Shown here: positions 1 to 55,846 of the stretch, one piece after another
Position numbering within the stretch: the first letter of the stretch is position 1
How the letters are laid out: every line of letters begins with the position of its first letter
Assembly (NCBI GenBank): GCA_003559475.1
Contig: PWLF01000170.1
Span: forward strand, 1-55,846
Direction of reading: 5' to 3'
Source: Bacteroidales bacterium
GTDB lineage: Bacteria > Bacteroidota > Bacteroidia > Bacteroidales > UBA7960
Length of the DNA: 55,846 nt
Made by a program: the position numbers and the translations under genes
The notes under the pieces: generated by a model
What the model saw: only the letters and a program-made list of their open reading frames with translations
The model's database searches: none
Told to the model about the DNA's origin: nothing

Positions 1-3000
1 AAATTCATATATATCAACAGCTCCAACGCTTTCTTCATTTACATATACATCATATATTTTAAATCCTTCATCAGGAATTATAGTAAAAGTAGTGTCTTTG
101 CCATATTCCATTTTGATTTCTCCGAAAGGATCTATTTTGCCGTTATCCCCTGTGGTAGCTATTATTGAATTAGTGGTTTTTACTCCACTTACTGTAATGT
201 TATCCAAACGATTATTACCTGAAGAACCTGATATATTATCGCCTTTAAAAAGAATCTTAAATTTAAGGTCAGGATTGTTGTTTACTTCATCAATTTTTGA
301 TAAGTCAAAAGCTTTAAGAGTATATTCTTCTTGTATATCATAGGATTCTCCTAATTGTTCCCATTTATTTCCTGAATCCGGAGAATAATAAAATTCTTGC
401 TGTTTTGCGCCGTTAGGTGAACGATGTACGGCAAAAGCAACATAAAGACTATCATAGCCTTCGGAGGAGGAATTAATTAGCAGTTTCCTGGTGTCAGAAG
501 GGTTACGTACTCTTAAGGCATATCCCGCTTCTTCGTCAAATCTAAAATTTATGTCTGACCCCGGATAGTAGCGATCCATATAACCGTCGCCCTCTCCGAG
601 ATATTCAATAATCGCTGTTTCATTTAGGTCAGATGAATAATCAGCCCTGACAGATGTCAGAATTTCGTCAGGTAAATCATTAAAGTGCCAATAATGAATA
701 ATAGAATCGCCAAATGGTTTGCCCTTCAAGCTAATGTTATTAAAAGTTACTCTGTTTCCATCATCTTCAAGCATATCTTCTGCATCAAATCTAACTCTTA
801 CTTTAAAATTGAAATTGTGGTTTACTTCTTCTATTGATGAAAAATCAATTTCATATAAATTAAAATCATCAAATAATTCAAAACTTGTTTTAGATAACCC
901 TGTTTTTTGCCATTCAGAATAGCCATCTTCAATTGCGTAGTCTATTATCAAAGAATTTGCTGCGTCTTCATCTTTTGCGGCAAACCTAAATATTATATCT
1001 TTATATCCGGTTGTAGGCATGTGAAAAATCATGGTATTCTCATTTTCATCTTCACTACATTCAAAAGGTTGGCGAACCTGAAGCCCTCGCATATAGGAAT
1101 CTTCAAAAGGAATAAAATTATTCCCTGCAGGCAGATAATTTATTTCAGTAGGGGCATTGCGTCTTTCCATTGAAGATTTTCTCCAAAGAGGATGGTCATC
1201 ATTAAATGGATAGCCTGTTAAAGCAGAGTAATATTTAATTTCTCCTTCACCGGTCAAGTTATATGTAGCTCTTATTGTTTCAAGAGGCGTGTTGTTAGGC
1301 ATATTGCTGTCAAATGCCCAGAAATAAATTAACCCGACGGGGGCTTGGTCTTTCACAAAATGTGCTTTTACGCTTAAATCTTTTGTTGGAGTTAAGGAAG
1401 TCAAAGCAAGATGGTCGTCTGGCACGCCTTCCCAGTGGCTGAATTTATAACCCTGTTTAGCTATAGCTTCCAATTCTATAGGGATGCCATTAAAATATAT
1501 GCCTGTCCATGGATAAGTATCTTCCGGAACGCCTGGTGTATCATGAGTGATCTGTATGGAGTTAATTCTTATAAAACCCATGGATGAGTCATTTACATCT
1601 AATGTTGTGTCAATATTATTTTCTATTTCAAAATGTTCGCGGATATGGGTTCTAAGATATTCAGGACGTAGGTTAGCAAAATCAATCATACTTTCTGTTT
1701 GGCTATACCAAACGTCAATACTCGAAGGTCTTTGCCACCTTTCTATATGTTCTTGAATCTCTTTTTCAAAAAGAATTTTGTTTTTATTAATTTTGTAAAT
1801 AACACGTTCACTTATAAAAGCTGTATTTAGATGATCAGCCATCCTGTTAATGAAATTATTTTTAAAATTCTCATTTTTTATCAATTGTCGCATAATATTA
1901 GTTGACCAATGGACTCTGGTTACTCTCTCTATCATGTTTGTTGAGTAGTCAGTAAACAAATTTAATGAGCGGTCAACATCATACATAAGCCAACGAAATC
2001 TCCCGTCATGCCCGGGTTTTTTGTCGTCGCTGTATGGCGTTCTAAGTCTCCAGTAATCAATATTGTTTTGGGGCCAATCTGTATTGCCGTAGTAGATTTG
2101 TGCGCTGTAATAGTCAATAAAATTATTGATATCCATATATGTTTTTACAGAATCAAATACTTCATCATCTGCAGTATCATTATCACTAAGAAAAGATAGT
2201 AGTTTTTGAAAGTGAACATTATCACCTTCTTTTACAACAGAATTCCCTGTTAATAAATCTATATTTTCAGGGTCTATGCCATAAACTCTTTCCAGGTAGT
2301 GTTTGTCATACCGTTCTCTTATATTATGTATTCCCCAGTATTCCCCGTTTATAAATACAATGGATGGTCTAAATTCCTGTGAATCAAAATCCAAATGCCT
2401 AACCAAGCTTTGTGATGTTCCATCTCTGAACATTGAATATCCCCAGTCATTTCCGGAGTTTCTTAAAATAAATCTTTTATAGCTGTCGTAGTTTTCATCT
2501 GAAAATAATGGGTAATCTATAGTGTTATTACCATATAAGTTTCTGGCATATATTCTTAAAGATTTTTGAGGAAATCTTCTTGAAAATCCTCCATGAATTC
2601 GTAGCCCTACTCCCTGAGCAAATTCAAGCTCGCCGTCTTTATTGAAGAATTCAATATGTCCGGGTCTTTCCCACTCAAAGCCTCTTTGACTGTAATTATA
2701 ATCACTTGAAATTGATGTTGTATCTCCCGGAACATAAATACCCTCCTCGAGACCAAAAAGATTAATGGAATCGGTAGTTATAGAAAACACTGGAAAAGAA
2801 TATCTTTCATAATTTTCATCAAAAACAAAAAAAGTCTTTGTTTTTGATGAAGATATCATTTCAGGATGAGATGCTAAAACGCGTATTACGTTTGTTTTTG
2901 CAATAGTGTCAGCCGGAGGTCTCCATCCTCTTCCTGATGATTCGGAAATATAGTTTGTAGGGATAAGAGAATGTGAATTTGGTTGATTGGAACGGTCAGT

Positions 3001-3711
3001 TATATTAATCGGGCTGTCGTATAATATTGAGTTTTCTTGAAGGCATTGCCCGTTTTTTGCATATTTGATAGTTACACCCGGTTCGGAATGTGATATCTCC
3101 AAATCAAAAGCTTCTGAATAGAATCCGGGTTTGTGAGAAAACTCAGGAGGACTAAGTATGCCGTTATATTTTTGTGTTGTGTTTTCAGAACCCGGAGTTG
3201 CATCTTTAAAGTAATACCATTCGCCTGTTCCATCAGGAACTCTCCCGTATGAGATGTCTGTGGGAATTGTTGTTGGCTCAAGTTCATCAATTAATATAGA
3301 GTCTCTACAAGTTAAAATAACTTCTTCTCCGTCAGAACTGATTCGGAAATTAGTATGTAACGGAAAATCAGGGTTGTCTCTATCTTTGCCCGAAGCCCAT
3401 ATTTTAATAAACTCTCCCGGTTCTATAAAAAAATCAGGAAATATCCATCTGAAGGGATTTTCATAATCATCTGAAATACCAAAACCTTTTAGATTAATGG
3501 TAGATGAACCATAATTATATAATTCTATCCAATCTTCAAAGTCGCCATCTTCATCGGCAATAGTAGTTCTGTTTGAAGTCATTACTTCATTTATTGCAAC
3601 TTCTTGTGCCAAATTAAAATGAAAGGGAAAAAATAAAAATATAAAAAAAAACAAGTTATAAAATTGTTGCTTTAAATATTTTTTGCAGTTTTTTTTAATG
3701 ATTTTAAACAT
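1..3711 (-). CDS. CotH kinase-family protein with N-terminal lamin-tail (LTD) domain; the C-terminus runs off the window start
   Basis: Absent from the ORF track because no stop is reached. The reverse strand is open from the ATG (complement of 3709-3711) to position 1, which is 1237 codons. My translation begins MFKIIKKNCKKYL...FFPFHFNLAQEVAINEVMTSN...DWIELYNYG (signal-like N-terminus plus LTD motif). It contains CotH-type blocks GLRIHGGFSRRFPQKSLRIY, FILRNSGNDWGYSMFRD, IVFINGEYWGIHNIRERYDKHYL and RWLMYDVDRS. The short + strand ORFs at 92-3466 are shadows of this gene. Confidence 0.8.
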   Translation of the reverse strand, partial: MFKIIKKNCKKYLKQQFYNLFFFIFLFFPFHFNLAQEVAINEVMTSNRTTIADEDGDFEDWIELYNYGSSTINLKGFGISDDYENPFRWIFPDFFIEPGEFIKIWASGKDRDNPDFPLHTNFRISSDGEEVILTCRDSILIDELEPTTIPTDISYGRVPDGTGEWYYFKDATPGSENTTQKYNGILSPPEFSHKPGFYSEAFDLEISHSEPGVTIKYAKNGQCLQENSILYDSPINITDRSNQPNSHSLIPTNYISESSGRGWRPPADTIAKTNVIRVLASHPEMISSSKTKTFFVFDENYERYSFPVFSITTDSINLFGLEEGIYVPGDTTSISSDYNYSQRGFEWERPGHIEFFNKDGELEFAQGVGLRIHGGFSRRFPQKSLRIYARNLYGNNTIDYPLFSDENYDSYKRFILRNSGNDWGYSMFRDGTSQSLVRHLDFDSQEFRPSIVFINGEYWGIHNIRERYDKHYLERVYGIDPENIDLLTGNSVVKEGDNVHFQKLLSFLSDNDTADDEVFDSVKTYMDINNFIDYYSAQIYYGNTDWPQNNIDYWRLRTPYSDDKKPGHDGRFRWLMYDVDRSLNLFTDYSTNMIERVTRVHWSTNIMRQLIKNENFKNNFINRMADHLNTAFISERVIYKINKNKILFEKEIQEHIERWQRPSSIDVWYSQTESMIDFANLRPEYLRTHIREHFEIENNIDTTLDVNDSSMGFIRINSIQITHDTPGVPEDTYPWTGIYFNGIPIELEAIAKQGYKFSHWEGVPDDHLALTSLTPTKDLSVKAHFVKDQAPVGLIYFWAFDSNMPNNTPLETIRATYNLTGEGEIKYYSALTGYPFNDDHPLWRKSSMERRNAPTEINYLPAGNNFIPFEDSYMRGLQVRQPFECSEDENENTMIFHMPTTGYKDIIFRFAAKDEDAANSLIIDYAIEDGYSEWQKTGLSKTSFELFDDFNLYEIDFSSIEEVNHNFNFKVRVRFDAEDMLEDDGNRVTFNNISLKGKPFGDSIIHYWHFNDLPDEILTSVRADYSSDLNETAIIEYLGEGDGYMDRYYPGSDINFRFDEEAGYALRVRNPSDTRKLLINSSSEGYDSLYVAFAVHRSPNGAKQQEFYYSPDSGNKWEQLGESYDIQEEYTLKAFDLSKIDEVNNNPDLKFKILFKGDNISGSSGNNRLDNITVSGVKTTNSIIATTGDNGKIDPFGEIKMEYGKDTTFTIIPDEGFKIYDVYVNEESVGAVDIYEF

Positions 3712-4046
3712 AAAGCAGATTGTTTTTATACTTAAACCCAGCATTCGAATAAAAATCATAAATAATAGAACTCTTGCAAAATTACAAAAATAAATTTAAA
3801 GTTTTCTTGTAATGGAGTTTTTGGGGTAATTCTTTTTTATTTGGTAGTGCTGAATTTAGCAAAAATGGTTATATTTGCACTTTTTTGTACCATATATCTA
3901 TTTTAAACAGAGTTTAATTATTGTGTTTTTGTGTTTTTATTTTAAGGTAAATGTTTTTTTGACAGTTTGCAAGTATTTCAAAATACATAAACTTTAAAAC
4001 CAATAATTAGGTGTAATAGCAACTTATTAGGCTAAATTTTTTAAAA

Positions 4047-5135
4047 ATGAATTTCAAATACTTTGGTTTATTTATAATAGTATTAGGTTTAGCAGCTTTA
4101 TTTTTTTTTAAATATGCTGAATTAGAATATAATATTAAAACCAAAGCTATTGTTTATCCTTATAAGGAATGGCAATTATCAAAAACAGATGACGGTACTT
4201 TAATAAATGTGTTAAAGAATAATTTGAATAATAGGGTTTCTCATTATTCGGTGACTGAATTTCAAAGAGGAGACTTTGCAGAGTTTATAATGAATGACTA
4301 TATCATGGATGGAGAATTATTTGATAAAGGGGATACTATAGGTTTTATTAGATCAAATGAACAACAAAGAAGATATCTTGAGTTAAAAGGGAAGTTAGTT
4401 GCTCAACAAAATTTGTTAAAAGTATATGCCTCCGGTGAAAAGCCTGAGGATATTGATGTTTTTTATGAAAATATCCTACTTGCTGAACAGGAATACAATA
4501 CCCAAAAAAAAATAACCGAAAGAGATAAGGTAATGCATCAAGATGGATTTATATCTGATGAAGAGTATGAGATTTCACTAAATAAGTATAAGATTAAGTT
4601 ACATCGATTTAATATCGCAAGATCAGAATATAATGCAGCCAAATCAGGAGAAAAATATGAGCAATTGCAATATATAAAGACAAATATTGATAATATAAGA
4701 GAGCAGTTAAATCAGGTTGAAGATAGAATTAGTTCATTTAATATTTTGGCTCCCTTCTCGGGGGTAGCTATAAAACAACATGGAAATGATAGCGACGTAA
4801 CTAATATAATTACAATAGCGGATATTTCAAAGTTTGTGTTTTTAATGCCAATTGAACTGTATGATCGTGAATATGTTATGCCGGGACAAAAAGTAATGTT
4901 AACTCCCGGCGGTGGCTCTAGAACAAAAGAAATTGAAGCAAAAGTAGTTTATATTGATAATAGCGTGAAAATGATAAATTTTCATCAAAATATTTTTGTA
5001 ATAGCCGCTTTTGAAAATCAAGAGAATATTAGCAAAATTTTGCCTAATATGGTCCTTGAAGCAGAAATTAAATGTGGTAGAATCCCGGCAGGTGAATATA
5101 TTAAAAGATTATTCAAAACAGTGTATCAAAATTAA
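4047..5135 (+). CDS. HlyD-family / membrane-fusion-like protein (N-terminal TM anchor, long coiled coil, beta-barrel tail)
   Basis: N-terminal hydrophobic helix (FGLFIIVLGLAALFFF). A central heptad-rich segment with charged repeats is followed by ILAPFSGV, typical of periplasmic adaptor proteins. The stop codon abuts the next ATG (TAAATG at 5133-5138). Confidence 0.55.
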   Translation: MNFKYFGLFIIVLGLAALFFFKYAELEYNIKTKAIVYPYKEWQLSKTDDGTLINVLKNNLNNRVSHYSVTEFQRGDFAEFIMNDYIMDGELFDKGDTIGFIRSNEQQRRYLELKGKLVAQQNLLKVYASGEKPEDIDVFYENILLAEQEYNTQKKITERDKVMHQDGFISDEEYEISLNKYKIKLHRFNIARSEYNAAKSGEKYEQLQYIKTNIDNIREQLNQVEDRISSFNILAPFSGVAIKQHGNDSDVTNIITIADISKFVFLMPIELYDREYVMPGQKVMLTPGGGSRTKEIEAKVVYIDNSVKMINFHQNIFVIAAFENQENISKILPNMVLEAEIKCGRIPAGEYIKRLFKTVYQN

Positions 5136-5885
5136 ATGCTAAGATTAGAAAAAAAATATTTAGTACCGAATTATTTAATGAATGATCTTAGAAAAAGAAT
5201 AAGACCTTTCGTTAGACCGGATTTGTATGCATTGTCGGGAAATAATGAAGGGATTCCTGAATATACAGTTAGAAGTATTTATTTTGATAGTAGCAATTTG
5301 GATTGCTATACTGAGAAAAAAGAAGGAGTCTTATTAAGAAAAAAATTTAGAATTAGGGGGTATGGAGATTCAGAAATTGGTCAAAATGTAATTTTTGAAA
5401 TAAAAAGAAAAATTGAAAATAGGGTGAAAAAACATAGAGCTCCTGTGAAGTTGTCTGATATGGAGAGTTTGTTATATTCCGGTAATGTCGAAAAATATGT
5501 TTTAAATGAAAATGGCAATAAAAATTCTATAGATGATGCACGGCGATTTCTTTTTCATGTGAAAAAAAACAAATTTGAACCTACATCTCAAATAGTATAT
5601 GAAAGAGAACCATATCACGGAAAATTTGATGATGGTGTTAGAATTACTTTTGATAAAAATATTCGCAGCTTAAATTATCCCGGTATTAATGAATTGTATA
5701 GTAATTCAAATCAGTCTTATTTATTTAAAAATCATTTTATTTTGGAAATAAAATACTTTACATATATAATGCCTGTTTGGGCTAAATCTTTAATACAGGA
5801 GTTTAGATTAAGAAATGAGGCGTTATCAAAGTATGTAATTGGGTTTGATGCATGCATGAAAAATGGAAATAGAAAAAAATGTTGA
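5136..5885 (+). CDS. VTC-domain (polyphosphate polymerase domain-containing) protein
   Basis: LEKKYLVP...YTVRSIYFDSSNLDCYTEK..G.LLRKKFRIRGY...IFEIKRK matches the CYTH/VTC-domain pattern as I recall it. Confidence 0.8.
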   Translation: MLRLEKKYLVPNYLMNDLRKRIRPFVRPDLYALSGNNEGIPEYTVRSIYFDSSNLDCYTEKKEGVLLRKKFRIRGYGDSEIGQNVIFEIKRKIENRVKKHRAPVKLSDMESLLYSGNVEKYVLNENGNKNSIDDARRFLFHVKKNKFEPTSQIVYEREPYHGKFDDGVRITFDKNIRSLNYPGINELYSNSNQSYLFKNHFILEIKYFTYIMPVWAKSLIQEFRLRNEALSKYVIGFDACMKNGNRKKC

Positions 5886-5955
5886 TTTTTTAACAAGAAT
5901 TAATATTGAACATATTTTTAAAGCATTTAAGAAAATAAAATAGAAAAGCTAAGCT

Positions 5956-6630
5956 ATGGCAGGTGATTTTCAAGAAATATTTGTTTTTAGTATAACCTTG
6001 CAAGATGTAATAGGTAATATTTTAGTTGCTATGATTTGTGGTATAGCCATAGCAGTATTATATAAATATACATACAGAGGATTAAATTATTCGACAGCAT
6101 TTACTATTTCTTTGATTATGCTTACAATGATCACAGCAATTGTTATAATGGTAATTGGAAATAATCTCGCACGTGCTTTCGGTCTTGTCGGTGCAATGTC
6201 AATAATAAGATTCAGAACAGCGGTTAAAGACGCTTCCGATATTATGTTTATATTCTTTGCTCTTACTGTAGGATTGGCATCGGGCGTTAAACTTTATTCC
6301 ATTGCAATTTTTGGAACTATTATTATAAGTATTGTATATCTTATTATTATCAGATTTAATTTTGCAATGCCGCAAAGTCGCGAATTTCTTATGCAGATAG
6401 TCGCAAACGAACAACAATTGCCGGAAAATCCTTTTCATGAAGCATTTAAGAAGCATTGTAAAAAACAAAAAATTATAAATGTAAAAACTATTGGTGAGGA
6501 GGATAAAAATATGATGGAGTTTTCATATTATATAAAACTGAAAAATGAGGATAATAGCAAAGAGTTAATCTCTGAAATTAAAAAAATACATGGAGTTAAT
6601 CAGGTTAACTTGTTTTTTGATGAAACATAA
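5956..6630 (+). CDS. DUF4956-family membrane protein (usual partner of bacterial VTC-domain proteins)
   Basis: Multi-TM N-terminal half carrying the family signature FGLVGAMSIIRFRTAVKDASDIMFIFFAL.VGLASG. Confidence 0.75.
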   Translation: MAGDFQEIFVFSITLQDVIGNILVAMICGIAIAVLYKYTYRGLNYSTAFTISLIMLTMITAIVIMVIGNNLARAFGLVGAMSIIRFRTAVKDASDIMFIFFALTVGLASGVKLYSIAIFGTIIISIVYLIIIRFNFAMPQSREFLMQIVANEQQLPENPFHEAFKKHCKKQKIINVKTIGEEDKNMMEFSYYIKLKNEDNSKELISEIKKIHGVNQVNLFFDET

Positions 6631-6666
6631 AATTAATTGATTTTTTTGAGTAAATTAAAACTTATT

Positions 6667-8388
6667 ATGACTATAAAATTGAGTGAACAAGAGCAGTTTA
6701 GACGTAATGCACTGGAAGAGTTAAGAAAACTGGATATTGACCCTTATCCCCCCGAAGGCTTTGATGTTAACACTACAACAAAGGAGATACACGATCTTTA
6801 CTCTGAAAATAAAAATAATTTTGATGATGTGAGTTTAGCAGGTCGCTTGATGAGTAGAAGAATAATGGGTAGCGCCTCGTTTGCTGAAATTCAAGACTCT
6901 AAAGGGCGAATTCAGCTATATTTTAATAGAGATGAAATATGTCCTACTGATGATAAAAAAATGTATAACGACGTATTTAAGAAGTTGTTGGACATTGGCG
7001 ATATAATAGGGGTAAAAGGATTCGTTTTTAAAACAAAAATGGGAGAAACAACTATACATGTCAAAGAGTTTAAGTTGCTTACTAAATCTCTTCGACCATT
7101 GCCTATTGTTAAAGAAAAGGATGGTAAAACTTATGATGCTTTTACCGATGCTGAACAAAGATACAGGCAAAGATATGTTGATTTGATTGTTAATCCTGAT
7201 GTTAGAGAAGTTTTTAAGAAAAGGGCTGCTATGATTAAAAGTATAAGAACTTTTCTTGAAGATATTGGGTGCCTTGAAGTGGAAACCCCTGTTTTGCAAC
7301 CTATATACGGTGGAGCAGCTGCAAAACCATTCAAAACGCACCATAATAAACTTGATACTACGCTTTATTTAAGAATAGCTAATGAACTGTATCTTAAAAG
7401 ATTAATTGTAGGAGGATATGACGGCGTTTTTGAGTTTGCAAAAGACTTTCGTAATGAAGGAATGAGTCGCTTCCATAACCCCGAATTTACTCAAATGGAA
7501 GTTTATGTTGCCTACAAAGATTATAACTGGATGATGGATATATTTGAAAAGATGATTGAAAAAGTTGCTCTTGACCTACATAACTCTACAGTTGTTCAGG
7601 TAGGAGATAAAAAAATAGACTTTAAAAGGCCTTGGAAAAGATTCACTATGTATGAAGCTATTAAGCACTTTACAGGAAAGGATATCTCAAATATGAGTGA
7701 TAAAGAATTGAATCTTTTTGCCAAAGATATTGGTGTTGAAACTGATGAATCCATGGGAAGAGGAAAAATAATTGATGAAATATTTGGAGATAAATGCGAG
7801 CCTAATCTAATCCAGCCTACTTTTATTACAGATTATCCTATAGAAATGTCTCCTCTTGCAAAAAAACACAGGTCTGAACCGGGTTTGGTAGAAAGATTTG
7901 AAGTAATTTGTAACGGTAAAGAAATATCAAACTCTTTTACAGAGCTTAATGATCCAATAGATCAACGAATGCGGTTTGAAGAACAACTTGAACTAGGGAA
8001 AAGAGGCGATCAGGAAGCAATGGTTTTAGACGAGGACTTTCTTAAAGCAATTGAGTTTGGTATGCCTCCAACTGCCGGACTTGGGCTTGGAATAGACAGA
8101 TTAGCAATGATAATGACTAACAGTGAGTCTATTCAGGACGTGTTATTTTTCCCGCAAATGAAACCGGAAAAGGAACCTGTTAATGAGTGTGAAAAATTTG
8201 AAAAAGCAGGAATCCCAAAACAATGGGCAAAATTATTAGTAGAATTGGGATATGAGCTAAATCAGGAGTTTAAAAATGAGAACCCAAATAAAATTTTTAA
8301 TGACCTTTGTAAAATTAGAAAGAAAGCAAAACTTGATGTTTCTGCTCCAAACAGTAATGAAATAAAGCAATGGCAGGATAACATTTAA
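6667..8388 (+). CDS. lysS: Lysine--tRNA ligase, class II, with the Bacteroidota-type C-terminal extension
   Basis: OB-fold and class II core motifs are present ([42 protein letters not shown]). The ORF track starts at a TTG at 6637. The ATG at 6667 ([12 protein letters not shown]) is the more likely start. Confidence 0.95.
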
Positions 8389-8418
8389 GTACAAGATAAT
8401 AATCTATAATATAATATT

Positions 8419-9948
8419 ATGTATGTTTTAGGTTCAATAATTAAAAGGGCTATAAAAATGCGCGGCAAAATGCCGGATATGTTTAAGTATAAAAACCCTT
8501 ACAGAACACAAAAAAAAGAACTGAAAAAATTATTAAAGAAAGCTGTTAATACTTCGTTTGGTGAATACTATGGTTTTGATAAAATTTTAAAAAGAAAAAA
8601 TCCTGTAGCAGAATTTCAAAAAAAAGTGCCTGTTCATGATTATAATAAAATTTTTAGAAATTGGTGGTATAGAACATTAAATGGAGAACCTTATGTTTGT
8701 TGGCCCGGTAGGGTTAAGTATTTTGCCCTGAGTTCAGGAACGTCAGAAGCATCAAGCAAGCAAATCCCTATAACCGGAGATATGCTTAAAGCAATAAAAA
8801 AAACATCAGTAAATCAGATTTTTTCTTTAGCTCGCTATGATTTTTCTCGTAATTTTTACGAAAAAGGCATATTGATGTTAGGTGGTAGTACACATTTAAA
8901 CTATAACGGGACTTATTATGAAGGAGACCTTTCGGGTATAACAGCAAAAAATATCCCTTTTTGGTTTCAGCATTTTTATAAACCCGGAAAAAGAATAGCA
9001 AAAGAAAGAGATTGGCCTACAAAATTAGATGAAATAGTAAAAAAGGCTAAATCATGGGATCTCGGTGTTATATGTGGTGTGCCTGCATGGTGGCAAATAC
9101 TGATTGAAAAAATAATTGATTATTATAAAGTTGAAAATATCCATCAGATATGGCCGAATTTAAGTATTTTTGTACATGGAGGCGTATCTTTTGGACCTTA
9201 TGAAAATGGTTTTAAAAAGTTGCTTGGTAAGCCATTAACTTATATTGAAACTTACCTTGCATCAGAGGGGTTTATAGCATTTCAAAATAGACCAAATACT
9301 AATAGTATGCAACTTGTGCTTAATAATGGGATATTTATGGAATTTGTTCCATTTAATGAAAAAAACTTTGATGATGAGGGTGAAATTAAACCAAATGCAG
9401 AAATTCTTACTATTGACCAAGTTGAAGAAGGAGTTGATTATGCTCTATTAATAAGTACTTGTGCAGGGGCATGGAGATACTTAATTGGAGATATGATCAA
9501 ATTTACATCTATCGAGTTAAACGAAATTATTATAACAGGAAGAACCAAGCATTTTTTGAATATATGCGGAGAACACTTGTCAGTAGAGAATATGAACATG
9601 GCTATTAAAAGAGTGGAAGAGCAGTTAAAAATTGTAATTAGAGAATTTGCGGTCGCCGGAATAAAACATAACTCTATGTTTGCTCATAAATGGTACATAG
9701 GAACGGATAATGAGATTGATAAAGAACAGGTTAAACAAAAAATTGATGAAAACTTGAAAATTTTAAATGATGACTATAGGGTAGAAAGAATTGCAGCGAT
9801 TAAAGATGTTTTTGTTGAAATTTTGCCTTCAGCAGTTTTCTACGATTACTTGAAATCTATTGGAAAGGAAGGCGGACAAAATAAATTTCCCAGAGTTTTA
9901 AAAAATCATCAATTCAAAGATTGGGAAGAATTTTTAAACAAATTATAA
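8419..9948 (+). CDS. GH3 auxin-responsive-promoter-family (acyl-adenylate-forming) protein
   Basis: N-terminal P..Q...LKKLLKKA.NT.FG..Y.F..I, ALSSGTS, and an overall length of about 500 aa, typical of bacterial GH3 homologues. Confidence 0.75.
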   Translation: MYVLGSIIKRAIKMRGKMPDMFKYKNPYRTQKKELKKLLKKAVNTSFGEYYGFDKILKRKNPVAEFQKKVPVHDYNKIFRNWWYRTLNGEPYVCWPGRVKYFALSSGTSEASSKQIPITGDMLKAIKKTSVNQIFSLARYDFSRNFYEKGILMLGGSTHLNYNGTYYEGDLSGITAKNIPFWFQHFYKPGKRIAKERDWPTKLDEIVKKAKSWDLGVICGVPAWWQILIEKIIDYYKVENIHQIWPNLSIFVHGGVSFGPYENGFKKLLGKPLTYIETYLASEGFIAFQNRPNTNSMQLVLNNGIFMEFVPFNEKNFDDEGEIKPNAEILTIDQVEEGVDYALLISTCAGAWRYLIGDMIKFTSIELNEIIITGRTKHFLNICGEHLSVENMNMAIKRVEEQLKIVIREFAVAGIKHNSMFAHKWYIGTDNEIDKEQVKQKIDENLKILNDDYRVERIAAIKDVFVEILPSAVFYDYLKSIGKEGGQNKFPRVLKNHQFKDWEEFLNKL

Positions 9949-9999
9949 AAAAAATATAATTAATTGCGTATTTAAAAATTATAAAGTTAAGTTTTTTTA

Positions 10000-10007
10000 T
10001 ATATTTG
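10000..10007 (+). promoter_or_regulatory. Candidate Bacteroidota -7 box (TATATTTG) upstream of 10178
   Basis: Exact TAnnTTTG match in the 229-nt intergenic region. It would give a leader of about 165 nt. Confidence 0.35.
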
Positions 10008-10177
10008 CATTGGAAAATAATATTGAATTTTTACTTGGTATAATTTTTGTCTATATCATAGATTAATAACTATTTGTTGGTAATATTGAAAAATTATGCT
10101 CGTTAAATAACAAAAAATATTGTAACTAATTTTTATAAATACTTGAAAATAAATTGTTTAACTAAAATTAATATCTG

Positions 10178-12463
10178 ATGAAAAAAACAACTTTTATGCT
10201 TTTGCTTACATTAGCTTTTTGCTTTATGGAAGTAGAAGTTGTTAGTTGCTCAAGTAATGATGCAACTTCAAATAAAATTTTTTCTGATATTTTAAATTCT
10301 TCTGAAAACGTAATAGCAAATAATGCTTCTTCTTTAGGGAATTTTGGATATATGAGTGCTTACATTCTAACATTGGAAGCCAACCCACGTGATGGCGGAT
10401 CTTTAAGTGGTCAAGGGAGATATACTGAAGGTGATGAAGTTGAATTATCAGCTACTGCTAATGAAGGATATGAATTTGTTTATTGGATGGATGCATATGG
10501 AAATACTATTAGTATGGATTCAGATTTTGTTTATGAAATGCCTTTTGAAAATACCACTTTAACAGCAGTGTTTGACAAGAAAGAATATAATATGACAGTC
10601 AGTATTAAGGGTGGTGGTGTTGAAGCTAACTTTGGGGAAGGCACTCATAGTATTGAATTTACCGATGAGATAACAATATCTGCTAAACCAAATGAAGGTT
10701 GGTCATTTACGCACTGGGAAGGAGATATTGATAGCAGAAGAGCAAGAAATTCAGAAGTAACTCTCAATATGCCTGCTAATGATTTAAATATTACTGCTAA
10801 TTTTGAAAGACAAAAGTTTAACTTAGCAGTTGATATTAAAGGAGAAGGCTCCGAATCTAACTTTGGTAGAGGAAGGCATTCCATTAAATTTGATGAGAGT
10901 GTTACTCTTGAAGCTAAACCTAATAGAAGCTGGAGATTTACCGGTTGGACAGGAGATGTTGAAAGCGACGAAGATAAATTATTGTTTAATATGCCCGCTA
11001 AAGATGTTGCTGTTATTGCTAACTTTGAATTTATTCAAACTTACGTACTTTCATTATCTGCAGATCCAATTAGAGGAGGTATTTTAAGCGGCGGAGGCAG
11101 ATATGAAGAAGGTGAAAAAGTTGAAGTTAATGCCACAACAAATGAAGGTTATGCATTTTCAAATTGGACTGATGAAGAAGGTAATATATTAAGCGAAAAG
11201 CCGAAATTTGAATATACTATGGCAGACGAAGAAATTACCCTTATAGCGAATTTCGAAACGGCAAATAATCTAACTTTATCTGCTGAACCATCCGAAGGAG
11301 GTGATATTGAAGGTTCCGGTAGTTATGTCCAAAATGAAAAAATTGAAATTATCGCTGAAGCAAGCGAAGGATATAGATTTGTCAATTGGACAGGTGATAC
11401 AGAATACCTGGAAGATGCAAATGCAGTTAATACAATAGTAAATATGCCGGGAGAAGATATATCCTTAAATGCTAATTTTGAAAGAAAAGAGTATGAGTTG
11501 GTTATATCAGTTTATGGTCAAGGAAGTGAAGGTAATTTTGGTGAAGGAACGCAATCTGTTAAGTTTAATGAGAGTATTAGCCTGAAAGCTGTATCAGAAG
11601 GAGGATGGATGTTTCAAAAATGGGATGGCTTTAAATTAAGTGAAAATAAAGAACTTAATTTTAATATGCCGGCTGAGAGTATCGAAGTTTATCTTTACTT
11701 TTTACAAGAAATCATTTGTGGTGAACCTTTTTATTATCACGGATACTACTATGAAACTGTTAAAATTGGGAACCAGTGCTGGTTTAAAGAAAATCTAAGA
11801 ACGACTAAATATACCGATGGAAGTAAAATAAGAGGAGACCTGCCTGATGATGAATGGTCAAATACTAATAATAACCAGATAGGAGCTTATGCGGTCTATG
11901 ACCATAATCATGCTGATGCAGAAGGATTAAATTCACGACAAGAAGTTATTGAAGCTTATGGTAAACTATATAACTGGTATGCTGTTGACGATGAAAGAGG
12001 TTTATGCCCGTATAGATGGAGAGTGTCATCAGATGATGATTGGAAAATACTTGAAGGTACAGTAGATAGCCAACATGATATAAATGATGATATTTGGAAT
12101 GAAATTACATGGAGAGGTGAAGATGCAGGAAAAAAATTAAAAAATTGTCGTACCGAAAATCATCCTTTAGGGCTTGAAGCAGGCGACTGTAACGTTGATA
12201 ACAATGAGCACCCAAGATGGGATAAAAATGACGATGTGTTTGGAACTGACGATTTTGGCTTCTCTGCTTTGCCCGGTGGTATCAGAAGTACAGGAGGTGG
12301 TTATTTTACACTTGGAAGAAATGGAAGATGGTGGGTAAGTGATGAAGAATCTCAAACGCATGCTTGGAGTAGATTCTTAACAAGAGATAGAGATGCTATC
12401 TTTCGCAACAATTATAATAAAGTTAACGGATATAGTGTAAGATGTGTCATTGATGTTGAATAA
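10178..12463 (+). CDS. Secreted protein: six InlB-B-repeat (Listeria-Bacteroides repeat) modules plus a C-terminal FISUMP lectin-like domain
   Basis: Signal peptide. Repeated modules of about 75 aa read L.L.A.P..GG...G.G.Y.EG..V...A..NEGY.F..WTD......F.M....I.L.ANFE. The C-terminal block reads GNQCWFKENL...YGKLYNWYA...CP..WRV.SDDDW..LE...GFSALPGG.R...GYSVRCV. Confidence 0.8.
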   Translation: MKKTTFMLLLTLAFCFMEVEVVSCSSNDATSNKIFSDILNSSENVIANNASSLGNFGYMSAYILTLEANPRDGGSLSGQGRYTEGDEVELSATANEGYEFVYWMDAYGNTISMDSDFVYEMPFENTTLTAVFDKKEYNMTVSIKGGGVEANFGEGTHSIEFTDEITISAKPNEGWSFTHWEGDIDSRRARNSEVTLNMPANDLNITANFERQKFNLAVDIKGEGSESNFGRGRHSIKFDESVTLEAKPNRSWRFTGWTGDVESDEDKLLFNMPAKDVAVIANFEFIQTYVLSLSADPIRGGILSGGGRYEEGEKVEVNATTNEGYAFSNWTDEEGNILSEKPKFEYTMADEEITLIANFETANNLTLSAEPSEGGDIEGSGSYVQNEKIEIIAEASEGYRFVNWTGDTEYLEDANAVNTIVNMPGEDISLNANFERKEYELVISVYGQGSEGNFGEGTQSVKFNESISLKAVSEGGWMFQKWDGFKLSENKELNFNMPAESIEVYLYFLQEIICGEPFYYHGYYYETVKIGNQCWFKENLRTTKYTDGSKIRGDLPDDEWSNTNNNQIGAYAVYDHNHADAEGLNSRQEVIEAYGKLYNWYAVDDERGLCPYRWRVSSDDDWKILEGTVDSQHDINDDIWNEITWRGEDAGKKLKNCRTENHPLGLEAGDCNVDNNEHPRWDKNDDVFGTDDFGFSALPGGIRSTGGGYFTLGRNGRWWVSDEESQTHAWSRFLTRDRDAIFRNNYNKVNGYSVRCVIDVE
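10361..11706 (+). repeat. Intragenic tandem array of six B-repeat modules of about 75 aa (two alternating subtypes); boundaries approximate
   Basis: Read from the translation of 10178-12463. Subtype 1 reads ..L.L.A.P..GG..SG.G.Y. Subtype 2 reads KEY.....I.G.GSE.NFGEG..S.KF. Confidence 0.6.
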
Positions 12464-12508
12464 AAATAATCTCAGGTTAGAGTTTGTTTAAAAATATATT
12501 TAAATTAA

Positions 12509-12556
12509 TAAAATCCGACTTGTATAATTTATATTTTCAAGTCGGATTTTTTTTAT
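12509..12556 (+). terminator. Rho-independent terminator after 10178-12463
   Basis: AATCCGACTTG (12512-12522) pairs with CAAGTCGGATT (12538-12548) and is followed by a T-run. Confidence 0.75.
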
Positions 12557-12643
12557 TCACATAAAATGTTTTGTTTATAAAAATCATTTTTGTAATTTTG
12601 ATTATAAATTAATTTGTTAAACTTTAAATAAATAAGTACATTA

Positions 12644-14173
12644 ATGCAGGATAAAAAAATAAGAGTGAGATTCGCACCCAGTCCAACAGGACCATTACAT
12701 ATTGGTGGAGTTAGAACAGCGCTGTATAATTATGTGTTTGCTAAAAAACATAACGGAAGTTTTATACTTCGTATTGAAGATACAGACCAAAAAAGATATG
12801 TTCAAGGGGCAGAAGATTATATTAAGGAGTCATTGAAGTGGTCAGGAATACAATGGGATGAAGGTCCTGATATTGGAGGGAATTACTCTCCATATAAACA
12901 ATCGGAAAGAAAAGAAATATATAAAAAATATTTGTCTGAATTAATTCAAAAAGGGCATGCTTATTATGCTTTTGATACTCCGGAAGAAGTTGAGGAAATG
13001 AGAAAAAAAATAGAAAGCGAAAACTCAGGTAATGCTCAATACGATTCTGTATCAAGGAAATATATGTGTAACTCTCTTACTTTATCGGAGGAAGAAACTA
13101 AAAAACGAATAGAGTCAGGTCAACCATACGTAGTTCGTGCATTAGTGCCCGAAAATATTGAAATTGAAGTTAATGATATTATTAGAGGTAAAATGAAAGT
13201 AGATTCCGGCACTTTAGATGATAAAGTTTTGATGAAAGCAGATGGGTTACCTACTTATCATCTTGCAAATGTCGTTGATGATTACCTTATGAAAATTAGT
13301 CACGTTATAAGAGGCGAGGAATGGCTGCCTTCAACACCTTTGCATGTTTTGCTATATAAATTTTTTAATTGGGAAGAGAAAATGCCTCAATTTGCGCATT
13401 TACCACTACTTTATAAACCCGATGGAAAAGGGAAATTGAGTAAACGTGATGGAGAAAGACTTGGCTTTCCCGTTTTTCCATTAAAATGGAAAGATCCGAA
13501 AAATGGTGAAATATTAAGTGGATATAGAGAATCAGGGTATTTCCCTGAAGCATTTGTTAATACTCTCGCTTTATTGGGGTGGAATCCGGGAACAGAGAAA
13601 GAACTCTTTTCTATGAGTGAGCTAATTGATGAATTTTCACTTGAAAAGGTTAATAAAGCAGGAGCTAAATTTAGTCCTGAAAAAGCTAAATGGTTCAATC
13701 ATCAATATCTTATAAATAAAAGCAGTGAAGATGTTGCTAAACAGATAACACCTGTTATAAAGCAAAAAGGACACAATATTGAATTCAATAAATTGATAAA
13801 AATTGTTGAGCTTGTTAAAGATAGAGTTAACTTCGTTCATGAAATTTGGGATCAGATGTCTTTCTTTTTCGAACCACCTGTGGAGTTTGATAAAAAAATT
13901 GTTAAAAAGAAATGGAAAGAAAAAACGCCGGAAGTGCTTAATAATGTTATAAATGTTATAGAAAATATAAAGCCTTTTGATGCTAACAGCATTAATAATG
14001 AGCTTGAAAGTTTTATGCAAAAAAACGAAATTAGTCCGGGGTTGCTTATGATAGGACTTAGAATTGCTATAGTAGGAGAAGCAAAAGGTCCTGATATTAA
14101 AGAAGTAATGAGTTTAATAGGAAAAGATGAAGTTATAAAAAGAATAAAATTTGCAATTGATAATATTCCATAA
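12644..14173 (+). CDS. gltX: Glutamate--tRNA ligase
   Basis: Class I motifs: RFAPSPTGPLHIGGVRTAL (HIGH) and KLSKRDG (KMSKS). Confidence 0.95.
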   Translation: MQDKKIRVRFAPSPTGPLHIGGVRTALYNYVFAKKHNGSFILRIEDTDQKRYVQGAEDYIKESLKWSGIQWDEGPDIGGNYSPYKQSERKEIYKKYLSELIQKGHAYYAFDTPEEVEEMRKKIESENSGNAQYDSVSRKYMCNSLTLSEEETKKRIESGQPYVVRALVPENIEIEVNDIIRGKMKVDSGTLDDKVLMKADGLPTYHLANVVDDYLMKISHVIRGEEWLPSTPLHVLLYKFFNWEEKMPQFAHLPLLYKPDGKGKLSKRDGERLGFPVFPLKWKDPKNGEILSGYRESGYFPEAFVNTLALLGWNPGTEKELFSMSELIDEFSLEKVNKAGAKFSPEKAKWFNHQYLINKSSEDVAKQITPVIKQKGHNIEFNKLIKIVELVKDRVNFVHEIWDQMSFFFEPPVEFDKKIVKKKWKEKTPEVLNNVINVIENIKPFDANSINNELESFMQKNEISPGLLMIGLRIAIVGEAKGPDIKEVMSLIGKDEVIKRIKFAIDNIP

Positions 14174-14190
14174 ATTTAAAAATATCAATT

Positions 14191-17100
14191 ATGAGGTATT
14201 TTATTGCTTTTTTCTTAATAATTCAGTTTCTGTTGATAAATAACATCAACGCTCAAAAAATTATTGAATTGCTTAATTATCCTAAAGATATTAAAAGCAT
14301 TGAAAAAAAAGATTTTTTCTTTCCTTATGAAGATATAAAAGTGGTTGAAGTTAATTCTTTGGTATTAGATAGCAAAGCTTATAATATCGGAGACAAGATC
14401 TTAGTTGAGTTGTTTGGTGAAAAATACATGACAACAATTGACCGGATAGACCAAAATATCAACAAAACTTTAACTATTAGAGCAAGATTTGACAAGTATC
14501 CAAAAGGGTATGTGATTTTATCAGAGACAGATGGTCTTATAATTGCTTCAATAAGATTACCGGGAAAAAACAAACGTTATAGCATAAAAAAAACATCGAA
14601 ATCAGGTAAGACATATTTGAAAAGGCTGGATATTGAAGAGTTAAATAAAATGAAATTAGAATGCGGAACGGATTTTTTAATTGACGATTATCCTGACATT
14701 GATAATTTAGATATTGATAGCTTTAAAGAGTTTTCTAAAAAAGAATCGAAATCTATTGCCGAAATTGGCGTAATGATAGTATATACACCTTTATCAGCAT
14801 TGTGGGCTAAAGAATTTGAGGGCTCAATAAATAATACTATAGCACAGTCAATGGCGAAAGCTCAATTAGCCATGGATAATAGTGATACAAATATCAATAT
14901 GACCTTAGTTCATTCAGGATTAGTTAATCATTACGAAGAAGGAGATTATTCAAGTGTTGATTTGAGGAGATTAACAGCATCTCCTGATAATAATCCCTGG
15001 GGAGAGACATGGAACGACTATCAAATAGCTGGAATTATGGATGAGGTACATGATTGGAGAGATACTTATGGAGCTGATTTGGTAGCACTATTTGGACTCG
15101 CTTCAGATGTTGGTGGCGTGGCTTGGTTGCTTAGAAGACGAATAGGTCGTGAAGATAGAGGATTTTCTTTTACAAGAGTGCAGCAAGCAAGCTGGACATA
15201 TACTCATGTTCATGAAATGGGACATAATATGGGGTGCCACCATCATAAAGAACAAAATGTTCAACCGGGGCCAACAAACTGGGCTGATTGGTCAGCAAAT
15301 AATTGGTCCGCAGGCTGGAGATGGGAAGGTAGTGATGAAAATATGTATTGTTCTGTGATGACTTATGAAGCTGGAATTTATTTCGATGATGGCATTAATG
15401 CTACAAGAGTACCATATTTCTCTAATCCGGATGTTGAACATCTGGATACTCCTACAGGTCATGCTGCTGATGGAGATAATGCCAGAACCCTGAGAGAAGT
15501 TAGAGGGGTTGTTGAAAATTACAGAGAAAAAACATCTCCTGAAAGATATACGTTAACACTTAATTCTAATCCCGATGATGGAGGGATTGTCCTTGGAAAC
15601 GGAAACTTCGCTGATGAAACTCATGTAAATGTAGCAGCTTTCGAAAAATATAATTATAAATTTGTGAACTGGACAGATGAAGATGACAATATTGTAAGTG
15701 AAGATAAAAGCTTTCATTTTGATATGCCGGATGAAGAAATAACATTAACGGCTAACTTCGCTTCGAAAGACTTATTTTTTACTTTTAATGTTAAAAATCA
15801 ATTTGATAATCCGGTTAAGGATGCTAATATTACAGTTTCTCCAATAAAAATAGGGCAACCGCCTGCAAAAAAATCAAATAATAATAGAAAAGAATCTTAC
15901 GGCGGTGTTTATGAAATAAAAAAGTATCCTCAAAAAATATATTACAAAGAAAAAAAAATGCTCCCAAATAAAAATTCATTTGAAGTTCAAGAAAAGGGTG
16001 AATGGATACACTGGGATGATGGGGAAAATGTTAATTCATCAGGACCAAACAGACCTTTTACTTTTAGTGTTGCGAGTAGATGGGAAGCGGAAGATATAAA
16101 AGATTATAAGGGAAAAATTATATCTGACATAAGATTCTTCCCTCACTATGAAGATTGTGAATACACTATTAAAATATGGGTTGGTGAACATCCTTCTGTA
16201 GCATATTCTCAAAAAATTGAAGATATTATTTTAGAAGAATCGAATAGAATTAAACTTGATACGCCTTTTGTTATTGATGCTTCTGATGAGTTATGGTTTG
16301 GACTAAAAGTTGAAACGGAAGGAGGGCAACCAATAGGCACGGATAGTGGTCCGGCAGTTGAAGGAAAAGGGAATATGATCAGATGGCACGGAATGTGGCG
16401 AAAACTAACTGACCTTAATGAAACCCTCGATTTTAATTGGAACCTTCATGCTTTTGTTAAGGATATTGAACTTGTAACGGATATCAATGGACAAGCTAAC
16501 CACCTCACGGCTGACGGATTTTTTGTTTATAATGTTAAAAAAGATAAGCATAAGCCTGCTAAAAGCTCATTTGGAATTGAGGATGAAGATGTTGTTATTA
16601 ATGTTCTATTAGAACTTAAAACATACAACTTAGAATTAAAAGCAAATCCAAAAGAAGGAGGAATAGTTTTAGGGGAGGGAGATTATCCTGAAAATGAAGA
16701 GGTTATTATCAAAGCTGACCCGGCTGAAGGGTATGAGTTTATTAATTGGACAGATACTCTTAATAATGAAATAAGCGATTATAAAGAGTTTACTTTCGAA
16801 ATGCCTGATGATAATATAACTTTAACAGCTAATTTTGAAGAATTAGTTTATGATAAAATTTTTACAACTCAGAAATTAAAAATATTTCCCAATCCTGCAG
16901 GAAATAAAATTTTTGTTGAAGCAGATCAAATTATTAGTGAAATTAAATTTATTAATATTAATGGGCAGCTTGTTAAAAGTGTTCATGAGAATAGTAATAA
17001 ATCAGAAGTTGATATAATTGATTTGCCGGAAGGAAATTACCTTATTCAGGTAGTTGTTGGAGATAAAAAAATAACTGAGTGGATACAAATCACAAGATAA
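14191..17100 (+). CDS. Secreted zinc metalloprotease (reprolysin-like HExxHxxGxxH) with B-repeat modules and a T9SS C-terminal sorting domain
   Basis: HEMGHNMGCHH zinc site. Two InlB-B-repeat modules. The C-terminal KIFPNPAGNKIFVEAD...GNYLIQVV...ITR resembles Por/T9SS CTDs. Confidence 0.8.
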   Translation: MRYFIAFFLIIQFLLINNINAQKIIELLNYPKDIKSIEKKDFFFPYEDIKVVEVNSLVLDSKAYNIGDKILVELFGEKYMTTIDRIDQNINKTLTIRARFDKYPKGYVILSETDGLIIASIRLPGKNKRYSIKKTSKSGKTYLKRLDIEELNKMKLECGTDFLIDDYPDIDNLDIDSFKEFSKKESKSIAEIGVMIVYTPLSALWAKEFEGSINNTIAQSMAKAQLAMDNSDTNINMTLVHSGLVNHYEEGDYSSVDLRRLTASPDNNPWGETWNDYQIAGIMDEVHDWRDTYGADLVALFGLASDVGGVAWLLRRRIGREDRGFSFTRVQQASWTYTHVHEMGHNMGCHHHKEQNVQPGPTNWADWSANNWSAGWRWEGSDENMYCSVMTYEAGIYFDDGINATRVPYFSNPDVEHLDTPTGHAADGDNARTLREVRGVVENYREKTSPERYTLTLNSNPDDGGIVLGNGNFADETHVNVAAFEKYNYKFVNWTDEDDNIVSEDKSFHFDMPDEEITLTANFASKDLFFTFNVKNQFDNPVKDANITVSPIKIGQPPAKKSNNNRKESYGGVYEIKKYPQKIYYKEKKMLPNKNSFEVQEKGEWIHWDDGENVNSSGPNRPFTFSVASRWEAEDIKDYKGKIISDIRFFPHYEDCEYTIKIWVGEHPSVAYSQKIEDIILEESNRIKLDTPFVIDASDELWFGLKVETEGGQPIGTDSGPAVEGKGNMIRWHGMWRKLTDLNETLDFNWNLHAFVKDIELVTDINGQANHLTADGFFVYNVKKDKHKPAKSSFGIEDEDVVINVLLELKTYNLELKANPKEGGIVLGEGDYPENEEVIIKADPAEGYEFINWTDTLNNEISDYKEFTFEMPDDNITLTANFEELVYDKIFTTQKLKIFPNPAGNKIFVEADQIISEIKFININGQLVKSVHENSNKSEVDIIDLPEGNYLIQVVVGDKKITEWIQITR

Positions 17101-17114
17101 AACATATAATAAAT

Positions 17115-17594
17115 TTATGTTTTTTCAAAATTAAAAACTTCCAGTTCCGGTATTTTTTTAAACCCAAAAAGCATTGCAAAAACATTTGATGGAAATAGAT
17201 AAACAGAATTGTTATATGTTTTAATTACTTTATTTATTTCAATGATTTTATTATTTAGGTCACTTTGAATTGCAATAAAAGTTTCTTTTCTCTCAAGAAT
17301 TTCTTTTAACTCTTTTGTGTGTATCACATTATTAATTTTATTATTCAAAACAATTTGGTTTGATAGAGGAAAACCACCTTTAGATTCATCTTCTATTAAA
17401 TTTGAAAGTTTATTTAAATGAGTGTTATTGTTTAATGAGGAGATTATTTCTTTTATGAGATTATTTCTTTCTCCTATCAAATTATTAATGCTTTCAAAGT
17501 ATTTGTAAACGGCTAATCGTTTTCTTATTAGATTGTTATATCCGAGAAAAATAAATAATATAAAAACACCAATAGCAATAATAATAGAATCCAT
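17115..17594 (-). CDS. LemA-family-like membrane protein (short, divergent)
   Basis: N-terminal TM followed by YNNLIRKR..V. The C-terminal YNNSVYLFPSNVFAMLFGF matches the LemA C-terminal pattern. Confidence 0.55.
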   Translation of the reverse strand: MDSIIIAIGVFILFIFLGYNNLIRKRLAVYKYFESINNLIGERNNLIKEIISSLNNNTHLNKLSNLIEDESKGGFPLSNQIVLNNKINNVIHTKELKEILERKETFIAIQSDLNNKIIEINKVIKTYNNSVYLFPSNVFAMLFGFKKIPELEVFNFEKT

Positions 17595-17786
17595 AGTATA
17601 TTTTTATGATAGTTTTAATTGTCAAAATTACATTAATTTATTGAAATATCAGATTTTATAGTTAAAATTGCTTGTTATAAAACTCAAAAATGATAAAAAT
17701 AATTTGTTAAAGTTTTTAGTTTTATTTTTTACTGTTATTTTTACACCCTATTTTAAAATTTATTGTTTAATTTAATTGTATTACAG

Positions 17787-19817
17787 ATGAAAAAATTAAT
17801 AGTTTTGTTATTTTCGGCTTTATTAATAGTATCTCAGGATGCTTATTCAAATAAGCAGGCGATGGTTCCGGAAACTTTGTGGGAGTTTGGGAGAGTCGGT
17901 GGAATTCAAGTTTCTCCTTGTGGTAACGATTTGCTTTTTACCATAACATATTATGATGTGGAAGAAAATATCAGTCAAAGAGATATTTATACCGTTCCTG
18001 TTGCCGGAGGTACTCCTGTTAATATAACAAATAGTGAACATAATGAGTTTAATGCTATGTGGCGTCCTGATGGTGAGAAAATCGGATATTTGAGCTCAAA
18101 AAGCGGAACAGTGCAATTATGGGAAATGAATATTGATGGAAGCGACCCTAAGCAAGTTACCGATATAGAAAAAGGAATAAATGGTTTTGAATATAGCCCG
18201 GATATTGAGCATATTTATTTTATTAAAAGAGTGAAACTTGAAGAATGTCCGCGTGATAAACATCCGGATTTGCCCAAATCAAACGCCTTAATTTATGATG
18301 ATTTGATGTATAGACATTGGGATAGATGGCATGATTATTCATATAGTCATATATTTATTGCCCCATATGATGATGGAAGTATCGGTGAATATTATGATAT
18401 AATGGAAGATGAGCCCTGGAACTCACCACTGCCTCCTTTTGGGGGAATAGGACAAATAAGTTGGACTCCTGACGGAAAAAAATTAGCATATACTTGCAAA
18501 AAGAAAAAAGGTAAAGATTGGGCGTTAAGCACAAATTCGGATATTTATCTTTACGATATTGAAACAGGTGAAACAGAAAATTTGACTCCATTTAATGAAG
18601 GATATGATAGAAATCCTGTTTTTTCTCCCGATGGCAAATATATGGCTTGGGAAAGCATGGAAACACCGGGATTTGAATCGGATAAAAGTAGAATAATGAT
18701 AATGTATCTTGGAGATGGATCATATAAGGAATATTCAACCGGGTTTGACCAAAGCTCAAGAAATATTAGATGGTCGGAAAATAGTGAAAAATTATATTTT
18801 ATAAGTGGAATACATGCCACTTATCAATTATATAGCTTGAATATTGAAGATTATAAAATTAAGCAGATTACAGAAGGGTGGCATAATTATAACTCTTTTG
18901 ATCTTGCCGGAGACTATTTGGTTGGAGCGAGAATGAGCATTTCATCACCTGTCGAAATTTATCGGGTTGATAAAAAATCAGGCTCACAAGAAATGGTTAC
19001 TTTTGTGAATGAGCAAGTATTTGAAAAAATTAATATGGGAGAAGTCGAAAAACGATGGATTGAAACAACAGATGGTGAAAAAATGCTTACATGGGTAATT
19101 TATCCTCCGGGTTTTGATCCTGATAAAGAATATCCGGCATTACTATTTTGTGGTGGCGGTCCTCAAAGTGCTGTTAGTCAGTTTTTTTCTTATCGTTGGA
19201 ATTTTCAGTTAATGGCAGCTCATGATTATGTCATTATAGCTCCTAATCGCAGAGGGTTACCTACTTTTGGACAAGAGTGGAATGATCAGATAAGCCAAGA
19301 TTATGGAGGGCAAAATATGCAAGACCTTATGAGTGCTGTGAGAGTTCTTAAAAAAGAACCTTTTATTGATGAAGAAAGAATTGGCGCTGTTGGTGCTAGT
19401 TATGGCGGATTCTCCGTGTTCTGGCTTGCAGGTCATCATGAAGGGCTTTTTAATGCCTTTATAGCTCACTGTGGAATGTTTAACTTTAAAAGCTGGTATG
19501 GAACAACCGAAGAAATGTTTTTTGCTAATCATGATATAGGAGGGCCATACTGGGAAACTCCTACACCTAACAGTTATGACTTTTCTCCGCATAGATTTGT
19601 GCAAAACTGGGAAACTCCAATTATGGTTATACATGGCGCTAAAGATTATAGAGTGCCTAAATCGGAAGGATTGCAAGCATTCAATGCAGCTCAACTAAAT
19701 GGAGTTCCAAGCAGACTAATGTTTTTTCCTGATGAAAATCATTGGGTCTTGAAACCTCAAAATAGCATTTTATGGCAAAGAGAGTTTTTTAAATGGCTTG
19801 ATAAATGGCTTAAGTAA
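17787..19817 (+). CDS. S9-family serine peptidase (prolyl oligopeptidase / dipeptidyl peptidase type) with N-terminal beta-propeller
   Basis: GASYGGF nucleophile elbow, then HGAKDYRVP and ENHW. The track start at 17763 is a TTG. MKKLIVLLFS at 17787 gives a normal signal peptide. Confidence 0.85.
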   Translation: MKKLIVLLFSALLIVSQDAYSNKQAMVPETLWEFGRVGGIQVSPCGNDLLFTITYYDVEENISQRDIYTVPVAGGTPVNITNSEHNEFNAMWRPDGEKIGYLSSKSGTVQLWEMNIDGSDPKQVTDIEKGINGFEYSPDIEHIYFIKRVKLEECPRDKHPDLPKSNALIYDDLMYRHWDRWHDYSYSHIFIAPYDDGSIGEYYDIMEDEPWNSPLPPFGGIGQISWTPDGKKLAYTCKKKKGKDWALSTNSDIYLYDIETGETENLTPFNEGYDRNPVFSPDGKYMAWESMETPGFESDKSRIMIMYLGDGSYKEYSTGFDQSSRNIRWSENSEKLYFISGIHATYQLYSLNIEDYKIKQITEGWHNYNSFDLAGDYLVGARMSISSPVEIYRVDKKSGSQEMVTFVNEQVFEKINMGEVEKRWIETTDGEKMLTWVIYPPGFDPDKEYPALLFCGGGPQSAVSQFFSYRWNFQLMAAHDYVIIAPNRRGLPTFGQEWNDQISQDYGGQNMQDLMSAVRVLKKEPFIDEERIGAVGASYGGFSVFWLAGHHEGLFNAFIAHCGMFNFKSWYGTTEEMFFANHDIGGPYWETPTPNSYDFSPHRFVQNWETPIMVIHGAKDYRVPKSEGLQAFNAAQLNGVPSRLMFFPDENHWVLKPQNSILWQREFFKWLDKWLK

Positions 19818-20161
19818 TGACAAATTTAAAAAAAGGTATAAAAACAATTAGTTTGGATGAGTTTTGCGATTTAGCAAATAAACAAGGACTTAATAAATTC
19901 TTTACTTCAAAGGAAATTTCTGATTATGGCAAAGAAAAAAAATTAAAAAGTCTGGCAGCCAGATATTTGATAAAGAAATATATTATTAGTAATTATAAAA
20001 ACCACGTAGATTATAAAGATATCGAAATCTTAAATAAAACAAATGGCAAGCCAATAATTAATACCAAATTTGATGATATAAAGAAAAATATTATGTTCAG
20101 TATATCTCATACAAGAGAAAGGGCAACGGTATTAATAGTGTATAAACAATTACGGAATTAG
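19817..20161 (+). CDS. AcpS-type 4'-phosphopantetheinyl-transferase-like protein (possibly degenerate)
   Basis: Size is 114 aa. FT..E.......SLAARY..K, NGKP and SISHT...A follow the AcpS layout. The start overlaps the peptidase stop (TAATG). It ends in TAG. Confidence 0.55.
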   Translation: MTNLKKGIKTISLDEFCDLANKQGLNKFFTSKEISDYGKEKKLKSLAARYLIKKYIISNYKNHVDYKDIEILNKTNGKPIINTKFDDIKKNIMFSISHTRERATVLIVYKQLRN

Positions 20162-20285
20162 TTGTAAGATATAATAATTTGTTATAGATAATAAAATAAT
20201 AGCTAAATATTGAAAGTTTTAATAACTGTAAACTAAAGGGTTTTCTTTTCCGTTTTACAAAATTAAGCTGTTATATTATTATAAA

Positions 20286-21272
20286 ATGGATAAAAAAAGT
20301 AAGAAAATAATTGGGGTTTTTATCTTTATGTTAACATATAGCCCTTTATACATTTCTTGCCAAGATGCAATTTTTTCTCAATTTTATGCCAACCCACTTT
20401 ATTTAAATCCTGCTATAGCGGGCACGGATGTTTGTCCGAGTTTGCATTCGAATCATAGAAATCATCCTTATCCCGGGTTTGGTCATTTAGCTACATTTAG
20501 TGCTTCTTATCAACGCCCTTGGGAAGCTGTTTCCGGAGGTATTGGTTTTTTGATTACCAGCGAACACTTCGGGCAAAAAATAAGACAACATTTTATAGGA
20601 GGAATATATTCTTATCATACAAAGTTAACAAGAAATTTGAATATGAATTTTGGTGTTAATGCTTCATATCTTAGAAGGGATTTGCATTGGGATAATCTCG
20701 TGTTCCCGGATCAATATGACCCTTTTTCTAATGAACTAATACCCACAAGTGAAACTTTGCCTGAAAAATTATGGATAAATGCTTTAGATGTATCAGCAGG
20801 AGTGTTGTTTTATAATGAAAATTTTTTTGCGGGCTTAGCAACTCACCATCTTACTCAACCTCAAAAAAGTTTTTTTTCTGATAAAAAACTACCAATAAAA
20901 ACTACCTTACATGCAGGTACTAAAATTCCTGTTGAGACATACTACAGAATGAGTCGTCAAAATTTTTATGTTTCACCAAACATAATTTTGCAACATCAGC
21001 ATAACTTTTTTCGTACAAGTTATGGCACATATTTTGAATTTGAACCTATAACTTTTGGAGTATGGTTCAGACAAGATTTTAAAGAACAAAAAACTTTAAT
21101 TTTTTTGTTAGGTTTACATAGAGAGGATTATAAAATAGGATATAGCTTTGATCATTCATTTTCAGGATATTATACAGGTTTGGCAGGAGTTCATGAAATA
21201 AGTGTTTTACTGAAATTTAACTGTGAAAAGTATAAACTTGAAAATAAAATATTGCGATGTCCAAATTTTTAA
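20286..21272 (+). CDS. PorP/SprF-family type IX secretion system membrane protein
   Basis: N-terminal QDAIFSQFYANPLYLNPAIAG is the family hallmark. The size fits a beta-barrel. Confidence 0.85.
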   Translation: MDKKSKKIIGVFIFMLTYSPLYISCQDAIFSQFYANPLYLNPAIAGTDVCPSLHSNHRNHPYPGFGHLATFSASYQRPWEAVSGGIGFLITSEHFGQKIRQHFIGGIYSYHTKLTRNLNMNFGVNASYLRRDLHWDNLVFPDQYDPFSNELIPTSETLPEKLWINALDVSAGVLFYNENFFAGLATHHLTQPQKSFFSDKKLPIKTTLHAGTKIPVETYYRMSRQNFYVSPNIILQHQHNFFRTSYGTYFEFEPITFGVWFRQDFKEQKTLIFLLGLHREDYKIGYSFDHSFSGYYTGLAGVHEISVLLKFNCEKYKLENKILRCPNF

Positions 21273-21307
21273 TTATATTTGTCAAAACTTTTAAAAAATT
21301 ATATGTT

Positions 21308-22786
21308 ATGAAAAGGAATTTATGTAATTCAATTAGAGCAATTCTTTTTATTACAGCAATTGTAATTGTATCAACCTCTTGTGATAGAGAGAGGTCTAGA
21401 ACTACCGGATGGGTTTATAATGACCCAATGTGGGGAGGGTTTGAAAAGTTGCCTTTTATTGAGCATGATATAGGTCCGGGGTTAATTTTTATTGAAGGGG
21501 GTACATTCACCATGGGTAGAACAGAACAAGATGTTATGTTTGATTGGAATAATATCCCAAGGCAAGTAACAGTTACTTCTTTCTATATTGATGAAACAGA
21601 AGTAACAAACTTAGATTATGTTGAGTATCTTTATTGGGTTCAGAGAGTTTTTGGGGAAGCTTATCCGCAAGTATATCTTGATGCATTACCGGATACAATG
21701 TCTTGGAGAGACCCTTTAGCATATAACGAACCTTATGTAAATAATTATCTCAGGCATCCTGCTTTTAGAGATCATCCTGTTGTAGGAGTTAGCTGGGTAC
21801 AAGCATCAACTTATTCTGCATGGAGAACAGATAGGGTAAATGAAATGTTATTAATTCGTGAAGGAATTCTGTATCCTAATGTTGGAGAACAGTATGCAGA
21901 AGACAATTTTAATACTCAAGCTTATCTTGCCGGACAATATGAAGGTGATGTAAGACAGGACCTTAGAGATTTAGACCCTAGAGGTGACGGTTTTAGAAGA
22001 GTTAGGTTAGAGGATGGAATATTGCTTCCTGCTTATAGGTTACCAACAGAAGCTGAATGGGAATTTGCCGCTTTGGGACTTATCGGAAATACAATGCATG
22101 AAAGAATAATTGAAAGAAGATTATATCCTTGGAATGGACATCAAGTTAGATCCAGAGAAGCTGAAACTATGGGTGTTTTTAAAGCAAACTTTAAAAGAAG
22201 TCATGGTGACTATATGGGTGTTGCAGGAGACCTTAATGACGCTGGTGATATAACAGTTCCTGTATTTGCTTATTGGCCAAACGATTATGGCTTGTACAAC
22301 ATGGGAGGAAATGTCTCTGAGTGGGTAAAAGATGTTTATCGTCCTTTAACTGCTGAAGATGTTACTTCTCTTAGACCTTTCCGTGGAAATGTTTTTAAAA
22401 CTCTTAAAACGGACGAAGATGGAAAAACACTTCCAAAAGACAGCTTAGGAAGATTACAATGGAGAAAAGTTGATGATCGTGATGGAACTCCAACGCGTAG
22501 AAATTATCGCAGAGCTGATAATATTAGCTATAGAGATGGTGACTTTGCAACAAGTATTTATTATGATAGAGAAGATAAAGAAGGAGACGAGGGTCTTATG
22601 TATGAATATGGCGTTACAAGTATGCTTAATGATGAAGCAAGAGTTTATAAAGGTGGTTCTTGGAAAGATAGAGCATACTGGATGGTCCCGGGAACACGTC
22701 GCTTCCTTGATCAAAATGAAGCTGCCAGCCACGTTGGATTTAGATGTGCTATGGATAGAGTTGGAGCTCCTATAAGAAGGGATTAA
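21308..22786 (+). CDS. gldJ: Gliding motility / T9SS lipoprotein GldJ (FGE-sulfatase fold)
   Basis: Lipobox (VSTSC), then TTGW.YND...GGF, then GPGLIFIEGGTFTMG...NIPRQVTVTSFYIDETEVTN..Y.EYLYW. It lies immediately upstream of murF, as I recall for Flavobacterium gldJ. The track start at 21257 is an upstream extension. Confidence 0.8.
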   Translation: MKRNLCNSIRAILFITAIVIVSTSCDRERSRTTGWVYNDPMWGGFEKLPFIEHDIGPGLIFIEGGTFTMGRTEQDVMFDWNNIPRQVTVTSFYIDETEVTNLDYVEYLYWVQRVFGEAYPQVYLDALPDTMSWRDPLAYNEPYVNNYLRHPAFRDHPVVGVSWVQASTYSAWRTDRVNEMLLIREGILYPNVGEQYAEDNFNTQAYLAGQYEGDVRQDLRDLDPRGDGFRRVRLEDGILLPAYRLPTEAEWEFAALGLIGNTMHERIIERRLYPWNGHQVRSREAETMGVFKANFKRSHGDYMGVAGDLNDAGDITVPVFAYWPNDYGLYNMGGNVSEWVKDVYRPLTAEDVTSLRPFRGNVFKTLKTDEDGKTLPKDSLGRLQWRKVDDRDGTPTRRNYRRADNISYRDGDFATSIYYDREDKEGDEGLMYEYGVTSMLNDEARVYKGGSWKDRAYWMVPGTRRFLDQNEAASHVGFRCAMDRVGAPIRRD

Positions 22787-22831
22787 AAAATATAAATTAT
22801 ATATTTAAAATTTTTTAATTGCAAAATATTT

Positions 22832-22870
22832 AGTCCCCATTTGTTCAAAACAAATGGGGACTTGCTTTAT
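22832..22870 (+). terminator. Terminator hairpin after gldJ
   Basis: AGTCCCCATTTGTT (22832-22845) pairs with AACAAATGGGGACT (22849-22862), then TGCTTTAT. Confidence 0.65.
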
Positions 22871-22956
22871 AAAGATATATGACCTTTTAAATTAACGATA
22901 ATTGTATATTAATAGGGGAAACTTGATTGTACAATTATAATATCAAATAGTGGTAA

Positions 22957-24273
22957 ATGGATAAAAATGAAAAATTAATTTATAATTTGCTGGTTTCAAA
23001 TTATAAAATATGTATAGATAGTAGACATGCTAAAAAAAATAGCATATTCTTTAGTCTTAAAGGAGAGAACTTTGATGGAAATCATTTTGCAGAGCTAGCT
23101 TTAAAAAATGGATGCGAATATGCAGTAGTTGATAATAATAAATTAAAACCTAATGATAAATTAATCTTTGTTCCGAATGTTCTTCAAGCACTTCAGAATA
23201 TGGCATCTTATCATAGAAGCAAAATATCATCTCCCGTTATTGCTATTACCGGAACTAATGGTAAGACTACAACTAAAGAGTTGGTCTATTCAGTTTTAGC
23301 AAAAAAATATAAGACCTTTTTTACGGAAGGGAATTATAATAATCACATTGGAGTGCCAATAACCATACTGTCTGTTAAAGAAGATGCTGAAATAGTAGTT
23401 GTTGAATTAGGAGCTAATCATAAAGGTGAAATATGGGACTTATGCCATATTGCTAAACCAACTCATGGAATAATTACAAATATTGGGAAAGCTCACCTAG
23501 AAGGATTTGAAGGCGTAGATGGTGTTATTAAAGCAAAAAATGAACTATATAAATATATAAAGAATCAAAATGGGAAGGTGTTTGTTAATAATGATGATGA
23601 CCTTCTAATGGATTTATCAAAAGAAATAAAAAGAATTTCTTATGGCAAATCCGAAAATAGCGACTTTATCGGAGAGGAAGCTGTTGATAAGAATAGCTTG
23701 TTTTTAAAATTACACTTTTATGATAATAACAGAGAAAATAAAACTTTAATTGAAACCAACCTTTTTGGTCAATATAATTTCTATAATGTAATGGCTGCAG
23801 TTTCTGTAGGATCATATTTTGGAGTGGATAAAGCAGATATAAAAAATGCTATTGAAAATTATATGCCAAAAAATAACCGATCACAAGTTATTGATTCAGA
23901 TAATAATATGATTATTATGGATGCGTATAATGCAAATCCGTCAAGTATGGTTTTAGCAATTGATAATTTTGTAAATAGGAGTTTTAGCAATAAAGTGGTT
24001 ATTCTTGGAGATATGCTGGAACTTGGAGATGAAACACAAAAAGAACATGAGAGAATCTATAATTTGGTCAAACCCCAAAACTTTGATAAAATAATATTTG
24101 TAGGCAAAGCTTTTAAAGATGTTGTGTGCAACAATGAACAAGGTGATGTTTTATCATTTGATTATGTTAATGAAGTTATTGAATGGCTTAAAAACAAACC
24201 TATAATGAAATCAGCGGTGTTATTGAAAGCTTCAAGAGGAATTAAGTTAGAAAAACTATTGGAGTATTTGTAA
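22957..24273 (+). CDS. murF: UDP-N-acetylmuramoyl-tripeptide--D-alanyl-D-alanine ligase
   Basis: ITGTNGKTTTKE P-loop, Mur ligase middle and C-terminal blocks (DAYNANP, LGDMLELG). Confidence 0.9.
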   Translation: MDKNEKLIYNLLVSNYKICIDSRHAKKNSIFFSLKGENFDGNHFAELALKNGCEYAVVDNNKLKPNDKLIFVPNVLQALQNMASYHRSKISSPVIAITGTNGKTTTKELVYSVLAKKYKTFFTEGNYNNHIGVPITILSVKEDAEIVVVELGANHKGEIWDLCHIAKPTHGIITNIGKAHLEGFEGVDGVIKAKNELYKYIKNQNGKVFVNNDDDLLMDLSKEIKRISYGKSENSDFIGEEAVDKNSLFLKLHFYDNNRENKTLIETNLFGQYNFYNVMAAVSVGSYFGVDKADIKNAIENYMPKNNRSQVIDSDNNMIIMDAYNANPSSMVLAIDNFVNRSFSNKVVILGDMLELGDETQKEHERIYNLVKPQNFDKIIFVGKAFKDVVCNNEQGDVLSFDYVNEVIEWLKNKPIMKSAVLLKASRGIKLEKLLEYL

Positions 24274-24297
24274 AAACACATACTAATAATATTACAA

Positions 24298-25395
24298 ATG
24301 AACTATAGAGTTATTGGAATAATGTCAGGAACGTCCCATGATGGATTGGATATTGCGTATTGCGAGTTTGAAAAAAATAGTAGTTCCTTAAAATATAAGA
24401 TGCTAAGTACCCAAACTTTCACTTATCCTGAAGAATGGCTGATTAAACTTAAAGAAGCACCGAAAATGTCTTCGGAAAAACTTATTAAAAATCATTTTGA
24501 ATATGGTCATTTTATTGGGCAAAAAGTATTGGATTTTTTAAAAAATAATAATCTTGAGAAGCCGGATATTATCGCAAGTCATGGGCATACAGTTTTTCAT
24601 CAACCTGAAAATGGCTTTACTTTTCAATTAGGCTGTGGTTCAGCTATTGCTGCTCAAACAAGAACAGTAGTTGTGTCTGATTTTAGGGCTATGAATATTG
24701 CTTTTGGAGGGCAGGGCGCACCGTTAGTGCCGATTGGAGATGAACTTCTTTTTCCGGAGTATCATTTTTGTCTCAATATTGGAGGCTTTATTAACATATC
24801 TTATAAAAATAAAGGGAAAAGAGTAGCTTTTGATGTATGCCCTGCTAATTTTTTAATTAACCATATATCACAAATAAAGCAAAAAGAAATATGTGAGATT
24901 TTAAATGTTAAAAAAGCAGATTTTGATATTGATGGAACTGTTGGAAGGCATGGAAAGGTCTGCGAATCATTGCTTAATGACCTAAACAACATAGAATATT
25001 ATAATAAGAGTTATCCTAAATCTATAGGAGCTGAATGGTTTAATAATATTATTATCCCTATAATTGAAAAATATAAACTCTTGTCAGCAAAAGATATTCT
25101 CAGAACTGTTTATGAGCATATTACGTTTCAACTTAGTAAAGTTGTAAATGATAGTGGCGTGCAAGGTAAAATGCTTATAACAGGAGGAGGAGCAAAAAAT
25201 TTGTTTTTGATGGAATTGCTTAGGAGTCAAACAAACTTAAACATTCAAATACCTAATAATAAAATAGTTGATTATAAAGAGGCTTTGGTCTTTGCTTTAT
25301 TAGGTTTGTTGCGTGTGAACAATGAAAAGAACACATATAAATCAGCTTCCGGAGGAATTGATTGTTCAGGAGTTATTATTTCTAATGGAACTTAA
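24298..25395 (+). CDS. anmK: Anhydro-N-acetylmuramic acid kinase
   Basis: GIMSGTS.DG.D...C.F start, HGHTVFH, GGQGAPLVP and GGGAKN blocks. Confidence 0.9.
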   Translation: MNYRVIGIMSGTSHDGLDIAYCEFEKNSSSLKYKMLSTQTFTYPEEWLIKLKEAPKMSSEKLIKNHFEYGHFIGQKVLDFLKNNNLEKPDIIASHGHTVFHQPENGFTFQLGCGSAIAAQTRTVVVSDFRAMNIAFGGQGAPLVPIGDELLFPEYHFCLNIGGFINISYKNKGKRVAFDVCPANFLINHISQIKQKEICEILNVKKADFDIDGTVGRHGKVCESLLNDLNNIEYYNKSYPKSIGAEWFNNIIIPIIEKYKLLSAKDILRTVYEHITFQLSKVVNDSGVQGKMLITGGGAKNLFLMELLRSQTNLNIQIPNNKIVDYKEALVFALLGLLRVNNEKNTYKSASGGIDCSGVIISNGT

Positions 25396-25397
25396 AA

Positions 25398-26015
25398 CTA
25401 TTTGTTTGCTTTACATAAAGAGATTTTTGGGATTATAAAATCACTGAGTTCTTTAACAAGGGTTTCTATAGAATATTCTTCTGTATTAATTTCAATATCA
25501 GGATTTTCAGGAACTTCATAAGGGGAGTCTATTCCGGTAAAATTTTTTATAAAACCTTTTCTAGCTTTTTCGTATATGCCTTTTTTGTCTCTGGATTCAC
25601 AAGTTTCAAATGATGAATTAACATAAACTTCAATAAAATCATCAGAGCCTATTATATCTTTAGCCAATTGACGAATTTTTTTTGTAGGGCTTATAAAGCT
25701 ACTTATAACTACTATCCCGGCGTTTAAAAACATTTTCGAAATTTCTGCTGCCCTGCGAATATTTTCTTCGCGTCCTTCTAATGAATAATCTAAATCTTTG
25801 TTTAAATTTTTTCTTAAAAAATCTCCATCAAATAATTGTGTGAAAAAACCCATTTCTTGCAATTTTTTATCAAGATTTTTTGCAATCGTTGTTTTCCCTG
25901 AACTTGATAAGCCGGTCATCCAAATAACTTTAGACTTTTGGTTGAAAAACGCTTCTTTCTTCTTTCTTTTGTTTATGTCATCGTTTCTTAATGACTTAAT
26001 TGAACAATTACCCAT
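25398..26015 (-). CDS. cysC: Adenylyl-sulfate (APS) kinase
   Basis: VIWMTGLSSSGKTTIA P-loop, LDGD.LR..L..DL.(F/Y)S...R.ENIRR, and ISP in FISPTKK. Confidence 0.9.
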   Translation of the reverse strand: MGNCSIKSLRNDDINKRKKKEAFFNQKSKVIWMTGLSSSGKTTIAKNLDKKLQEMGFFTQLFDGDFLRKNLNKDLDYSLEGREENIRRAAEISKMFLNAGIVVISSFISPTKKIRQLAKDIIGSDDFIEVYVNSSFETCESRDKKGIYEKARKGFIKNFTGIDSPYEVPENPDIEINTEEYSIETLVKELSDFIIPKISLCKANK

Positions 26016-26147
26016 AGTTTTTAGTTATTTAACTTTATAAGAGTTGATAGTTTTAATAATAAACAAAAGTAGTAAAATTTAGTGTTTATTGTTATTTTAA
26101 ATAAATCCCATGTAATTTTATCATAAAAAAAATTGAAAATTTATTAT

Positions 26148-26155
26148 TACTTTTG
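26148..26155 (+). promoter_or_regulatory. Candidate -7 box (TACTTTTG) for the 26236-35726 gene run
   Basis: Exact TAnnTTTG match about 80 nt upstream of the first ATG on this strand. Confidence 0.35.
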
Positions 26156-26235
26156 TCATCTTAACCTACGCAAAATTTATTAAGTTAAATCATCATTTAT
26201 TTAACAACTAAATAGAGTTTTAATTATAATTTATT

Positions 26236-26370
26236 ATGAAAGAAAAAGACTTATATGTCGATTTTAAACCACAACAAGCTGTTTATTATGTTGAAAAAGA
26301 TGATAGTAGTTTTGGTATGGTTGTTAGTGGCTCTCAATTATCTCATGATTATTTAGATGATTATTATTAG
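26236..26370 (+). CDS. Small ORF (44 aa) with acidic, tyrosine-rich C-terminus. It is either a separate peptide gene or the 5' part of a TAG-interrupted gene continuing into 26443-26715.
   Basis: My translation is MKEKDLYVDFKPQQAVYYVEKDDSSFGMVVSGSQLSHDYLDDYY, then TAG at 26368-26370. It is below the ORF-track length cutoff. It is in the same frame as the next ORF, and the 72 nt between them contain no other stop. Confidence 0.35.
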   Translation: MKEKDLYVDFKPQQAVYYVEKDDSSFGMVVSGSQLSHDYLDDYY

Positions 26371-26442
26371 AAGAAAAGGAATCTTGAAGCTAATCTAAGA
26401 GAAAAAATAGTTAATAATGAAATTAGTCCCGTCTATTATTAT

Positions 26443-26715
26443 ATGACACTGCAAGAAATGGGAGTTGGCGATTTAGCATCTAGAGTTGGGATAAGCAAAA
26501 GGAAATTAAAAAAACATTTTAAACCGGAATATTTTCAAAAGTTATCTTTAAAAGTATTAAAAAAGTATTCGATAATATTTGATATTCCTGTTGTTTCAAT
26601 GTTACAGTTAATGATAATAAAACAAGAAGATAAAGATAAAATAAGTGTTGAGTATTTGAAAAGTGATAATGAAAGTTTTATAATAACAAAAATCGGATTA
26701 AAAAATAATGGATAA
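26443..26715 (+). CDS. Small helix-turn-helix (XRE-like) protein
   Basis: DLASRVGISKRKLKKHF......SLKVLKKYS.IFDIPV resembles an HTH_3-type layout. The stop overlaps the next start (ATGGATAA). Confidence 0.5.
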   Translation: MTLQEMGVGDLASRVGISKRKLKKHFKPEYFQKLSLKVLKKYSIIFDIPVVSMLQLMIIKQEDKDKISVEYLKSDNESFIITKIGLKNNG

Positions 26716-27712
26716 GGTAATAGATTTCGAGCACAATATGGCTGCTCATTGTGAAACAGGTACGCTTACTGCATTACTAAGATATAAGGGCTTTGATATA
26801 ACTGAACCTTTAATTTTCGGTATAGCTAATGGAATCTTTTTTGGTTATCTTGAATCATCAAATTTTCCTTTCCCAATGTTTATTGTTAGAAGTCGCCCAG
26901 GGCAAGTAAGAGAAAATATTTCCCGGCGATTGAATATTAAAATTAATAAGTATAGATTTAGCAATAAAGAAAAAGGAGAAGCAAAACTTGATGAACTAAT
27001 AGGCAAAGGAATACCAACAGCTGCACAAGTTGATTTTTTTTATATGACTTATATGCCGGATTGGCAAAGAGTTCATATAAATGTTCATTTTATTAATATA
27101 ATTGGTAAGCAAGACGGAAAATATATTGTCAGTGATAGCTATTTCCCGAAAAAGAGTGAATTGGATAGCGAAACTATGCGTAAAGCTCGTTGGGCAGGAG
27201 GACACATGTCTCCAAAAGGATTTATATATCATCCGGCAGAAATACCTGAAAATATTGACTTAAAAAAACCTATAGTAAAAGGAATAAAAAGAGCTTGCAG
27301 AAATATGATCGGATTGCCGGTGCCTTTTATTGGAGTTAAAGGGATATATAAATTTGCTAACAAAGTTAAAGAATGGCCTTCTTTGGCAAGAGATACAGAG
27401 CACTTATCTCATGAAATAATGAAAATTAATATTTTATTGGAAGACCAAGGAACAGGTGGAGCAGGATTTAGATTTATGTATGCAACTTTTTTACAACAAG
27501 CTGCGGAAATATTAAATAATAAAGACCTTGACGACATGTCAAAAAGTATGATGGAAAATGGCGATAAATGGAGAGAAATCTCATATTTTGCAGCAAAAAT
27601 TGGTAAAAATCGAGACTTAGGCAAAGATAGACTTGAAGAACTTAGCTGCCTCATTAAAAATAGAGGTGATTATGAAAAAAAAATTTTTAGTGAATTAAAA
27701 AAAATGGTTTAA
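26708..27712 (+). CDS. BtrH_N / DUF4872-type protein (papain-like fold; ACP-dependent acyltransferase or peptidase family)
   Basis: N-terminal F.HNMAAHCETGTLTALLRYKG......LIFG...G.FF.Y is the BtrH N-terminal pattern with the candidate nucleophile Cys. The length of about 330 aa fits the two-domain form. Confidence 0.7.
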   Translation: MDKVIDFEHNMAAHCETGTLTALLRYKGFDITEPLIFGIANGIFFGYLESSNFPFPMFIVRSRPGQVRENISRRLNIKINKYRFSNKEKGEAKLDELIGKGIPTAAQVDFFYMTYMPDWQRVHINVHFINIIGKQDGKYIVSDSYFPKKSELDSETMRKARWAGGHMSPKGFIYHPAEIPENIDLKKPIVKGIKRACRNMIGLPVPFIGVKGIYKFANKVKEWPSLARDTEHLSHEIMKINILLEDQGTGGAGFRFMYATFLQQAAEILNNKDLDDMSKSMMENGDKWREISYFAAKIGKNRDLGKDRLEELSCLIKNRGDYEKKIFSELKKMV

Positions 27713-27752
27713 ATTTGCTTATATTTTCAAAATTTAATACAAGTTTTACAAT

Positions 27753-28043
27753 ATGACAGTAGATGAAAGAAAACAATTAACTCATGAAATAAAACACCTC
27801 ATTATTGAAAAATTAAAAATTACGCATGTTACAGCAGATGAGGTTGATGATGATACACCACTATTTGGAAAAGATAATCCTATGGGGCTAGACTCTATAG
27901 ATGCTATTGAAATAGTCTTAGCATTAAAAGAGAAGTATGACGTAAGACTAGCAGACCAAAATCTTGCAAGAGAAATATTAACTTCCGTTAACTCTATTGC
28001 TGAGTTTCTTGAAAAAGAATTTAATGAAAGAAAAAAATCGTAA
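27753..28043 (+). CDS. Stand-alone acyl/peptidyl carrier protein
   Basis: GLDSIDAIEIVLALKEKYDV holds the DSxD/L phosphopantetheine attachment motif. Size is 96 aa. Confidence 0.85.
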   Translation: MTVDERKQLTHEIKHLIIEKLKITHVTADEVDDDTPLFGKDNPMGLDSIDAIEIVLALKEKYDVRLADQNLAREILTSVNSIAEFLEKEFNERKKS

Positions 28044-28079
28044 TTCAATATATATCCCCCGATTATAGACCTGTTGCGG

Positions 28080-28125
28080 GTTTACTAATATTAAAATGAA
28101 TGGTAATATTAGTAAACTGTTTTTA
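28080..28125 (+). terminator. AT-rich perfect 14-bp hairpin plus T-tract after the carrier-protein gene (terminator or attenuator)
   Basis: GTTTACTAATATTA (28080-28093) pairs with TAATATTAGTAAAC (28104-28117) across a 10-nt loop, then TGTTTTT. Confidence 0.45.
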
Positions 28126-28196
28126 AATATTTTTTTCTAAATAGTTTGTTAGATTAAAGTTTTTTATAAATCAGTTGTTAAATATATCGCATTTAA

Positions 28197-29267
28197 ATGA
28201 ATCACTCGTATTTGCTTATTGGTACTTCTTTTACTAAGTTAATTTCTATTATTGTTAGAAATGGCGGAATATCAATAAATAATATAAACAGGCTTTTATT
28301 TTTGTTTCAAGGAAGTATTTGGTCATCAATTTTTTCTATGATAGAAAAAATCAAATTTGCTAAAAAACTCAAATACTGTTCAGAAGTTATCAATCCAATA
28401 ATAATTGTTGGGCACTGGCGTACGGGTTCTACCTTTTTGCATCAAATCTTATCATTAGATAAACAGTTTGTAACTCCTAGAGTTGTTCAGGTTTCTGTGC
28501 CGGGAAGTTTGCTCGTTTCTGAACCGTATTTCAGGTCTGTAATGAACAGAGTAATGTCAAAGAAAAGACCTATGGATAATGTTGCTCTTGGTCCTGACGA
28601 ACCCCAAGAGGATGAGTATGCACTTTTGAAAATTGCGAAAAACACCCCGCTAGAAAAATTAGTTTTTAAATCGAAAAAAGAAAATTTTTCTGAGGTTTTA
28701 TTGGATATGAATAAAGATTCTTTAAGTAGTAAGCAGTCAGAAAAATTAAAAGTTTTTTTAAAGAAAATATATTATAAAAACCCAGGTATAGTATTGCTGA
28801 AAAATCCATTTCATTCATACCGAATTGAGGAGTTAAAAAAAACGTTTCCTAAAGCTCGATTTATTCATATATATCGTGATCCGGTTAATGTTATCCCTTC
28901 AACTGTAAAAATGTTTAACATTATTGGGAAACAAAACCGGCTTAAAGGCAAATGGGTTAATGAAAATTTATATACTATTACGAAATCTTTTAATCATCTT
29001 TGGAAGTGTCTGAAAAATCAACTCTATTGCTTGTCAAAGAATGATTATATTGAAATTAAATATGAGGAACTTGATAGTGACCCTCAAAAGATAATAAAAA
29101 CAATATATAATCATTTTAATTTAGAATATACTTCTGATTTTGATTCAAAAGTTCAAAACTTTTTATTTAATGTCAAAAATTATAAAAAAAATAAGTTTAG
29201 TTTATCTGCTGAAGAAAAAGATCATATAAAGAAATCATGTAAGGATTTTTTAAACCATTATTATTAG
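28197..29267 (+). CDS. PAPS-dependent sulfotransferase (Sulfotransfer_3-like)
   Basis: 5'-PSB loop IIVGHWRTGSTFLHQIL and 3'-PB-like IHIYRDPVNVIPS. Confidence 0.75.
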   Translation: MNHSYLLIGTSFTKLISIIVRNGGISINNINRLLFLFQGSIWSSIFSMIEKIKFAKKLKYCSEVINPIIIVGHWRTGSTFLHQILSLDKQFVTPRVVQVSVPGSLLVSEPYFRSVMNRVMSKKRPMDNVALGPDEPQEDEYALLKIAKNTPLEKLVFKSKKENFSEVLLDMNKDSLSSKQSEKLKVFLKKIYYKNPGIVLLKNPFHSYRIEELKKTFPKARFIHIYRDPVNVIPSTVKMFNIIGKQNRLKGKWVNENLYTITKSFNHLWKCLKNQLYCLSKNDYIEIKYEELDSDPQKIIKTIYNHFNLEYTSDFDSKVQNFLFNVKNYKKNKFSLSAEEKDHIKKSCKDFLNHYY

Positions 29268-29281
29268 TTAAATTTATAAAA

Positions 29282-30547
29282 ATGAAGTTACGACTTATTT
29301 ATCCGAAATGGGAAAAATTGCAGGAGCAAACTACTTTTAATCTTCCTCCTCATGGTCCGGTTGTTATGGCAGCTGCACTGCCTAAAGACATCGAGGTTGA
29401 GTTTTTTGATGAAAATGTACAGGAGGTTAAATTTGATGAAAATGTTGATCTTGTTGCAATTTCTGTTATGCTTACAGCACAAATTAAAAGGGGATGGCAA
29501 ATTGCTGATAAATACAGGCAAATGGGGGTGAAAGTCATTTTTGGCGGTATTGCCACAATGCTTCATGCTGAAGAAACACTCAATCATGCTGACTCAGTTT
29601 TCCTGGGAGAAGCTGAAGGACGAATGCATGATGTTATTGATGATTTTAAACAAGGTAAGCTGAAAAAAGTATATAATTATTTGCTTAAACATCCGGATAT
29701 AAGTTGTATTGGAACGGCAAGAAGGGAAATTCTTAATCGAGAATATTATTTTCATAAAGGAGTTCAAATGGTTGACCTCGTACATGCTTCAAGAGGCTGT
29801 AGATTTGTTTGTTATCCTTGCTGTGCTAATTTTCTTGGAGGAAAATTATTTAGACCCAGACCTATTGATAAAGTTGTTGAAGAAATGGAAAGTATTGATA
29901 ATAACAGACTTTTTATAGTTGATAATTCTTTAGCGCAAGATACTCAATGGGAAAAAGACTTGTTTAAAGCAATGATACCGCTGAAAAAAAAATGGTGTAG
30001 TCATACTATAGAAGATAAACCTGAAGTGCTCGATCTAGCCGCACAGGCTGGGGCCTGGTATGTTTATCAAGCAATATTCGACACCTCTGATTATATAAAA
30101 GAAAGAGTGAAAAGATACCATGACCACGGAATAATGGTTGAAGGTACAATTTTTCTTGGAATGGATAATCAAACAGAAGATGACATACTTAGACTAATTG
30201 ATTTTCTGTTGGAAATTGAACTTGACCTTGCTGAATTTACCGTGCTAACTCCTTTTAGACATACTAAATCTTATGATGACCTTTTAAGGCAAGGACGTAT
30301 TATTGACAAAAATTGGGATAATTATAATGCAGGAAAAGTCGTTTTTAATCCTAAACACATTAAACCGGAAAGACTTCAAGAACTATATCATTATGCATGG
30401 GATACTTTCTATGAGAAAGAAACGCAAGAACAAAAAATGTTTAAACTAATGCTTAATGTTATTGAAAAAGAAATTAAAGACGGAACATATAAATCAAGAA
30501 GGGATGATTTAGCAGAAAGTAGTTTTGGAAATAAAATAAAGAGATAA
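29282..30547 (+). CDS. B12-binding-domain radical SAM enzyme (class B)
   Basis: N-terminal Rossmann-like cobalamin domain (DLVAISVMLT......A...R..G.KVIFGG) followed by ASRGCRFVCYPC (CxxxCxxC). Confidence 0.85.
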   Translation: MKLRLIYPKWEKLQEQTTFNLPPHGPVVMAAALPKDIEVEFFDENVQEVKFDENVDLVAISVMLTAQIKRGWQIADKYRQMGVKVIFGGIATMLHAEETLNHADSVFLGEAEGRMHDVIDDFKQGKLKKVYNYLLKHPDISCIGTARREILNREYYFHKGVQMVDLVHASRGCRFVCYPCCANFLGGKLFRPRPIDKVVEEMESIDNNRLFIVDNSLAQDTQWEKDLFKAMIPLKKKWCSHTIEDKPEVLDLAAQAGAWYVYQAIFDTSDYIKERVKRYHDHGIMVEGTIFLGMDNQTEDDILRLIDFLLEIELDLAEFTVLTPFRHTKSYDDLLRQGRIIDKNWDNYNAGKVVFNPKHIKPERLQELYHYAWDTFYEKETQEQKMFKLMLNVIEKEIKDGTYKSRRDDLAESSFGNKIKR

Positions 30548-30550
30548 GCT

Positions 30551-30940
30551 ATGAGTAAAAAAGTTAATGATTATGAGCAAAACTATATTGAAGAGATATT
30601 CGATTTTAAAGGATTGTGGGATATGCCATCCAAATGTGGCCTAAAGGTGATCGAAAAAACCGATAAAACAGTCGTTATTGTTACAGACTTATATCATGAA
30701 AATCCAGGGACTTCAATTACTGAATTTTGTACTCAGTTAGCTACAATCATAGCAAAAGAAAAAAATATCAATATTAATAAAATGATATTTATTCAACATA
30801 ATCCGGATCTTGGTTCTAAATATGATTTTTTAGTCGAGTCTTTTGACCTTGTTAAATTTGAAATAGTAAATAATGAATTTCAAAATCCAAAATGGGAAAA
30901 TATCAGTAAAGAAGATGTTGAAAAAATAATTAATGAATAA
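30551..30940 (+). CDS. Hypothetical protein, 129 aa, no family recognised
   Basis: The ORF starts 4 nt after the radical SAM stop, on the same strand. No motif recognised. Confidence 0.45.
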   Translation: MSKKVNDYEQNYIEEIFDFKGLWDMPSKCGLKVIEKTDKTVVIVTDLYHENPGTSITEFCTQLATIIAKEKNININKMIFIQHNPDLGSKYDFLVESFDLVKFEIVNNEFQNPKWENISKEDVEKIINE

Positions 30941-31034
30941 TTGATTTTGTTTTATCACTTTATTATTATTTAGATTAAAAATATTTTAAGTTTTTTTGAT
31001 TTATTTTATTTGTTAGTTAACTTTGCTTTAAAGA

Positions 31035-33392
31035 ATGTTAAAAAAAAGCTTATTTATATTATTCGTTTTGTTTTATTCATTTTGCTTTTATGGTCAGGAA
31101 TCTGTTAAGCAAAATGTTAGAGGGGTTGTAAAGGATAATATAACCGGTCAGCCTTTAAAGAATATTAATATAAAGATTTTTAATGATAATTTTGAAACCG
31201 GTACAACAACAGACAGTCTTGGACTTTTTCTAATTAAAAATATTCCTGTTGGTTATTATAGTATATACTTTTCCTCTGTTGGTTATGAAAGTAAATTTAT
31301 TCAAAGAACAAGGTTGGTAAGTTCACGTGAATTGTATTTAGAAGTAAATATGGATGTTTCTGTTGAAACTCTTGATGAAACGGTTATTTTTTCGTCAGTT
31401 AGGAAAGATCAGCCAAACAATCCCCGTGCTTTGGTTAGTTCAAGGTCGTTTACCCTTGATGAAGCAAATAAATATGCCGGCAGTTATGGAGACCCCTCAA
31501 GAATGGCAATCAATTATGCAGGAGTTTTGCCTGCAAGGGATAATAGAAATGACATAATTATCAGAGGAAATACATCCAATGGTTTGTTATGGAAGCTTGA
31601 TGGTATGGAAATTCCAAACCCTAATCATTTTGGAGCTACCGGATCTACAGGTGGCCCAATAACTATAATAAATAATAATTTGCTCATGACTTCTGATTTT
31701 CATACGGGAGCTTTTCCTGCTCAGTTTAGTAATGCTACCTCAGGAGTGTTTGATCTAAATATGAAATCCGGCAACCCTGATAATTATAATAATTGGGTAC
31801 AACTCGGATGGAACGGATTAGAATTAGGAAGTGAAGGTCCTGTGCCCGGAGATAATAAAATAACTTATGCTACAGCCTATAGATATTCTTTTGTTGATAT
31901 ATTAGCTAAAATGGGGCTAACTCTGCCTGAAAAAGTTAGCTATCAAGATTTCTCTTTGAAAACAAATATACCGGGTACATCTTTAGGAAACTTTGCAATT
32001 ACTGCTATTGGTGGGAAAAGTAGTATAGAATTGCTTGACTCTGATAAACCAACAGACCAATGGTTGTTTGAAAATAATGGAGAAGATGTAAGTAATTCAT
32101 ATAAAATGGGAGCAATTGGGCTTTCTCATAATAAACAAATCGGAGATAATAGTGTATTAAACTCTAACTTGTATGCTACAGGAAATAGAGTAGAGAATGT
32201 TATTGATACTTTTTCCATTGAAAATCCACAACCATTTTTATGGGCACATGAAAAATCCGAAGAGATAAGAACTTCATTAAGTACGGTTTTTAGGCATAGA
32301 TATTCCTCTAATTCCGACTTTTCTTTTGGTGTTTATATTGATAATTTTAACACAAATTTTGTTGATAGTCAGTTTGTAAAAGGAAATTACAGAAATGTTA
32401 TTAACTCTATAGATAGGCAAATGCTTTTATTAAGGAGCTATTCGGATGTTTATTATAGATTAAGTAATGATTTTAGAACTTATTTTGGTGTAAATTTTCT
32501 GCACTTTGATTTTACCGGAGAAAATATTATTGAACCTCGCTTGGGATTAAAGTGGGATATATCCGATAAAAATTCTTTAAGTTATGGTTCAGGGCTACAT
32601 AGTCAAATGCAACCCAGAATGATGTATTTTGTTATGACTGAAGTTGATGGGGACCAACATTACACAAATAAAAACTTAAAGTTTACCAAAAGCTTTCATA
32701 ATGTTATAGGTTATGATCATCTTATAAGTGATGATTTGAGATTAAAACTGGAAGCGTATTATCAATATATTTATGATGCGCCTGTTTCTTATTCTGAACC
32801 GGCATATTCTTTATTGAATTATGGGGCTGAATTTTATGTTGAGCGAATGGATAGTCTTGTAAATGAAGGTGAAGGTCGTAATTATGGTATAGAAGCAACA
32901 TTGGAAAAATTTTGGAGTGATAAATACTTTTTTTTAATAACAGGGTCACTCTTTGATTCAAAATATACGGGCAAAGATGGAGTAGAAAGGAATACAGCAT
33001 TTAATGGAAGATTTGCTGTGAATATGCTGGGAGGCTACGAATTCGTTATGCCGGGAGGGAAAAGATCAATGAATATTGGCTTAAATCTGACTTATGCCGG
33101 AGGAAGACCCTATGTGCCTTATGATATTGAATCCTCATTGGATAATAGAGAGGTTAAGTTGCTTTGGGAAAATGCCTATAGTGTTCAACGTAATAATTAT
33201 AAAAGAGCAAGTATTAGAATTGGATTTAAACATAATTTTGAAAGATTTAATGTTGAAAGCGCTATTGATTTGCAATATAGAACTGATTATACAAGTATAT
33301 ATTTTGACAGATTAGATTTACAAACAGGTGAAATAATAAAAACATACTCAATGGGTTTTTATCCAATGGCAAATGTGAGAATCGAGTTTTAA
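31035..33392 (+). CDS. TonB-dependent-receptor-like outer membrane protein with N-terminal carboxypeptidase-regulatory-like domain
   Basis: Signal peptide. V.G.V.D..TGQPL..I.I (CarbopepD_reg pattern). Plug-like LDE......GDPSR......GV......N...IRG. Long beta-rich C-terminus ending in F. Confidence 0.7.
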   Translation: MLKKSLFILFVLFYSFCFYGQESVKQNVRGVVKDNITGQPLKNINIKIFNDNFETGTTTDSLGLFLIKNIPVGYYSIYFSSVGYESKFIQRTRLVSSRELYLEVNMDVSVETLDETVIFSSVRKDQPNNPRALVSSRSFTLDEANKYAGSYGDPSRMAINYAGVLPARDNRNDIIIRGNTSNGLLWKLDGMEIPNPNHFGATGSTGGPITIINNNLLMTSDFHTGAFPAQFSNATSGVFDLNMKSGNPDNYNNWVQLGWNGLELGSEGPVPGDNKITYATAYRYSFVDILAKMGLTLPEKVSYQDFSLKTNIPGTSLGNFAITAIGGKSSIELLDSDKPTDQWLFENNGEDVSNSYKMGAIGLSHNKQIGDNSVLNSNLYATGNRVENVIDTFSIENPQPFLWAHEKSEEIRTSLSTVFRHRYSSNSDFSFGVYIDNFNTNFVDSQFVKGNYRNVINSIDRQMLLLRSYSDVYYRLSNDFRTYFGVNFLHFDFTGENIIEPRLGLKWDISDKNSLSYGSGLHSQMQPRMMYFVMTEVDGDQHYTNKNLKFTKSFHNVIGYDHLISDDLRLKLEAYYQYIYDAPVSYSEPAYSLLNYGAEFYVERMDSLVNEGEGRNYGIEATLEKFWSDKYFFLITGSLFDSKYTGKDGVERNTAFNGRFAVNMLGGYEFVMPGGKRSMNIGLNLTYAGGRPYVPYDIESSLDNREVKLLWENAYSVQRNNYKRASIRIGFKHNFERFNVESAIDLQYRTDYTSIYFDRLDLQTGEIIKTYSMGFYPMANVRIEF

Positions 33393-33492
33393 TTTTTATA
33401 AAAATTATATTTATATCTATTTTATTATTAATTTTGTTTTGTTTTTATCATAAAAGGAATTAAAAAGCATTGTTTAACTAAAAAAAATTAAA

Positions 33493-34065
33493 ATGAAAAA
33501 ATTATTTTTATTACTCGGTATTGTGCTAATTTTTGCCATAAAAAGTTGTGGCCCGTCTATTCATTTGGTTGAAGGAGACCCTTCAACTATTAAAGGTGAA
33601 GAATTTGTTGAGGTTCAATTTACTTATGATAATATGAGAGTTGGTAATGAGCCTGAAGAGGATTATGTTGCAAGAAGAATTGAGAGTGATGGAGAGGAAT
33701 GGCATGAAGCATGGGTTAATAATCGTGAAAGCCGTTTTGAGCCCAGATTTATTGAAACTTTAAACAGGTATACTGAACCGCAAGGGTTAATTTTTGAAAA
33801 AAATCGTACCGATACAAGGTATATTATGAAAGTTAATACTTATTATACTGAACCCGGGTTTTATGTTGCTGTAAGAAATGCACCGGCTAAAGTTGGATTA
33901 ACGATTAGTTTTGTTGACAGGGATCAACCTGACAATACTCTTGTTAAATTTGATATACCCGAGGTTGAGGGAATAGTTACACCGGATGTCGGAACCAGAA
34001 TTCATTCGGCATATAGCATGGGCGGAAGACTTTTAGGAAGTGAGCTCGCAGGACATATAAGATAA
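33493..34065 (+). CDS. Putative lipoprotein, 190 aa, no family recognised
   Basis: Signal peptide with lipobox-like LIFAIKSCG. Confidence 0.5.
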   Translation: MKKLFLLLGIVLIFAIKSCGPSIHLVEGDPSTIKGEEFVEVQFTYDNMRVGNEPEEDYVARRIESDGEEWHEAWVNNRESRFEPRFIETLNRYTEPQGLIFEKNRTDTRYIMKVNTYYTEPGFYVAVRNAPAKVGLTISFVDRDQPDNTLVKFDIPEVEGIVTPDVGTRIHSAYSMGGRLLGSELAGHIR

Positions 34066-34211
34066 ACGATTTTTTATTCTTGTTTTTAAAGTAAAAAACT
34101 CATAATAACTCTGAGTTTGTTTTAATTTGTGGAGGTTAAATATTAATATGTTTTTAATATTAGTGTAAAGGTTTGTTTCTAAGCAAGCTGTTTTTAGATA
34201 TTGTTAAGAGA

Positions 34212-35726
34212 ATGAAGAAATTATTATTAATAAAACCTGCAGGTGTTTTAAAACATTATTCTACACAAATTGAAGTAGCTAAATTGCTAGGGAAACGAAC
34301 TGGAAGTGTGCCACTTGCTTTGCCTGTGATTGCTTCGATAACTCCTAAAAACTATAAAATAAAAATTATTGATGAAGATGTAAGTTCTTTGCCAAAATGG
34401 TTTAAACCTGACTTGGTTGGGATTACTATGATAACTTCAAATTCTGAAAGAGGATATGAGATTGCAAAAAAATACCGTAAGTTAGGAGCTAAAGTAGTTT
34501 TAGGTGGAGCATATCCCAGCTTTAATATTGAAGAAGGATTAAAATATGCTGATAGTATCATAGTCGGAGAAGCTGAAAACTCCTGGAAAAAATTAATTAA
34601 AGACTTCGAAAAAAAATCTTTAAAGTCAGTATATCGTGCTGAAGAACATATTGAGTTTTCTGAAGCCATTATGCCAAGATGGGATTTGATAGATACAAAA
34701 AAAATGTTTTCAATTCCTGTTCAAGCATCAAGAGGATGCCCTTTTATGTGTGAGTTTTGTCTGACAACTCAAATATATGGAAGAAAGGTTAGGCGAAGAA
34801 AAATAGAGGATGTTATTAATGAAATTAAAAAACTTCCTAAAAAGAATATTCTTTTTGTTGATGAAAATTTAACTATTGATAAAAAATATGCTAAAGAGCT
34901 TTTTCGACAACTAATACCTTTAAAAGTAAGTTGGATTTGCCAAAGTAGTGTTGACGTTGCAGATGATAAAGAGATGCTAAACTTAATGGCGGAAGCAGGG
35001 TGTAGGCATTTAGTAATTGGCTTCGAATCCCTTAAACCTGATAGCTTAAAGGAAACACATAAATTCCAAAATAATCCTGAGAATTATGTTAGAGTAATTG
35101 AAAATATTAATAAAGCAGGGATTCATGTATATGCTTCCTTTATTATTGGTTTTGATGAAGATAAACCTGAAGATTTTGATGTTTTTAGAAAGTTTATTGA
35201 AAATTCTCAGTTGCCGGTATTTAATTTAAGTATTCTAGGTGCTTCAAAAGGAATGGAACTACACAAAAGGCTGGAAAAGGAAAACAGAGTTTTGTGCAAC
35301 CTTAGCAAGAAGTTCTTTGTGGGAGGATATCCTGTTTTAAAATACAAGAATTTTAACAACAAAGATTTTTTTGATAAATACAATGAGATAATTGAGCATT
35401 TGTATTCTTTTTCGCAGATAAGAAAAAGAACAATAAGATTGTTAAAAAAAGGATATTTCTGTAAAGATAGAAACAGTAAAGTTGTTTCTTTATATGAAAA
35501 AATAAGAACGACAATTATTTTGTTTTTTTCTTATAATATTTCAAAAAATAAGGATAAGCGTTTGTTTTTTAAAGAAGTTATTGCTTTGATCAAATCTAAA
35601 AAAGTGTCTGTTGGAGAAGCAGCATCAATATTATTGATTTTTGAAGCTATTACACGGCACATTAAAAAAGATAAAAAGCAAAGAAAGCTATATTATGAAG
35701 AACTTAAAAGGATTGAACTAGATTAG
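34212..35726 (+). CDS. Second B12-binding-domain radical SAM enzyme (class B)
   Basis: DLVGITMITS.....EIAKKYRKLGAKVVLGG followed by ASRGCPFMCEFC. The track start at 34173 is a TTG. MKKLLLIKP at 34212 matches the start of the paralogue at 29282. Confidence 0.85.
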   Translation: MKKLLLIKPAGVLKHYSTQIEVAKLLGKRTGSVPLALPVIASITPKNYKIKIIDEDVSSLPKWFKPDLVGITMITSNSERGYEIAKKYRKLGAKVVLGGAYPSFNIEEGLKYADSIIVGEAENSWKKLIKDFEKKSLKSVYRAEEHIEFSEAIMPRWDLIDTKKMFSIPVQASRGCPFMCEFCLTTQIYGRKVRRRKIEDVINEIKKLPKKNILFVDENLTIDKKYAKELFRQLIPLKVSWICQSSVDVADDKEMLNLMAEAGCRHLVIGFESLKPDSLKETHKFQNNPENYVRVIENINKAGIHVYASFIIGFDEDKPEDFDVFRKFIENSQLPVFNLSILGASKGMELHKRLEKENRVLCNLSKKFFVGGYPVLKYKNFNNKDFFDKYNEIIEHLYSFSQIRKRTIRLLKKGYFCKDRNSKVVSLYEKIRTTIILFFSYNISKNKDKRLFFKEVIALIKSKKVSVGEAASILLIFEAITRHIKKDKKQRKLYYEELKRIELD

Positions 35727-35732
35727 TGTTTT

Positions 35733-36530
35733 TTATTGCATTTTATTAATATGGCCATAACCTTTCATGATTCCTCTTGTAGATTTTGCAATGAAAGCAA
35801 GGACTTCGTCTCTTTCTGGAGTTGCATCCATGTTTGCTTCAATATATGCTAATGCTTGAGTGACGTTTTTATTTTTTAGATAAATAACTCTGTATATATC
35901 TTGTATTTCGTTAATTTTTTCATTAGAGAATCCTCTTCTTCTCAGCCCAATAGAGTTAACACCTACGAAAGATAGTGGTTCTCGAGCTGCTTTTGTATAA
36001 GGTGGGACATCTTTTCTAACAAGGCTACCACCTGATATCATAACATGGGTGCCAATATTTACAAATTGGTGAACAGCTGATAACCCTCCAACGATAGCAA
36101 AATCATCAATGATTATATGTCCTGCAAGTGTAGCAGCATTTGCCAGAATACAATTGTCTCCGATTATACAGTCATGGGCGATATGCGAGTAGGCCATCAG
36201 CATGCAATTTTTGCCAATAATTGTTTTATATGAGGCTTTAGTTCCTCTGTTGACAGTTGCAAATTCCCTAACAACAGTATTGTCGCCAATTTCAACAGTA
36301 GTTTCTTCCCCTGAAAATTTCAAATCTTGAGGTATTGCACTAACTACAGCTCCAGGGAAAATTTTGCAGTTTTTCCCAATGATTGCACCATCCATTATAG
36401 TTACATTAGAGCCTATCCAAGTACCTTCTCCAATTTCTACATTTTCATGGATAGTCGCAAAAGGCTCAATCTCTACAGATTTTGCAATTTTTGCATCTGG
36501 ATGAATATAGGCTAAAGGTTGAGGAGTCAT
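35733..36530 (-). CDS. lpxA: Acyl-ACP--UDP-N-acetylglucosamine O-acyltransferase
   Basis: Left-handed beta-helix hexapeptide repeats, IHP.A.I......I.PF..I, and a C-terminal helical domain. Confidence 0.9.
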   Translation of the reverse strand: MTPQPLAYIHPDAKIAKSVEIEPFATIHENVEIGEGTWIGSNVTIMDGAIIGKNCKIFPGAVVSAIPQDLKFSGEETTVEIGDNTVVREFATVNRGTKASYKTIIGKNCMLMAYSHIAHDCIIGDNCILANAATLAGHIIIDDFAIVGGLSAVHQFVNIGTHVMISGGSLVRKDVPPYTKAAREPLSFVGVNSIGLRRRGFSNEKINEIQDIYRVIYLKNKNVTQALAYIEANMDATPERDEVLAFIAKSTRGIMKGYGHINKMQ

Positions 36531-36538
36531 AAATAGTA

Positions 36539-37933
36539 TTATTGTTTTTTTGCTATTTGAGCCATAAGTTCTGCCTCGGCAACTATTTCATTCCCAACAT
36601 ATGCAGTTCCTTTCATGTGGCAAATACCTCTTCTGACAGGGGATAAAAGTTCTAACTTGAATATTAAAGTATCTCCGGGAACTACTTTTTTCTTAAATCT
36701 AACCTTATCAATTTTAAGAAAATATGTGTTGTAATTGCCGGGGTCATCAACTTTAGATAGATTGAAAATTCCTCCGGTTTGCGCCATTGCTTCTATTTGA
36801 AGAACACCTGGCATTATCGGTTCTTCAGGAAAATGTCCCTGAAAAAAATTTTCATTCATCGTTACATTCTTGATTCCAATTACATGATTATCTGTAACTT
36901 CTATAATTTTATCAACTAATAAAAATGGGTAGCGATGTGGAAGCATTCTTTTAATGTCATTTACATCATAAACTGGTTTGGTGTTTGGATCATACTTAGG
37001 TGTATTCATGTTTTTTTTATTTTTGATATAAGATTTTATTTTTTTTGCAAATTCAATATTTGAAGCATGCCCTGGTTTATTAGCAATAATTTGTGCTTTT
37101 AAAGGTTTTCCAACTAATGCTAAATCGCCTATCACATCAAGGAGTTTATGCCGTGCAGGTTCATTATCATGATAAAGGTCTATATTGTTTAAAATCCCCT
37201 CTTCTTTAACTTCAATAGTTGGCATATTAAATAAAGAAGCCATTTTGTCAAGTTTCTCCTGAGGAGGTTTCTGGTCAACAAAAACAATAGCATTGCTTAA
37301 ATTACCTCCCTTTATAAGATTATTGTTTGCTAAATATTCGAGTTCATGAAGAAAAACAAAAGTTCGCGAAGGGGCTATTTCTTTTTCAAAATTCGAAATT
37401 TCGTCAAGCGAAGCATGTTGTTTGTTAAGAACTTTAGTGTTAAAATCTATCAAGCAAGAAAATCTTAGTCTGTCGCTTGGCAAAGCTAAATATTCGGATT
37501 TTTTATTTTCATCAAAAAACCTGATTGGTTCGGTTATTTCAAATGTTTCACGTATAGCATTTTGTTTTTTAATGCTTGCTTTTTTTAATGCTTGAGTAAA
37601 AAGCTTTGAACTTCCATCAAGTATTGGAATTTCTAGTGAATCAACCTCTATTATAAGATTATCTATTTCAAATCCGGAAACAGCAGCTAAAACATGCTCA
37701 ACAGTAGAAATCCTACTTCCTTTTTCTTCTAAAGTAGTTCCTCTGGAAGTTTCAATAACATTGTCTGTGTTAGCCTGAATGAAGGCATTCTCCCCAATAT
37801 CAGTTCTTAGGAAACGAATACCACTATTCTCCTCAGAAGGTCTAAAAGTTAAATTAACAGTTTTGCCTGTATGTAGTCCAACTCCTGATATCGAAACACT
37901 TTCTTTTACAGTTTTTTGACGTTCTGTCATCAT
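36539..37933 (-). CDS. lpxC/fabZ: Bifunctional UDP-3-O-acyl-GlcNAc deacetylase / 3-hydroxyacyl-ACP dehydratase
   Basis: The N-terminal half reads RQKT....V...G.GLHTG......F.P (LpxC). The C-terminal half reads LPHRYPFLLVD.I.........G.KNVT.NE.FF.GHFP..P.MPGVL.IEAMAQ (FabZ). Confidence 0.92.
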   Translation of the reverse strand: MMTERQKTVKESVSISGVGLHTGKTVNLTFRPSEENSGIRFLRTDIGENAFIQANTDNVIETSRGTTLEEKGSRISTVEHVLAAVSGFEIDNLIIEVDSLEIPILDGSSKLFTQALKKASIKKQNAIRETFEITEPIRFFDENKKSEYLALPSDRLRFSCLIDFNTKVLNKQHASLDEISNFEKEIAPSRTFVFLHELEYLANNNLIKGGNLSNAIVFVDQKPPQEKLDKMASLFNMPTIEVKEEGILNNIDLYHDNEPARHKLLDVIGDLALVGKPLKAQIIANKPGHASNIEFAKKIKSYIKNKKNMNTPKYDPNTKPVYDVNDIKRMLPHRYPFLLVDKIIEVTDNHVIGIKNVTMNENFFQGHFPEEPIMPGVLQIEAMAQTGGIFNLSKVDDPGNYNTYFLKIDKVRFKKKVVPGDTLIFKLELLSPVRRGICHMKGTAYVGNEIVAEAELMAQIAKKQ

Positions 37934-38024
37934 TCAACTCATTTTATTAAATTAGGAAGTAAAAATAACAAGCAAAAATAAACATTTGTTTAATCAAAAA
38001 AAAATTTTACAGGGTTTTTTATTT

Positions 38025-39068
38025 TTATTTCTTTTTCTTTTTCTTGAGCGTATTTATTTCAGATTCAAGTTCTTCAATTTTGTTAATAATTCTCTGGAAA
38101 TTCTTAAAATGAACATAAGATTTTTTATAATTTGAGGCATCAATAGCCGGAGAACCCATTATAGTCTTGTCTTTTTTAATGTTAGACCCTATTCCGGCTT
38201 GTGCAGCAATTTTTACATTATCTTCAATATTTAAATGCCCGCTTATGCCAACTTGCCCCCCTATCATACAATTTTTTCCTACTTTAGAAGAACCTGAAAT
38301 TCCTGATTGAGCAGCGATAACAGTATTTTTATCAATAACTACATTATGTGCTATCATTATCAAATTATCGAGTTTTGTTCCTTTTTTTATAATAGTAGAA
38401 CCAAATGTTGCCCTGTCAATGGTTGTATTAGCGCCAATTTCAACATTATCTTCTATAACAACATTTCCTATTTGAGCAATTTTTTTAAAGTTTTTATCTG
38501 CTTCTCTTGCAAATCCGAAGCCATCAGACCCAATTACTGCCCCTGCATGGATAATGCAATCTTTGCCAATAACAGATCTGTCAAAAATTTTTGTGCCTGG
38601 ATATATTTTAGTATTATCTCCAATTTTTACATTGTAATCAATATACGATTGCGGGTGAATTTTTACATTGTCTCCAATAATAGTATTTTCTCCAACATAA
38701 GCAAATTCTCCAATGTAAGTGTTTTTTCCAATTTTTGCTGATTTTGAAATATAAGCAAGTTTAGAAACTCCTTTCTTCTCAGGCAAGTATTTATTGTATA
38801 ACTCCAAAATTTTTGCCAAAGAATTGTATGCATCATCTACTCTTATTAGAGTGCAGTTTACAGGTTTTTCAATCTTAAAATCTTTGTTTATTAGGACAAT
38901 AGATGCTTTAGTAGTATATAAAAATTGAGCATAAGCCGGATTAGCTAAGAAGGTCAAAGAGCCCGGAGTGGCATCATTAATGCTTGAGACGTTACTCACT
39001 TTAGTGTTTTTATTACCTTCTACTGAGCCATTTAAGTATTCGGCTATCTTTTTTGCACTGAATTCCAT
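38025..39068 (-). CDS. lpxD: UDP-3-O-(3-hydroxyacyl)glucosamine N-acyltransferase
   Basis: LpxD N-terminal domain (IA..L.G.V.G), a long hexapeptide-repeat helix and a C-terminal coiled tail. Confidence 0.9.
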   Translation of the reverse strand: MEFSAKKIAEYLNGSVEGNKNTKVSNVSSINDATPGSLTFLANPAYAQFLYTTKASIVLINKDFKIEKPVNCTLIRVDDAYNSLAKILELYNKYLPEKKGVSKLAYISKSAKIGKNTYIGEFAYVGENTIIGDNVKIHPQSYIDYNVKIGDNTKIYPGTKIFDRSVIGKDCIIHAGAVIGSDGFGFAREADKNFKKIAQIGNVVIEDNVEIGANTTIDRATFGSTIIKKGTKLDNLIMIAHNVVIDKNTVIAAQSGISGSSKVGKNCMIGGQVGISGHLNIEDNVKIAAQAGIGSNIKKDKTIMGSPAIDASNYKKSYVHFKNFQRIINKIEELESEINTLKKKKKK

Positions 39069-39137
39069 CTGCTTTTTTCTTATTTAGTTTGAAAACTTTT
39101 GCAAATTACCAATAATTTCTTATTGAGCAAAATTATT

Positions 39138-40562
39138 TTATTTAAGTTTATTAACAGGTTTTAGTCCTAAATTGTTTCCTTCTTTTATCATAAATTTTAT
39201 AGCGTCTTCTCTTTGATTTGGAATTACACCATCCAAGATAGCTTCTTTTATAGAATTTTTGATTATTCCTACTTCTTTACAAGATGATAATCCGAATACA
39301 TGCATTATGTCATCTCCTGATACAGGAGGTTGCCAGTTTCTTATCCTGTCTTTTTCTTCAATATCTTTAAGTTTTTGTTTAACTAACTTCAGATTTTTTA
39401 GATATTTTTTTACTTTTTTAGGGTTTTCAGATGTTATATCTGCTTCACAAAGCATCATTAAATCATCAATATCATCTCCTGCATCAAAAAGCAACCTTCT
39501 TATAGCTGAATCAGTAACTTCATTTGTAACAAGAGCAATAGGCCTTAGGTGAAGCAAAACAAGCTTTTGAACGTATTTCATTTTTTCATTTTTTGGCAAC
39601 TTTAATCTTTGAAATATTTTGCCTACCATATTAGCACCCAAATGTTCATGCCCGTGAAATGTCCACCCTGTTTTATCTTTCCATTTTTTTGTTTGTGGTT
39701 TTGCAATATCATGTAGTAAAATAGCCCACCTAAGCCATATATTTTCAGTTTTGTCAACTATATTCTCAAGAGCTTTAAGCGTATGATTAAAATTGTCTTT
39801 GTGAGCCTTCCCATCTTTTATGTCTACACCCTTTAAATCTTCAAGTTCTTTGAAAAAATAGTTTAGTAAACCTGATAAGCTAAGTAACTCAATGCCTTTT
39901 GAAGGATTGTTTGAGGCTAGTATTTTATTAAACTCATCGGTTATTCTTTCAATGGATACAATTTTTATTCTATCTGACATTTTTTTTATTGCATTGAAAG
40001 AGGATTCTTCGATATTAAAATCAAGTTGTGCAGCAAATCTAATAGCTCTCATCATTCTTAGCGGGTCATCGGAAAAAGTCTTTTCCGGCTCAAGAGGTGT
40101 GCGAATAGTCCTAGTTTTTAGGTCTGATAACCCATCAAAAGGATCTAAAAACTTGTCTTTAACATTTTTGCTTAATCCAACTGCTAAAGCATTAATTGTA
40201 AAATCCCTTCTTTTTTGGTCATCAAGTAATGAGCCATTTTCAACTACTGGCTTTCTAGAGTTATCTCTGTAAGATTCTTTTCTTGCGCCAACAAACTCAA
40301 TTTCCCAATTATCCCATCTAATAAATGCTGTTTGAAAATTTTTATAAACTACAAGTTTTTTTTCGTTATTTATTTTTTTTGCAAATAGCTTCGCAAGCTC
40401 AATTCCTTTTCCAACAACAAGGATATCAACATCTTTTGATGCTCTTTTTAGCATAAGATCACGAACATATCCACCAATTACATAAGCATCAACGTTAAGT
40501 TCGTCTGCAGTTTCTCCTAATAACTTAAATAAACTATTGTTCGGTAACGTGTTTATATTCAA
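39138..40562 (-). CDS. tRNA nucleotidyltransferase / poly(A) polymerase-family protein with HD domain (CCA-adding type)
   Basis: YVIGGYVRD..L.....DVDILV head domain, RRDFTINA, and an HD motif at LLHDIAKP. Confidence 0.8.
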   Translation of the reverse strand: MNINTLPNNSLFKLLGETADELNVDAYVIGGYVRDLMLKRASKDVDILVVGKGIELAKLFAKKINNEKKLVVYKNFQTAFIRWDNWEIEFVGARKESYRDNSRKPVVENGSLLDDQKRRDFTINALAVGLSKNVKDKFLDPFDGLSDLKTRTIRTPLEPEKTFSDDPLRMMRAIRFAAQLDFNIEESSFNAIKKMSDRIKIVSIERITDEFNKILASNNPSKGIELLSLSGLLNYFFKELEDLKGVDIKDGKAHKDNFNHTLKALENIVDKTENIWLRWAILLHDIAKPQTKKWKDKTGWTFHGHEHLGANMVGKIFQRLKLPKNEKMKYVQKLVLLHLRPIALVTNEVTDSAIRRLLFDAGDDIDDLMMLCEADITSENPKKVKKYLKNLKLVKQKLKDIEEKDRIRNWQPPVSGDDIMHVFGLSSCKEVGIIKNSIKEAILDGVIPNQREDAIKFMIKEGNNLGLKPVNKLK

Positions 40563-40626
40563 TTATATAACAAATTTAATTCGAAGAATAAACGATAAAA
40601 TTTAAAATTTTAAAATGCAAAGATAA

Positions 40627-41193
40627 TTAACTTCTGATAATACCAATTTCTCCATCATCATGTAATTTAACAATTGTTGATGGTCGGGAACGACAAATTC
40701 CGTATTTGTCAACAGCTGTAATATGATCTACAGATTTTTTAATTTCATTAGAAACTCTACTGAAACTTAATGGTGTTGAGTCACCTGAAATATTCGCAGA
40801 AGTTGAAGTTAATGGCTTACCAAAAGCTTTAAGCAAATCATGGCAAAAAGGGTGTTTGGGTATTCTTATAGCTATAGAACCATCAGGAGCCATAACATTT
40901 TTTGCTATATTTTTTCCTTTTTTATAAATGATTGTTAGAGGATCTTCTATACCTCGGATTAGGTCGATGGCTACACCAGGAACATTTGATACATATTTTT
41001 TCAATTGGTCGGTATCCGAAACAAGAATAATTAAAGAGGTAGATGTTTTTGCTTTGATATTGTATATTTTACGTACAGCACGCTCATTAGTAGCATCACA
41101 ACCAATGCCCCAAACGGTATCGGTAGGGTAGAGGATTACCCCTCCTTTCTTTAATACCCTTACTGCTTTTTCTATTTCACTGCGTTCGTACAT
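40627..41193 (-). CDS. tsaC: L-threonylcarbamoyladenylate synthase (YrdC/TsaC type)
   Basis: GG.ILYPTDTVWGIGCDA.N..AV..I...K, and SANISG. Confidence 0.85.
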   Translation of the reverse strand: MYERSEIEKAVRVLKKGGVILYPTDTVWGIGCDATNERAVRKIYNIKAKTSTSLIILVSDTDQLKKYVSNVPGVAIDLIRGIEDPLTIIYKKGKNIAKNVMAPDGSIAIRIPKHPFCHDLLKAFGKPLTSTSANISGDSTPLSFSRVSNEIKKSVDHITAVDKYGICRSRPSTIVKLHDDGEIGIIRS

Positions 41194-41413
41194 GAATTAT
41201 ATTTTAATAAATAGTTATATGTATATTACTACATGATAATTAAACGAATAATTATATAAAAAGTTAATAAAAAGCTTAATTTATTCAATAAAAAACTTTC
41301 GTATTTATATAGTTAAATATAATTCTAACATATTAAATACGAAATATTTACAGTAATTATTGTATTTTACTTAAAAAATTTTTAAAAAATCAAATATATG
41401 AATAGATTAATGT

Positions 41414-42721
41414 TTAATCATTTTTATTATATGGCAGGTTGATGTTTTTTTCAGACCATAACAAATACAGTGCTCCAACTACTAAACTTACCATGCATAC
41501 CACAAAAGCAGTAGTAAAACCCCATGTTTCATAAAAGAACATACCTATTAGCGGGGCCATTAGCGAACGTAATCCAACCATTGATAAATGTGTTGATTGA
41601 TAAAGCCCTGCCTCTTCTTTCTTGCAAAAATATGCCGAACCGATACTCCATAAAAGAGCCATTGTAGCTGCAAAAAGAGAGTGAAAAAGAATATAAAAAA
41701 TCAATGTGTAGTAAATTGTAATTCCAAAAAATTCAAAATTTGATGGAAACCATTGAGTTAAAGTTAGAGATAGAATAAATAATGTCATGCATGTAAAAGA
41801 TATCGCTGCAAACTTTCGAGGATCAATGTTGCCGATAATCTTTCCAAATAAGGGTATTAACATAATAGCGATTATGTTGTAAGAGTTTTTATAAAAAGCT
41901 ACGCTTGTATAGTTTAATCCCAACTGTTTGTCAAAAAATATCGTTATGATTGAAACAGATGCCATAAATCCAAACCCGTAAAACATGAATCCTACCTCAA
42001 AATCAAAAAAGGATCTATTTCCGGTAAAGGTACCGGACATCTTTTTCAGCGATTCTTTTACTAATTTCAGGTAAGATTTTTTTACTTCCGAAACAATGTT
42101 TTGCTCTTTGTGGTCTATCATGGACAGAAGAAACACAGATAGAATTCCTAAAACTCCTATTATAGGAAAAACATAAACAAAGGCAAAATTATCTTTATCG
42201 AGAAGCAGTCCATAGCCGAAAGTAACAACTAATGCTGTGATTTTTTTCGCCATTTCAGCCCAAGAATATAGCTTCCCAAAGTTCTCATTGCTGTATGATT
42301 GTTTTAAGAAAAGATTAATAGTGGGATAAATAATAGGATTTGCCAAAAAATAAATCAAAAAAACGCATATAAAAATGTAATGATAAATTGGTTGGTCAAC
42401 GATTGAGTCAAAAGAGCGAGGGAAGAAAAATAGTAAAATCAAAGGGATCCTTGTTATAATTGCAGTTGTTCGCAGCAGTTTTTTTCGGTTTTTAATTTTA
42501 TCCGTAAAAGCATTAAAAAGAGCCAAGAAAAGAAAGACAACCATGCTAAACTGAAACAAAATGCTTAGTTGGTAGCCCGAACCTTGCAAACTTTTGATAA
42601 AGACAAACTCATTTAGAACAATTACTCCGGCTAAAATACCTTCTATAATGGAATAAGAAAGATGAAGATAAAACGTCTTGCGTTCCTCATTACTAAGGTT
42701 TTTTAAGTACTTTTTCCTCAT
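41414..42721 (-). CDS. MFS-type transporter (about 12 TM)
   Basis: Hydrophobicity pattern of two six-helix halves with a central loop. No specific subfamily recognised. Confidence 0.65.
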   Translation of the reverse strand: MRKKYLKNLSNEERKTFYLHLSYSIIEGILAGVIVLNEFVFIKSLQGSGYQLSILFQFSMVVFLFLALFNAFTDKIKNRKKLLRTTAIITRIPLILLFFFPRSFDSIVDQPIYHYIFICVFLIYFLANPIIYPTINLFLKQSYSNENFGKLYSWAEMAKKITALVVTFGYGLLLDKDNFAFVYVFPIIGVLGILSVFLLSMIDHKEQNIVSEVKKSYLKLVKESLKKMSGTFTGNRSFFDFEVGFMFYGFGFMASVSIITIFFDKQLGLNYTSVAFYKNSYNIIAIMLIPLFGKIIGNIDPRKFAAISFTCMTLFILSLTLTQWFPSNFEFFGITIYYTLIFYILFHSLFAATMALLWSIGSAYFCKKEEAGLYQSTHLSMVGLRSLMAPLIGMFFYETWGFTTAFVVCMVSLVVGALYLLWSEKNINLPYNKND

Positions 42722-42740
42722 CTTTTTTTAGTATGACAAA

Positions 42741-43868
42741 TTAGTTAACTGCTTGTAAAGTTTCATTTTTATACTGGAGGGGTGTCTTGCCTGTCTCTTT
42801 CTTAAACCAAAAGTAGAAAGTAGCTTTGGATTTAAAACCGGATTGTTTTGAAATTGAATCAATTGTATGTTTTTGAAAAGAATTGCTTCTGATTAATTTT
42901 TTTGCTTCAGCAACGCGCATAGTATTTATTAAAGAATAAAAATTGCTGTTGGCTTCTTCCTTAATAGATATAGATAAGTAGGTTCTGTTGATATTAAGAT
43001 CTCTTGATATGCTGAATAATGACAATTCAGGATTTATATAAAGTTTATCAGTAATTATATGATCCTTTAGCTTATTATATATACTTTTAGTGTCAATATT
43101 AGTTTTTGTTTTTTTTGATGATTCAAGATCTTTTTCAACTGCTTCTTTTTTTATAATACTATTATCAATTTTTTTATGACAATTTGAATAAATAGCTTTT
43201 TGCTTAAATCCGAAAAAGCCCAAGATAAAATGCTGTACTATATAAATTGAATTAGATATATGTATATAATTTATATTTGAGACTAAAAAATTCATATCTC
43301 TTATAATAAAAACAAAAATGAAGTCTAGGTTAATTATAAATAGGTAGATAAATAAATATACCTTTAGCCATTTTAGATTGTTGTTGCTAAGGTAAAAAGA
43401 GAAGTTGTTTTTTATGTTACTTGTGTGTTTTCTTAATAGTAAGAATATTGCCAGAGAGTAGCTTAGAACTTGAGCAGCATACAATGATACAATAATTAGA
43501 TGTTGTAATGTATTGCTAAAATATTCAGATAAAATACTTCTTGCTAAAATTAGAAATAATAATGCTATAAAAGGAGGGGTGAAATGCAAAAAGTATTTCC
43601 TTCTAAAAGTAAAATTAATTTGCACCAAACATTTTGTGTAAATATATAAAATCGGCATTATTAAGAATATAAGCATATTCATAATATAAAAGCCATAAGG
43701 ATAAGTTATACTACTTGATATTGCCAGTAGATAATAGCAACAAGTGCATAACAAAACAGCACTTAATATTTTTTTTTGCTTTTCTTTTTCTGTTAAACTA
43801 ATAAAACCAAATATGAATGTTATAACTACAATAATGACATTAAATAAAAAAGCCGGATTATTTCCCAT
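42741..43868 (-). CDS. Membrane-anchored AraC-family transcriptional regulator (about 7 TM N-terminal domain plus C-terminal HTH)
   Basis: I count seven hydrophobic helices in residues 1-225. The C-terminus reads LSLFSISRDLNINRTYLS..IKEE...NFYSLIN.MRV.EAKKLI........I..IS..SGFKS..TFY.WFKK.TGKTP..Y (AraC HTH). It is a paralogue of 50446-51603. Confidence 0.8.
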   Translation of the reverse strand: MGNNPAFLFNVIIVVITFIFGFISLTEKEKQKKILSAVLLCTCCYYLLAISSSITYPYGFYIMNMLIFLIMPILYIYTKCLVQINFTFRRKYFLHFTPPFIALLFLILARSILSEYFSNTLQHLIIVSLYAAQVLSYSLAIFLLLRKHTSNIKNNFSFYLSNNNLKWLKVYLFIYLFIINLDFIFVFIIRDMNFLVSNINYIHISNSIYIVQHFILGFFGFKQKAIYSNCHKKIDNSIIKKEAVEKDLESSKKTKTNIDTKSIYNKLKDHIITDKLYINPELSLFSISRDLNINRTYLSISIKEEANSNFYSLINTMRVAEAKKLIRSNSFQKHTIDSISKQSGFKSKATFYFWFKKETGKTPLQYKNETLQAVN

Positions 43869-43983
43869 AAATTTTTACATTTAAATAATTACATATGTAT
43901 TAAAAACAATAAAAGTTTTACACAACCTTCTGTATATTAAACAATAACAGGTGATTTTTAGAAGTGTAATAATCTCAAAATTA

Positions 43984-44045
43984 GTATTAATTGCCCAATT
44001 TAAACATGTTTGTTGCAAAGTTATAAAGTTTTGAATTTATATTTG
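43984..44045 (+). promoter_or_regulatory. Conserved promoter, copy 1: 23-nt operator-like motif plus -7 box
   Basis: GTATTAATTGCCCAATTTAAACA (43984-44006), then TATATTTG (44038-44045) starting 54 nt after the motif start. The ATG is at 44088. Confidence 0.6.
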
Positions 44046-44087
44046 TTTTTTTATAAAATTAAAATAAAATTATTAAAAATTAAAAAA

Positions 44088-45179
44088 ATGAAATCAAGTA
44101 AAATTATTGCATTTATAATAACAGTTTTTATAATACAAACTGTAGCATTTTCAGAATTATCTATAAGTCCTGATGGTACTGAACCGCATCCGGCTGCTAT
44201 AATAGATTTAATTTCAAATGACAAAGGGGTTCTTTTCCCTCGGATGTCAACAGATGATCGAGAAGAAATAGATACTGAACCTGAAGGAGATTGGGACTCT
44301 GCGGAATCTTTGATTATTTTTAATGAAACTACCAATTGTTTTGAAACCTATCTGTTAGGTTCTTGGCATGAGATGTGGTGTTTAAGCCCTTATATTGAAA
44401 GCCCTTGTAAAGATTATGAAAATGAAGATAGTTCCACAGGCTTTTTATTGGTAGATTCGCGTGATGATGAAGAATACGAATTAATTGAACTTGGCGGCCA
44501 ATGCTGGATGGCAGAAAATTTGGCATATTTGCCTGAAGTTCATAATAATAGTGATTTCGAAACCCAAGGGAATAATCAAGATCCAGGATATGGTGTTTAT
44601 GGTTATAATGGAGATGATGTAAATGATGCAAAGAATCACACGCATTTTCTGAGTATTGGAGATGTGAATGTTTATGAAAATTATGGAGTATTATATAACT
44701 GGTGGGCAGCAATGGGCCAATCAAATGCAACTGGTTGCAATGGAACAGGGGCTCCACCCAATGACGCATGCGATACGCCTGTTCAAGGCGCATGTCCTGA
44801 TGGATGGCACTTACCAAGTGATTATGAGTGGACTACATTAGAAAGGTATATATGCAATGATGCAGATAATGAAGATTGCGATACCAACTTTCCTTATGAT
44901 GAATCTGATACCGGCTATCGAGGCAATGATGAAGGTGATAGGTTGAAATACTCTAATTGGTGTTGGAGTGATCCATGTGCAACTAGCGGTTTTGCAGCTC
45001 GTATGAGTAAATCCAGAAATACAACCGGCACTTTCCCGGATGTTTATACAGGAAGCTGGTGGAGTAGTTCAGGCGATGCTAGTGGATTTTACAGACGCCT
45101 TCGAGATGATTACACTTCAGTTTTTAGGAATGAAGCAGATAAATCTTTCGGCTATAGTGTTAGATGTGTAAGAGATTAA
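44088..45179 (+). CDS. Array member P1: signal peptide plus shared N-module plus FISUMP lectin-like domain (subclass A)
   Basis: MKSSKIIAFIITVFIIQTVAFS/ELSISPDGTEPHPAAIIDLISNDKGVLFPRMST..., GGQCWMAENLAYLPEV, YGVLYNWWAA, CPDGWHLPSDYEW, GYSVRCVRD. The track start at 44010 is a TTG inside the promoter. Confidence 0.8.
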   Translation: MKSSKIIAFIITVFIIQTVAFSELSISPDGTEPHPAAIIDLISNDKGVLFPRMSTDDREEIDTEPEGDWDSAESLIIFNETTNCFETYLLGSWHEMWCLSPYIESPCKDYENEDSSTGFLLVDSRDDEEYELIELGGQCWMAENLAYLPEVHNNSDFETQGNNQDPGYGVYGYNGDDVNDAKNHTHFLSIGDVNVYENYGVLYNWWAAMGQSNATGCNGTGAPPNDACDTPVQGACPDGWHLPSDYEWTTLERYICNDADNEDCDTNFPYDESDTGYRGNDEGDRLKYSNWCWSDPCATSGFAARMSKSRNTTGTFPDVYTGSWWSSSGDASGFYRRLRDDYTSVFRNEADKSFGYSVRCVRD

Positions 45180-45230
45180 TGCGGTACTGATAAAAAATGT
45201 TGCTTATAAGTCAACCATTATTTACAAGTT

Positions 45231-45293
45231 GTATTAATTGTCCAATTTGAACAGAATTATTTGTAAATATTTAAAGTTTTAAACCTATTTTTG
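45231..45293 (+). promoter_or_regulatory. Conserved promoter, copy 2
   Basis: GTATTAATTGTCCAATTTGAACA (45231-45253), then TATTTTTG (45286-45293) starting 55 nt after the motif start. The ATG is at 45323. Confidence 0.6.
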
Positions 45294-45322
45294 CTTTTAT
45301 ACTAAAAAAACACTAATAAATT

Positions 45323-46291
45323 ATGAAATTAAATAAAACTTTTATTTTATTATTAACAGCTTTTATGTTTCAAGCTGTAGCTTTCTCTCAAGTATCCATA
45401 AGTGATGATGGTAACCGTGATGCTCACCCTTCCGCTGTGTTAGAGTTAATTTCAGCTGATAAGGGATTACTTTTGCCACGATTAACAACGGAGGAAAGAA
45501 ATAGTATTAACGATCCTGCGGAATCTTTGTTAATATTTAATACAGAAACTAATTGCATTAATGTTTGGCTAGATGAATGGTACAACTTTTGGTGCTATGA
45601 GCTACCGGAATGGAGTGAGTGTGGAGACAATATTGCCTTTATGTATAATGGTGAACAAGTAATATACGGCACATTTGAAAGCCCTGAAACCGGCAGATGT
45701 TGGTTAGACAGAAATCTTGGAGCTAAACGTGTTGCTCAAAGTGTTGACGATTATTTAGCTTATGGCGATTTATTTCAATGGGGAAGAGATGATGATGGGC
45801 ATCAAGTTATAAATTGGATTTCTGATGATAGTTCTGATGATGAGGAAAGAGCCAGGGAAACAGAGGATATTGCTACAACTGACCAACCGGGACACGATAA
45901 TTTTATAAAATCAGATAATTCTACTAATAGAGATTGGCGTAGTGACTATAATAATAACAGATGGAATGCTGATCCTATAGAAAACAACCCTTGTCCGGAT
46001 GGCTGGAGAATACCATCTGATGATGAGTGGGAAGCCGAGTCAGGCGGATGGTCTAATATTTATGATGGATTTGATTCGGGGTTAAAACTAACAGTTGCCG
46101 GAAGACGCCATAATGAAGGGGGTTACCTTCTTGATAGTCCTGTTAGCGGCTTTTATTGGACAAGCTCTTTAAGTGATGATCCCTCATATCCGGAATTCTC
46201 CAGATACTTTAGAGTTAACACATTTAGCTTCCCCGGTAATATTAACACAGGACGTGCAACAGGTTGTTCTGTCAGATGCATTAAAGACTGA
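45323..46291 (+). CDS. Array member P2: shared N-module plus lectin-like domain (subclass B)
   Basis: AFSQVSISDDGNRDAHPSAVLELISADKGLLLPRLTTEERNSINDPAESLLIFNTETNC, CWLDRNLGA, GDLFQWGRDDDGHQ, NPCPDGWRIPSDDEW, CSVRCIKD. Confidence 0.8.
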   Translation: MKLNKTFILLLTAFMFQAVAFSQVSISDDGNRDAHPSAVLELISADKGLLLPRLTTEERNSINDPAESLLIFNTETNCINVWLDEWYNFWCYELPEWSECGDNIAFMYNGEQVIYGTFESPETGRCWLDRNLGAKRVAQSVDDYLAYGDLFQWGRDDDGHQVINWISDDSSDDEERARETEDIATTDQPGHDNFIKSDNSTNRDWRSDYNNNRWNADPIENNPCPDGWRIPSDDEWEAESGGWSNIYDGFDSGLKLTVAGRRHNEGGYLLDSPVSGFYWTSSLSDDPSYPEFSRYFRVNTFSFPGNINTGRATGCSVRCIKD

Positions 46292-46339
46292 TATTAGATT
46301 AAGTATTATAATCCTAAATAACAATTAAAACAAAAAACT

Positions 46340-47311
46340 ATGAAACTAAAAAAAACTATTACACTTCTCATTACAGTTTTTATATTTCAAACTGTCGCAC
46401 TTTCTCAAGTGTCTATAAGCAAAGACGACCGTACTGCTCACCCCGCTGCTTTGTTGGATTTGGTAGCAAACGAAAAAGGATTTCTTATGCCTAGATTAAC
46501 TATGGAAGAAAGAAATGAAATAACTAATTTGGATGAAATTCACGAAGGCGTTGATGCCGAATTTTTAATGATTATTAATACTGATAGTAAATGTATAGAA
46601 ATGTATGTTGAGAACTCTTGGAACCCCATTTGGTGTCACGATCACTGTGATGGCATTAAGGAAGTGACGTTTATATACAACGAAGAGGAGGTGACATACG
46701 GAACTGTCTCAAATGCAGGACAGTGCTGGCTTGATAGAGTTTTAGGAGCTTGCCCTGATACAAATCCGGAGGACTATACAGATGCCAATGATTTTAGAGG
46801 AAAAGGAGACCTTTTTCAGTGGGGAAGGCTAGATGATGGTCATCAGCTTATTGATAGAGAAGAAAATGAAGTGATTTCAAACACAACTACTGCGAAAAGC
46901 GGATCTGATATTCCGGGACATAACTTATTTATAAATGCAGGTTCCGGAGAAGATTGGTTAGTTACTAGAAATGATAATCTTTGGGATGATGCAAATGGTG
47001 CTAGTAATCCTTGCCCCAATGGATGGAGACCTCCAACAAAAGATGAAATGGAAATTGAAATGAATAGCTGGCATGGCGTGGGGCGTGATGTTGCATTTGC
47101 TTCTCCTCTTAGATTTACAACAGGAGGACGTAGAGAATCAACAACTGCTGTCGAATTAAACAGAACTTCCACTCAGGGAAATTATTGGACAAGCACAAAT
47201 AGTACAGATGAACCCGGAGAGTCCGTATTCTTAATGATAACATCTACCGCTAATTATTTTAGTGAGTTTAATAGAGCTCGTGGTGCTAGTGTTAGATGTA
47301 TTAAAGACTAA
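46340..47311 (+). CDS. Array member P3: shared N-module plus lectin-like domain (subclass B)
   Basis: ALSQVSISKDDRTAHPAALLDLVANEKGFLMPRLTMEERNEI, CWLDRVLGA, GDLFQWGRLDDGHQ, NPCPNGWRPPTKDE, ASVRCIKD. Confidence 0.8.
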   Translation: MKLKKTITLLITVFIFQTVALSQVSISKDDRTAHPAALLDLVANEKGFLMPRLTMEERNEITNLDEIHEGVDAEFLMIINTDSKCIEMYVENSWNPIWCHDHCDGIKEVTFIYNEEEVTYGTVSNAGQCWLDRVLGACPDTNPEDYTDANDFRGKGDLFQWGRLDDGHQLIDREENEVISNTTTAKSGSDIPGHNLFINAGSGEDWLVTRNDNLWDDANGASNPCPNGWRPPTKDEMEIEMNSWHGVGRDVAFASPLRFTTGGRRESTTAVELNRTSTQGNYWTSTNSTDEPGESVFLMITSTANYFSEFNRARGASVRCIKD

Positions 47312-47355
47312 TAAGGCAAATTAATATTTATTTTTTTTAACTAATTATTATATAA

Positions 47356-48282
47356 ATGTATAAAACAACAAGAATTACTTCACTGTGTTTAATGTTGATG
47401 TTTTCGATAACAAGCATTTCTCAGGTTTCAATAAGTGAAAAAGATGGACAACAAGCTCATCCGTCTGCTATTTTAGATCTGATTTCTGAAGAAAAAGGTG
47501 TGCTTATTCCTAGATTAACACAAGAACAAATAAATGCTATTGTTGACCCTGCTGATCATTTGATGGTTATTAACCTAGATAGTGACTGTGTTGAAATGAT
47601 GATTAATGGTTTTTGGTTTCAGCTTTGGTGCTATGAAAGCCCATGTAGTGGTTATGAAGGTAGCACTTATGAGTATGAAAAGGTAGTCGATGGTTATACT
47701 TATAGATTGGTTGATATCGGAAATCAATGCTGGTTTGCAGAAAATATACGATATAACTATGATAATTGTTATAATGAAACTTGGGTTAATTATCAAGATA
47801 GAGGTTGGTGTGGTTATTATTATGATGGTTCTGATGAATTAGAAGAGTATGGCAAATTATACCAGTGGTCAGCTGCTTTAAATGTTTGTCCTGCAGGATG
47901 GACTCTGCCTTCTAATAACGACTGGACGATGCTGGAAAGGGCTATTTGTGTGAGCGGAACATGTATTGAAGAGTTTCCTCTAGATAACACAACAATATCT
48001 TGGAGAGGGACAGATGAAGGAGATAGGATAAAGTGTAATGAATATGATGATGGAGCTTTCTGTAATGAAGAAGAATTTTGCGGTACAAGTTCTTTTACTG
48101 CTTTGCCCGGTGGGTTTCGTCGAGACTATGGTACGTATAGCCAAAATAACGCGTTTTGGTGGACATCCACTCAAGATGGTGGTGACGCTTGGAGACGTGT
48201 AATAAGTCCAAATCGTTCGGATATAGATCGTGCTACAAGAACTAAAGCAAATGCATACTCGGTTAGATGCGTTAGAGAGTAG
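47356..48282 (+). CDS. Array member P4: shared N-module plus FISUMP domain (subclass A)
   Basis: SISQVSISEKDGQQAHPSAILDLISEEKGVLIPRLTQEQ, GNQCWFAENIRY, YGKLYQWSAA, CPAGWTLPSNNDW, SFTALPGGFR, YSVRCVRE. Confidence 0.8.
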   Translation: MYKTTRITSLCLMLMFSITSISQVSISEKDGQQAHPSAILDLISEEKGVLIPRLTQEQINAIVDPADHLMVINLDSDCVEMMINGFWFQLWCYESPCSGYEGSTYEYEKVVDGYTYRLVDIGNQCWFAENIRYNYDNCYNETWVNYQDRGWCGYYYDGSDELEEYGKLYQWSAALNVCPAGWTLPSNNDWTMLERAICVSGTCIEEFPLDNTTISWRGTDEGDRIKCNEYDDGAFCNEEEFCGTSSFTALPGGFRRDYGTYSQNNAFWWTSTQDGGDAWRRVISPNRSDIDRATRTKANAYSVRCVRE

Positions 48283-48390
48283 TCCTACCCAAAATTATGT
48301 GTTTTGTGTCAATTGTTAGTTGATATAAAGGCGTTTTTATATTGTTTAATTTGTTGTAAAACAAAATAGTTATTTTAAATATTCAAATAA

Positions 48391-49311
48391 ATGAAAAAGT
48401 TAGTATTAGCTCTATTAATATGTGTTTTCTCAATATCTGCTTTCTCACAGCAGAGAGTTTTAATAAGCGATGACAATAATATTTTAGAAGATAATCAATC
48501 AGCTATTCTTGAACTTTTTTCTAAGAATAAAGGTTTTTTATTACCCCGTGTTACTACAGATGAAAGGAATCAAATATCTAATCCGTCAAATTCTTTGTTG
48601 ATTTTTAACAAAGAAACTCAATGTATAGAGTCCTATGTTGAAGATTGGCATAGTATATGGTGTCTTGAAGAATCACTGTTTCCCATCAATTATGTCCATT
48701 GCGAATCTCCAACAGAAGTAGTTGAAATAACCTCAGAAACAGGAAGAGTATGGATGGATAGAAATCTTGGAGCTACTAGAGCTTGTTTATCTTCAACAGA
48801 TGTAGAGTGCTACGGTTATTGGTTCCAGTGGGGGCGTTTTGCCGAAGGGCATCAATGCAGAAGTTCAGATGATTATATTATAGGTCTTGCAGATACTTAT
48901 TTACCTGATGATGGAAATGAATGGTATGGGAAGTTTATAACAAATGATAATGATCCCAAAAATTGGATTTCTACTCAAGAGGATGATTTATGGCAAGGAG
49001 AAGAGAATAGTACAAATAATCCCTGTCCTAAAGGATTTAGATTGCCTACTAATGCTGAATGGCAAGCTGAAATAGACCAAGGTAGCTGGACAAATGCTGC
49101 AGATGCTTTTAACTCAAATCTAAAATTGCCCTTGGCAGGGGGACGTTCTAATAGCGTTGCGCTGCCTTTCAGTGTTGGGTTGTCCGGATTCTATTGGGCA
49201 AGCTCGGTAGATAATAATCGCTCACAAAATATTAGCTTTAGTACTAATATTATAGACTTGTATAGTGATGTTAGAGCTTATGGCTTTTCTGTACGCTGTA
49301 TAAAAGATTAA
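48391..49311 (+). CDS. Array member P5: shared N-module (most divergent copy) plus lectin-like domain (subclass B)
   Basis: AFSQQRVLISDDNNILEDNQSAILELFSKNKGFLLPRVTTDERNQISNPSNSLLIFNKETQC, VWMDRNLGA, YWFQWGRFAEGHQ, NPCPKGFRLPTNAEW, FSVRCIKD. Confidence 0.8.
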   Translation: MKKLVLALLICVFSISAFSQQRVLISDDNNILEDNQSAILELFSKNKGFLLPRVTTDERNQISNPSNSLLIFNKETQCIESYVEDWHSIWCLEESLFPINYVHCESPTEVVEITSETGRVWMDRNLGATRACLSSTDVECYGYWFQWGRFAEGHQCRSSDDYIIGLADTYLPDDGNEWYGKFITNDNDPKNWISTQEDDLWQGEENSTNNPCPKGFRLPTNAEWQAEIDQGSWTNAADAFNSNLKLPLAGGRSNSVALPFSVGLSGFYWASSVDNNRSQNISFSTNIIDLYSDVRAYGFSVRCIKD

Positions 49312-49366
49312 GCGTGTAGCTGAAAATTTGTTTATATAATTTTTTTTAATCAAATACTTTTAAAAA

Positions 49367-50380
49367 ATGAGGATATTAAAAAAAACTACGGTATTATTAT
49401 TACTTGTATATTCATTATCATCTTATTCGCAAGTTTCAATAAGTGATAAAGAAAATCAACAGCCTCATCCATCTGCAGTATTAGATTTAATATCAAATGA
49501 TAAGGGCTCTCTAATGACTCGGCTAACTGAATCTCAAAGAGATGCAGTAGCTAATCCTTCAGAGGCATTAATGATTTTTAATAAAACGAAAAAATGTATT
49601 GAGATTTGGGTAGATGGTTCTTGGCATGAGATTTATTGCTTAGAGAGTGAAGATCCTATTGAAGAGTATTGTGATGGATTAGAGGAGGTTACATTTATGT
49701 ATAACGGGCAGGAAGTTACATATAGGACAGTAGGAAGCACTAAAACCGGGTATTGTTGGTTAGACAGAAATTTAGGAGCTGTTTCTTATGATGAAGGTGA
49801 TCCGGATACACATGGTCCATCATCGAAAACTGATATTAATTTTTACGGAGATATTTTTCAGTGGGGTAGAGCAGATGATGGTCATCAGGTTATAAATTGG
49901 ATAGATTCAGAGAATTCCGACGGAGATGAGCAAAACAGAGAAACTTCTATTTTAGCAACCAACGATCAGCCCGGGCATGCTAATTTTATTAAATCAACAC
50001 ATGATGATGAGTTTGATTGGCGGACTGATAATAACACTAATAGGTGGAATGCTGACCCAATTGTTAACAATCCTTGTCCGGATGGTTGGCGTGTTCCAAC
50101 TGAGCAAGAGTGGGCAAATGAAGCAGGGTTTGATGATAATGGTTGGAGTAATTCCGATGATGCTTTCGCTTCAGACCTTAAGTTGACTGTTGCCGGCTTT
50201 CGTGACTTTGAATTTGGTGCGCTAAGACGTACGGGTGACCGCGGTCTATACTGGTCAAGTACAGTTAGCGACGGAGCCACTTGCTCTATGCTTATATTAT
50301 TTGATGATGATCTTGCTATGATGGATATCAGTGGTGGAAGAGCCGGCGGAGACTCAGTTAGGTGCATCAAGGATAATTAG
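49367..50380 (+). CDS. Array member P6: shared N-module plus lectin-like domain (subclass B; closest paralogue of P2)
   Basis: SYSQVSISDKENQQPHPSAVLDLISNDKGSLMTRLTESQRDAV, CWLDRNLGA, GDIFQWGRADDGHQVINWI, NPCPDGWRVPTEQEW, DSVRCIKDN. Confidence 0.8.
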   Translation: MRILKKTTVLLLLVYSLSSYSQVSISDKENQQPHPSAVLDLISNDKGSLMTRLTESQRDAVANPSEALMIFNKTKKCIEIWVDGSWHEIYCLESEDPIEEYCDGLEEVTFMYNGQEVTYRTVGSTKTGYCWLDRNLGAVSYDEGDPDTHGPSSKTDINFYGDIFQWGRADDGHQVINWIDSENSDGDEQNRETSILATNDQPGHANFIKSTHDDEFDWRTDNNTNRWNADPIVNNPCPDGWRVPTEQEWANEAGFDDNGWSNSDDAFASDLKLTVAGFRDFEFGALRRTGDRGLYWSSTVSDGATCSMLILFDDDLAMMDISGGRAGGDSVRCIKDN

Positions 50381-50445
50381 ACACTTTTTTTAACTCCGTA
50401 ATTCATTGATACTGCACAGAATAACCAATGCAAATTGTCCTAATA

Positions 50446-51603
50446 TTATATGTTAGAAGACAGATTGTTATTTTTAACCGCATTTTCATATTTAATGGGT
50501 GTATGTCCTGTCTTTTTCTTAAACCAAGAGTAAAAAGTAGCCCTAGACTTAAAACCAACATCTTTTGAAATATACTCAATTGAGTGTTTTGTCAAATAAT
50601 CATTTTTGATCATTTCTTTTGCCTCTTCTATTCTCATATTATTAATCAAAGAGTAAAAATTGTCCCCTGTCTCTTCTTTTATTGATAAAGATATATATGT
50701 TCTGTTTATGCCGATTTTTTTTGCTATGCTGAATAATGATAAATTTGGGTTTTTAAATAACTTCTCGTTTTTTATGTACTTCAATATCTTATTGTAAATA
50801 CTCTTTGTATCTATATTTTGCTTTTGTTCCGGTTTTATATTAGATGTTTTAGTACTAGTAACTTCTTTATTTAATAGCTCATGTTGGTCAGCATGGCTTT
50901 TATATATAGCTTTTTGCTTGACACCGAAATAACTGATGATGAAAATTTTAATAGCAGTTAAAAAAGAAAAAACTATATCGGCCTGAATGCCAAATATAAA
51001 TTTCTTATAAAACTGTTGGTCAATAATTGTTAATGAAAGTTCAAAAAATATAATAAAAAAATAAAAAATTAATAAAAGTTTAAGCCATAATAAATTGTTT
51101 TTGTGATGGTAGGTTGAAAAATACTCTTTAATATTTGATTTGTGAAATCTAAATAATTTTATAATTAAAAAACAATAAAGCAAAACTTGCAGTGTATAAA
51201 TAGATACAGCTATGTAATAGTAATAGTGATTAATAACAACAAGGTTAATGACATAAATGCGATCTATGAAATAAATTGTAATGAAAAAAAATAAGGCTAA
51301 AAAACTTGGAGAAAAGTGAATTAAATATTTTTTTTGCCAAATAAAGGGAAATAATATTAGAGATTTTGTATATAAAAACCAAAATGGTATTATTGCGAAA
51401 AACCAGAAGGAATGAAATATAACCCCGAGAATAGAGAAATTGTTTAATAGATATATAAAAATAGAGTAGTATAAAGCTATATTTAGTAATTGAAGCCCTA
51501 ATATTTTTTTTGATATATGCTTCTCAGTTATTACAATTGAAGCAAATATTAGTGGAATAATAACTAACAAAAAGCGTAGTATATCTATAATGTTAACCTC
51601 CAT
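50446..51603 (-). CDS. Second membrane-anchored AraC-family regulator (paralogue of 42741-43868)
   Basis: Same architecture. The C-terminal 110 aa align almost residue for residue with the first copy (NIDTKSIYNK....I....L...P.LSLFSI......INRTY.S.SIKEE...NFYSLIN.MR..EAK..I). Confidence 0.8.
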   Translation of the reverse strand: MEVNIIDILRFLLVIIPLIFASIVITEKHISKKILGLQLLNIALYYSIFIYLLNNFSILGVIFHSFWFFAIIPFWFLYTKSLILFPFIWQKKYLIHFSPSFLALFFFITIYFIDRIYVINLVVINHYYYYIAVSIYTLQVLLYCFLIIKLFRFHKSNIKEYFSTYHHKNNLLWLKLLLIFYFFIIFFELSLTIIDQQFYKKFIFGIQADIVFSFLTAIKIFIISYFGVKQKAIYKSHADQHELLNKEVTSTKTSNIKPEQKQNIDTKSIYNKILKYIKNEKLFKNPNLSLFSIAKKIGINRTYISLSIKEETGDNFYSLINNMRIEEAKEMIKNDYLTKHSIEYISKDVGFKSRATFYSWFKKKTGHTPIKYENAVKNNNLSSNI

Positions 51604-51840
51604 GATAGTATTTATATATATAATTATTTGTATTGTTTAATGGAATATAGTGATTTGATTTTTATAAAATATCCCTGAAATAAATAAAATCATATTAAAA
51701 AATATAAAATACAAAGTTAATAAATTTAACTCTATTATTCTTTTAATATCATCTCAATCTTTTCAAAATATCAATTTTCCGTTTTCCCTTATTTCCCTGT
51801 GAATAAGCGACAATACAAAATTTTATTTAGAAAATAATTT

Positions 51841-51902
51841 GTATGGATTGTCCAAATTGAACAAGTTGGTTTTGTCAGAAATAATATAAATATGTACGTT
51901 TG
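51841..51902 (+). promoter_or_regulatory. Conserved promoter, copy 3 (about 355 nt upstream of the next gene)
   Basis: GTATGGATTGTCCAAATTGAACA (51841-51863), then TACGTTTG (51895-51902) starting 54 nt after the motif start. An inverted partial copy ATTGTCCAAAT lies on the minus strand at 51997-52007. Confidence 0.5.
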
Positions 51903-52110
51903 TTTTTAAATTCAACAAAAAAATTGGATTAAACATCAAAGTTCATAATCTATATATTAATTTTTTTAATAGTATTAACATTGAAAGAGATATTTCATTT
52001 GGACAATATGGTTTGTATAAAATTATATTTTTAAAACCATGACAATTAGATACATCAAAATCAAAAATATAACTACTTGCTTCAAAGAATTGAAGCTATA
52101 GAAAATAAAT

Positions 52111-52233
52111 AAAAAGAAAAACGCCTTTATGGGTTATTTGGTATTACTAGTTAGTATGTTTTGTTTGCATAATTTTTAATCGTTCTTTATAATTAATGAC
52201 TACCATCTAATACTATAAAGGCTTTTTCTTTTT
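52111..52233. repeat. Near-perfect 19-20 nt inverted repeat enclosing 84 nt, inside the long leader of 52258-53217
   Basis: AAAAAGAAAAACGCCTTTAT (52111-52130) versus ATAAAGGCTTTTTCTTTTT (52215-52233). The reverse complement differs by one missing G. A related ATAAAGGCGTTTTT occurs at about 48325-48338. Confidence 0.6.
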
Positions 52234-52257
52234 ATTTGTATTATTAAATTGTTTTAA

Positions 52258-53217
52258 ATGGTTATCGCAATGAATATTTTTAAAAAATTATTAGTTTCAG
52301 CTTTATTTTTAACTTTTGTACACATATCTTTTTCGCAAACATCCATTAGTAATAAAGAAACTCATCATCCTCACCCTTCAGCAGTGCTTGATTTAATATC
52401 TGACGATAAAGGGTTTCTTCTTACTCGCATGTCAACTGATAATAGAAATGATATTGATGATCCTGCTGAGTCATTGTTGATTTTTAACTCGGAAACTAAA
52501 TGTATTGAAATTTATCTTGGTGGAGAATGGCATGATGTATGGTGTTCTGAGGTAGAACCTTTTGCTGAATGTGGTGATAACTTATCTTTTACATACAGAG
52601 GATCTACAGTGGTATATGGAACAATAGAAAGTCCTACTACCGGCGAATGCTGGCTTGACAGAAATCTTGGCGCCTCAAAAGTTGCACAATCATACGATGA
52701 TGAAGATGCTTTTGGAGATTTATTCCAGTGGGGAAGATTAGATGACGGGCATCAAGATAGGGAAAGCAACACAACTACAACGACATCCGCTGACAATAGC
52801 CCCGGTCATAACGAATTTATAATAAATACCAATAATCCATACTCGTGGCAAGTACCGCAAACATGCGACTTATGGCAAAGCGCTTCTTGCGAAAATAACC
52901 CATGCCCACCCGGTTGGAAAGTCCCTGATAGGGATGAATGGACCGCTGAAACGGGTGCATGGGAATCTGATGACTATAGAGAAGATGCCTTTAATACTTT
53001 AAAATTAACAGCCGCAGGTAATAGAAGTCATTTTAGTGGAGATCTTGATAACGCCGGAAGTAGAGGATACTACTGGACAACTGAATGTACTCCAAACTAT
53101 TACTCCGGAGATCCTAATTACCACGGAGCTTTTAGACAAATTATTAGTGAAGAAAGTAAATGGAGGTTAAGGCATAGACTAGGAGAAGGTCAAGCAATAA
53201 GGTGTATTAAAAAATAA
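52258..53217 (+). CDS. Array member P7: shared N-module plus lectin-like domain (subclass B)
   Basis: SFSQTSISNKETHHPHPSAVLDLISDDKGFLLTRMSTDNRNDIDDPAESLLIFNSETKC, CWLDRNLGA, GDLFQWGRLDDGHQ, NPCPPGWKVPDRDEW, AIRCIKK. An alternative ATG lies at 52270. Confidence 0.8.
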   Translation: MVIAMNIFKKLLVSALFLTFVHISFSQTSISNKETHHPHPSAVLDLISDDKGFLLTRMSTDNRNDIDDPAESLLIFNSETKCIEIYLGGEWHDVWCSEVEPFAECGDNLSFTYRGSTVVYGTIESPTTGECWLDRNLGASKVAQSYDDEDAFGDLFQWGRLDDGHQDRESNTTTTTSADNSPGHNEFIINTNNPYSWQVPQTCDLWQSASCENNPCPPGWKVPDRDEWTAETGAWESDDYREDAFNTLKLTAAGNRSHFSGDLDNAGSRGYYWTTECTPNYYSGDPNYHGAFRQIISEESKWRLRHRLGEGQAIRCIKK

Positions 53218-53270
53218 ATTGTTTAACAAAAAAGTAATATTTGATATTTAAATATATAAAAATTTAAATT

Positions 53271-54260
53271 ATGAACAGAAAAAAAATCAAAACAATCTTA
53301 GCGTTAATCGTATTTTTAGTTAGTTTTAATAAAAGCTACTCTCAAGTTTCTATTTATGATGGAGCTGGCAGTTCTCCAGAAGCTCACCCTGCTGCAGTAC
53401 TGGATTTAAAATCTGAAGATAAGGGTTTGTTAATTCCTAGGATGGATACTGATTCAAGAGATAATATCAATAATCCTGCGGAATCATTAATAATATTTAA
53501 TGAAGAGAAAAACTGTGTTGAAGTTCACTTGAATGGTGAATGGAATGAATTATGGTGCAAACCGGAACCGGAAATAGATGCATGTGAGGGTGTTTCTCAA
53601 CCAACATTGGATGGCTATAATTATGAGATTATCGGCTTAGGCGACCAATGCTGGTTTGCTGAAAATTTGAGGTATTTGCCTGATGTTCACCAGGTTGATG
53701 ATGCATCAGACTCAGAACCACGTTATTATGTACATGGTTATAACGGAACAGTCGTTGCTGATGCAATACTTCATGAAGAGGAGTTACACGGAAGTGATAT
53801 TAATGTTTATGAAACTTTTGGTGTGCTTTATAACTGGACTGCTGCAATAAATTCATGTCCTGATGGCTGGAGCTTACCCGATGATGATGATTGGAAAGAA
53901 TTGGAATTGTATCTTGGCATGGAGCAATCTGAGGTTGATGCTTATGATCTTGATAGAGGAACAAATGAAGGTGCAAAGATTGCCGGTAATGAAGCTTTAT
54001 GGCAGTCAGGGGAATTAACTGATGATCCTGAATTTGGATTGACAGGATTTGACGCTTTGCCGGCAGGACACAGAAGAACGCATGAAGACTTTACGCACTT
54101 GGGTGATATAACTAATTTTTGGGTAGCAACTGAAGAATGTGATCACTGGGATGATGAAACATACTGCTATAGAGGTCTATCCTCTTCTATTTTTATAGGA
54201 ATAGACAGAATGGGGCATTATGGAGAAGCAGGGTATTCAGTTAGATGCATTAAAGATTAA
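53271..54260 (+). CDS. Array member P8: shared N-module plus FISUMP domain (subclass A)
   Basis: SYSQVSIYDGAGSSPEAHPAAVLDLKSEDKGLLIPRMDTDSRDNINNPAESLIIFNEEKNC, GDQCWFAENLRYLPDV, FGVLYNWTAA, CPDGWSLPDDDDW, GFDALPAGHR, YSVRCIKD. Confidence 0.8.
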   Translation: MNRKKIKTILALIVFLVSFNKSYSQVSIYDGAGSSPEAHPAAVLDLKSEDKGLLIPRMDTDSRDNINNPAESLIIFNEEKNCVEVHLNGEWNELWCKPEPEIDACEGVSQPTLDGYNYEIIGLGDQCWFAENLRYLPDVHQVDDASDSEPRYYVHGYNGTVVADAILHEEELHGSDINVYETFGVLYNWTAAINSCPDGWSLPDDDDWKELELYLGMEQSEVDAYDLDRGTNEGAKIAGNEALWQSGELTDDPEFGLTGFDALPAGHRRTHEDFTHLGDITNFWVATEECDHWDDETYCYRGLSSSIFIGIDRMGHYGEAGYSVRCIKD

Positions 54261-54353
54261 AAAGATTATTTAATATAAATGGTTTTTTTAAATCTTTATT
54301 GGCTAATATCATGACTAAAAAAATCTTAACTAAAAACTTTAAAAAATAACATT

Positions 54354-55846
54354 ATGAAAAAAACTATCTTTTTATCAATTTTTTTAATTGGATATCTGAT
54401 ATCCTCTTATTCACAAGTATCAATCAGTCCCGATGGTCGCGACCCTCATCCGGCTGCTATTATGGATTTGATATCAGATGACAAAGGGTTTCTCATACCT
54501 AGAGTAGAGCTTACAGGCACAAATGATGTCTCTACTGTTGATGTTAATGCAGCACACGTCCATGATGCTGTTGGGTTACTGGTTTATAACATCAATACGG
54601 AAAATGATGTAACTCCGGGTTTCTACTACTGGAATGATACCGAATGGGTTAGAATTGCCGTAGGAGATGATATTGTTACCTATACTGCCGGAGATGGCTT
54701 GTTATTAGTAGGCACAGAGTTTTCTGCTGACTTTGGTACAGGTCCTGGAAAAGTTGCAGAAGGAAATGATTCTAGAATTAACAACGGACAAACTGCCTAT
54801 GACTGGGGTAACCATGCTGATGCAGGTTATTTAGACTCTTTTGATGAGTTGGATCCAACTTGGAGTGGGGATGCAAATATTACAGGAGATATAGGAAGAA
54901 CAGGGAATGTTGGAATCGGCACAACAACACCTGAACATGATTTGAATGTACACGCAGAAGATCACGCTACAATAAGCATAACCTCAGACGATTCTCAATA
55001 TAGAACGACATTAAATAATTACAGACAATGGGAGGCAGGAGAACCAATGATGACTTTAACCGGTAGGGATGACGATGTAGTAATTGGTCAATATATGTAT
55101 GGTACTGGTCATAAGGGAACGGCATTAATGTCCGGTAATGTAGGTATCGGGACAATAAGTCCCCAAGCAAAGCTCGAAGTATCAGAAGATGGAGCTATAT
55201 TGGCAACCGGAGATGTTGGTGATGGATGGCAGGGTGGAAACTTAGGCGCAGGGTCAAGATTAAAGTGGATCCCAAGAAAAGCTGCTTTTAGGGCAGGTGA
55301 AGCAACCGATGATGAATGGAATGCTACGAATATTGGCGATTATTCTTTTGCAGTAGGTCGTAATACAACGGCTAGCAGCCGTGCATCTTTTGCAATAGGA
55401 GAGTCTTCTTCTGCTACAGGAAGATGGTCTTTTGCCGGAGGCGAGGCTACAGCGTCAGGCGATTTTTCTTTCGCTATGGGTAGTGGCGAAGCGAGTGGAA
55501 ATTCATCAATTTCAATGGGACTGTGGGCTAATTCTGAAGGATCACAGTCAGTTTCCTTGGGTAGATATACTAGAGCAAATGGCGATAGATCAGTCGCTAT
55601 AGGAGAAAATTTAAATACAAATTCACATGATAATGCTTATGTTTTTGGCAAAGGAAACGCGACGTCTAATCGCTTTCTATCACCAAAAGCTAACTCTTTT
55701 TCTGTTGGGTTTAATAAAGGAAATGCAGATGATCCTGACTTTATGGTAGAAGAAGGAAAGGTGGGAATCAATACCTCCAACCCTCTAACCGCACTAGAAG
55801 TATCCGGCGACGGAGCAATCTTAGCAACAGGAACCGGCGGTAGTGG
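54354..55846 (+). CDS. Array member P9: same signal peptide and N-module start, fused to a tail-fibre / YadA-head-like repeat region; the 3' end runs off the window
   Basis: Absent from the ORF track because no stop is reached. I translated it codon by codon from the ATG at 54354 and it stays open to the window end. The sequence reads MKKTIFLSIFLIGYLISSYSQVSISPDGRDPHPAAIMDLISDDKGFLIPRVELTG...GLLVYN...FYYWNDTEWV. Later come GNVGIGTTTPEHDLNV and GNVGIGTISPQAKLEV, then degenerate S(F/I)A.G......G repeats (YSFAVGRNTTAS, SFAIGESSSATG, SFAGGEATASG, SFAMGSGEASG, SISMG, SVSLG, SVAIGEN). Confidence 0.8.
   Translation, partial: MKKTIFLSIFLIGYLISSYSQVSISPDGRDPHPAAIMDLISDDKGFLIPRVELTGTNDVSTVDVNAAHVHDAVGLLVYNINTENDVTPGFYYWNDTEWVRIAVGDDIVTYTAGDGLLLVGTEFSADFGTGPGKVAEGNDSRINNGQTAYDWGNHADAGYLDSFDELDPTWSGDANITGDIGRTGNVGIGTTTPEHDLNVHAEDHATISITSDDSQYRTTLNNYRQWEAGEPMMTLTGRDDDVVIGQYMYGTGHKGTALMSGNVGIGTISPQAKLEVSEDGAILATGDVGDGWQGGNLGAGSRLKWIPRKAAFRAGEATDDEWNATNIGDYSFAVGRNTTASSRASFAIGESSSATGRWSFAGGEATASGDFSFAMGSGEASGNSSISMGLWANSEGSQSVSLGRYTRANGDRSVAIGENLNTNSHDNAYVFGKGNATSNRFLSPKANSFSVGFNKGNADDPDFMVEEGKVGINTSNPLTALEVSGDGAILATGTGGS

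Follow-up and report, generated by a model that had tools for sequence, protein, structure and literature searches.

A row of nine genes lies at positions 26236-35726 on the + strand of the window, by which we mean the whole 55.8-kb contig stretch that was analysed and to which all positions are relative. The recomputed coordinates agree with those of the initial annotation, including its short or overlapping junctions, such as 14 nt between 29267 and 29282 and 3 nt between 30547 and 30551. Ten ORFs had been counted; their positions are right, and the gene number is nine, as a 44-aa ORF and an "HTH protein" are, on the alignment described below, two halves of a single DarG-family gene. The source contig looks like metagenome-assembled sequence. 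The genes of the row (hereafter the module) and the other features discussed are as follows:

19817-20161, + strand: AcpS-like phosphopantetheinyl transferase (PPTase), 114 aa; Pfam AASDHPPT_N, 30.6 bits against 27
25398-26015, - strand: cysC, adenylyl-sulfate (APS) kinase; NCBIfam PRK03846 (221 bits, cut-off 163)
26236-26715, + strand: darG', a DarG-family gene of a divergent subfamily, interrupted by TAG; DarG_fam profile and orthologue alignment
26708-27712, + strand: darH', predicted BtrH-fold ACP-dependent acyltransferase; Pfam BtrH_N (124 bits) and DUF4872 (150 bits), DarH_acyl equivalog
27753-28043, + strand: dedicated carrier protein (ACP) with a DSID serine motif; Pfam PP-binding, 35 bits
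28080-28136, + strand: AT-only hairpin and T-runs, inside the 153-nt ACP-ST spacer
28197-29267, + strand: PAPS-type sulfotransferase (ST); Pfam Sulfotransfer_3, 111 bits
29282-30547, + strand: rSAM1, class-B-type radical SAM protein, 421 aa; Pfam B12-binding (35 bits) and Radical_SAM (22 bits)
30551-30940, + strand: p129, conserved rSAM1 partner by synteny, 129 aa
31035-33392, + strand: OMP785, secreted CarboxypepD_reg protein, 785 aa; Pfam CarboxypepD_reg (47 bits), signal peptide
33493-34065, + strand: lipo190, putative lipoprotein, 190 aa; signal peptide, Cys19
34173-35726, + strand: rSAM2, class-B-type radical SAM protein with DUF4070; Radical_SAM (79 bits), B12-binding (34 bits), DUF4070 (27 bits)

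Pfam agrees with the initial annotation on the BtrH_N domain, the DSID-bearing carrier protein, the sulfotransferase and the two B12 radical SAM proteins, whose CxxxCxxC motifs read SRGCRFVCYPC and SRGCPFMCEFC (C173, C177 and C180 in rSAM1). That the locus is not a standard PKS, NRPS or FAS cluster also holds, in that Pfam and homology searches found no KS, A or C domain across the whole window. The three proteins that could not then be placed are p129, OMP785 and lipo190, of which p129 and lipo190 still match no Pfam or NCBIfam family. OMP785 has no PDB match and, outside CarboxypepD_reg, no Pfam assignment; from its signal peptide and C-terminal ...RIEF we infer an outer-membrane beta-barrel. 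The N-terminus MKKLLLIKP suggests that rSAM2 probably starts at ATG 34212 and not at TTG 34173.

The interrupted darG' gene and the ACP-ST spacer

The two ORFs of darG' (26236-26370 and 26443-26715) share one frame and are parted only by a TAG codon at 26368-26370 and 24 sense codons. On NCBIfam DarG_fam the read-through product reaches 65 bits (profile positions 17-127 of 131; cut-off 70), and intact orthologues of this subfamily are likewise under the cut-off, at 58 bits. It can be aligned over its whole length with 24 uninterrupted orthologues of 130-166 aa, all 24 of which lack the TAG; the position is a variable column (F/Y/A/L/E/W/I/D/Q/M) and the codon is one base away from the Tyr codon of the relative L007. 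An assembly or sequencing error could be its source. The 90-aa C-terminal ORF begins at a conserved Met and is Cro/C1-HTH-like, and canonical DarG matches Pfam HTH_26.

A short ORF lying 5' of the sulfotransferase gene and both radical-SAM genes had led to the proposal of a sulfated, radical-SAM-modified RiPP, with the 44-aa ORF at 26236 as precursor. This ORF is however the conserved DarG-family N-terminus, which in every relative reads on in frame into the 'HTH' part, and was rejected as a precursor; moreover, no RRE, peptidase or RiPP-type family was matched in Pfam or NCBIfam, and lipid or polyketide genes surround the module everywhere. The RiPP proposal is thus refuted, and we regard such a product as extremely improbable.

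The 8-nt overlap noted at 26708 between darG' and darH' was found again (ATGGATAA, 26708-26715). DarH' passes the NCBIfam DarH_acyl equivalog only just (312 bits, cut-off 300), and H14-C15-E16, H127 and D143 are invariant and common to DarH' and canonical DarH. We take this equivalog to mark flexirubin/dialkylresorcinol pathways. In the synteny comparison the ACP gene follows darH' in all relatives.

The hairpin reported at 28080-28125 is also present, with perfect 14-nt arms (28080-28093 and 28104-28117), a 10-nt loop and T-runs on its 3' side, and its sequence occurs once in the window. It was not called by a terminator scan, because it has no G-C pairs. The ACP-ST spacer that holds it measures 153 nt, compared with 11-44 nt in relatives, where the hairpin is not present, and it contains no TAnnTTTG promoter motif. 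Judged by its form, the hairpin may be an attenuator or terminator, and from its place 3' of the ACP gene it could uncouple transcription of the module's two halves.

Radical-SAM proteins and the sulfotransferase

More than 6000 homologues of rSAM1 were found, the best 120 at 70% identity or more, and its identity is 67-84% in 80 genomes from several phyla. In comparisons of genomes where MurF, AnmK and CCA share only 43-54% identity, rSAM1 is 69-70% identical, which indicates strong functional constraint. p129 lies within 200 nt 3' of rSAM1 in 64 of 80 loci, and the two form an almost obligate pair. G21, W23, P26, S27, C29, G30, L31, N51 and G53 of p129 are invariant, and K28, P52, T54 and S55 nearly so; its AF2 model has a pLDDT of 84.5 and a Foldseek search against the PDB never exceeded a TM-score of 0.37 (query-normalised). 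The AF2 model of rSAM1 is closest to AprD4 (TM-score 0.72), followed by MgmA and TsrM. No NCBIfam model covers rSAM1 or rSAM2 at cut-off; TIGR04072 gives 52 and 66 bits, respectively, with a cut-off of 360. rSAM2 is 29-34% identical to rSAM1, and orthologues at 39% identity or more were found only in L036, L060, L079 and L083, a distribution by which rSAM2 is a variable accessory gene.

The ST has a conserved, partly hydrophobic N-terminal extension of about 65 aa. Its residues invariant in 24 orthologues include G72, W74, R75, G77, T79, R227, P229 and S235, and we read the G72-T79 and R227/P229/S235 groups as PAPS-binding motifs. The best solved-structure matches by profile are the mycobacterial lipid sulfotransferases 2z6v (E 6e-16) and 2zq5 (E 8e-14), and many relatives bear the automatic JGI label of Stf3-type 'omega-hydroxy-beta-dihydromenaquinone-9 sulfotransferase'.

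The same profile detects, more weakly, the ST domains of CurM (4gbm, E 5.5e-10) and OLS (4gox, E 2e-8). One possibility is that sulfate serves as a leaving group: the ST would sulfonate a hydroxyl of the ACP-bound chain, and DarH' or another hydrolase would off-load it with elimination or substitution, leaving an alkene or a newly formed C-O or C-C bond in place of a sulfated end product. In its favour, the ACP gene always adjoins the ST gene and is inherited with it, and a 4HBT thioesterase and ECH enzymes are encoded in some of the related clusters. However, the CurM/OLS match is limited to the C-terminal PAPS-binding (3'-phosphate-binding) part, the ST stands alone outside any PKS module, no thioesterase of the alpha/beta-hydrolase type is encoded in the window, and dedicated outer-membrane genes suggest that an amphiphilic product is retained. 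The CurM-like ST-TE logic put forward initially is thus unsupported, the ST being no closer to CurM/OLS than to mycobacterial Stf-type enzymes, and we consider the leaving-group role unlikely.

Related loci and the setting of the module

Synteny was compared over 87 related loci, 37 of them fully flanked (at least 8 kb on both sides). Three linked units recur: 1) the DarG'-DarH'-ACP-ST block; 2) the rSAM1-p129 pair; and, 3) OMP785 with lipo190, often next. Of the 15 fully flanked loci carrying DarH' or ST, 14 have DarH', ACP and ST together, the exception being L001 (ST without DarH'), and the suspected functional link between a BtrH-type transferase and the ST is borne out by this. OMP785 orthologues follow rSAM1-p129 in 13 of the 37; those of lipo190 (28-54% identity) adjoin OMP785 in L003, L005, L006 and L011 and lie near it in L010, L013, L016, L075 and L087.

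Genes of aryl-polyene (APE) or flexirubin type, counted as FlxA TAL, FlxY ligase, KS, DarB and MMPL exporter, are found within 10 kb of module genes in 33 of the 37 fully flanked loci. The closest relatives, L003 and L005-L007 (rSAM1 77-84%), have the same eight genes in the same order, preceded by KS, ACP, an LpxL-type acyltransferase, an OMT, an ApeP-like dehydratase and a flavodoxin. The L086 module runs divergently from a gene set that encodes a FlxA equivalog (tyrosine ammonia-lyase; 819 bits, cut-off 700), KR, KS, ACP and a TIGR04072 lipid rSAM (428 bits, cut-off 360), along with a second DarG-DarH pair of the canonical type. In L001 the ligase beside rSAM1-p129 is an equivalog of FlxY (670 bits, cut-off 520), with orthologues in 18 of the 37 loci, and in Tannerella forsythia a DarB-DarG-DarH-ABC operon is headed by rSAM1. 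The module is widespread in Bacteroidales, Marinilabiliales, Lentimicrobiaceae and Chlorobiota, inside clusters of flexirubin, aryl-polyene or dialkylresorcinol type.

By this conservation the gene row is an uncharacterised add-on module of flexirubin-type clusters in many anaerobic Bacteroidota. The terms "orphan" and "new for Bacteroidota" in the initial annotation do not stand, given how widespread the module is and that NCBIfam already names DarG and DarH. In the literature searched we found no description of the module, no characterised pathway to which its genes belong, a placement that had been anticipated as a possible refutation, and no report of a sulfated flexirubin or aryl polyene. 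Independent variation of the flanks, also anticipated, is seen for rSAM2, cysC and the lpx genes, which are not co-conserved, and not for the core of the module.

As first described, cysC abuts the module divergently (220 nt apart); it adjoins the ST in just one further locus, L001 (cysC/cysD/cysN), and is the probable PAPS supplier to the ST. The lpxA, lpxC-fabZ and lpxD genes likewise lie downstream as reported, convergent with the module. The AcpS-like gene noted at 19817 is present, with its product under the TIGR00516 acpS cut-off and 35-40% identical to PPTase-like proteins of KASIII-ECH-ECH-4HBT cassettes in L001, L014 and L021; its tie to the module is uncertain.

The window has no KS, KR/DH, TAL, FlxY, DarA/B, GT2 or MMPL gene, and neither the 26 kb upstream of the module nor the 20 kb downstream holds any APE gene, so that the module is detached here. 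As the window is a single 55.8-kb contig, the missing core genes may sit elsewhere in the genome. The module might instead be an autonomous envelope-lipid system, in which ordinary fatty-acyl or 3-hydroxyacyl chains on the ACP become a sulfated, methyl-branched outer-membrane lipid, maybe with a functional tie to the neighbouring lipid A genes. It is intact bar darG', in L087 unrelated genes lie directly upstream, and the lipid A genes PagL and lpxB are found near L003 and L061, respectively. However, lpxA, lpxC and lpxD are near none of the 84 related loci compared, so that the proposed link to the lpx block and 3-hydroxyacyl-ACP is not conserved; L087 itself keeps genes of the OMT, deacetylase and KS-like types within 10 kb, with APE-type genes from about 3 kb downstream. 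Set beside the marker counts above and the possible location of core genes elsewhere, autonomy seems quite unlikely.

The nonsense codon and the lack of core genes nearby mean that the module either relies on genes located outside this region or is starting to decay. Were it a non-functional remnant, parted from its core, the TAG would be the first visible lesion, and the expanded spacer with its hairpin would fit. However, the remaining eight genes have kept their full length and the gene order of their orthologues, and the possible error at the TAG and the conserved Met behind it also count against decay, which we judge rather improbable.

A proposed pathway and known systems

We propose, with a probability of about 0.6, that 26236-35726 together with cysC is a tailoring, assembly and export module of flexirubin-type (aryl-polyene/dialkylresorcinol) pigment-lipid pathways, detached here, and that its product is best read as a sulfated, radical-SAM-modified polyene or resorcinol lipid. 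The data establish the protein families, the conserved catalytic motifs and the co-inheritance and synteny with flexirubin markers, whereas the substrates, step order and product given here are inferred. The dedicated ACP would carry a polyene or fatty-acyl chain, which DarH', as a Cys-His-Asp acyltransferase, would shift to a hydroxyl acceptor to give an ester, probably with the translationally coupled DarG' as its partner. With PAPS from CysC, the ST would O-sulfate a free hydroxyl group on the lipid, yielding a stable sulfate ester. rSAM1 with p129, and rSAM2 as an accessory, would modify the hydrocarbon skeleton by radical chemistry that needs no oxygen, most likely C-methylation, or dehydration or rearrangement, and OMP785 and lipo190 would bring the product to the outer membrane.

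The DarH' score over the equivalog cut-off and the full-length DarG_fam match of DarG' support the flexirubin-type reading, and the similarity of the ST to lipid-type sulfotransferases supports lipid sulfation. The missing core genes, the TAG, the DarG_fam scores under the cut-off, the narrow DarH' score, the hairpin behind the ACP gene and the lack of any sulfated flexirubin or aryl polyene in the literature searched speak against the proposal. Cobalamin use and methylation by rSAM1 are putative, and its nearest structure, AprD4, is a diol dehydratase. The NCBIfam name, an annotation, implies an ester-forming role of DarH in flexirubin assembly; for Chitinophaga pinensis another enzyme, FlxW, was proposed for esterification (PMC3992019).

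The flexirubin clusters of Flavobacterium johnsoniae and C. pinensis comprise FlxA TAL, FlxY ligase, type II PKS-like KS/KR/DH and DarA/DarB (PMC3992019). DarH' and DarG' match the corresponding NCBIfam models, and in relatives the module lies near FlxA, FlxY, KS, KR, ACP, LpxL-type acyltransferase, OMT and MMPL exporter genes. However, the published clusters examined (PMC3992019) have no sulfotransferase, rSAM1-p129 or OMP785/lipo190, DarG'/DarH' are a divergent paralogous subfamily that coexists with canonical DarG/DarH in L086, and the window lacks all core genes. The arcuflavin dar cluster of Azoarcus sp. BH72 consists of darA, darB, darD (hypothetical), darE (BtrH-like peptidase), darF/darI (ABC transporter) and darC (ACP) (PMC3949708). 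It shares the trio of small hypothetical, BtrH-like protein and ACP beside resorcinol genes, as does T. forsythia, where rSAM1 heads it, but has no ST or radical SAM, and an ABC transporter takes the place of OMP785/lipo190.

In butirosin biosynthesis BtrH/BtrI perform ACP-dependent acyl transfer onto an aminoglycoside. DarH' has the BtrH_N domain with a conserved Cys-His set and a gene beside a stand-alone carrier protein, but also an extra DUF4872, a lipid/polyketide context and no aminoglycoside or gamma-glutamyl genes, and its acceptor is probably a hydroxyl, not an amine. With CurM/OLS off-loading the ST shares its Sulfotransfer_3-type, PAPS-dependent character, a tie to a carrier protein and remote profile similarity, but it is stand-alone, N-terminally extended and without TE. 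The mycobacterial lipid sulfotransferases offer the analogy of sulfating a hydroxylated membrane lipid, and Stf3 of sulfomenaquinone biosynthesis acts after Cyp128 hydroxylation; the similarity is however low and partial, and there is no menaquinone context here. Finally, rSAM1 differs from the known class-B-type enzymes in its near-obligate 129-aa partner, which these lack, but both rSAM1 and rSAM2 share the domain plan of AprD4, MgmA, TsrM, CysS and the TIGR04072 lipid-biosynthesis rSAM of ladderane/APE-type clusters, a true member of which accompanies the module in the L086 cluster.

The gene row and its interrupted first gene

From sequence and synteny comparisons we take the plus-strand gene row at 26236-35726 to be a member of a conserved, uncharacterised tailoring/export module of flexirubin-type (aryl-polyene or dialkylresorcinol) lipid pathways. 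Its genes and the adjoining cysC are as follows, where DarG' and DarH' denote a subfamily divergent from canonical DarG and DarH.

25398-26015 (-): cysC, APS kinase
26236-26715 (+): darG', DarG-like gene, interrupted
26708-27712 (+): darH', DarH-like gene
27753-28043 (+): ACP, carrier protein
28197-29267 (+): ST, sulfotransferase
29282-30547 (+): rSAM1, B12 radical-SAM protein
30551-30940 (+): p129, 129-aa protein
31035-33392 (+): OMP785, candidate outer-membrane protein
33493-34065 (+): lipo190, candidate lipoprotein
34173-35726 (+): rSAM2, B12 radical-SAM protein

The plus-strand ORFs described in the initial annotation are present, and its junctions are correct: the overlap ATGGATAA spans 26708-26715, and gaps of 14 nt and 3 nt lie at 29267/29282 and 30547/30551, respectively. 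Its domain assignments also agree with Pfam, specifically BtrH_N with DUF4872 in DarH', PP-binding with a DSID motif in the carrier protein, Sulfotransfer_3 in ST, and a B12-binding domain with a CxxxCxxC core in each radical-SAM protein; cysC is a bona fide APS kinase divergent from the row. Ten genes had been counted, of which we find nine, as a supposed 44-aa peptide (26236-26370) and a supposed HTH protein (90 aa, 26443-26715) are a single interrupted darG-like gene. The two ORFs share one frame and are parted only by a TAG codon (26368-26370) and 24 sense codons; moreover, the read-through product matches the NCBIfam DarG_fam model NF053536 with full-length coverage (65.2 bits, cut-off 70; profile positions 17-127 of 131) and can be aligned over its whole length with 24 intact orthologues (130-166 aa). 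The intact orthologue in the related locus L003 likewise scores under the cut-off of 70 (58 bits) and, judged from sequence, both proteins are clearly homologous to the DarG family. A weak Cro/C1-type HTH signature is found in canonical DarG. The TAG column is variable in the alignment, with a Tyr codon (TAY), one base away, in L007, and the stop reflects either a true nonsense mutation or a fault of assembly.

It had been suggested that the row makes a sulfated, radical-SAM-modified peptide (RiPP). This is refuted by translation through the TAG together with the alignment of the 24 DarG orthologues, because the 44-aa candidate precursor is the N-terminus of DarG', which leaves the proposal without a precursor gene. 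Searches for an RRE, a leader peptidase or a RiPP-type radical-SAM family gave sub-threshold matches only (ApyD, 63 versus 750 bits; rSAM_ocin_1, 37 versus 282).

Housekeeping genes flank the row: those upstream encode Dpp5, an AcpS-like protein, SprF, GldJ, MurF and AnmK, and those downstream LpxA, LpxC-FabZ and LpxD. The initial annotation had connected the downstream set to the row through 3-hydroxyacyl chemistry; this linkage is not conserved, as 84 related loci searched by tblastn with the three Lpx proteins held no match, and we have rejected a functional tie. Pfam identifies the AcpS-like gene at 19817 as a divergent PPTase (AASDHPPT_N, 30.6 bits), although it falls under the acpS cut-offs; its product is 35-40% identical to those of PPTase-like genes inside related clusters. 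A link to the module is possible. Its start overlaps the stop codon of Dpp5 (17763-20161 for the two), which lies 6 kb upstream of the module. In a further related locus, L087, a Dpp5 orthologue (53% identity; region 16413-18951) directly follows the module and precedes aryl-polyene (APE) genes, and these placements may be a remnant of older synteny. A 116-aa gene after that Dpp5 orthologue was considered as an orthologue of the AcpS-like gene and rejected (E = 12; not homologous).

With regard to expression, the reported hairpin is real: its arms of 14 nt (28080-28093 and 28104-28117) pair perfectly and have T-runs behind them, and it occurs only once in the window. It lies in an ACP-ST spacer of 153 nt, versus 11-44 nt in relatives. 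The Bacteroidota-type TAnnTTTG motif occurs before darG', OMP785 and lipo190 and is absent between the hairpin and the ST gene, which weakly favours read-through or attenuation over a separate downstream operon. Rfam and tRNA scans of the window gave no match, and thus no cobalamin or SAM riboswitch. Scanning for sigma-70 promoters and for terminators yielded nothing of use in its AT-rich Bacteroidota sequence.

Elsewhere in the window there are six tandem genes of about 300-390 aa (44010-50380), three with a high-confidence Fib_succ_major domain and one with a weak match, bracketed by opposite-strand AraC-type (HTH_18) regulators (42741-43868 and 50446-51603); the stretches 43-44 kb and 51-52 kb contain AT-rich dips (GC 0.21-0.23). 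Flg_new_2 (InlB B-repeat-like) repeats mark two large proteins (10178-12463 and 14191-17100), one with Fib_succ_major and the other with an M12 metalloprotease and a T9SS Por_Secre_tail sorting domain, which are encoded among tRNA synthetase genes. The regions 5136-6630 and 8419-9948 hold a pair of genes for a VTC-domain and a DUF4956 protein and, near it, a bacterial GH3-family (acyl-acid amido synthetase-like) gene; the pair may be related to polyphosphate, and neither it nor the GH3-family gene has an evident tie to the module.

Conservation of the module in related loci

Synteny was mapped by tblastn, with counts made over 80 loci or over the 37 that are fully flanked (at least 8 kb on both sides). 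Three units emerge: rSAM1-p129, DarG'-DarH'-ACP-ST, and OMP785/lipo190. The second moves as a block, and 14 of the 37 fully flanked loci hold DarH', ACP and ST together; L001 is the sole locus with ST but no DarH', and DarH' is found without ST only where a locus is cut off. p129 almost always adjoins rSAM1, being within 200 nt of it in 64/80 loci, and OMP785 and lipo190 (13/37 and 7/37, respectively) often follow this pair. The co-occurrence anticipated for the gene set therefore holds for the DarG'-DarH'-ACP-ST block and for rSAM1-p129 and fails for rSAM2, whose orthologues (at least 39% identity) are confined to four loci, and for cysC, which besides the window is near the module only in L001. 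We have accordingly rejected cysC linkage as a conserved feature, while keeping the argument for a local supply of PAPS.

The closest relatives (L003 and L005-L007) carry the same eight genes in the same order, directly preceded by genes for a KS, an ACP, an LpxL-type acyltransferase, an O-methyltransferase, an ApeP-like dehydratase and a flavodoxin. Other neighbours elsewhere include a GT2/DUF2062 glycosyltransferase, an MMPL-acyltransferase-methyltransferase fusion, CrtI-like FAD oxidases, a C45-type acyltransferase and a KASIII-ECH-ECH-4HBT cassette. Named pathway families are also found: the ligase adjoining rSAM1-p129 in L001 is the FlxY equivalog (670 bits, cut-off 520), DarB-type genes occur in some relatives (L041, 525 bits, cut-off 450), and L086 has, divergent from the module, a gene set with the FlxA tyrosine ammonia-lyase equivalog (819 versus 700), KR, KS, ACP, a true TIGR04072 "lipid biosynthesis B12/radical SAM" protein (428 versus 360) and a second, canonical DarG-DarH pair. 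One or more APE or flexirubin markers are present in 33 of the 37 fully flanked loci; in L087 unrelated genes are directly upstream of the module and APE-type genes lie no more than 10 kb downstream.

FlxA, FlxY, KS/KR/DH and exporter genes adjoin the orthologous module in relatives, and none of them occurs in the whole 55.8-kb window, nor does a homologue of KASIII or DarB (of the DarA/DarB pair). Since no APE or flexirubin marker lies anywhere in the window, the module is detached here, a situation that L087 resembles in part, and the lack of core genes nearby together with the nonsense codon in darG' means that this copy is possibly impaired. The locus is thus a detached, possibly impaired copy of the module and not a unique new pathway.

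Predicted activities of the encoded proteins

DarH' scores 312.4 bits on the NCBIfam equivalog NF053550 (cut-off 300; profile positions 1-325) for DarH, the "BtrH-related acyltransferase" of dialkylresorcinol/flexirubin pathways; canonical Tannerella forsythia DarH reaches 399-400 bits, so DarH' is a borderline, divergent member. T. forsythia strain ATCC 43037 carries rSAM1 along with canonical DarG and DarH. The BtrH_N domain (PF14399) scores 124 bits, H14-C15-E16, H127 and D143 are invariant and kept as in canonical DarH, and the ACP gene starts 40 nt downstream. By domain, nucleophile set and adjoining carrier protein, DarH' is predicted to be a BtrH-type ACP-dependent acyltransferase. L086 carries both a canonical DarG-DarH pair and a DarG'-DarH'-ACP-ST set in one cluster (1-1154 and 8156-9666), and its two BtrH-type acyltransferases suggest two separate acyl-transfer steps. 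The DarH' region of L015 (6838-7839, derived coordinates) has nine stop codons, through either a frame error of ORF extraction or a disrupted gene.

ST matches Sulfotransfer_3 (PF13469, 111 bits), and across 24 orthologues G72, W74, R75, G77, T79, R227, P229 and S235 are invariant, so that ST keeps what we read as both PAPS-binding motifs. The initial annotation had proposed a CurM-like logic, in which sulfonation leads to off-loading from the carrier protein. An ST profile does find the CurM and OLS sulfotransferase domains in the PDB (4gbm, 5.5e-10; 4gox, 2e-8), but these matches are partial (positions ~190-317 only) and rank under the Stf-type matches 2z6v (6e-16) and 2zq5 (8e-14), and a single-sequence search of the PDB gave no CurM or OLS match at E<=0.01. 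Many ST relatives bear Stf3-type labels at JGI, and ST appears to resemble lipid sulfotransferases most closely. A CurM/OLS-like ST-TE off-loading step is possible; against it stand this apparent lack of close kinship, the position of ST as a separate gene and not within a PKS module after an ACP, and the absence of a match to any thioesterase family among the ten ORFs.

Both radical-SAM proteins carry CxxxCxxC and an N-terminal B12-binding domain (PF02310; 35.2 bits in rSAM1 and 33.9 in rSAM2, cut-off 32.1), the class B signature, and are predicted to be enzymes of that class; neither attains any NCBIfam family cut-off. Homologues of rSAM1 number more than 6000, with identity of 70% or higher throughout the top 120, and a genome scan found 80 loci at 67-84% identity, mostly in Bacteroidales and other Bacteroidota. 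The scan also took in T. forsythia, Desulfobacterota, Myxococcota, Treponema and Chlorobiota, the last four at about 70% identity. Between the window and L042, L050 and L052, rSAM1 is 69-70% identical, versus 43-54% for MurF, AnmK and the CCA-adding enzyme of the same genome pairs, which marks rSAM1 as unusually constrained; overall, its identity pattern would imply strong constraint, horizontal spread, or both. The structure model of rSAM1 is nearest to the diol dehydratase AprD4 (TM-score 0.72) and then to the methylases MgmA and TsrM, leaving methylation, dehydration or rearrangement as possible chemistries. A third family, the true TIGR04072, occurs at L086 1602-2960 and at about 800-2000 in L013, L016 and L023, lying in several related clusters between LpxL-type acyltransferase and ApeP-like genes, such that a related cluster may hold up to three class-B-type families.

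The partner p129 has no match in domain searches, and its confident AF2 model (pLDDT 84.5) found nothing in the PDB by Foldseek above a TM-score of 0.37 normalised to the query. Its distant superfamily comprises 1326 cluster representatives at E<=0.001, in which the only fusion partner (in P0400, P0449 and P0493) is DUF6166, itself of unknown function. OMP785 has a signal peptide, a CarboxypepD_reg domain and a remainder of ~650 aa without assignment that ends in RIEF, from which we infer an outer-membrane barrel; lipo190 looks like a lipoprotein. PDB sequence searches with rSAM1, DarH' and OMP785 gave no useful match.

A proposed pathway and its relation to known systems

We propose that DarH', with DarG', would transfer an ACP-tethered acyl chain to a hydroxyl acceptor, that ST would O-sulfate the product using PAPS supplied through CysC, that rSAM1/p129, and in this genome also rSAM2, would alter the skeleton, and that OMP785 and lipo190 would place the product in the outer membrane. 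Taken together, these data raise the possibility that a hitherto unseen class of sulfated aryl-polyene/resorcinol membrane lipids is made by anaerobic Bacteroidota, abundant lineages of gut, rumen and sediment among them. Assembly of these lipids would depend on a specialised second DarG'/DarH'/ACP set, on a lipid sulfotransferase and on a new radical-SAM enzyme that is extremely conserved and has an obligate 129-aa partner of novel fold; that enzyme would perform an oxygen-independent step in place of chemistry done differently by aerobic flexirubin producers. This joint reading is tentative, and we would give it roughly three chances in ten.

To our knowledge, there are very few organisms in which the full products of aryl-polyene and flexirubin-type clusters have been established. 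The module is predicted to extend this chemistry by sulfation and by between one and three radical-SAM steps of class-B type, in many anaerobic Bacteroidales, Marinilabiliales and related genomes, with rSAM1-p129 extending to Treponema, Desulfobacterota and Myxococcota. Clusters of the aryl-polyene and flexirubin type rank among the biosynthetic gene clusters most widespread in bacteria (bioRxiv 10.1101/2020.12.19.423268). The emerging "bacterial sulfated metabolome" would also be concerned if gut and rumen Bacteroidales do carry a sulfated pigment lipid in the outer membrane. rSAM1 itself is a well-defined target for enzymology, as it outconserves housekeeping enzymes, has no family model and no solved sequence relative, and has a partner of unknown fold.

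The kind of system is already known, with DarG, DarH, FlxA and FlxY named by NCBIfam, and the ST/rSAM1/p129/OMP module is an undescribed variant of it. Literature on flexirubins or aryl polyenes with sulfotransferases or radical SAM, and on DUF4872/BtrH_N, gave no description of the module, nor of ST, the rSAM1 family or p129 in flexirubin or aryl-polyene clusters. At the Bacteroides cholesterol sulfotransferase locus (BT_0416) PAPS genes adjoin the sulfotransferase gene, and L001 is alike in layout (PMC9417993). In T. forsythia, rSAM1 is at the head of a (DarA-like)-DarB-DarG-DarH-ABC transporter operon, which mirrors the arcuflavin dar cluster (PMC3949708).

Follow-up and report, generated by a model that had tools for sequence, protein, structure and literature searches.

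An apparent tyrosine-rich peptide gene in a Bacteroidales contig is almost certainly the first part of a DarG-family gene interrupted by a single base

The stretch of Bacteroidales DNA analyzed here (55,846 bp, referred to below as the window) contains, next to a sulfotransferase gene, a short tyrosine-rich open reading frame (ORF) that raises the question of whether it encodes a peptide in its own right or is only the beginning of a larger gene. This ORF of 44 codons, MKEKDLYVDFKPQQAVYYVEKDDSSFGMVVSGSQLSHDYLDDYY in the translation of the window, begins with the ATG at 26236 and ends at a TAG stop (26368 to 26370). The 72 nt that follow (26371 to 26442; KKRNLEANLREKIVNNEISPVYYY) contain no in-frame stop and lead to a second ORF of 90 amino acids (aa) with a helix-turn-helix (HTH), the ATG of which, at 26443, lies in frame with the first ATG, 207 nt downstream of it, and which ends at 26715. 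The initial annotation had described this layout correctly with respect to the ORF coordinates, the position of the TAG, the stop-free interval, and the shared frame, and it had left two explanations side by side: a precursor of a sulfated peptide or a single gene of about 159 codons carrying a nonsense change, a sequencing error, or programmed readthrough. Two of its details need correction. The 44-mer contains six Tyr residues (positions 7, 17, 18, 39, 43, and 44) rather than seven, and the stop-free stretch, which had been considered unusual in such AT-rich DNA, has a chance probability of about 0.13 for 24 codons, given the base composition of the window (32% GC). Thus, the in-frame continuity gains significance only through homology.

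Homology was examined with the read-through translation (159 aa) as the query, which returned 130 proteins at an E value of ≤0.01. More than 100 full-length homologues, 156 to 170 aa long and covering 96 to 100% of the query, are found, and the best has 75% identity at 100% coverage. The homologues are continuous through position 45, which is a variable column of the alignment (L, F, Q, T, K, Y, E, W, and others), and residues 1 to 44 align with residues 1 to 44 of the homologues, with K2, E3, E20, K21, D23, G27, and D42 being invariant. Among 70 loci from species-representative genomes, at which the complete ORFs are 128 to 170 aa long, there is no instance of a stop at the equivalent of codon 45; Glu is the most frequent residue there (18 loci), followed by Leu (12 loci) and Asp (7 loci). 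The internal Met at position 70 is at least 90% conserved in the family alignment, where it forms part of the motif SPVYYYM. Furthermore, the DarG protein of Sphingobacterium matches the window in a single high-scoring pair (26266 to 26601) that crosses the TAG.

In an exact-sequence look-up, the two short products (44 and 90 aa) occur on this 55,846-bp contig alone, and a 159-aa protein that is identical to the read-through translation, with Glu at position 45, is present in JGI/IMG and in Logan (P0122). The JGI contig that bears this protein is 29 kb long; an exact scan of the JGI metagenome contigs, with the site wildcarded, gave no match. The orthologues, which the initial annotation had suggested examining for being fused or separate, are fused and encode one uninterrupted protein across the junction. 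The region is almost certainly one gene of 159 codons, which gene callers divide into two products that are unique to this record, and the second of the two original explanations is borne out to the base, as a change from GAG to TAG at 26368 (Table 1).

TABLE 1 Features at and around the interrupted gene (positions in the window)
Feature	Position	Strand	Basis or remark
Interrupted DarG-family gene	26236..26715	+	159 codons plus stop; broken at codon 45 in this record
44-aa ORF	26236..26370	+	N-terminal fragment of the DarG-like gene; no independent peptide gene
90-aa ORF	26443..26715	+	C-terminal HTH part of the DarG-like gene; its ATG is the family's internal Met70
Stop-making base	26368	+	T in the window (TAG); G in other assemblies of the same population (GAG, Glu)
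DarH, BtrH-related acyltransferase (BtrH_N + DUF4872)	26708..27712	+	NCBIfam DarH_acyl, 312.4 bits (cutoff, 300); Pfam
Acyl carrier protein (ACP)	27753..28043	+	PP-binding, 1.4e-08; best NCBIfam match, PRK09184; syntenic in relatives
PAPS-type sulfotransferase	28197..29267	+	Sulfotransfer_3, 1.2e-31; syntenic
B12-binding radical SAM enzyme	29282..30547	+	Pfam, NCBIfam; window-private base at 30154
Conserved 129-aa protein	30551..30940	+	No Pfam or NCBIfam match; syntenic in 36 loci
TonB-dependent receptor-like outer-membrane protein	31035..33392	+	Assigned from reading the translated sequence; ends the conserved gene order
APS kinase	25398..26015	-	APS_kinase, 3.6e-58; transcribed divergently

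Several assemblies bear on the base that makes the stop. P0122 is encoded on two Logan contigs, one (L001, from SRR490129) with 6189 of 6191 bases (99.97%) and the other (L002, from SRR490128) with 3488 of 3490 bases (99.94%) identical to the window, and both have G at 26368. A contig of ENA assembly ERZ27301263 (L074) is identical to the window over the 143 bases around the site, save for the G, and the contigs of two salt-lake runs of the same sample (X1 and X2) also have G (word depth, 10.8 in X1 and 8.25 in X2). Apart from this base, the identity of the Logan, ENA, and JGI sequences to the window is 99.95 to 100%. The indexed public runs were searched with a 61-mer for each allele, in which every 31-mer word spans 26368. 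The 61-mer with the T allele occurs in no indexed public run, and that with the G allele is found at 100% in both X1 and X2.

The whole window was also compared with the contigs of X1 and X2 and with those of an independent soda-lake run from 2019 (X3). In this comparison, which is of assembled contigs and therefore of sequences from which minority variants are dropped, the same-sample runs contradict the window at eight substitutions (1607, 20449, 25373, 26368, 30154, 49509, 55660, and 55662), with the disagreement at 30154 coming from X2 and X3, as X1 has no cover at that position. X3 sides with the reads at 1607, 20449, and 30154 and has no cover at 26368. None of the eight window-private substitutions is synonymous; each is a non-synonymous or a nonsense change. 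Those at 1607, 20449, and 49509 are transitions. At 25373, 26368, and 30154, three positions within 4.8 kb, the window has T and the reads have G. The last of these replaces TTG (Leu) in the reads by TTT (Phe) in the window at residue 291 of the B12-binding radical SAM enzyme, a residue that is Leu in all 44 orthologues and in X2 and X3. Among the private differences, AnmK has V359 in the window versus G359, a residue beyond the reach of the PDB alignments, which end near residue 310. X1 and X2 also disagree between themselves, at 579, 39873, and 55656. A 1-nt indel between the window and the runs behind 45303 was considered as a frameshift betraying poor assembly, and this was rejected because it sits in an intergenic poly-A run. 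A pure oxidative-damage signature, in which all of the private differences would be G-to-T changes, was rejected as well, since this applies to only three of the eight.

The window-private changes fit changes that selection has not acted upon, that is, base-calling or consensus errors or very recent mutations. Our assessment leans slightly toward the former, with the T at 26368 being a consensus or base-calling error of a low-coverage (about 10×) metagenome assembly. That the T is real, and represents a very recent GAG-to-TAG nonsense mutation in a minority strain captured by the assembly, is a serious alternative to which we would assign somewhat less than an even chance. The gene in that strain would be a fresh pseudogene, from which at most a 44-aa fragment would be made, possibly together with an HTH fragment whose translation restarts at Met70. 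In favor of a real T, the bases that assemblers report are normally found in the reads, and the private differences of the window include ordinary transitions. Together with the positions at which X1 and X2 disagree, these transitions relative to the run contigs indicate that genuine microdiversity exists in the population. Real mutations of very recent origin should also be mostly non-synonymous, and, according to established population genetics, an excess of non-synonymous differences is expected among near-identical genomes before selection acts; the non-synonymous pattern therefore does not separate an error from a recent allele. However, neither three other assemblies nor the JGI protein record nor any indexed run contains the T allele, and the L291F change at an invariant position of the radical SAM enzyme, along with the tight trio of G-to-T changes, looks more like a damage or base-calling artifact than like a viable lineage.

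It is extremely improbable that the TAG is read through or recoded (by a suppressor tRNA, a pyrrolysine-like insertion, or a reassigned code) to give the full 159 aa, because, although the frame is kept and the downstream 72 nt are stop-free, a run of that length is not rare by chance and follows from the region being coding sequence, GAG is read in other assemblies of this population, codon 45 is a sense codon in the orthologues at all 70 loci, and TAG terminates 6 of the 39 long ORFs in the window, including those of the sulfotransferase and the APS kinase, with no other TAG-interrupted gene seen in the window. Recoding is also not needed, since the same population encodes GAG at the site, and the suggestion of programmed readthrough falls with it. 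The earlier argument that a reassigned code is unlikely, made from the TAG at 20159 to 20161, stands, as TAG does end that ORF.

The idea that the 44-aa ORF encodes a secreted, Tyr-sulfated peptide of the RaxX type, which the sulfotransferase and the papain-fold protein would mature with PAPS from the APS kinase, has next to no likelihood either. It draws upon the acidic residues that flank the C-terminal Tyr residues and upon the proximity of a Sulfotransfer_3 enzyme and an APS kinase. However, no stand-alone homologue was found among the loci, where the segment is always the N terminus of a 128- to 170-aa protein, and the 44-mer exists by itself only in this record. Since the junction lies inside one continuous protein in every orthologue, an outcome that the initial annotation had itself named as counting against a peptide, the idea is refuted. 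The Tyr- and Asp-rich motif that had been placed at a C terminus is in fact a conserved internal motif of the family, YLDD[FY][YW], with an invariant D42 and with Y39 and L40 conserved to at least 90%; DYLDDYY is internal in the alignment and helical in the AlphaFold2 (AF2) model. It belongs to a cytoplasmic HTH protein of roughly 157 aa. The 44-mer lacks a leader and a double-glycine signal, and no exporter of the ABC type was found between 26236 and 33392.

The neighbors that had been invoked in favor of a peptide, namely, a sulfotransferase, a papain-fold protein, and an APS kinase, are all present, but the reading of the second as C39-like is not upheld, as it is the acyltransferase DarH and is paired with an ACP. 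The sulfotransferase has no detectable tyrosylprotein sulfotransferase (TPST) relative in the PDB, the linkage of the APS kinase to the cluster is not conserved, and the operon of the relatives sits with genes for flexirubin-type polyketide and fatty-acid synthesis. The parallel drawn with raxX-raxST-raxB/raxPQ does not survive these observations. The likeness to the RaxX/RaxST/RaxB system of Xanthomonas consists of Asp-flanked Tyr residues, a nearby PAPS-type sulfotransferase, and a nearby APS kinase, and it is superficial. In contrast to that system, the window lacks an independent precursor gene, a leader, and a peptidase-containing ABC exporter; its papain-fold protein is homologous to ACP-dependent acyltransferases, and its sulfotransferase lacks a TPST-like match.

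What the intact gene encodes is indicated by the NCBIfam models for DarG. The read-through translation scores 66.3 bits against NF053536 (DarG_fam; “DarG family dialkylresorcinol biosynthesis protein”), just under the cutoff of 70, and 69.8 bits against NF053545 (flexirubin_DarG; “flexirubin biosynthesis protein DarG”), far under the equivalog cutoff of 170, such that the homology, with an E value of about 1e-18, lies outside the curated boundary. The closest intact homologue (P0001) has similar scores (65.6 and 70.5 bits, respectively), and all 68 of the aligned homologues match both models, with a best E value of 1.9e-21. The window protein spans positions 17 to 127 of the 131 positions of the DarG model, and its identity to the genuine DarG of Sphingobacterium is 31 to 32%. 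In the flexirubin locus of Sphingobacterium (L068), with DarB at 634 bits, DarG at 184.7 bits, and DarH at 497 bits, DarG is found directly before DarH, and the window gene is likewise directly upstream of, and coupled to, a DarH gene. On the basis of the sub-cutoff matches, the adjacent DarH, and this shared arrangement, the window protein is, judging from its sequence, a diverged DarG homologue with an extra C-terminal hairpin. It differs from the DarG family in this β-hairpin extension of about 30 aa, which gives a length of 157 to 159 aa compared to 129 to 134 aa, and in an operon that contains an ACP, a sulfotransferase, and a B12-radical-SAM enzyme instead of DarA or DarB. We found no demonstrated function for any DarG in the literature.

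The AF2 model, which was made for P0001 from an alignment of 68 sequences (mean pLDDT, 82.5; pTM, 0.68), predicts an N-terminal hairpin, a long helix that carries YLDD[FY][YW], a core of the XRE-type HTH, and a C-terminal hairpin. Codon 45 falls midway along an unbroken helix (residues 32 to 59), and the 44-mer would thus end in mid-helix; the block-mean pLDDT is 68 at residues 31 to 40 and 95 at residues 51 to 60. The HTH helices occupy residues 65 to 122, and the block-mean pLDDT of this region is 91 to 96. In Foldseek searches, the core matches SinR (3qq6/3zkc), CylR2 (1utx/2xiu), C.AhdI (1y7y), and 434 Cro (2cro) over the central 60 or so residues, at rmsd values of 1.6 to 2.4 Å and TM scores of 0.65 to 0.76 relative to the target, with weak E values (≥0.04) and probabilities of 0.93 to 1.0. 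The model and these matches together agree with the five-helix fold of XRE/Cro-like proteins. In contrast to XRE-family HTH proteins, the DarG-like protein also has the N-terminal hairpin and long helix and the C-terminal hairpin, which are without a match. The window protein does not match any HTH model of Pfam at an E value of ≤0.1, and the homologues P0022, P0028, and P0099 carry precomputed hits to PF13443, PF12844, or PF01381 (HTH_26, HTH_19, and HTH_3). Some of the homologues are labeled as XRE-family regulators by JGI. A search of the PDB with the family profile gave designed repeat proteins (dTor) and weak noise, which were rejected as compositional matches.

Foldseek also finds the HTH-like domains of HppE, HEPD, and MPnS, which are enzymes that do not bind DNA, and the fold alone is therefore no proof of DNA binding. 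Nevertheless, the XRE fold together with a basic conserved helix (SKRKLKKH) leads us to prefer the reading in which the intact DarG-like protein would serve as a DNA-binding regulator of the operon. Alternatively, it is possible that the protein is a partner or accessory of DarH that does not bind DNA. An alignment of the upstream regions of the relatives contains only a promoter-like element of the TAnnTTTG type, and no conserved palindrome was found upstream of their DarG-like genes. The window has one AT-rich inverted repeat of 12 nt at 26054 to 26094, which is indistinguishable from chance. A scan for sigma-70 promoters and terminators did not rise above its shuffled controls (35, compared to 29.6 expected), and the sigma-70 consensus is wrong for Bacteroidota.

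The DarG-like gene is closely tied to the gene that follows it. In the window, the start of DarH overlaps the stop of the DarG-like gene by 8 nt, and DarH comes after the DarG-like gene at 67 of the 70 loci, with the two genes overlapping at 37 of the 67 and being no more than 50 nt apart at 61 of the 67. No sequence relative of DarH was found in the PDB. The order DarG-like protein, DarH, ACP, sulfotransferase, and B12-radical-SAM enzyme is kept at no fewer than 41 of the 70 loci, many of the others being cut by contig ends. The 129-aa protein comes next at 36 loci, and the TonB-dependent receptor is present at 22 loci with enough flanking sequence. The carriers are mostly metagenome-assembled genomes (MAGs) of Bacteroidales (mostly anaerobic), along with a few labeled Chlorobiota, Desulfocapsaceae, and Thiohalospira, and the closest carriers are MAGs from soda-lake sediment. 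The APS kinase could supply PAPS, but a homologue lies within 8 kb of the operon at only 1 of the 70 loci (L060), and it is not a conserved member. We found no literature on an operon of this composition and no paper that mentions DUF4872.

A sequence search of the PDB with the sulfotransferase gave only 2z6v and 2zq5, which we take to be the mycobacterial sulfotransferases Stf9 and Stf1, and no TPST. Given these relatives and the flexirubin-type context of the operon, the most plausible substrate would be a small acyl or aryl-polyene molecule, and the enzyme probably acts on a small molecule or lipid of this kind rather than on a peptide.

This context is provided by a block of genes for the tyrosine ammonia-lyase FlxA, the reductase FlxB, a ketosynthase, and an LpxL-type acyltransferase, which lies within 8 kb of the operon at 22 loci, including those of all eight of the closest relatives. 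For example, the block directly adjoins the operon at one locus (L037), where FlxA scores 815 bits (cutoff, 700) and FlxB scores 395 bits (cutoff, 340). In Sphingobacterium, DarB, DarG, and DarH are likewise preceded by this block. It is absent from the 55.8-kb window, in which tblastn with Sphingobacterium DarB and a DarA candidate also gave no match for darA or darB, and the search for these two genes at the sulfotransferase-type loci gave only weak (22 to 24%) ketosynthase-like hits.

A pair that resembles the DarG-like protein and DarH has been described for the arcuflavin dialkylresorcinol cluster of Azoarcus sp. BH72, in which darD (“conserved hypothetical protein”) is next to darE (“BtrH-like peptidase”), beside darA and darB (PMC3949708). 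No function was assigned to darD or darE in that work, where the names DarG and DarH refer to other genes, for a PilT-domain protein and a prevent-host-death protein. The lettering does not correspond to that of NCBIfam, and the pairs are likened by description; the logic of the two-gene module is the same, and darD and darE are likely the counterparts of NCBIfam DarG and DarH.

The stop codon itself holds nothing new, and the gene is an otherwise ordinary, diverged member of the DarG family. A small Tyr- and Asp-rich ORF beside a sulfotransferase gene can mimic the precursor of a RiPP, and here this likeness arises from a single base of one low-coverage assembly. Such candidates can be settled by a short check, in which the fused translation is searched and independent assemblies of the same reads are compared.

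The DarG-like gene stands at the head of the conserved operon, translationally coupled to DarH, and the ACP, the sulfotransferase, the B12-radical-SAM enzyme, the 129-aa protein, and the TonB-dependent receptor follow in this order. The operon may modify an acyl or aryl-polyene intermediate bound to the ACP, with the sulfotransferase acting on that small molecule. We suggest, tentatively and as one possibility, that the operon may represent an undescribed tailoring branch of the flexirubin-type aryl-polyene pigments, a branch that would lack or replace the dialkylresorcinol part and yield a sulfated and possibly C-methylated product, with the DarG-like protein as the regulator of the branch or as an obligatory partner of DarH. 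The DarG/DarH pair, whose names have so far come only from association with flexirubin and dialkylresorcinol clusters, is also found at the front of a widespread operon with a sulfotransferase and a B12-radical-SAM enzyme, and this operon could merit a separate look.

Comparison with contigs assembled from two salt-lake runs of the same sample (X1 and X2; SRR490128 and SRR490129) reveals seven further bases private to the window in addition to T26368, the base that splits the DarG-like gene, and all seven are non-synonymous. This calls the base-level accuracy of the window contig into question, unless the contig stems from a slightly deviant strain. A poly-A run is also 1 A shorter in the window than in the contigs of both runs; this intergenic run sits between 45179 and 45323, so the difference has no coding effect.

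Coordinates and properties of features in the window and in the loci around DarG-like homologues
Sequence	Position	Feature	Detail
Window	1607	private base	T/I
Window	20449	private base	S/L
Window	25373	private base	V/G in AnmK
Window	30154	private base	F/L in rSAM enzyme; Leu invariant in 44/44 orthologues; X1 without coverage
Window	49509	private base	S/F
Window	55660	private base	A/G
Window	55662	private base	T/P
Window	45297-45303	poly-A run	
Window	26150-26160	promoter-like element	TACTTTTG
Window	26236-33392	sulfotransferase operon	
L037	3376-14525	sulfotransferase operon	example from L003-L067
Window	44010-47311	tandem paralogues	three genes, each ~320-390 aa
L048	1-1010; 8001-9499	DarG/DarH pairs	
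L052	8001-8222	shortened DarG-like match	q1-74
L050	8001-8252	shortened DarG-like match	q1-84

In some run contigs, window positions that lie far apart are joined. An X2 contig links 25058 to 35624, a jump of 10,565 nt with a word depth of 2.75, and 33497 is joined to 20024 via 4 bridging letters (depths of 13.2 in X1 and 11.5 in X2). Short shared words or assembly-graph artefacts probably account for these joins.

The element upstream of the DarG-like gene, ~80 nt 5′ of its ATG, matches the Bacteroidota −7 promoter consensus, TAnnTTTG, and in the upstream alignment close relatives have TTATTAnTAAnTTTTG in common ~40 nt 5′ of their own ATG. Two MAGs contain shortened DarG-like matches, which are probably frameshift errors or decay; in L052, whose assembly is long-read-style (contig name “tig...”), DarH is in pieces as well. 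The shortening leaves codon 45 untouched in both. Elsewhere in the window, the tandem genes look like a lipoprotein paralogue family: all three share a signal-peptide-like N terminus, PRLT..ER as a conserved motif, and the motif ...G.SVRC[IV][KR]D at the C terminus.

A single locus from a Thiohalospira sp. MAG (L048) holds two DarG/DarH pairs ~7 kb apart, one nearer the genuine flexirubin type (42 to 52% identity to Sphingobacterium proteins) and the other of the sulfotransferase-operon type. The two pairs flank a block of FlxA, FlxB, ketosynthase, and acyltransferase genes, and the locus as a whole suggests functionally distinct paralogues.

The operon order (DarG-like, DarH, ACP, sulfotransferase, B12-rSAM, 129-aa protein, and TonB-dependent receptor) is found in at least 41 species-level genomes, and DarA and DarB are absent. 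Flexirubin-type genes, encoding the tyrosine ammonia-lyase FlxA, FlxB, a ketosynthase, and an LpxL-type acyltransferase, lie within 8 kb of the operon in 22 loci, and an O-methyltransferase gene is directly upstream in about 20 further loci. We found no literature on the operon, and it may represent an undescribed sulfated aryl-polyene branch.

Follow-up and report, generated by a model that had tools for sequence, protein, structure and literature searches.

Proteins of about 300–330 aa that join an N-terminal module to a FISUMP domain are common and carry the NCBI name 'FISUMP domain-containing protein'. Examples from other Bacteroidota, such as P0080 of Aequorivita sp. KMM 9714 and the members of a five-gene tandem array in GCA_002049705.1 (L031), have a signal peptide, the module family PF26696 (PTL_trimer) and PF09603 (FISUMP), are 40–50% identical to P2 of the locus described here, and often stand in same-strand tandem arrays, on which we found no experimental work in the searchable literature. 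Diversity-generating retroelements have been found to target FISUMP, as they do C-type-lectin-fold binding domains (PMC11661182); the envelope proteome of F. succinogenes contained one member of the family (PMC4619616), and binding roles at the cell surface or elsewhere outside the cytoplasm have been proposed for it (PMC4704652, PMC4619616).

The window, by which we mean the whole 55,846-nt stretch of DNA analysed, belongs to a sediment Bacteroidota genome. From position 44088 to its end, nine ORFs on the plus strand (P1–P9), at the positions given in the first-pass annotation, each encode a common module of ~75 aa preceded by a Sec signal peptide. Behind the module, a FISUMP domain of subclass A is found in P1 (44088–45179; module profile match at aa 5–109, E 6e-29; PF09603 91 bits, TIGR02145 94 bits; PF26696 precomputed on the identical gene in L033), P4 (47356–48282; PF09603 104 bits; module E 1e-28) and P8 (53271–54260; PF09603 111 bits, TIGR02145 95 bits; module E 1e-31). 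Subclass B, ~20% identical to subclass A, comprises P5 (48391–49311; PF09603 34.2 bits, cut-off 33.9; module E 1e-29) and the divergent domains of P2 (45323–46291; P0023 carries PF09603 and PF26696; module profile match; AF2 model with pLDDT 91.3), P3 (46340–47311; P0102 carries PF26696), P6 (49367–50380; module profile match) and P7 (52258–53217; P0028 carries PF26696). P9 (54354–55846, cut by the window end; module E 1e-29) continues into VGIGT..P..L motifs and YadA-head-like repeats (YadA_head E 4e-11), with a PHROG tail fibre match.

The TIGR02145/PF09603 matches expected on the C-termini were thus found in P1–P8 by profile search, at varying strength: P1, P4 and P8 score well over the curated cut-offs, P5 is borderline, and P2, P3, P6 and P7 fall under them and align with the others over their full length, including CP.GW..P and S(V/I)RC(I/V)(K/R). 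Foldseek of the FISUMP domain returned snaclec matches only (E~2, TM 0.34–0.39), an hhalign comparison with the FGE-sulfatase protein of the window was uninformative, and we tentatively regard FISUMP as a putative C-type-lectin-like ligand-binding domain. The array had been described as one of nine genes; on an overlapping metagenome contig (L037, a 13-kb extension) it continues past P9, so that the locus, a paralogous expansion of Sec-exported proteins with many paralogues, comprises no fewer than 14 genes headed by the module, with three regulators. The description of nine exported proteins with one N-terminal module and swappable C-terminal domains agrees with the ORFs, the profile matches and the fusions in other genomes, where FG-GAP propellers, PKD plus Gly-rich domains, and S74 fibres are found behind the same module.

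The modules of P1–P9 align in a single register, with ten columns invariant in all nine and a mean column identity of 54%, and a profile built on them matches these nine proteins (E 1e-28 to 3e-33) and no other protein in the window, a likeness far beyond chance. The module is also more conserved than the C-terminal domains (mean pairwise identity 49% vs 30%). As first described, two cysteines are invariant in P1–P8 (C82 and C96 in A5) and the HP motif is absent from P5. Both cysteines are present in 34 sequences and both absent in 13, with no sequence carrying a single one, a covariation that points to a disulfide and hence to folding outside the cytoplasm. The first-pass annotation knew of no described function for the combination of module, swappable domains and regulators; the module is catalogued as Pfam PF26696, PTL_trimer, precomputed on P1–P8 and all module homologues, and what exists for it is a family entry rather than an experimentally known function. 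An exhaustive profile search reached at least 61,582 cluster representatives at E ≤ 1e-3 (35,543 at E ≤ 1e-10), and its top matches are proteins of 300–6,840 aa with 3–14 module copies each, the giant multi-module fibres often ending in a Peptidase_S74 chaperone. Among the best 149 of the 61,582 representatives, the C-terminal domain is an S74-like chaperone in 26 and FISUMP in 23, and the module copies are spaced along the fibre shafts, internally as well as at the N-terminus.

Modelled alone, the module is predicted as a beta-rich fold (pLDDT 92.8), for which Foldseek against BFVD gave 11 matches among modelled phage proteins at E ≤ 1e-3 (best 3e-5; TMq 0.65–0.79; identity 24–36%), one a collagen-triple-helix-repeat protein and the others unnamed, followed at E 5e-3 to 2e-2 by an intramolecular-chaperone-domain protein and named tail-fibre proteins. 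All PDB matches were non-significant (best E 0.25); the list is made up mostly of tailspike and tail-fibre trimers (CBA120 TSP3/TSP4, HylP, Mtd, P22) and of collagen XV/XVIII trimerisation domains. No solved structure matching the module by sequence was found. Taken as a model, this is a tail-fibre-type fold; we found no close module relatives in IMG/VR or INPHARED, which makes the link to phages a remote one.

The fibre genes of the locus follow the same plan. Full-length P9, read from L037, is 867 aa long and consists of module, YadA-head repeats (YadA_head E 2e-43) and a C-terminal Peptidase_S74 chaperone (E 2e-15), the module being fused to domains that are obligate trimers, as it also is in L012 and L016. 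Downstream of the window lie P10, P12 and P14, which like P9 have beta-roll shafts headed by the module; the C-terminus of these four proteins is Peptidase_S74 in all but P12, which has a similar tail. In S74 tails of the endosialidase type, beta-roll shafts and the predicted module fold, these proteins resemble phage tail fibres and tailspikes, which differ in that the locus proteins have Sec signal peptides and are encoded in the chromosome amid housekeeping genes, with no other phage genes nearby and no close phage homologues. P9 shares YadA_head repeats with the trimeric autotransporter adhesins of the YadA family, but its C-terminus is an S74 chaperone and not a membrane-anchor beta-barrel, and its NCBIfam scores lie far under the cut-offs (26 vs 750 bits). 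The stretch that separates regulator 2 from P7 holds a relic of a fibre-gene 3' end (HQNQKYNYLLQRIEAIENK*; 52044–52112, plus strand), 79% identical to the P9 C-terminus by tblastn; by blastn the region matches P9, P10 and P12 at their 3' ends, with 81–84% identity over ~140 nt. Between relic and P7 stands a conserved ~100-nt hairpin with a T-run (52123–52233, plus strand; 27 pairs, 5 with compensatory changes), of which L037 has three more copies 3' of P9, P10 and P12; it has no match in Rfam and may be a terminator or a cis-regulatory element.

Two paralogous regulators, 46% identical, stand divergently upstream of sub-arrays, as had been noted: regulator 1 (42741–43868, minus strand), with 6–7 hydrophobic segments in aa 1–~230 and a C-terminal AraC-type HTH (HTH_18 E 9e-13, aa 288–368), and regulator 2 (50446–51603, minus strand), of identical architecture (HTH_18 E 4e-15). 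The pairing of regulator and sub-array is strengthened in this genome by a third paralogue on L037, again divergent and ahead of a third sub-array. The region between regulator 1 and P1 (43869–44087) carries the motif TAnnTTTG 50 nt ahead of the P1 start codon (ATG) and is a candidate P1 promoter. That these sensors are dedicated to module arrays was not upheld: such a regulator is absent from all of ~30 other module loci, and the proteins most closely related to the regulators elsewhere are encoded beside genes for T9SS cargo. Only 21 regulator homologues were detected, relatives elsewhere (32–33% identical) are also divergent beside secreted-protein genes, and the polytopic membrane region has no Pfam family. 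In having a cytoplasmic DNA-binding domain, a membrane region and an orientation divergent from likely targets, the regulators resemble ToxR/CadC-type one-component regulators and AraC/XylS activators; they differ from ToxR/CadC in their N-terminal polytopic part of 6–7 segments and their AraC-type HTH. They are probably membrane-tethered one-component regulators that, judged from gene order, would act on the adjacent divergent sub-array. Tandem module arrays occur in many Bacteroidota, none with these regulators or a common partner gene, and those of PTL_trimer + FISUMP proteins also differ in having no S74 fibre genes among them. The protein type is known and common, its domain already catalogued and its function putative; the interleaved membrane-embedded AraC regulators are the sole unusual feature of the locus.

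What the module does can be read in more than one way. Signal peptides stand on all of P1–P9, with Gln at +1; under the Bacteroidetes Q-rule (PMC5837995), which moves the Gln from the end of the signal peptide, where it had been placed, to the mature protein, cleavage most likely occurs before it (..FS|QVSIS), and the module therefore begins at mature residue 1, as in 14/14 proteins of the locus. This position and the module's higher conservation relative to its cargo would suit an adaptor by which one surface structure takes up alternative lectin or fibre tips, singly or together, as a baseplate takes up phage fibres. Phage tail fibres typically attach by their N-termini, and the fold neighbours of the module are tail-fibre proteins. 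A role in docking only leaves unexplained that giant fibres carry the module internally and in 3–14 copies per protein, 33 module loci share no recurrent partner gene, the array is flanked by housekeeping genes and has no structural genes of phages, eCIS or pili nearby, and Pfam's curators named the module a trimer domain. With those copies, the missing partner and a tail-fibre fold, the docking proposal of the first-pass annotation now appears quite improbable, and trimerisation or a fibre-node role explains the module better. It is far less probable still that a prophage, tailocin or contractile injection system draws its tail fibres or receptor-binding proteins from these genes. The module fold and P9, with its S74 chaperone and PHROG tail-fibre matches, are what one would expect of such parts; virion and tailocin parts, however, assemble in the cytoplasm, so that a cleavable Sec signal peptide on every protein and the disulfide pair of P1–P8 count against this origin, as do the lack of matches in phage genome collections and of capsid, sheath, baseplate, terminase and integrase genes in the window and its 13-kb extension.

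The proteins might instead reside in the periplasm, for example as trimers that bind peptidoglycan, glycans of the periplasm or imported oligosaccharides, rather than act as surface or secreted adhesins. As first observed, P1–P9 have neither a lipobox nor, by Pfam search, a Por_Secre_tail, whereas the protein at 14191–17100 has a real T9SS C-terminal domain; with such cargo in the same window the absence looks meaningful, and P1–P9, with Sec/SPI signals only and, in P1–P8, a disulfide that fits the periplasm, may stay there. Fibres of 580–870 aa that combine YadA-head repeats with S74 chaperones are hard to fit into that compartment, as are relatives as long as 6,840 aa, and the FISUMP literature favours the cell surface or extracytoplasmic binding (PMC4704652, PMC4619616); we consider periplasmic residence unlikely, if less so than docking. 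Were the proteins to remain periplasmic, an adhesin or glycan-capture role would be weakened.

On balance we favour, as reasonably probable, exported trimeric lectin-like and fibre proteins, disulfide-bonded in P1–P8, built on a tail-fibre-type trimerisation domain and placed under local transcriptional control. The name that Pfam gave the module, its fold neighbours and the domains it is fused to point to trimers, most likely homotrimers, while glycan binding, AraC regulation and final location are what we infer from these features. PTL_trimer at mature residue 1 would nucleate or stabilise the trimer rather than dock a partner, with one internal disulfide locking the module in P1–P8, and each P1–P8 trimer would display three FISUMP copies as a multivalent binder, probably of glycans. 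The logic proposed here is that of Mtd of Bordetella phage BPP-1 and of animal collectins, in which a trimerising N-terminal part bears C-type-lectin-fold heads; Mtd, non-significant in the PDB list of the module (E ~1.5 over 33 columns), serves as an analogy only. In P9, P10, P12 and P14 the module would stand at the head of a YadA-head-like beta-roll fibre, with a C-terminal Peptidase_S74 chaperone that completes the folding of the fibre and cleaves itself off, and the polytopic-membrane AraC proteins would switch on the neighbouring divergent sub-array. Mtd is a retroelement target and FISUMP is reported likewise (PMC11661182), but the array has no diversity-generating retroelement (no near-identical repeat pair); diversity at this locus comes from paralogues, and the two FISUMP subclasses with their many paralogues may provide a repertoire of binding specificities.

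The module that heads P1–P9 is, by sequence assignment, a curated Pfam domain, PF26696. All nine module-headed ORFs and both regulator ORFs lie where the first-pass annotation had placed them, with P9 starting at 54354 and running off the window end, and an alignment of P1–P9 with ten invariant columns bears out the single N-terminal register that it described. Within the window, a profile of the module matched P1–P9 alone, each at E 1e-28 to 3e-33. Precomputed annotation, in which the family bears the name PTL_trimer, placed PF26696 (E ≤ 1e-5) on all eight of P1–P8 in an identical locus on a Logan contig (L033), on P2, P3 and P7 of the window itself, and on every module homologue from the protein search; P9 reached E 1e-29 against a profile made from PF26696-bearing proteins. 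Scanning module sequences and their homologues against an older Pfam release (module at E ≤ 10) returned nothing relevant, because PF26696 post-dates that release. In the searchable literature we found no paper mentioning PF26696 or PTL_trimer, and neither an experimental study nor a solved structure of a PTL_trimer-headed protein.

An exact-match scan identified a JGI contig (SL_3KL_010_SEDDRAFT_10003734, here L037) that shares 755 bp with the window end, 2 of them mismatched, and adds 13 kb, comprising five further module-headed genes (P10–P14) and a third 6–7-TM AraC regulator. In the joined locus, therefore, the module-headed genes number at least 14 and the regulators three, every regulator being divergent and upstream of a sub-array. 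Its order is regulator 1 (42741–43868, minus strand, 6–7 TM plus AraC); P1–P6 (from 44088), all module plus FISUMP; regulator 2 (50446–51603, minus strand, same architecture); P7 and P8, again module plus FISUMP; P9 (867 aa; module, YadA_head and Peptidase_S74); P10 (699 aa; module plus fibre); P11 (329 aa; module plus FISUMP); regulator 3 (370 aa, minus strand, 6–7 TM plus AraC); P12 (820 aa; module plus fibre); P13 (330 aa; module plus FISUMP); and P14 (583 aa; module plus a fibre with S74 at its end). Mean pairwise identity is 49% in the module versus 30% in the C-terminal domain, and across the ~14 paralogues module identity ranges from 36 to 61%. The terminal ORF of L037 (minus strand, at least 409 aa) has no Pfam match and the look of an outer-membrane beta-barrel. 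Automatic ORF calling put the P1 start on a TTG (44010), but translation from the ATG at 44088 yields a normal signal peptide; for P7 the start may be the second Met, at 52270 (MNIFKK...), instead of 52258. GC content in 2-kb bins is 35–37% over the array genes (44001–50000 and 52001–54000), 30–33% in the flanks and ~27.5% in the bins that hold regulator genes and intergenic DNA (42001–44000 and 50001–52000), a contrast that probably stems from amino-acid composition (Gly/Asp/Trp-rich versus membrane proteins) and not from foreign origin.

Beyond this organism the module is abundant and versatile in its placement. An exhaustive search with the module profile, covering 1.84 billion cluster representatives, retrieved 61,582 proteins with E ≤ 1e-3, of which 35,543 reach E ≤ 1e-10; PTL_trimer-headed proteins make up at least 61,000 clusters at 50% identity. 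The top matches are 300–6,840 aa long and carry 3–14 module copies, both internal and N-terminal. Among the best 149 of the 61,582 matches, the median is three copies, the module stands at the start in 97, an S74-like chaperone lies at the end in 26 and FISUMP at the end in 23. In other genomes it precedes FG-GAP propellers, PKD with Gly-rich segments, K1-lyase_C, Peptidase_S74, and YadA_head combined with S74. In three multi-copy homologues (P0170, P0186 and P0147) there is a weak match between the module's second half and the C-terminal region of Pfam DUF2793 (E 1e-11 to 6e-6, positions 60–87 of 87), which suggests that the two families are related.

Structure prediction, run on monomers, gave confident models of the module alone (pLDDT 92.8; six strands and one short helix) and of full-length P2 (pLDDT 91.3). 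Neither of the two profiles (module and full-length) nor P8 found a match in sequence searches of the PDB, and a Foldseek search of the PDB with the module gave nothing significant; the non-significant list consists almost entirely of trimeric tailspikes and fibres from phages (CBA120 TSP3/TSP4, HylP, Mtd, P22) together with collagen XV/XVIII trimerisation domains. Against predicted viral structures the module had 11 matches at E ≤ 1e-3 (best 3e-5, TMq 0.65–0.79, 24–36% identity), one of them a collagen-repeat protein and the others unnamed, followed at E 5e-3 to 2e-2 by an intramolecular-chaperone-domain protein and by cyanophage and Agrobacterium-phage tail-fibre proteins. The family name implies that PTL_trimer would form a trimer, and the fusions to S74 and YadA-head domains and these tail-fibre fold neighbours lend this indirect support. 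Its two cysteines occur together in 34 sequences, are both missing from 13 and never occur singly, a paired pattern that points to a disulfide and to folding outside the cytoplasm.

A scan with PF09603 and TIGR02145 pointed to FISUMP domains at the C-termini of P1–P8, as had been predicted from the sequence alone. P1, P4 and P8 score 91–111 bits with PF09603 (cut-off 33.9) and 90–95 with TIGR02145 (cut-off 41.65), and P5, borderline at 34.2 bits, passes the Pfam cut-off only. P2, P3, P6 and P7, at 21–33 bits, fall under both cut-offs; they align end to end with the other members, and a 41% identical relative is named 'FISUMP domain-containing protein' by NCBI. The domains divide into subclass A (P1/P4/P8) and subclass B (P2/P3/P5/P6/P7), with 33–54% identity within a subclass and ~20% between them. 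Published work infers an extracytoplasmic binding function for FISUMP (PMC4704652), detects it in the envelope proteome of F. succinogenes (PMC4619616) and reports that diversity-generating retroelements target it, as they do C-type-lectin-fold binders (PMC11661182); this literature supports a ligand-binding role. The ligand is probably a glycan, and structural support for a lectin fold is weak: a Foldseek search of the PDB with the full-length P2 model gave nothing significant and only weak snaclec matches, and an hhalign comparison between the FISUMP profile and the FGE-sulfatase protein encoded in the window was uninformative, at a probability of 21%. A further FISUMP protein, of 761 aa, is encoded at 10178–12463 (+), with five Flg_new_2 repeats followed by FISUMP and no T9SS C-terminal domain; near it, at 14191–17100 (+), lies an M12 metalloprotease that combines Flg_new_2 repeats with a Por_Secre_tail domain.

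The fibre members end differently. Full-length P9, completed from L037, carries Peptidase_S74 at aa 762–816 (E 2e-15), in a part that lies beyond the window, and P14, on L037, carries it at E 9e-19. P9 ends in Peptidase_S74 and a coiled coil, has no YadA-type C-terminal membrane anchor and scores 26 bits with NCBIfam YadA against a cut-off of 750, which sets it apart from trimeric autotransporter adhesins.

The export signals agree with the earlier reading of the window. None of the signal peptides, which end in ..(F/Y/L/I)S|Q, has a Cys at +1, so that a lipobox is absent, and a domain search detected no Por_Secre_tail in P1–P9, while FISUMP, where present, reaches the last residue; the T9SS C-terminal domain at 14191–17100, the positive control, was detected. 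Signal-peptide cleavage in Bacteroidetes follows a Q-rule, before Gln (PMC5837995), and the expected cleavage ..FS|QVSIS would start the module at the first mature residue. Proteins of the P1–P14 type may stay periplasmic.

Regulators 1 and 2 are, as first described, paralogues (46% identical) standing divergently upstream of sub-arrays. Each regulator has 6–7 hydrophobic segments in the first ~230 residues, for which no Pfam family was matched, and a C-terminal HTH_18/AraC domain (PF12833; 48.8 and 56.3 bits for regulators 1 and 2, cut-off 33.6). The family is small, with 21 detectable homologues; its closest outside relatives (32–33% identity), on two other contigs (L034 4361–6745 and L035 6766–9182), are divergent from a gene for a 336-aa T9SS cargo protein, with glycosyltransferases on the other side, which hints that the family generally controls neighbouring genes for exported proteins. 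More distant homologues adjoin unrelated genes. From gene order, the sole evidence, we infer that the regulators would be membrane-tethered activators of the adjacent sub-arrays. A sigma-70 promoter scan stayed at background level and is not applicable to Bacteroidota. In a second assembly of the regulator 3/P12 region from the same metagenome (L038 2635–3841), the regulator is split into two ORFs, a 216-aa membrane part and a 182-aa HTH part, which reflects either a frameshift variant or an error of assembly.

Regulator 2 and P7 are separated by 654 bp, which contain a 3' relic of a fibre gene at 52044–52112 (+), the last ~19 codons plus stop, HQNQKYNYLLQRIEAIENK*. This relic shares 79% identity with the C-terminus of P9 and, at the DNA level, 81–84% with the 3' ends of the genes for P9, P10 and P12. 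By its sequence it looks like a deletion remnant, and it points to gene turnover in the array. It is followed by a conserved hairpin of ~100 nt at 52123–52233 (+), with 27 predicted pairs, five of which show compensatory changes, and with further copies on L037 after P9, P10 and P12 (joined coordinates ~56964, ~59275 and ~64625). The interior is conserved, TTTGTTTGCATAATT...CGTTCTTTATAAT; three of the four copies have a T-run, and in three of the four the hairpin ends 25–45 nt before the next ATG (P7, P11, P13). Searches of Rfam gave no match, and copies were found only at this organism's locus; the hairpin may serve as a terminator or as a cis-regulatory element.

The locus reveals no new kind of system. 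Its components (PF26696, PF09603, PF13884, AraC) are all catalogued, and in public genomes the module-plus-FISUMP architecture is widespread, as are tandem arrays of it. Module-plus-FISUMP proteins of ~300–330 aa are common: a search with P2 gave 4,306 matches at E ≤ 1e-3, many with PF26696 plus PF09603 and one of them the NCBI 'FISUMP domain-containing protein' of Aequorivita. Ten other loci hold tandem arrays of 3–5 module-headed genes, and GCA_002049705.1 has a five-gene module-plus-FISUMP array; such arrays recur in Bacteroidales, Cytophagales and other MAGs, the closest loci being from Bacteroidales MAGs. Those closest loci, an LpxC-FabZ fusion, the T9SS C-terminal domain and the Q-rule signal peptides point to Bacteroidota as the organism's phylum, and the contig name (SL_3KL_010_SED) indicates soda-lake sediment as its source. 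What is particular here is the mix of lectin-like proteins and S74 fibres on one scaffold, the three interleaved paralogous polytopic AraC regulators, a neighbour seen in none of the other module loci compared, and the signs of turnover.

We propose that the module is a trimerisation or fibre-node domain of the phage-tail-fibre type. P1–P8 would then be exported, disulfide-locked trimers with three FISUMP heads apiece, and P9, P10, P12 and P14 trimeric beta-roll fibres, of which at least P9, P10 and P14 would be matured by the autocleaving S74 chaperone; each AraC protein, tethered in the membrane, would activate its neighbouring sub-array. The first-pass annotation had instead cast the module as an adaptor that docks alternative tips onto one surface structure. 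The N-termini of phage fibres are their attachment ends, which favours such a role, but the internal, multi-copy module fits a structural or oligomerising function better, its fusion partners are obligate-trimer domains, and no conserved partner gene emerged among 33 module loci, where all-against-all neighbour clustering returned no recurrent non-module family except response-regulator/sensor genes (3–5 loci). We therefore regard docking as improbable.

That the present genes are prophage or tailocin parts is likewise unlikely, and we rejected it on the Sec signals, the disulfide, the housekeeping flanks (Lpx genes, Sua5, CCA-adding enzyme, MFS transporter) and the lack of matches in phage genome collections: P9 matched nothing in INPHARED (tblastn), and two IMG/VR pattern scans gave no relatives. 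In PHROGs, P1, P2, P4, P7 and P8 had no match. A diversity-generating retroelement was also dismissed, since 42700–55846 contains no near-identical repeat pair, the best repeats being paralogous segments 60–86% identical, and the window ORFs scanned with Pfam include no reverse transcriptase. Mixed heterotrimers are conceivable, because ~14 paralogues share the proposed trimerisation domain and are co-expressed from adjacent genes; that the shared module assembles them combinatorially, or that it is an unrecognised signal for surface export or anchoring, strikes us as unlikely. If the former held, a small array of genes, with three membrane-embedded AraC sensors to tune it, would produce lectin and fibre heads in combination; the latter would carry Sec substrates that lack a T9SS C-terminal domain to the surface of Bacteroidota cells.

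The locus is a compact natural example in which S74 fibres and lectin-like proteins of two subclasses are built on one scaffold, with three paralogous membrane-bound AraC regulators and gene turnover, within a family of PTL_trimer-headed proteins that are numerous and often giant fibres. It bears on how Bacteroidota use and export phage-tail-fibre-like proteins that have Sec signals and neither a T9SS nor a lipoprotein signal, and is a reasonable model for studying trimerisation, ligand specificity, localisation and regulation.
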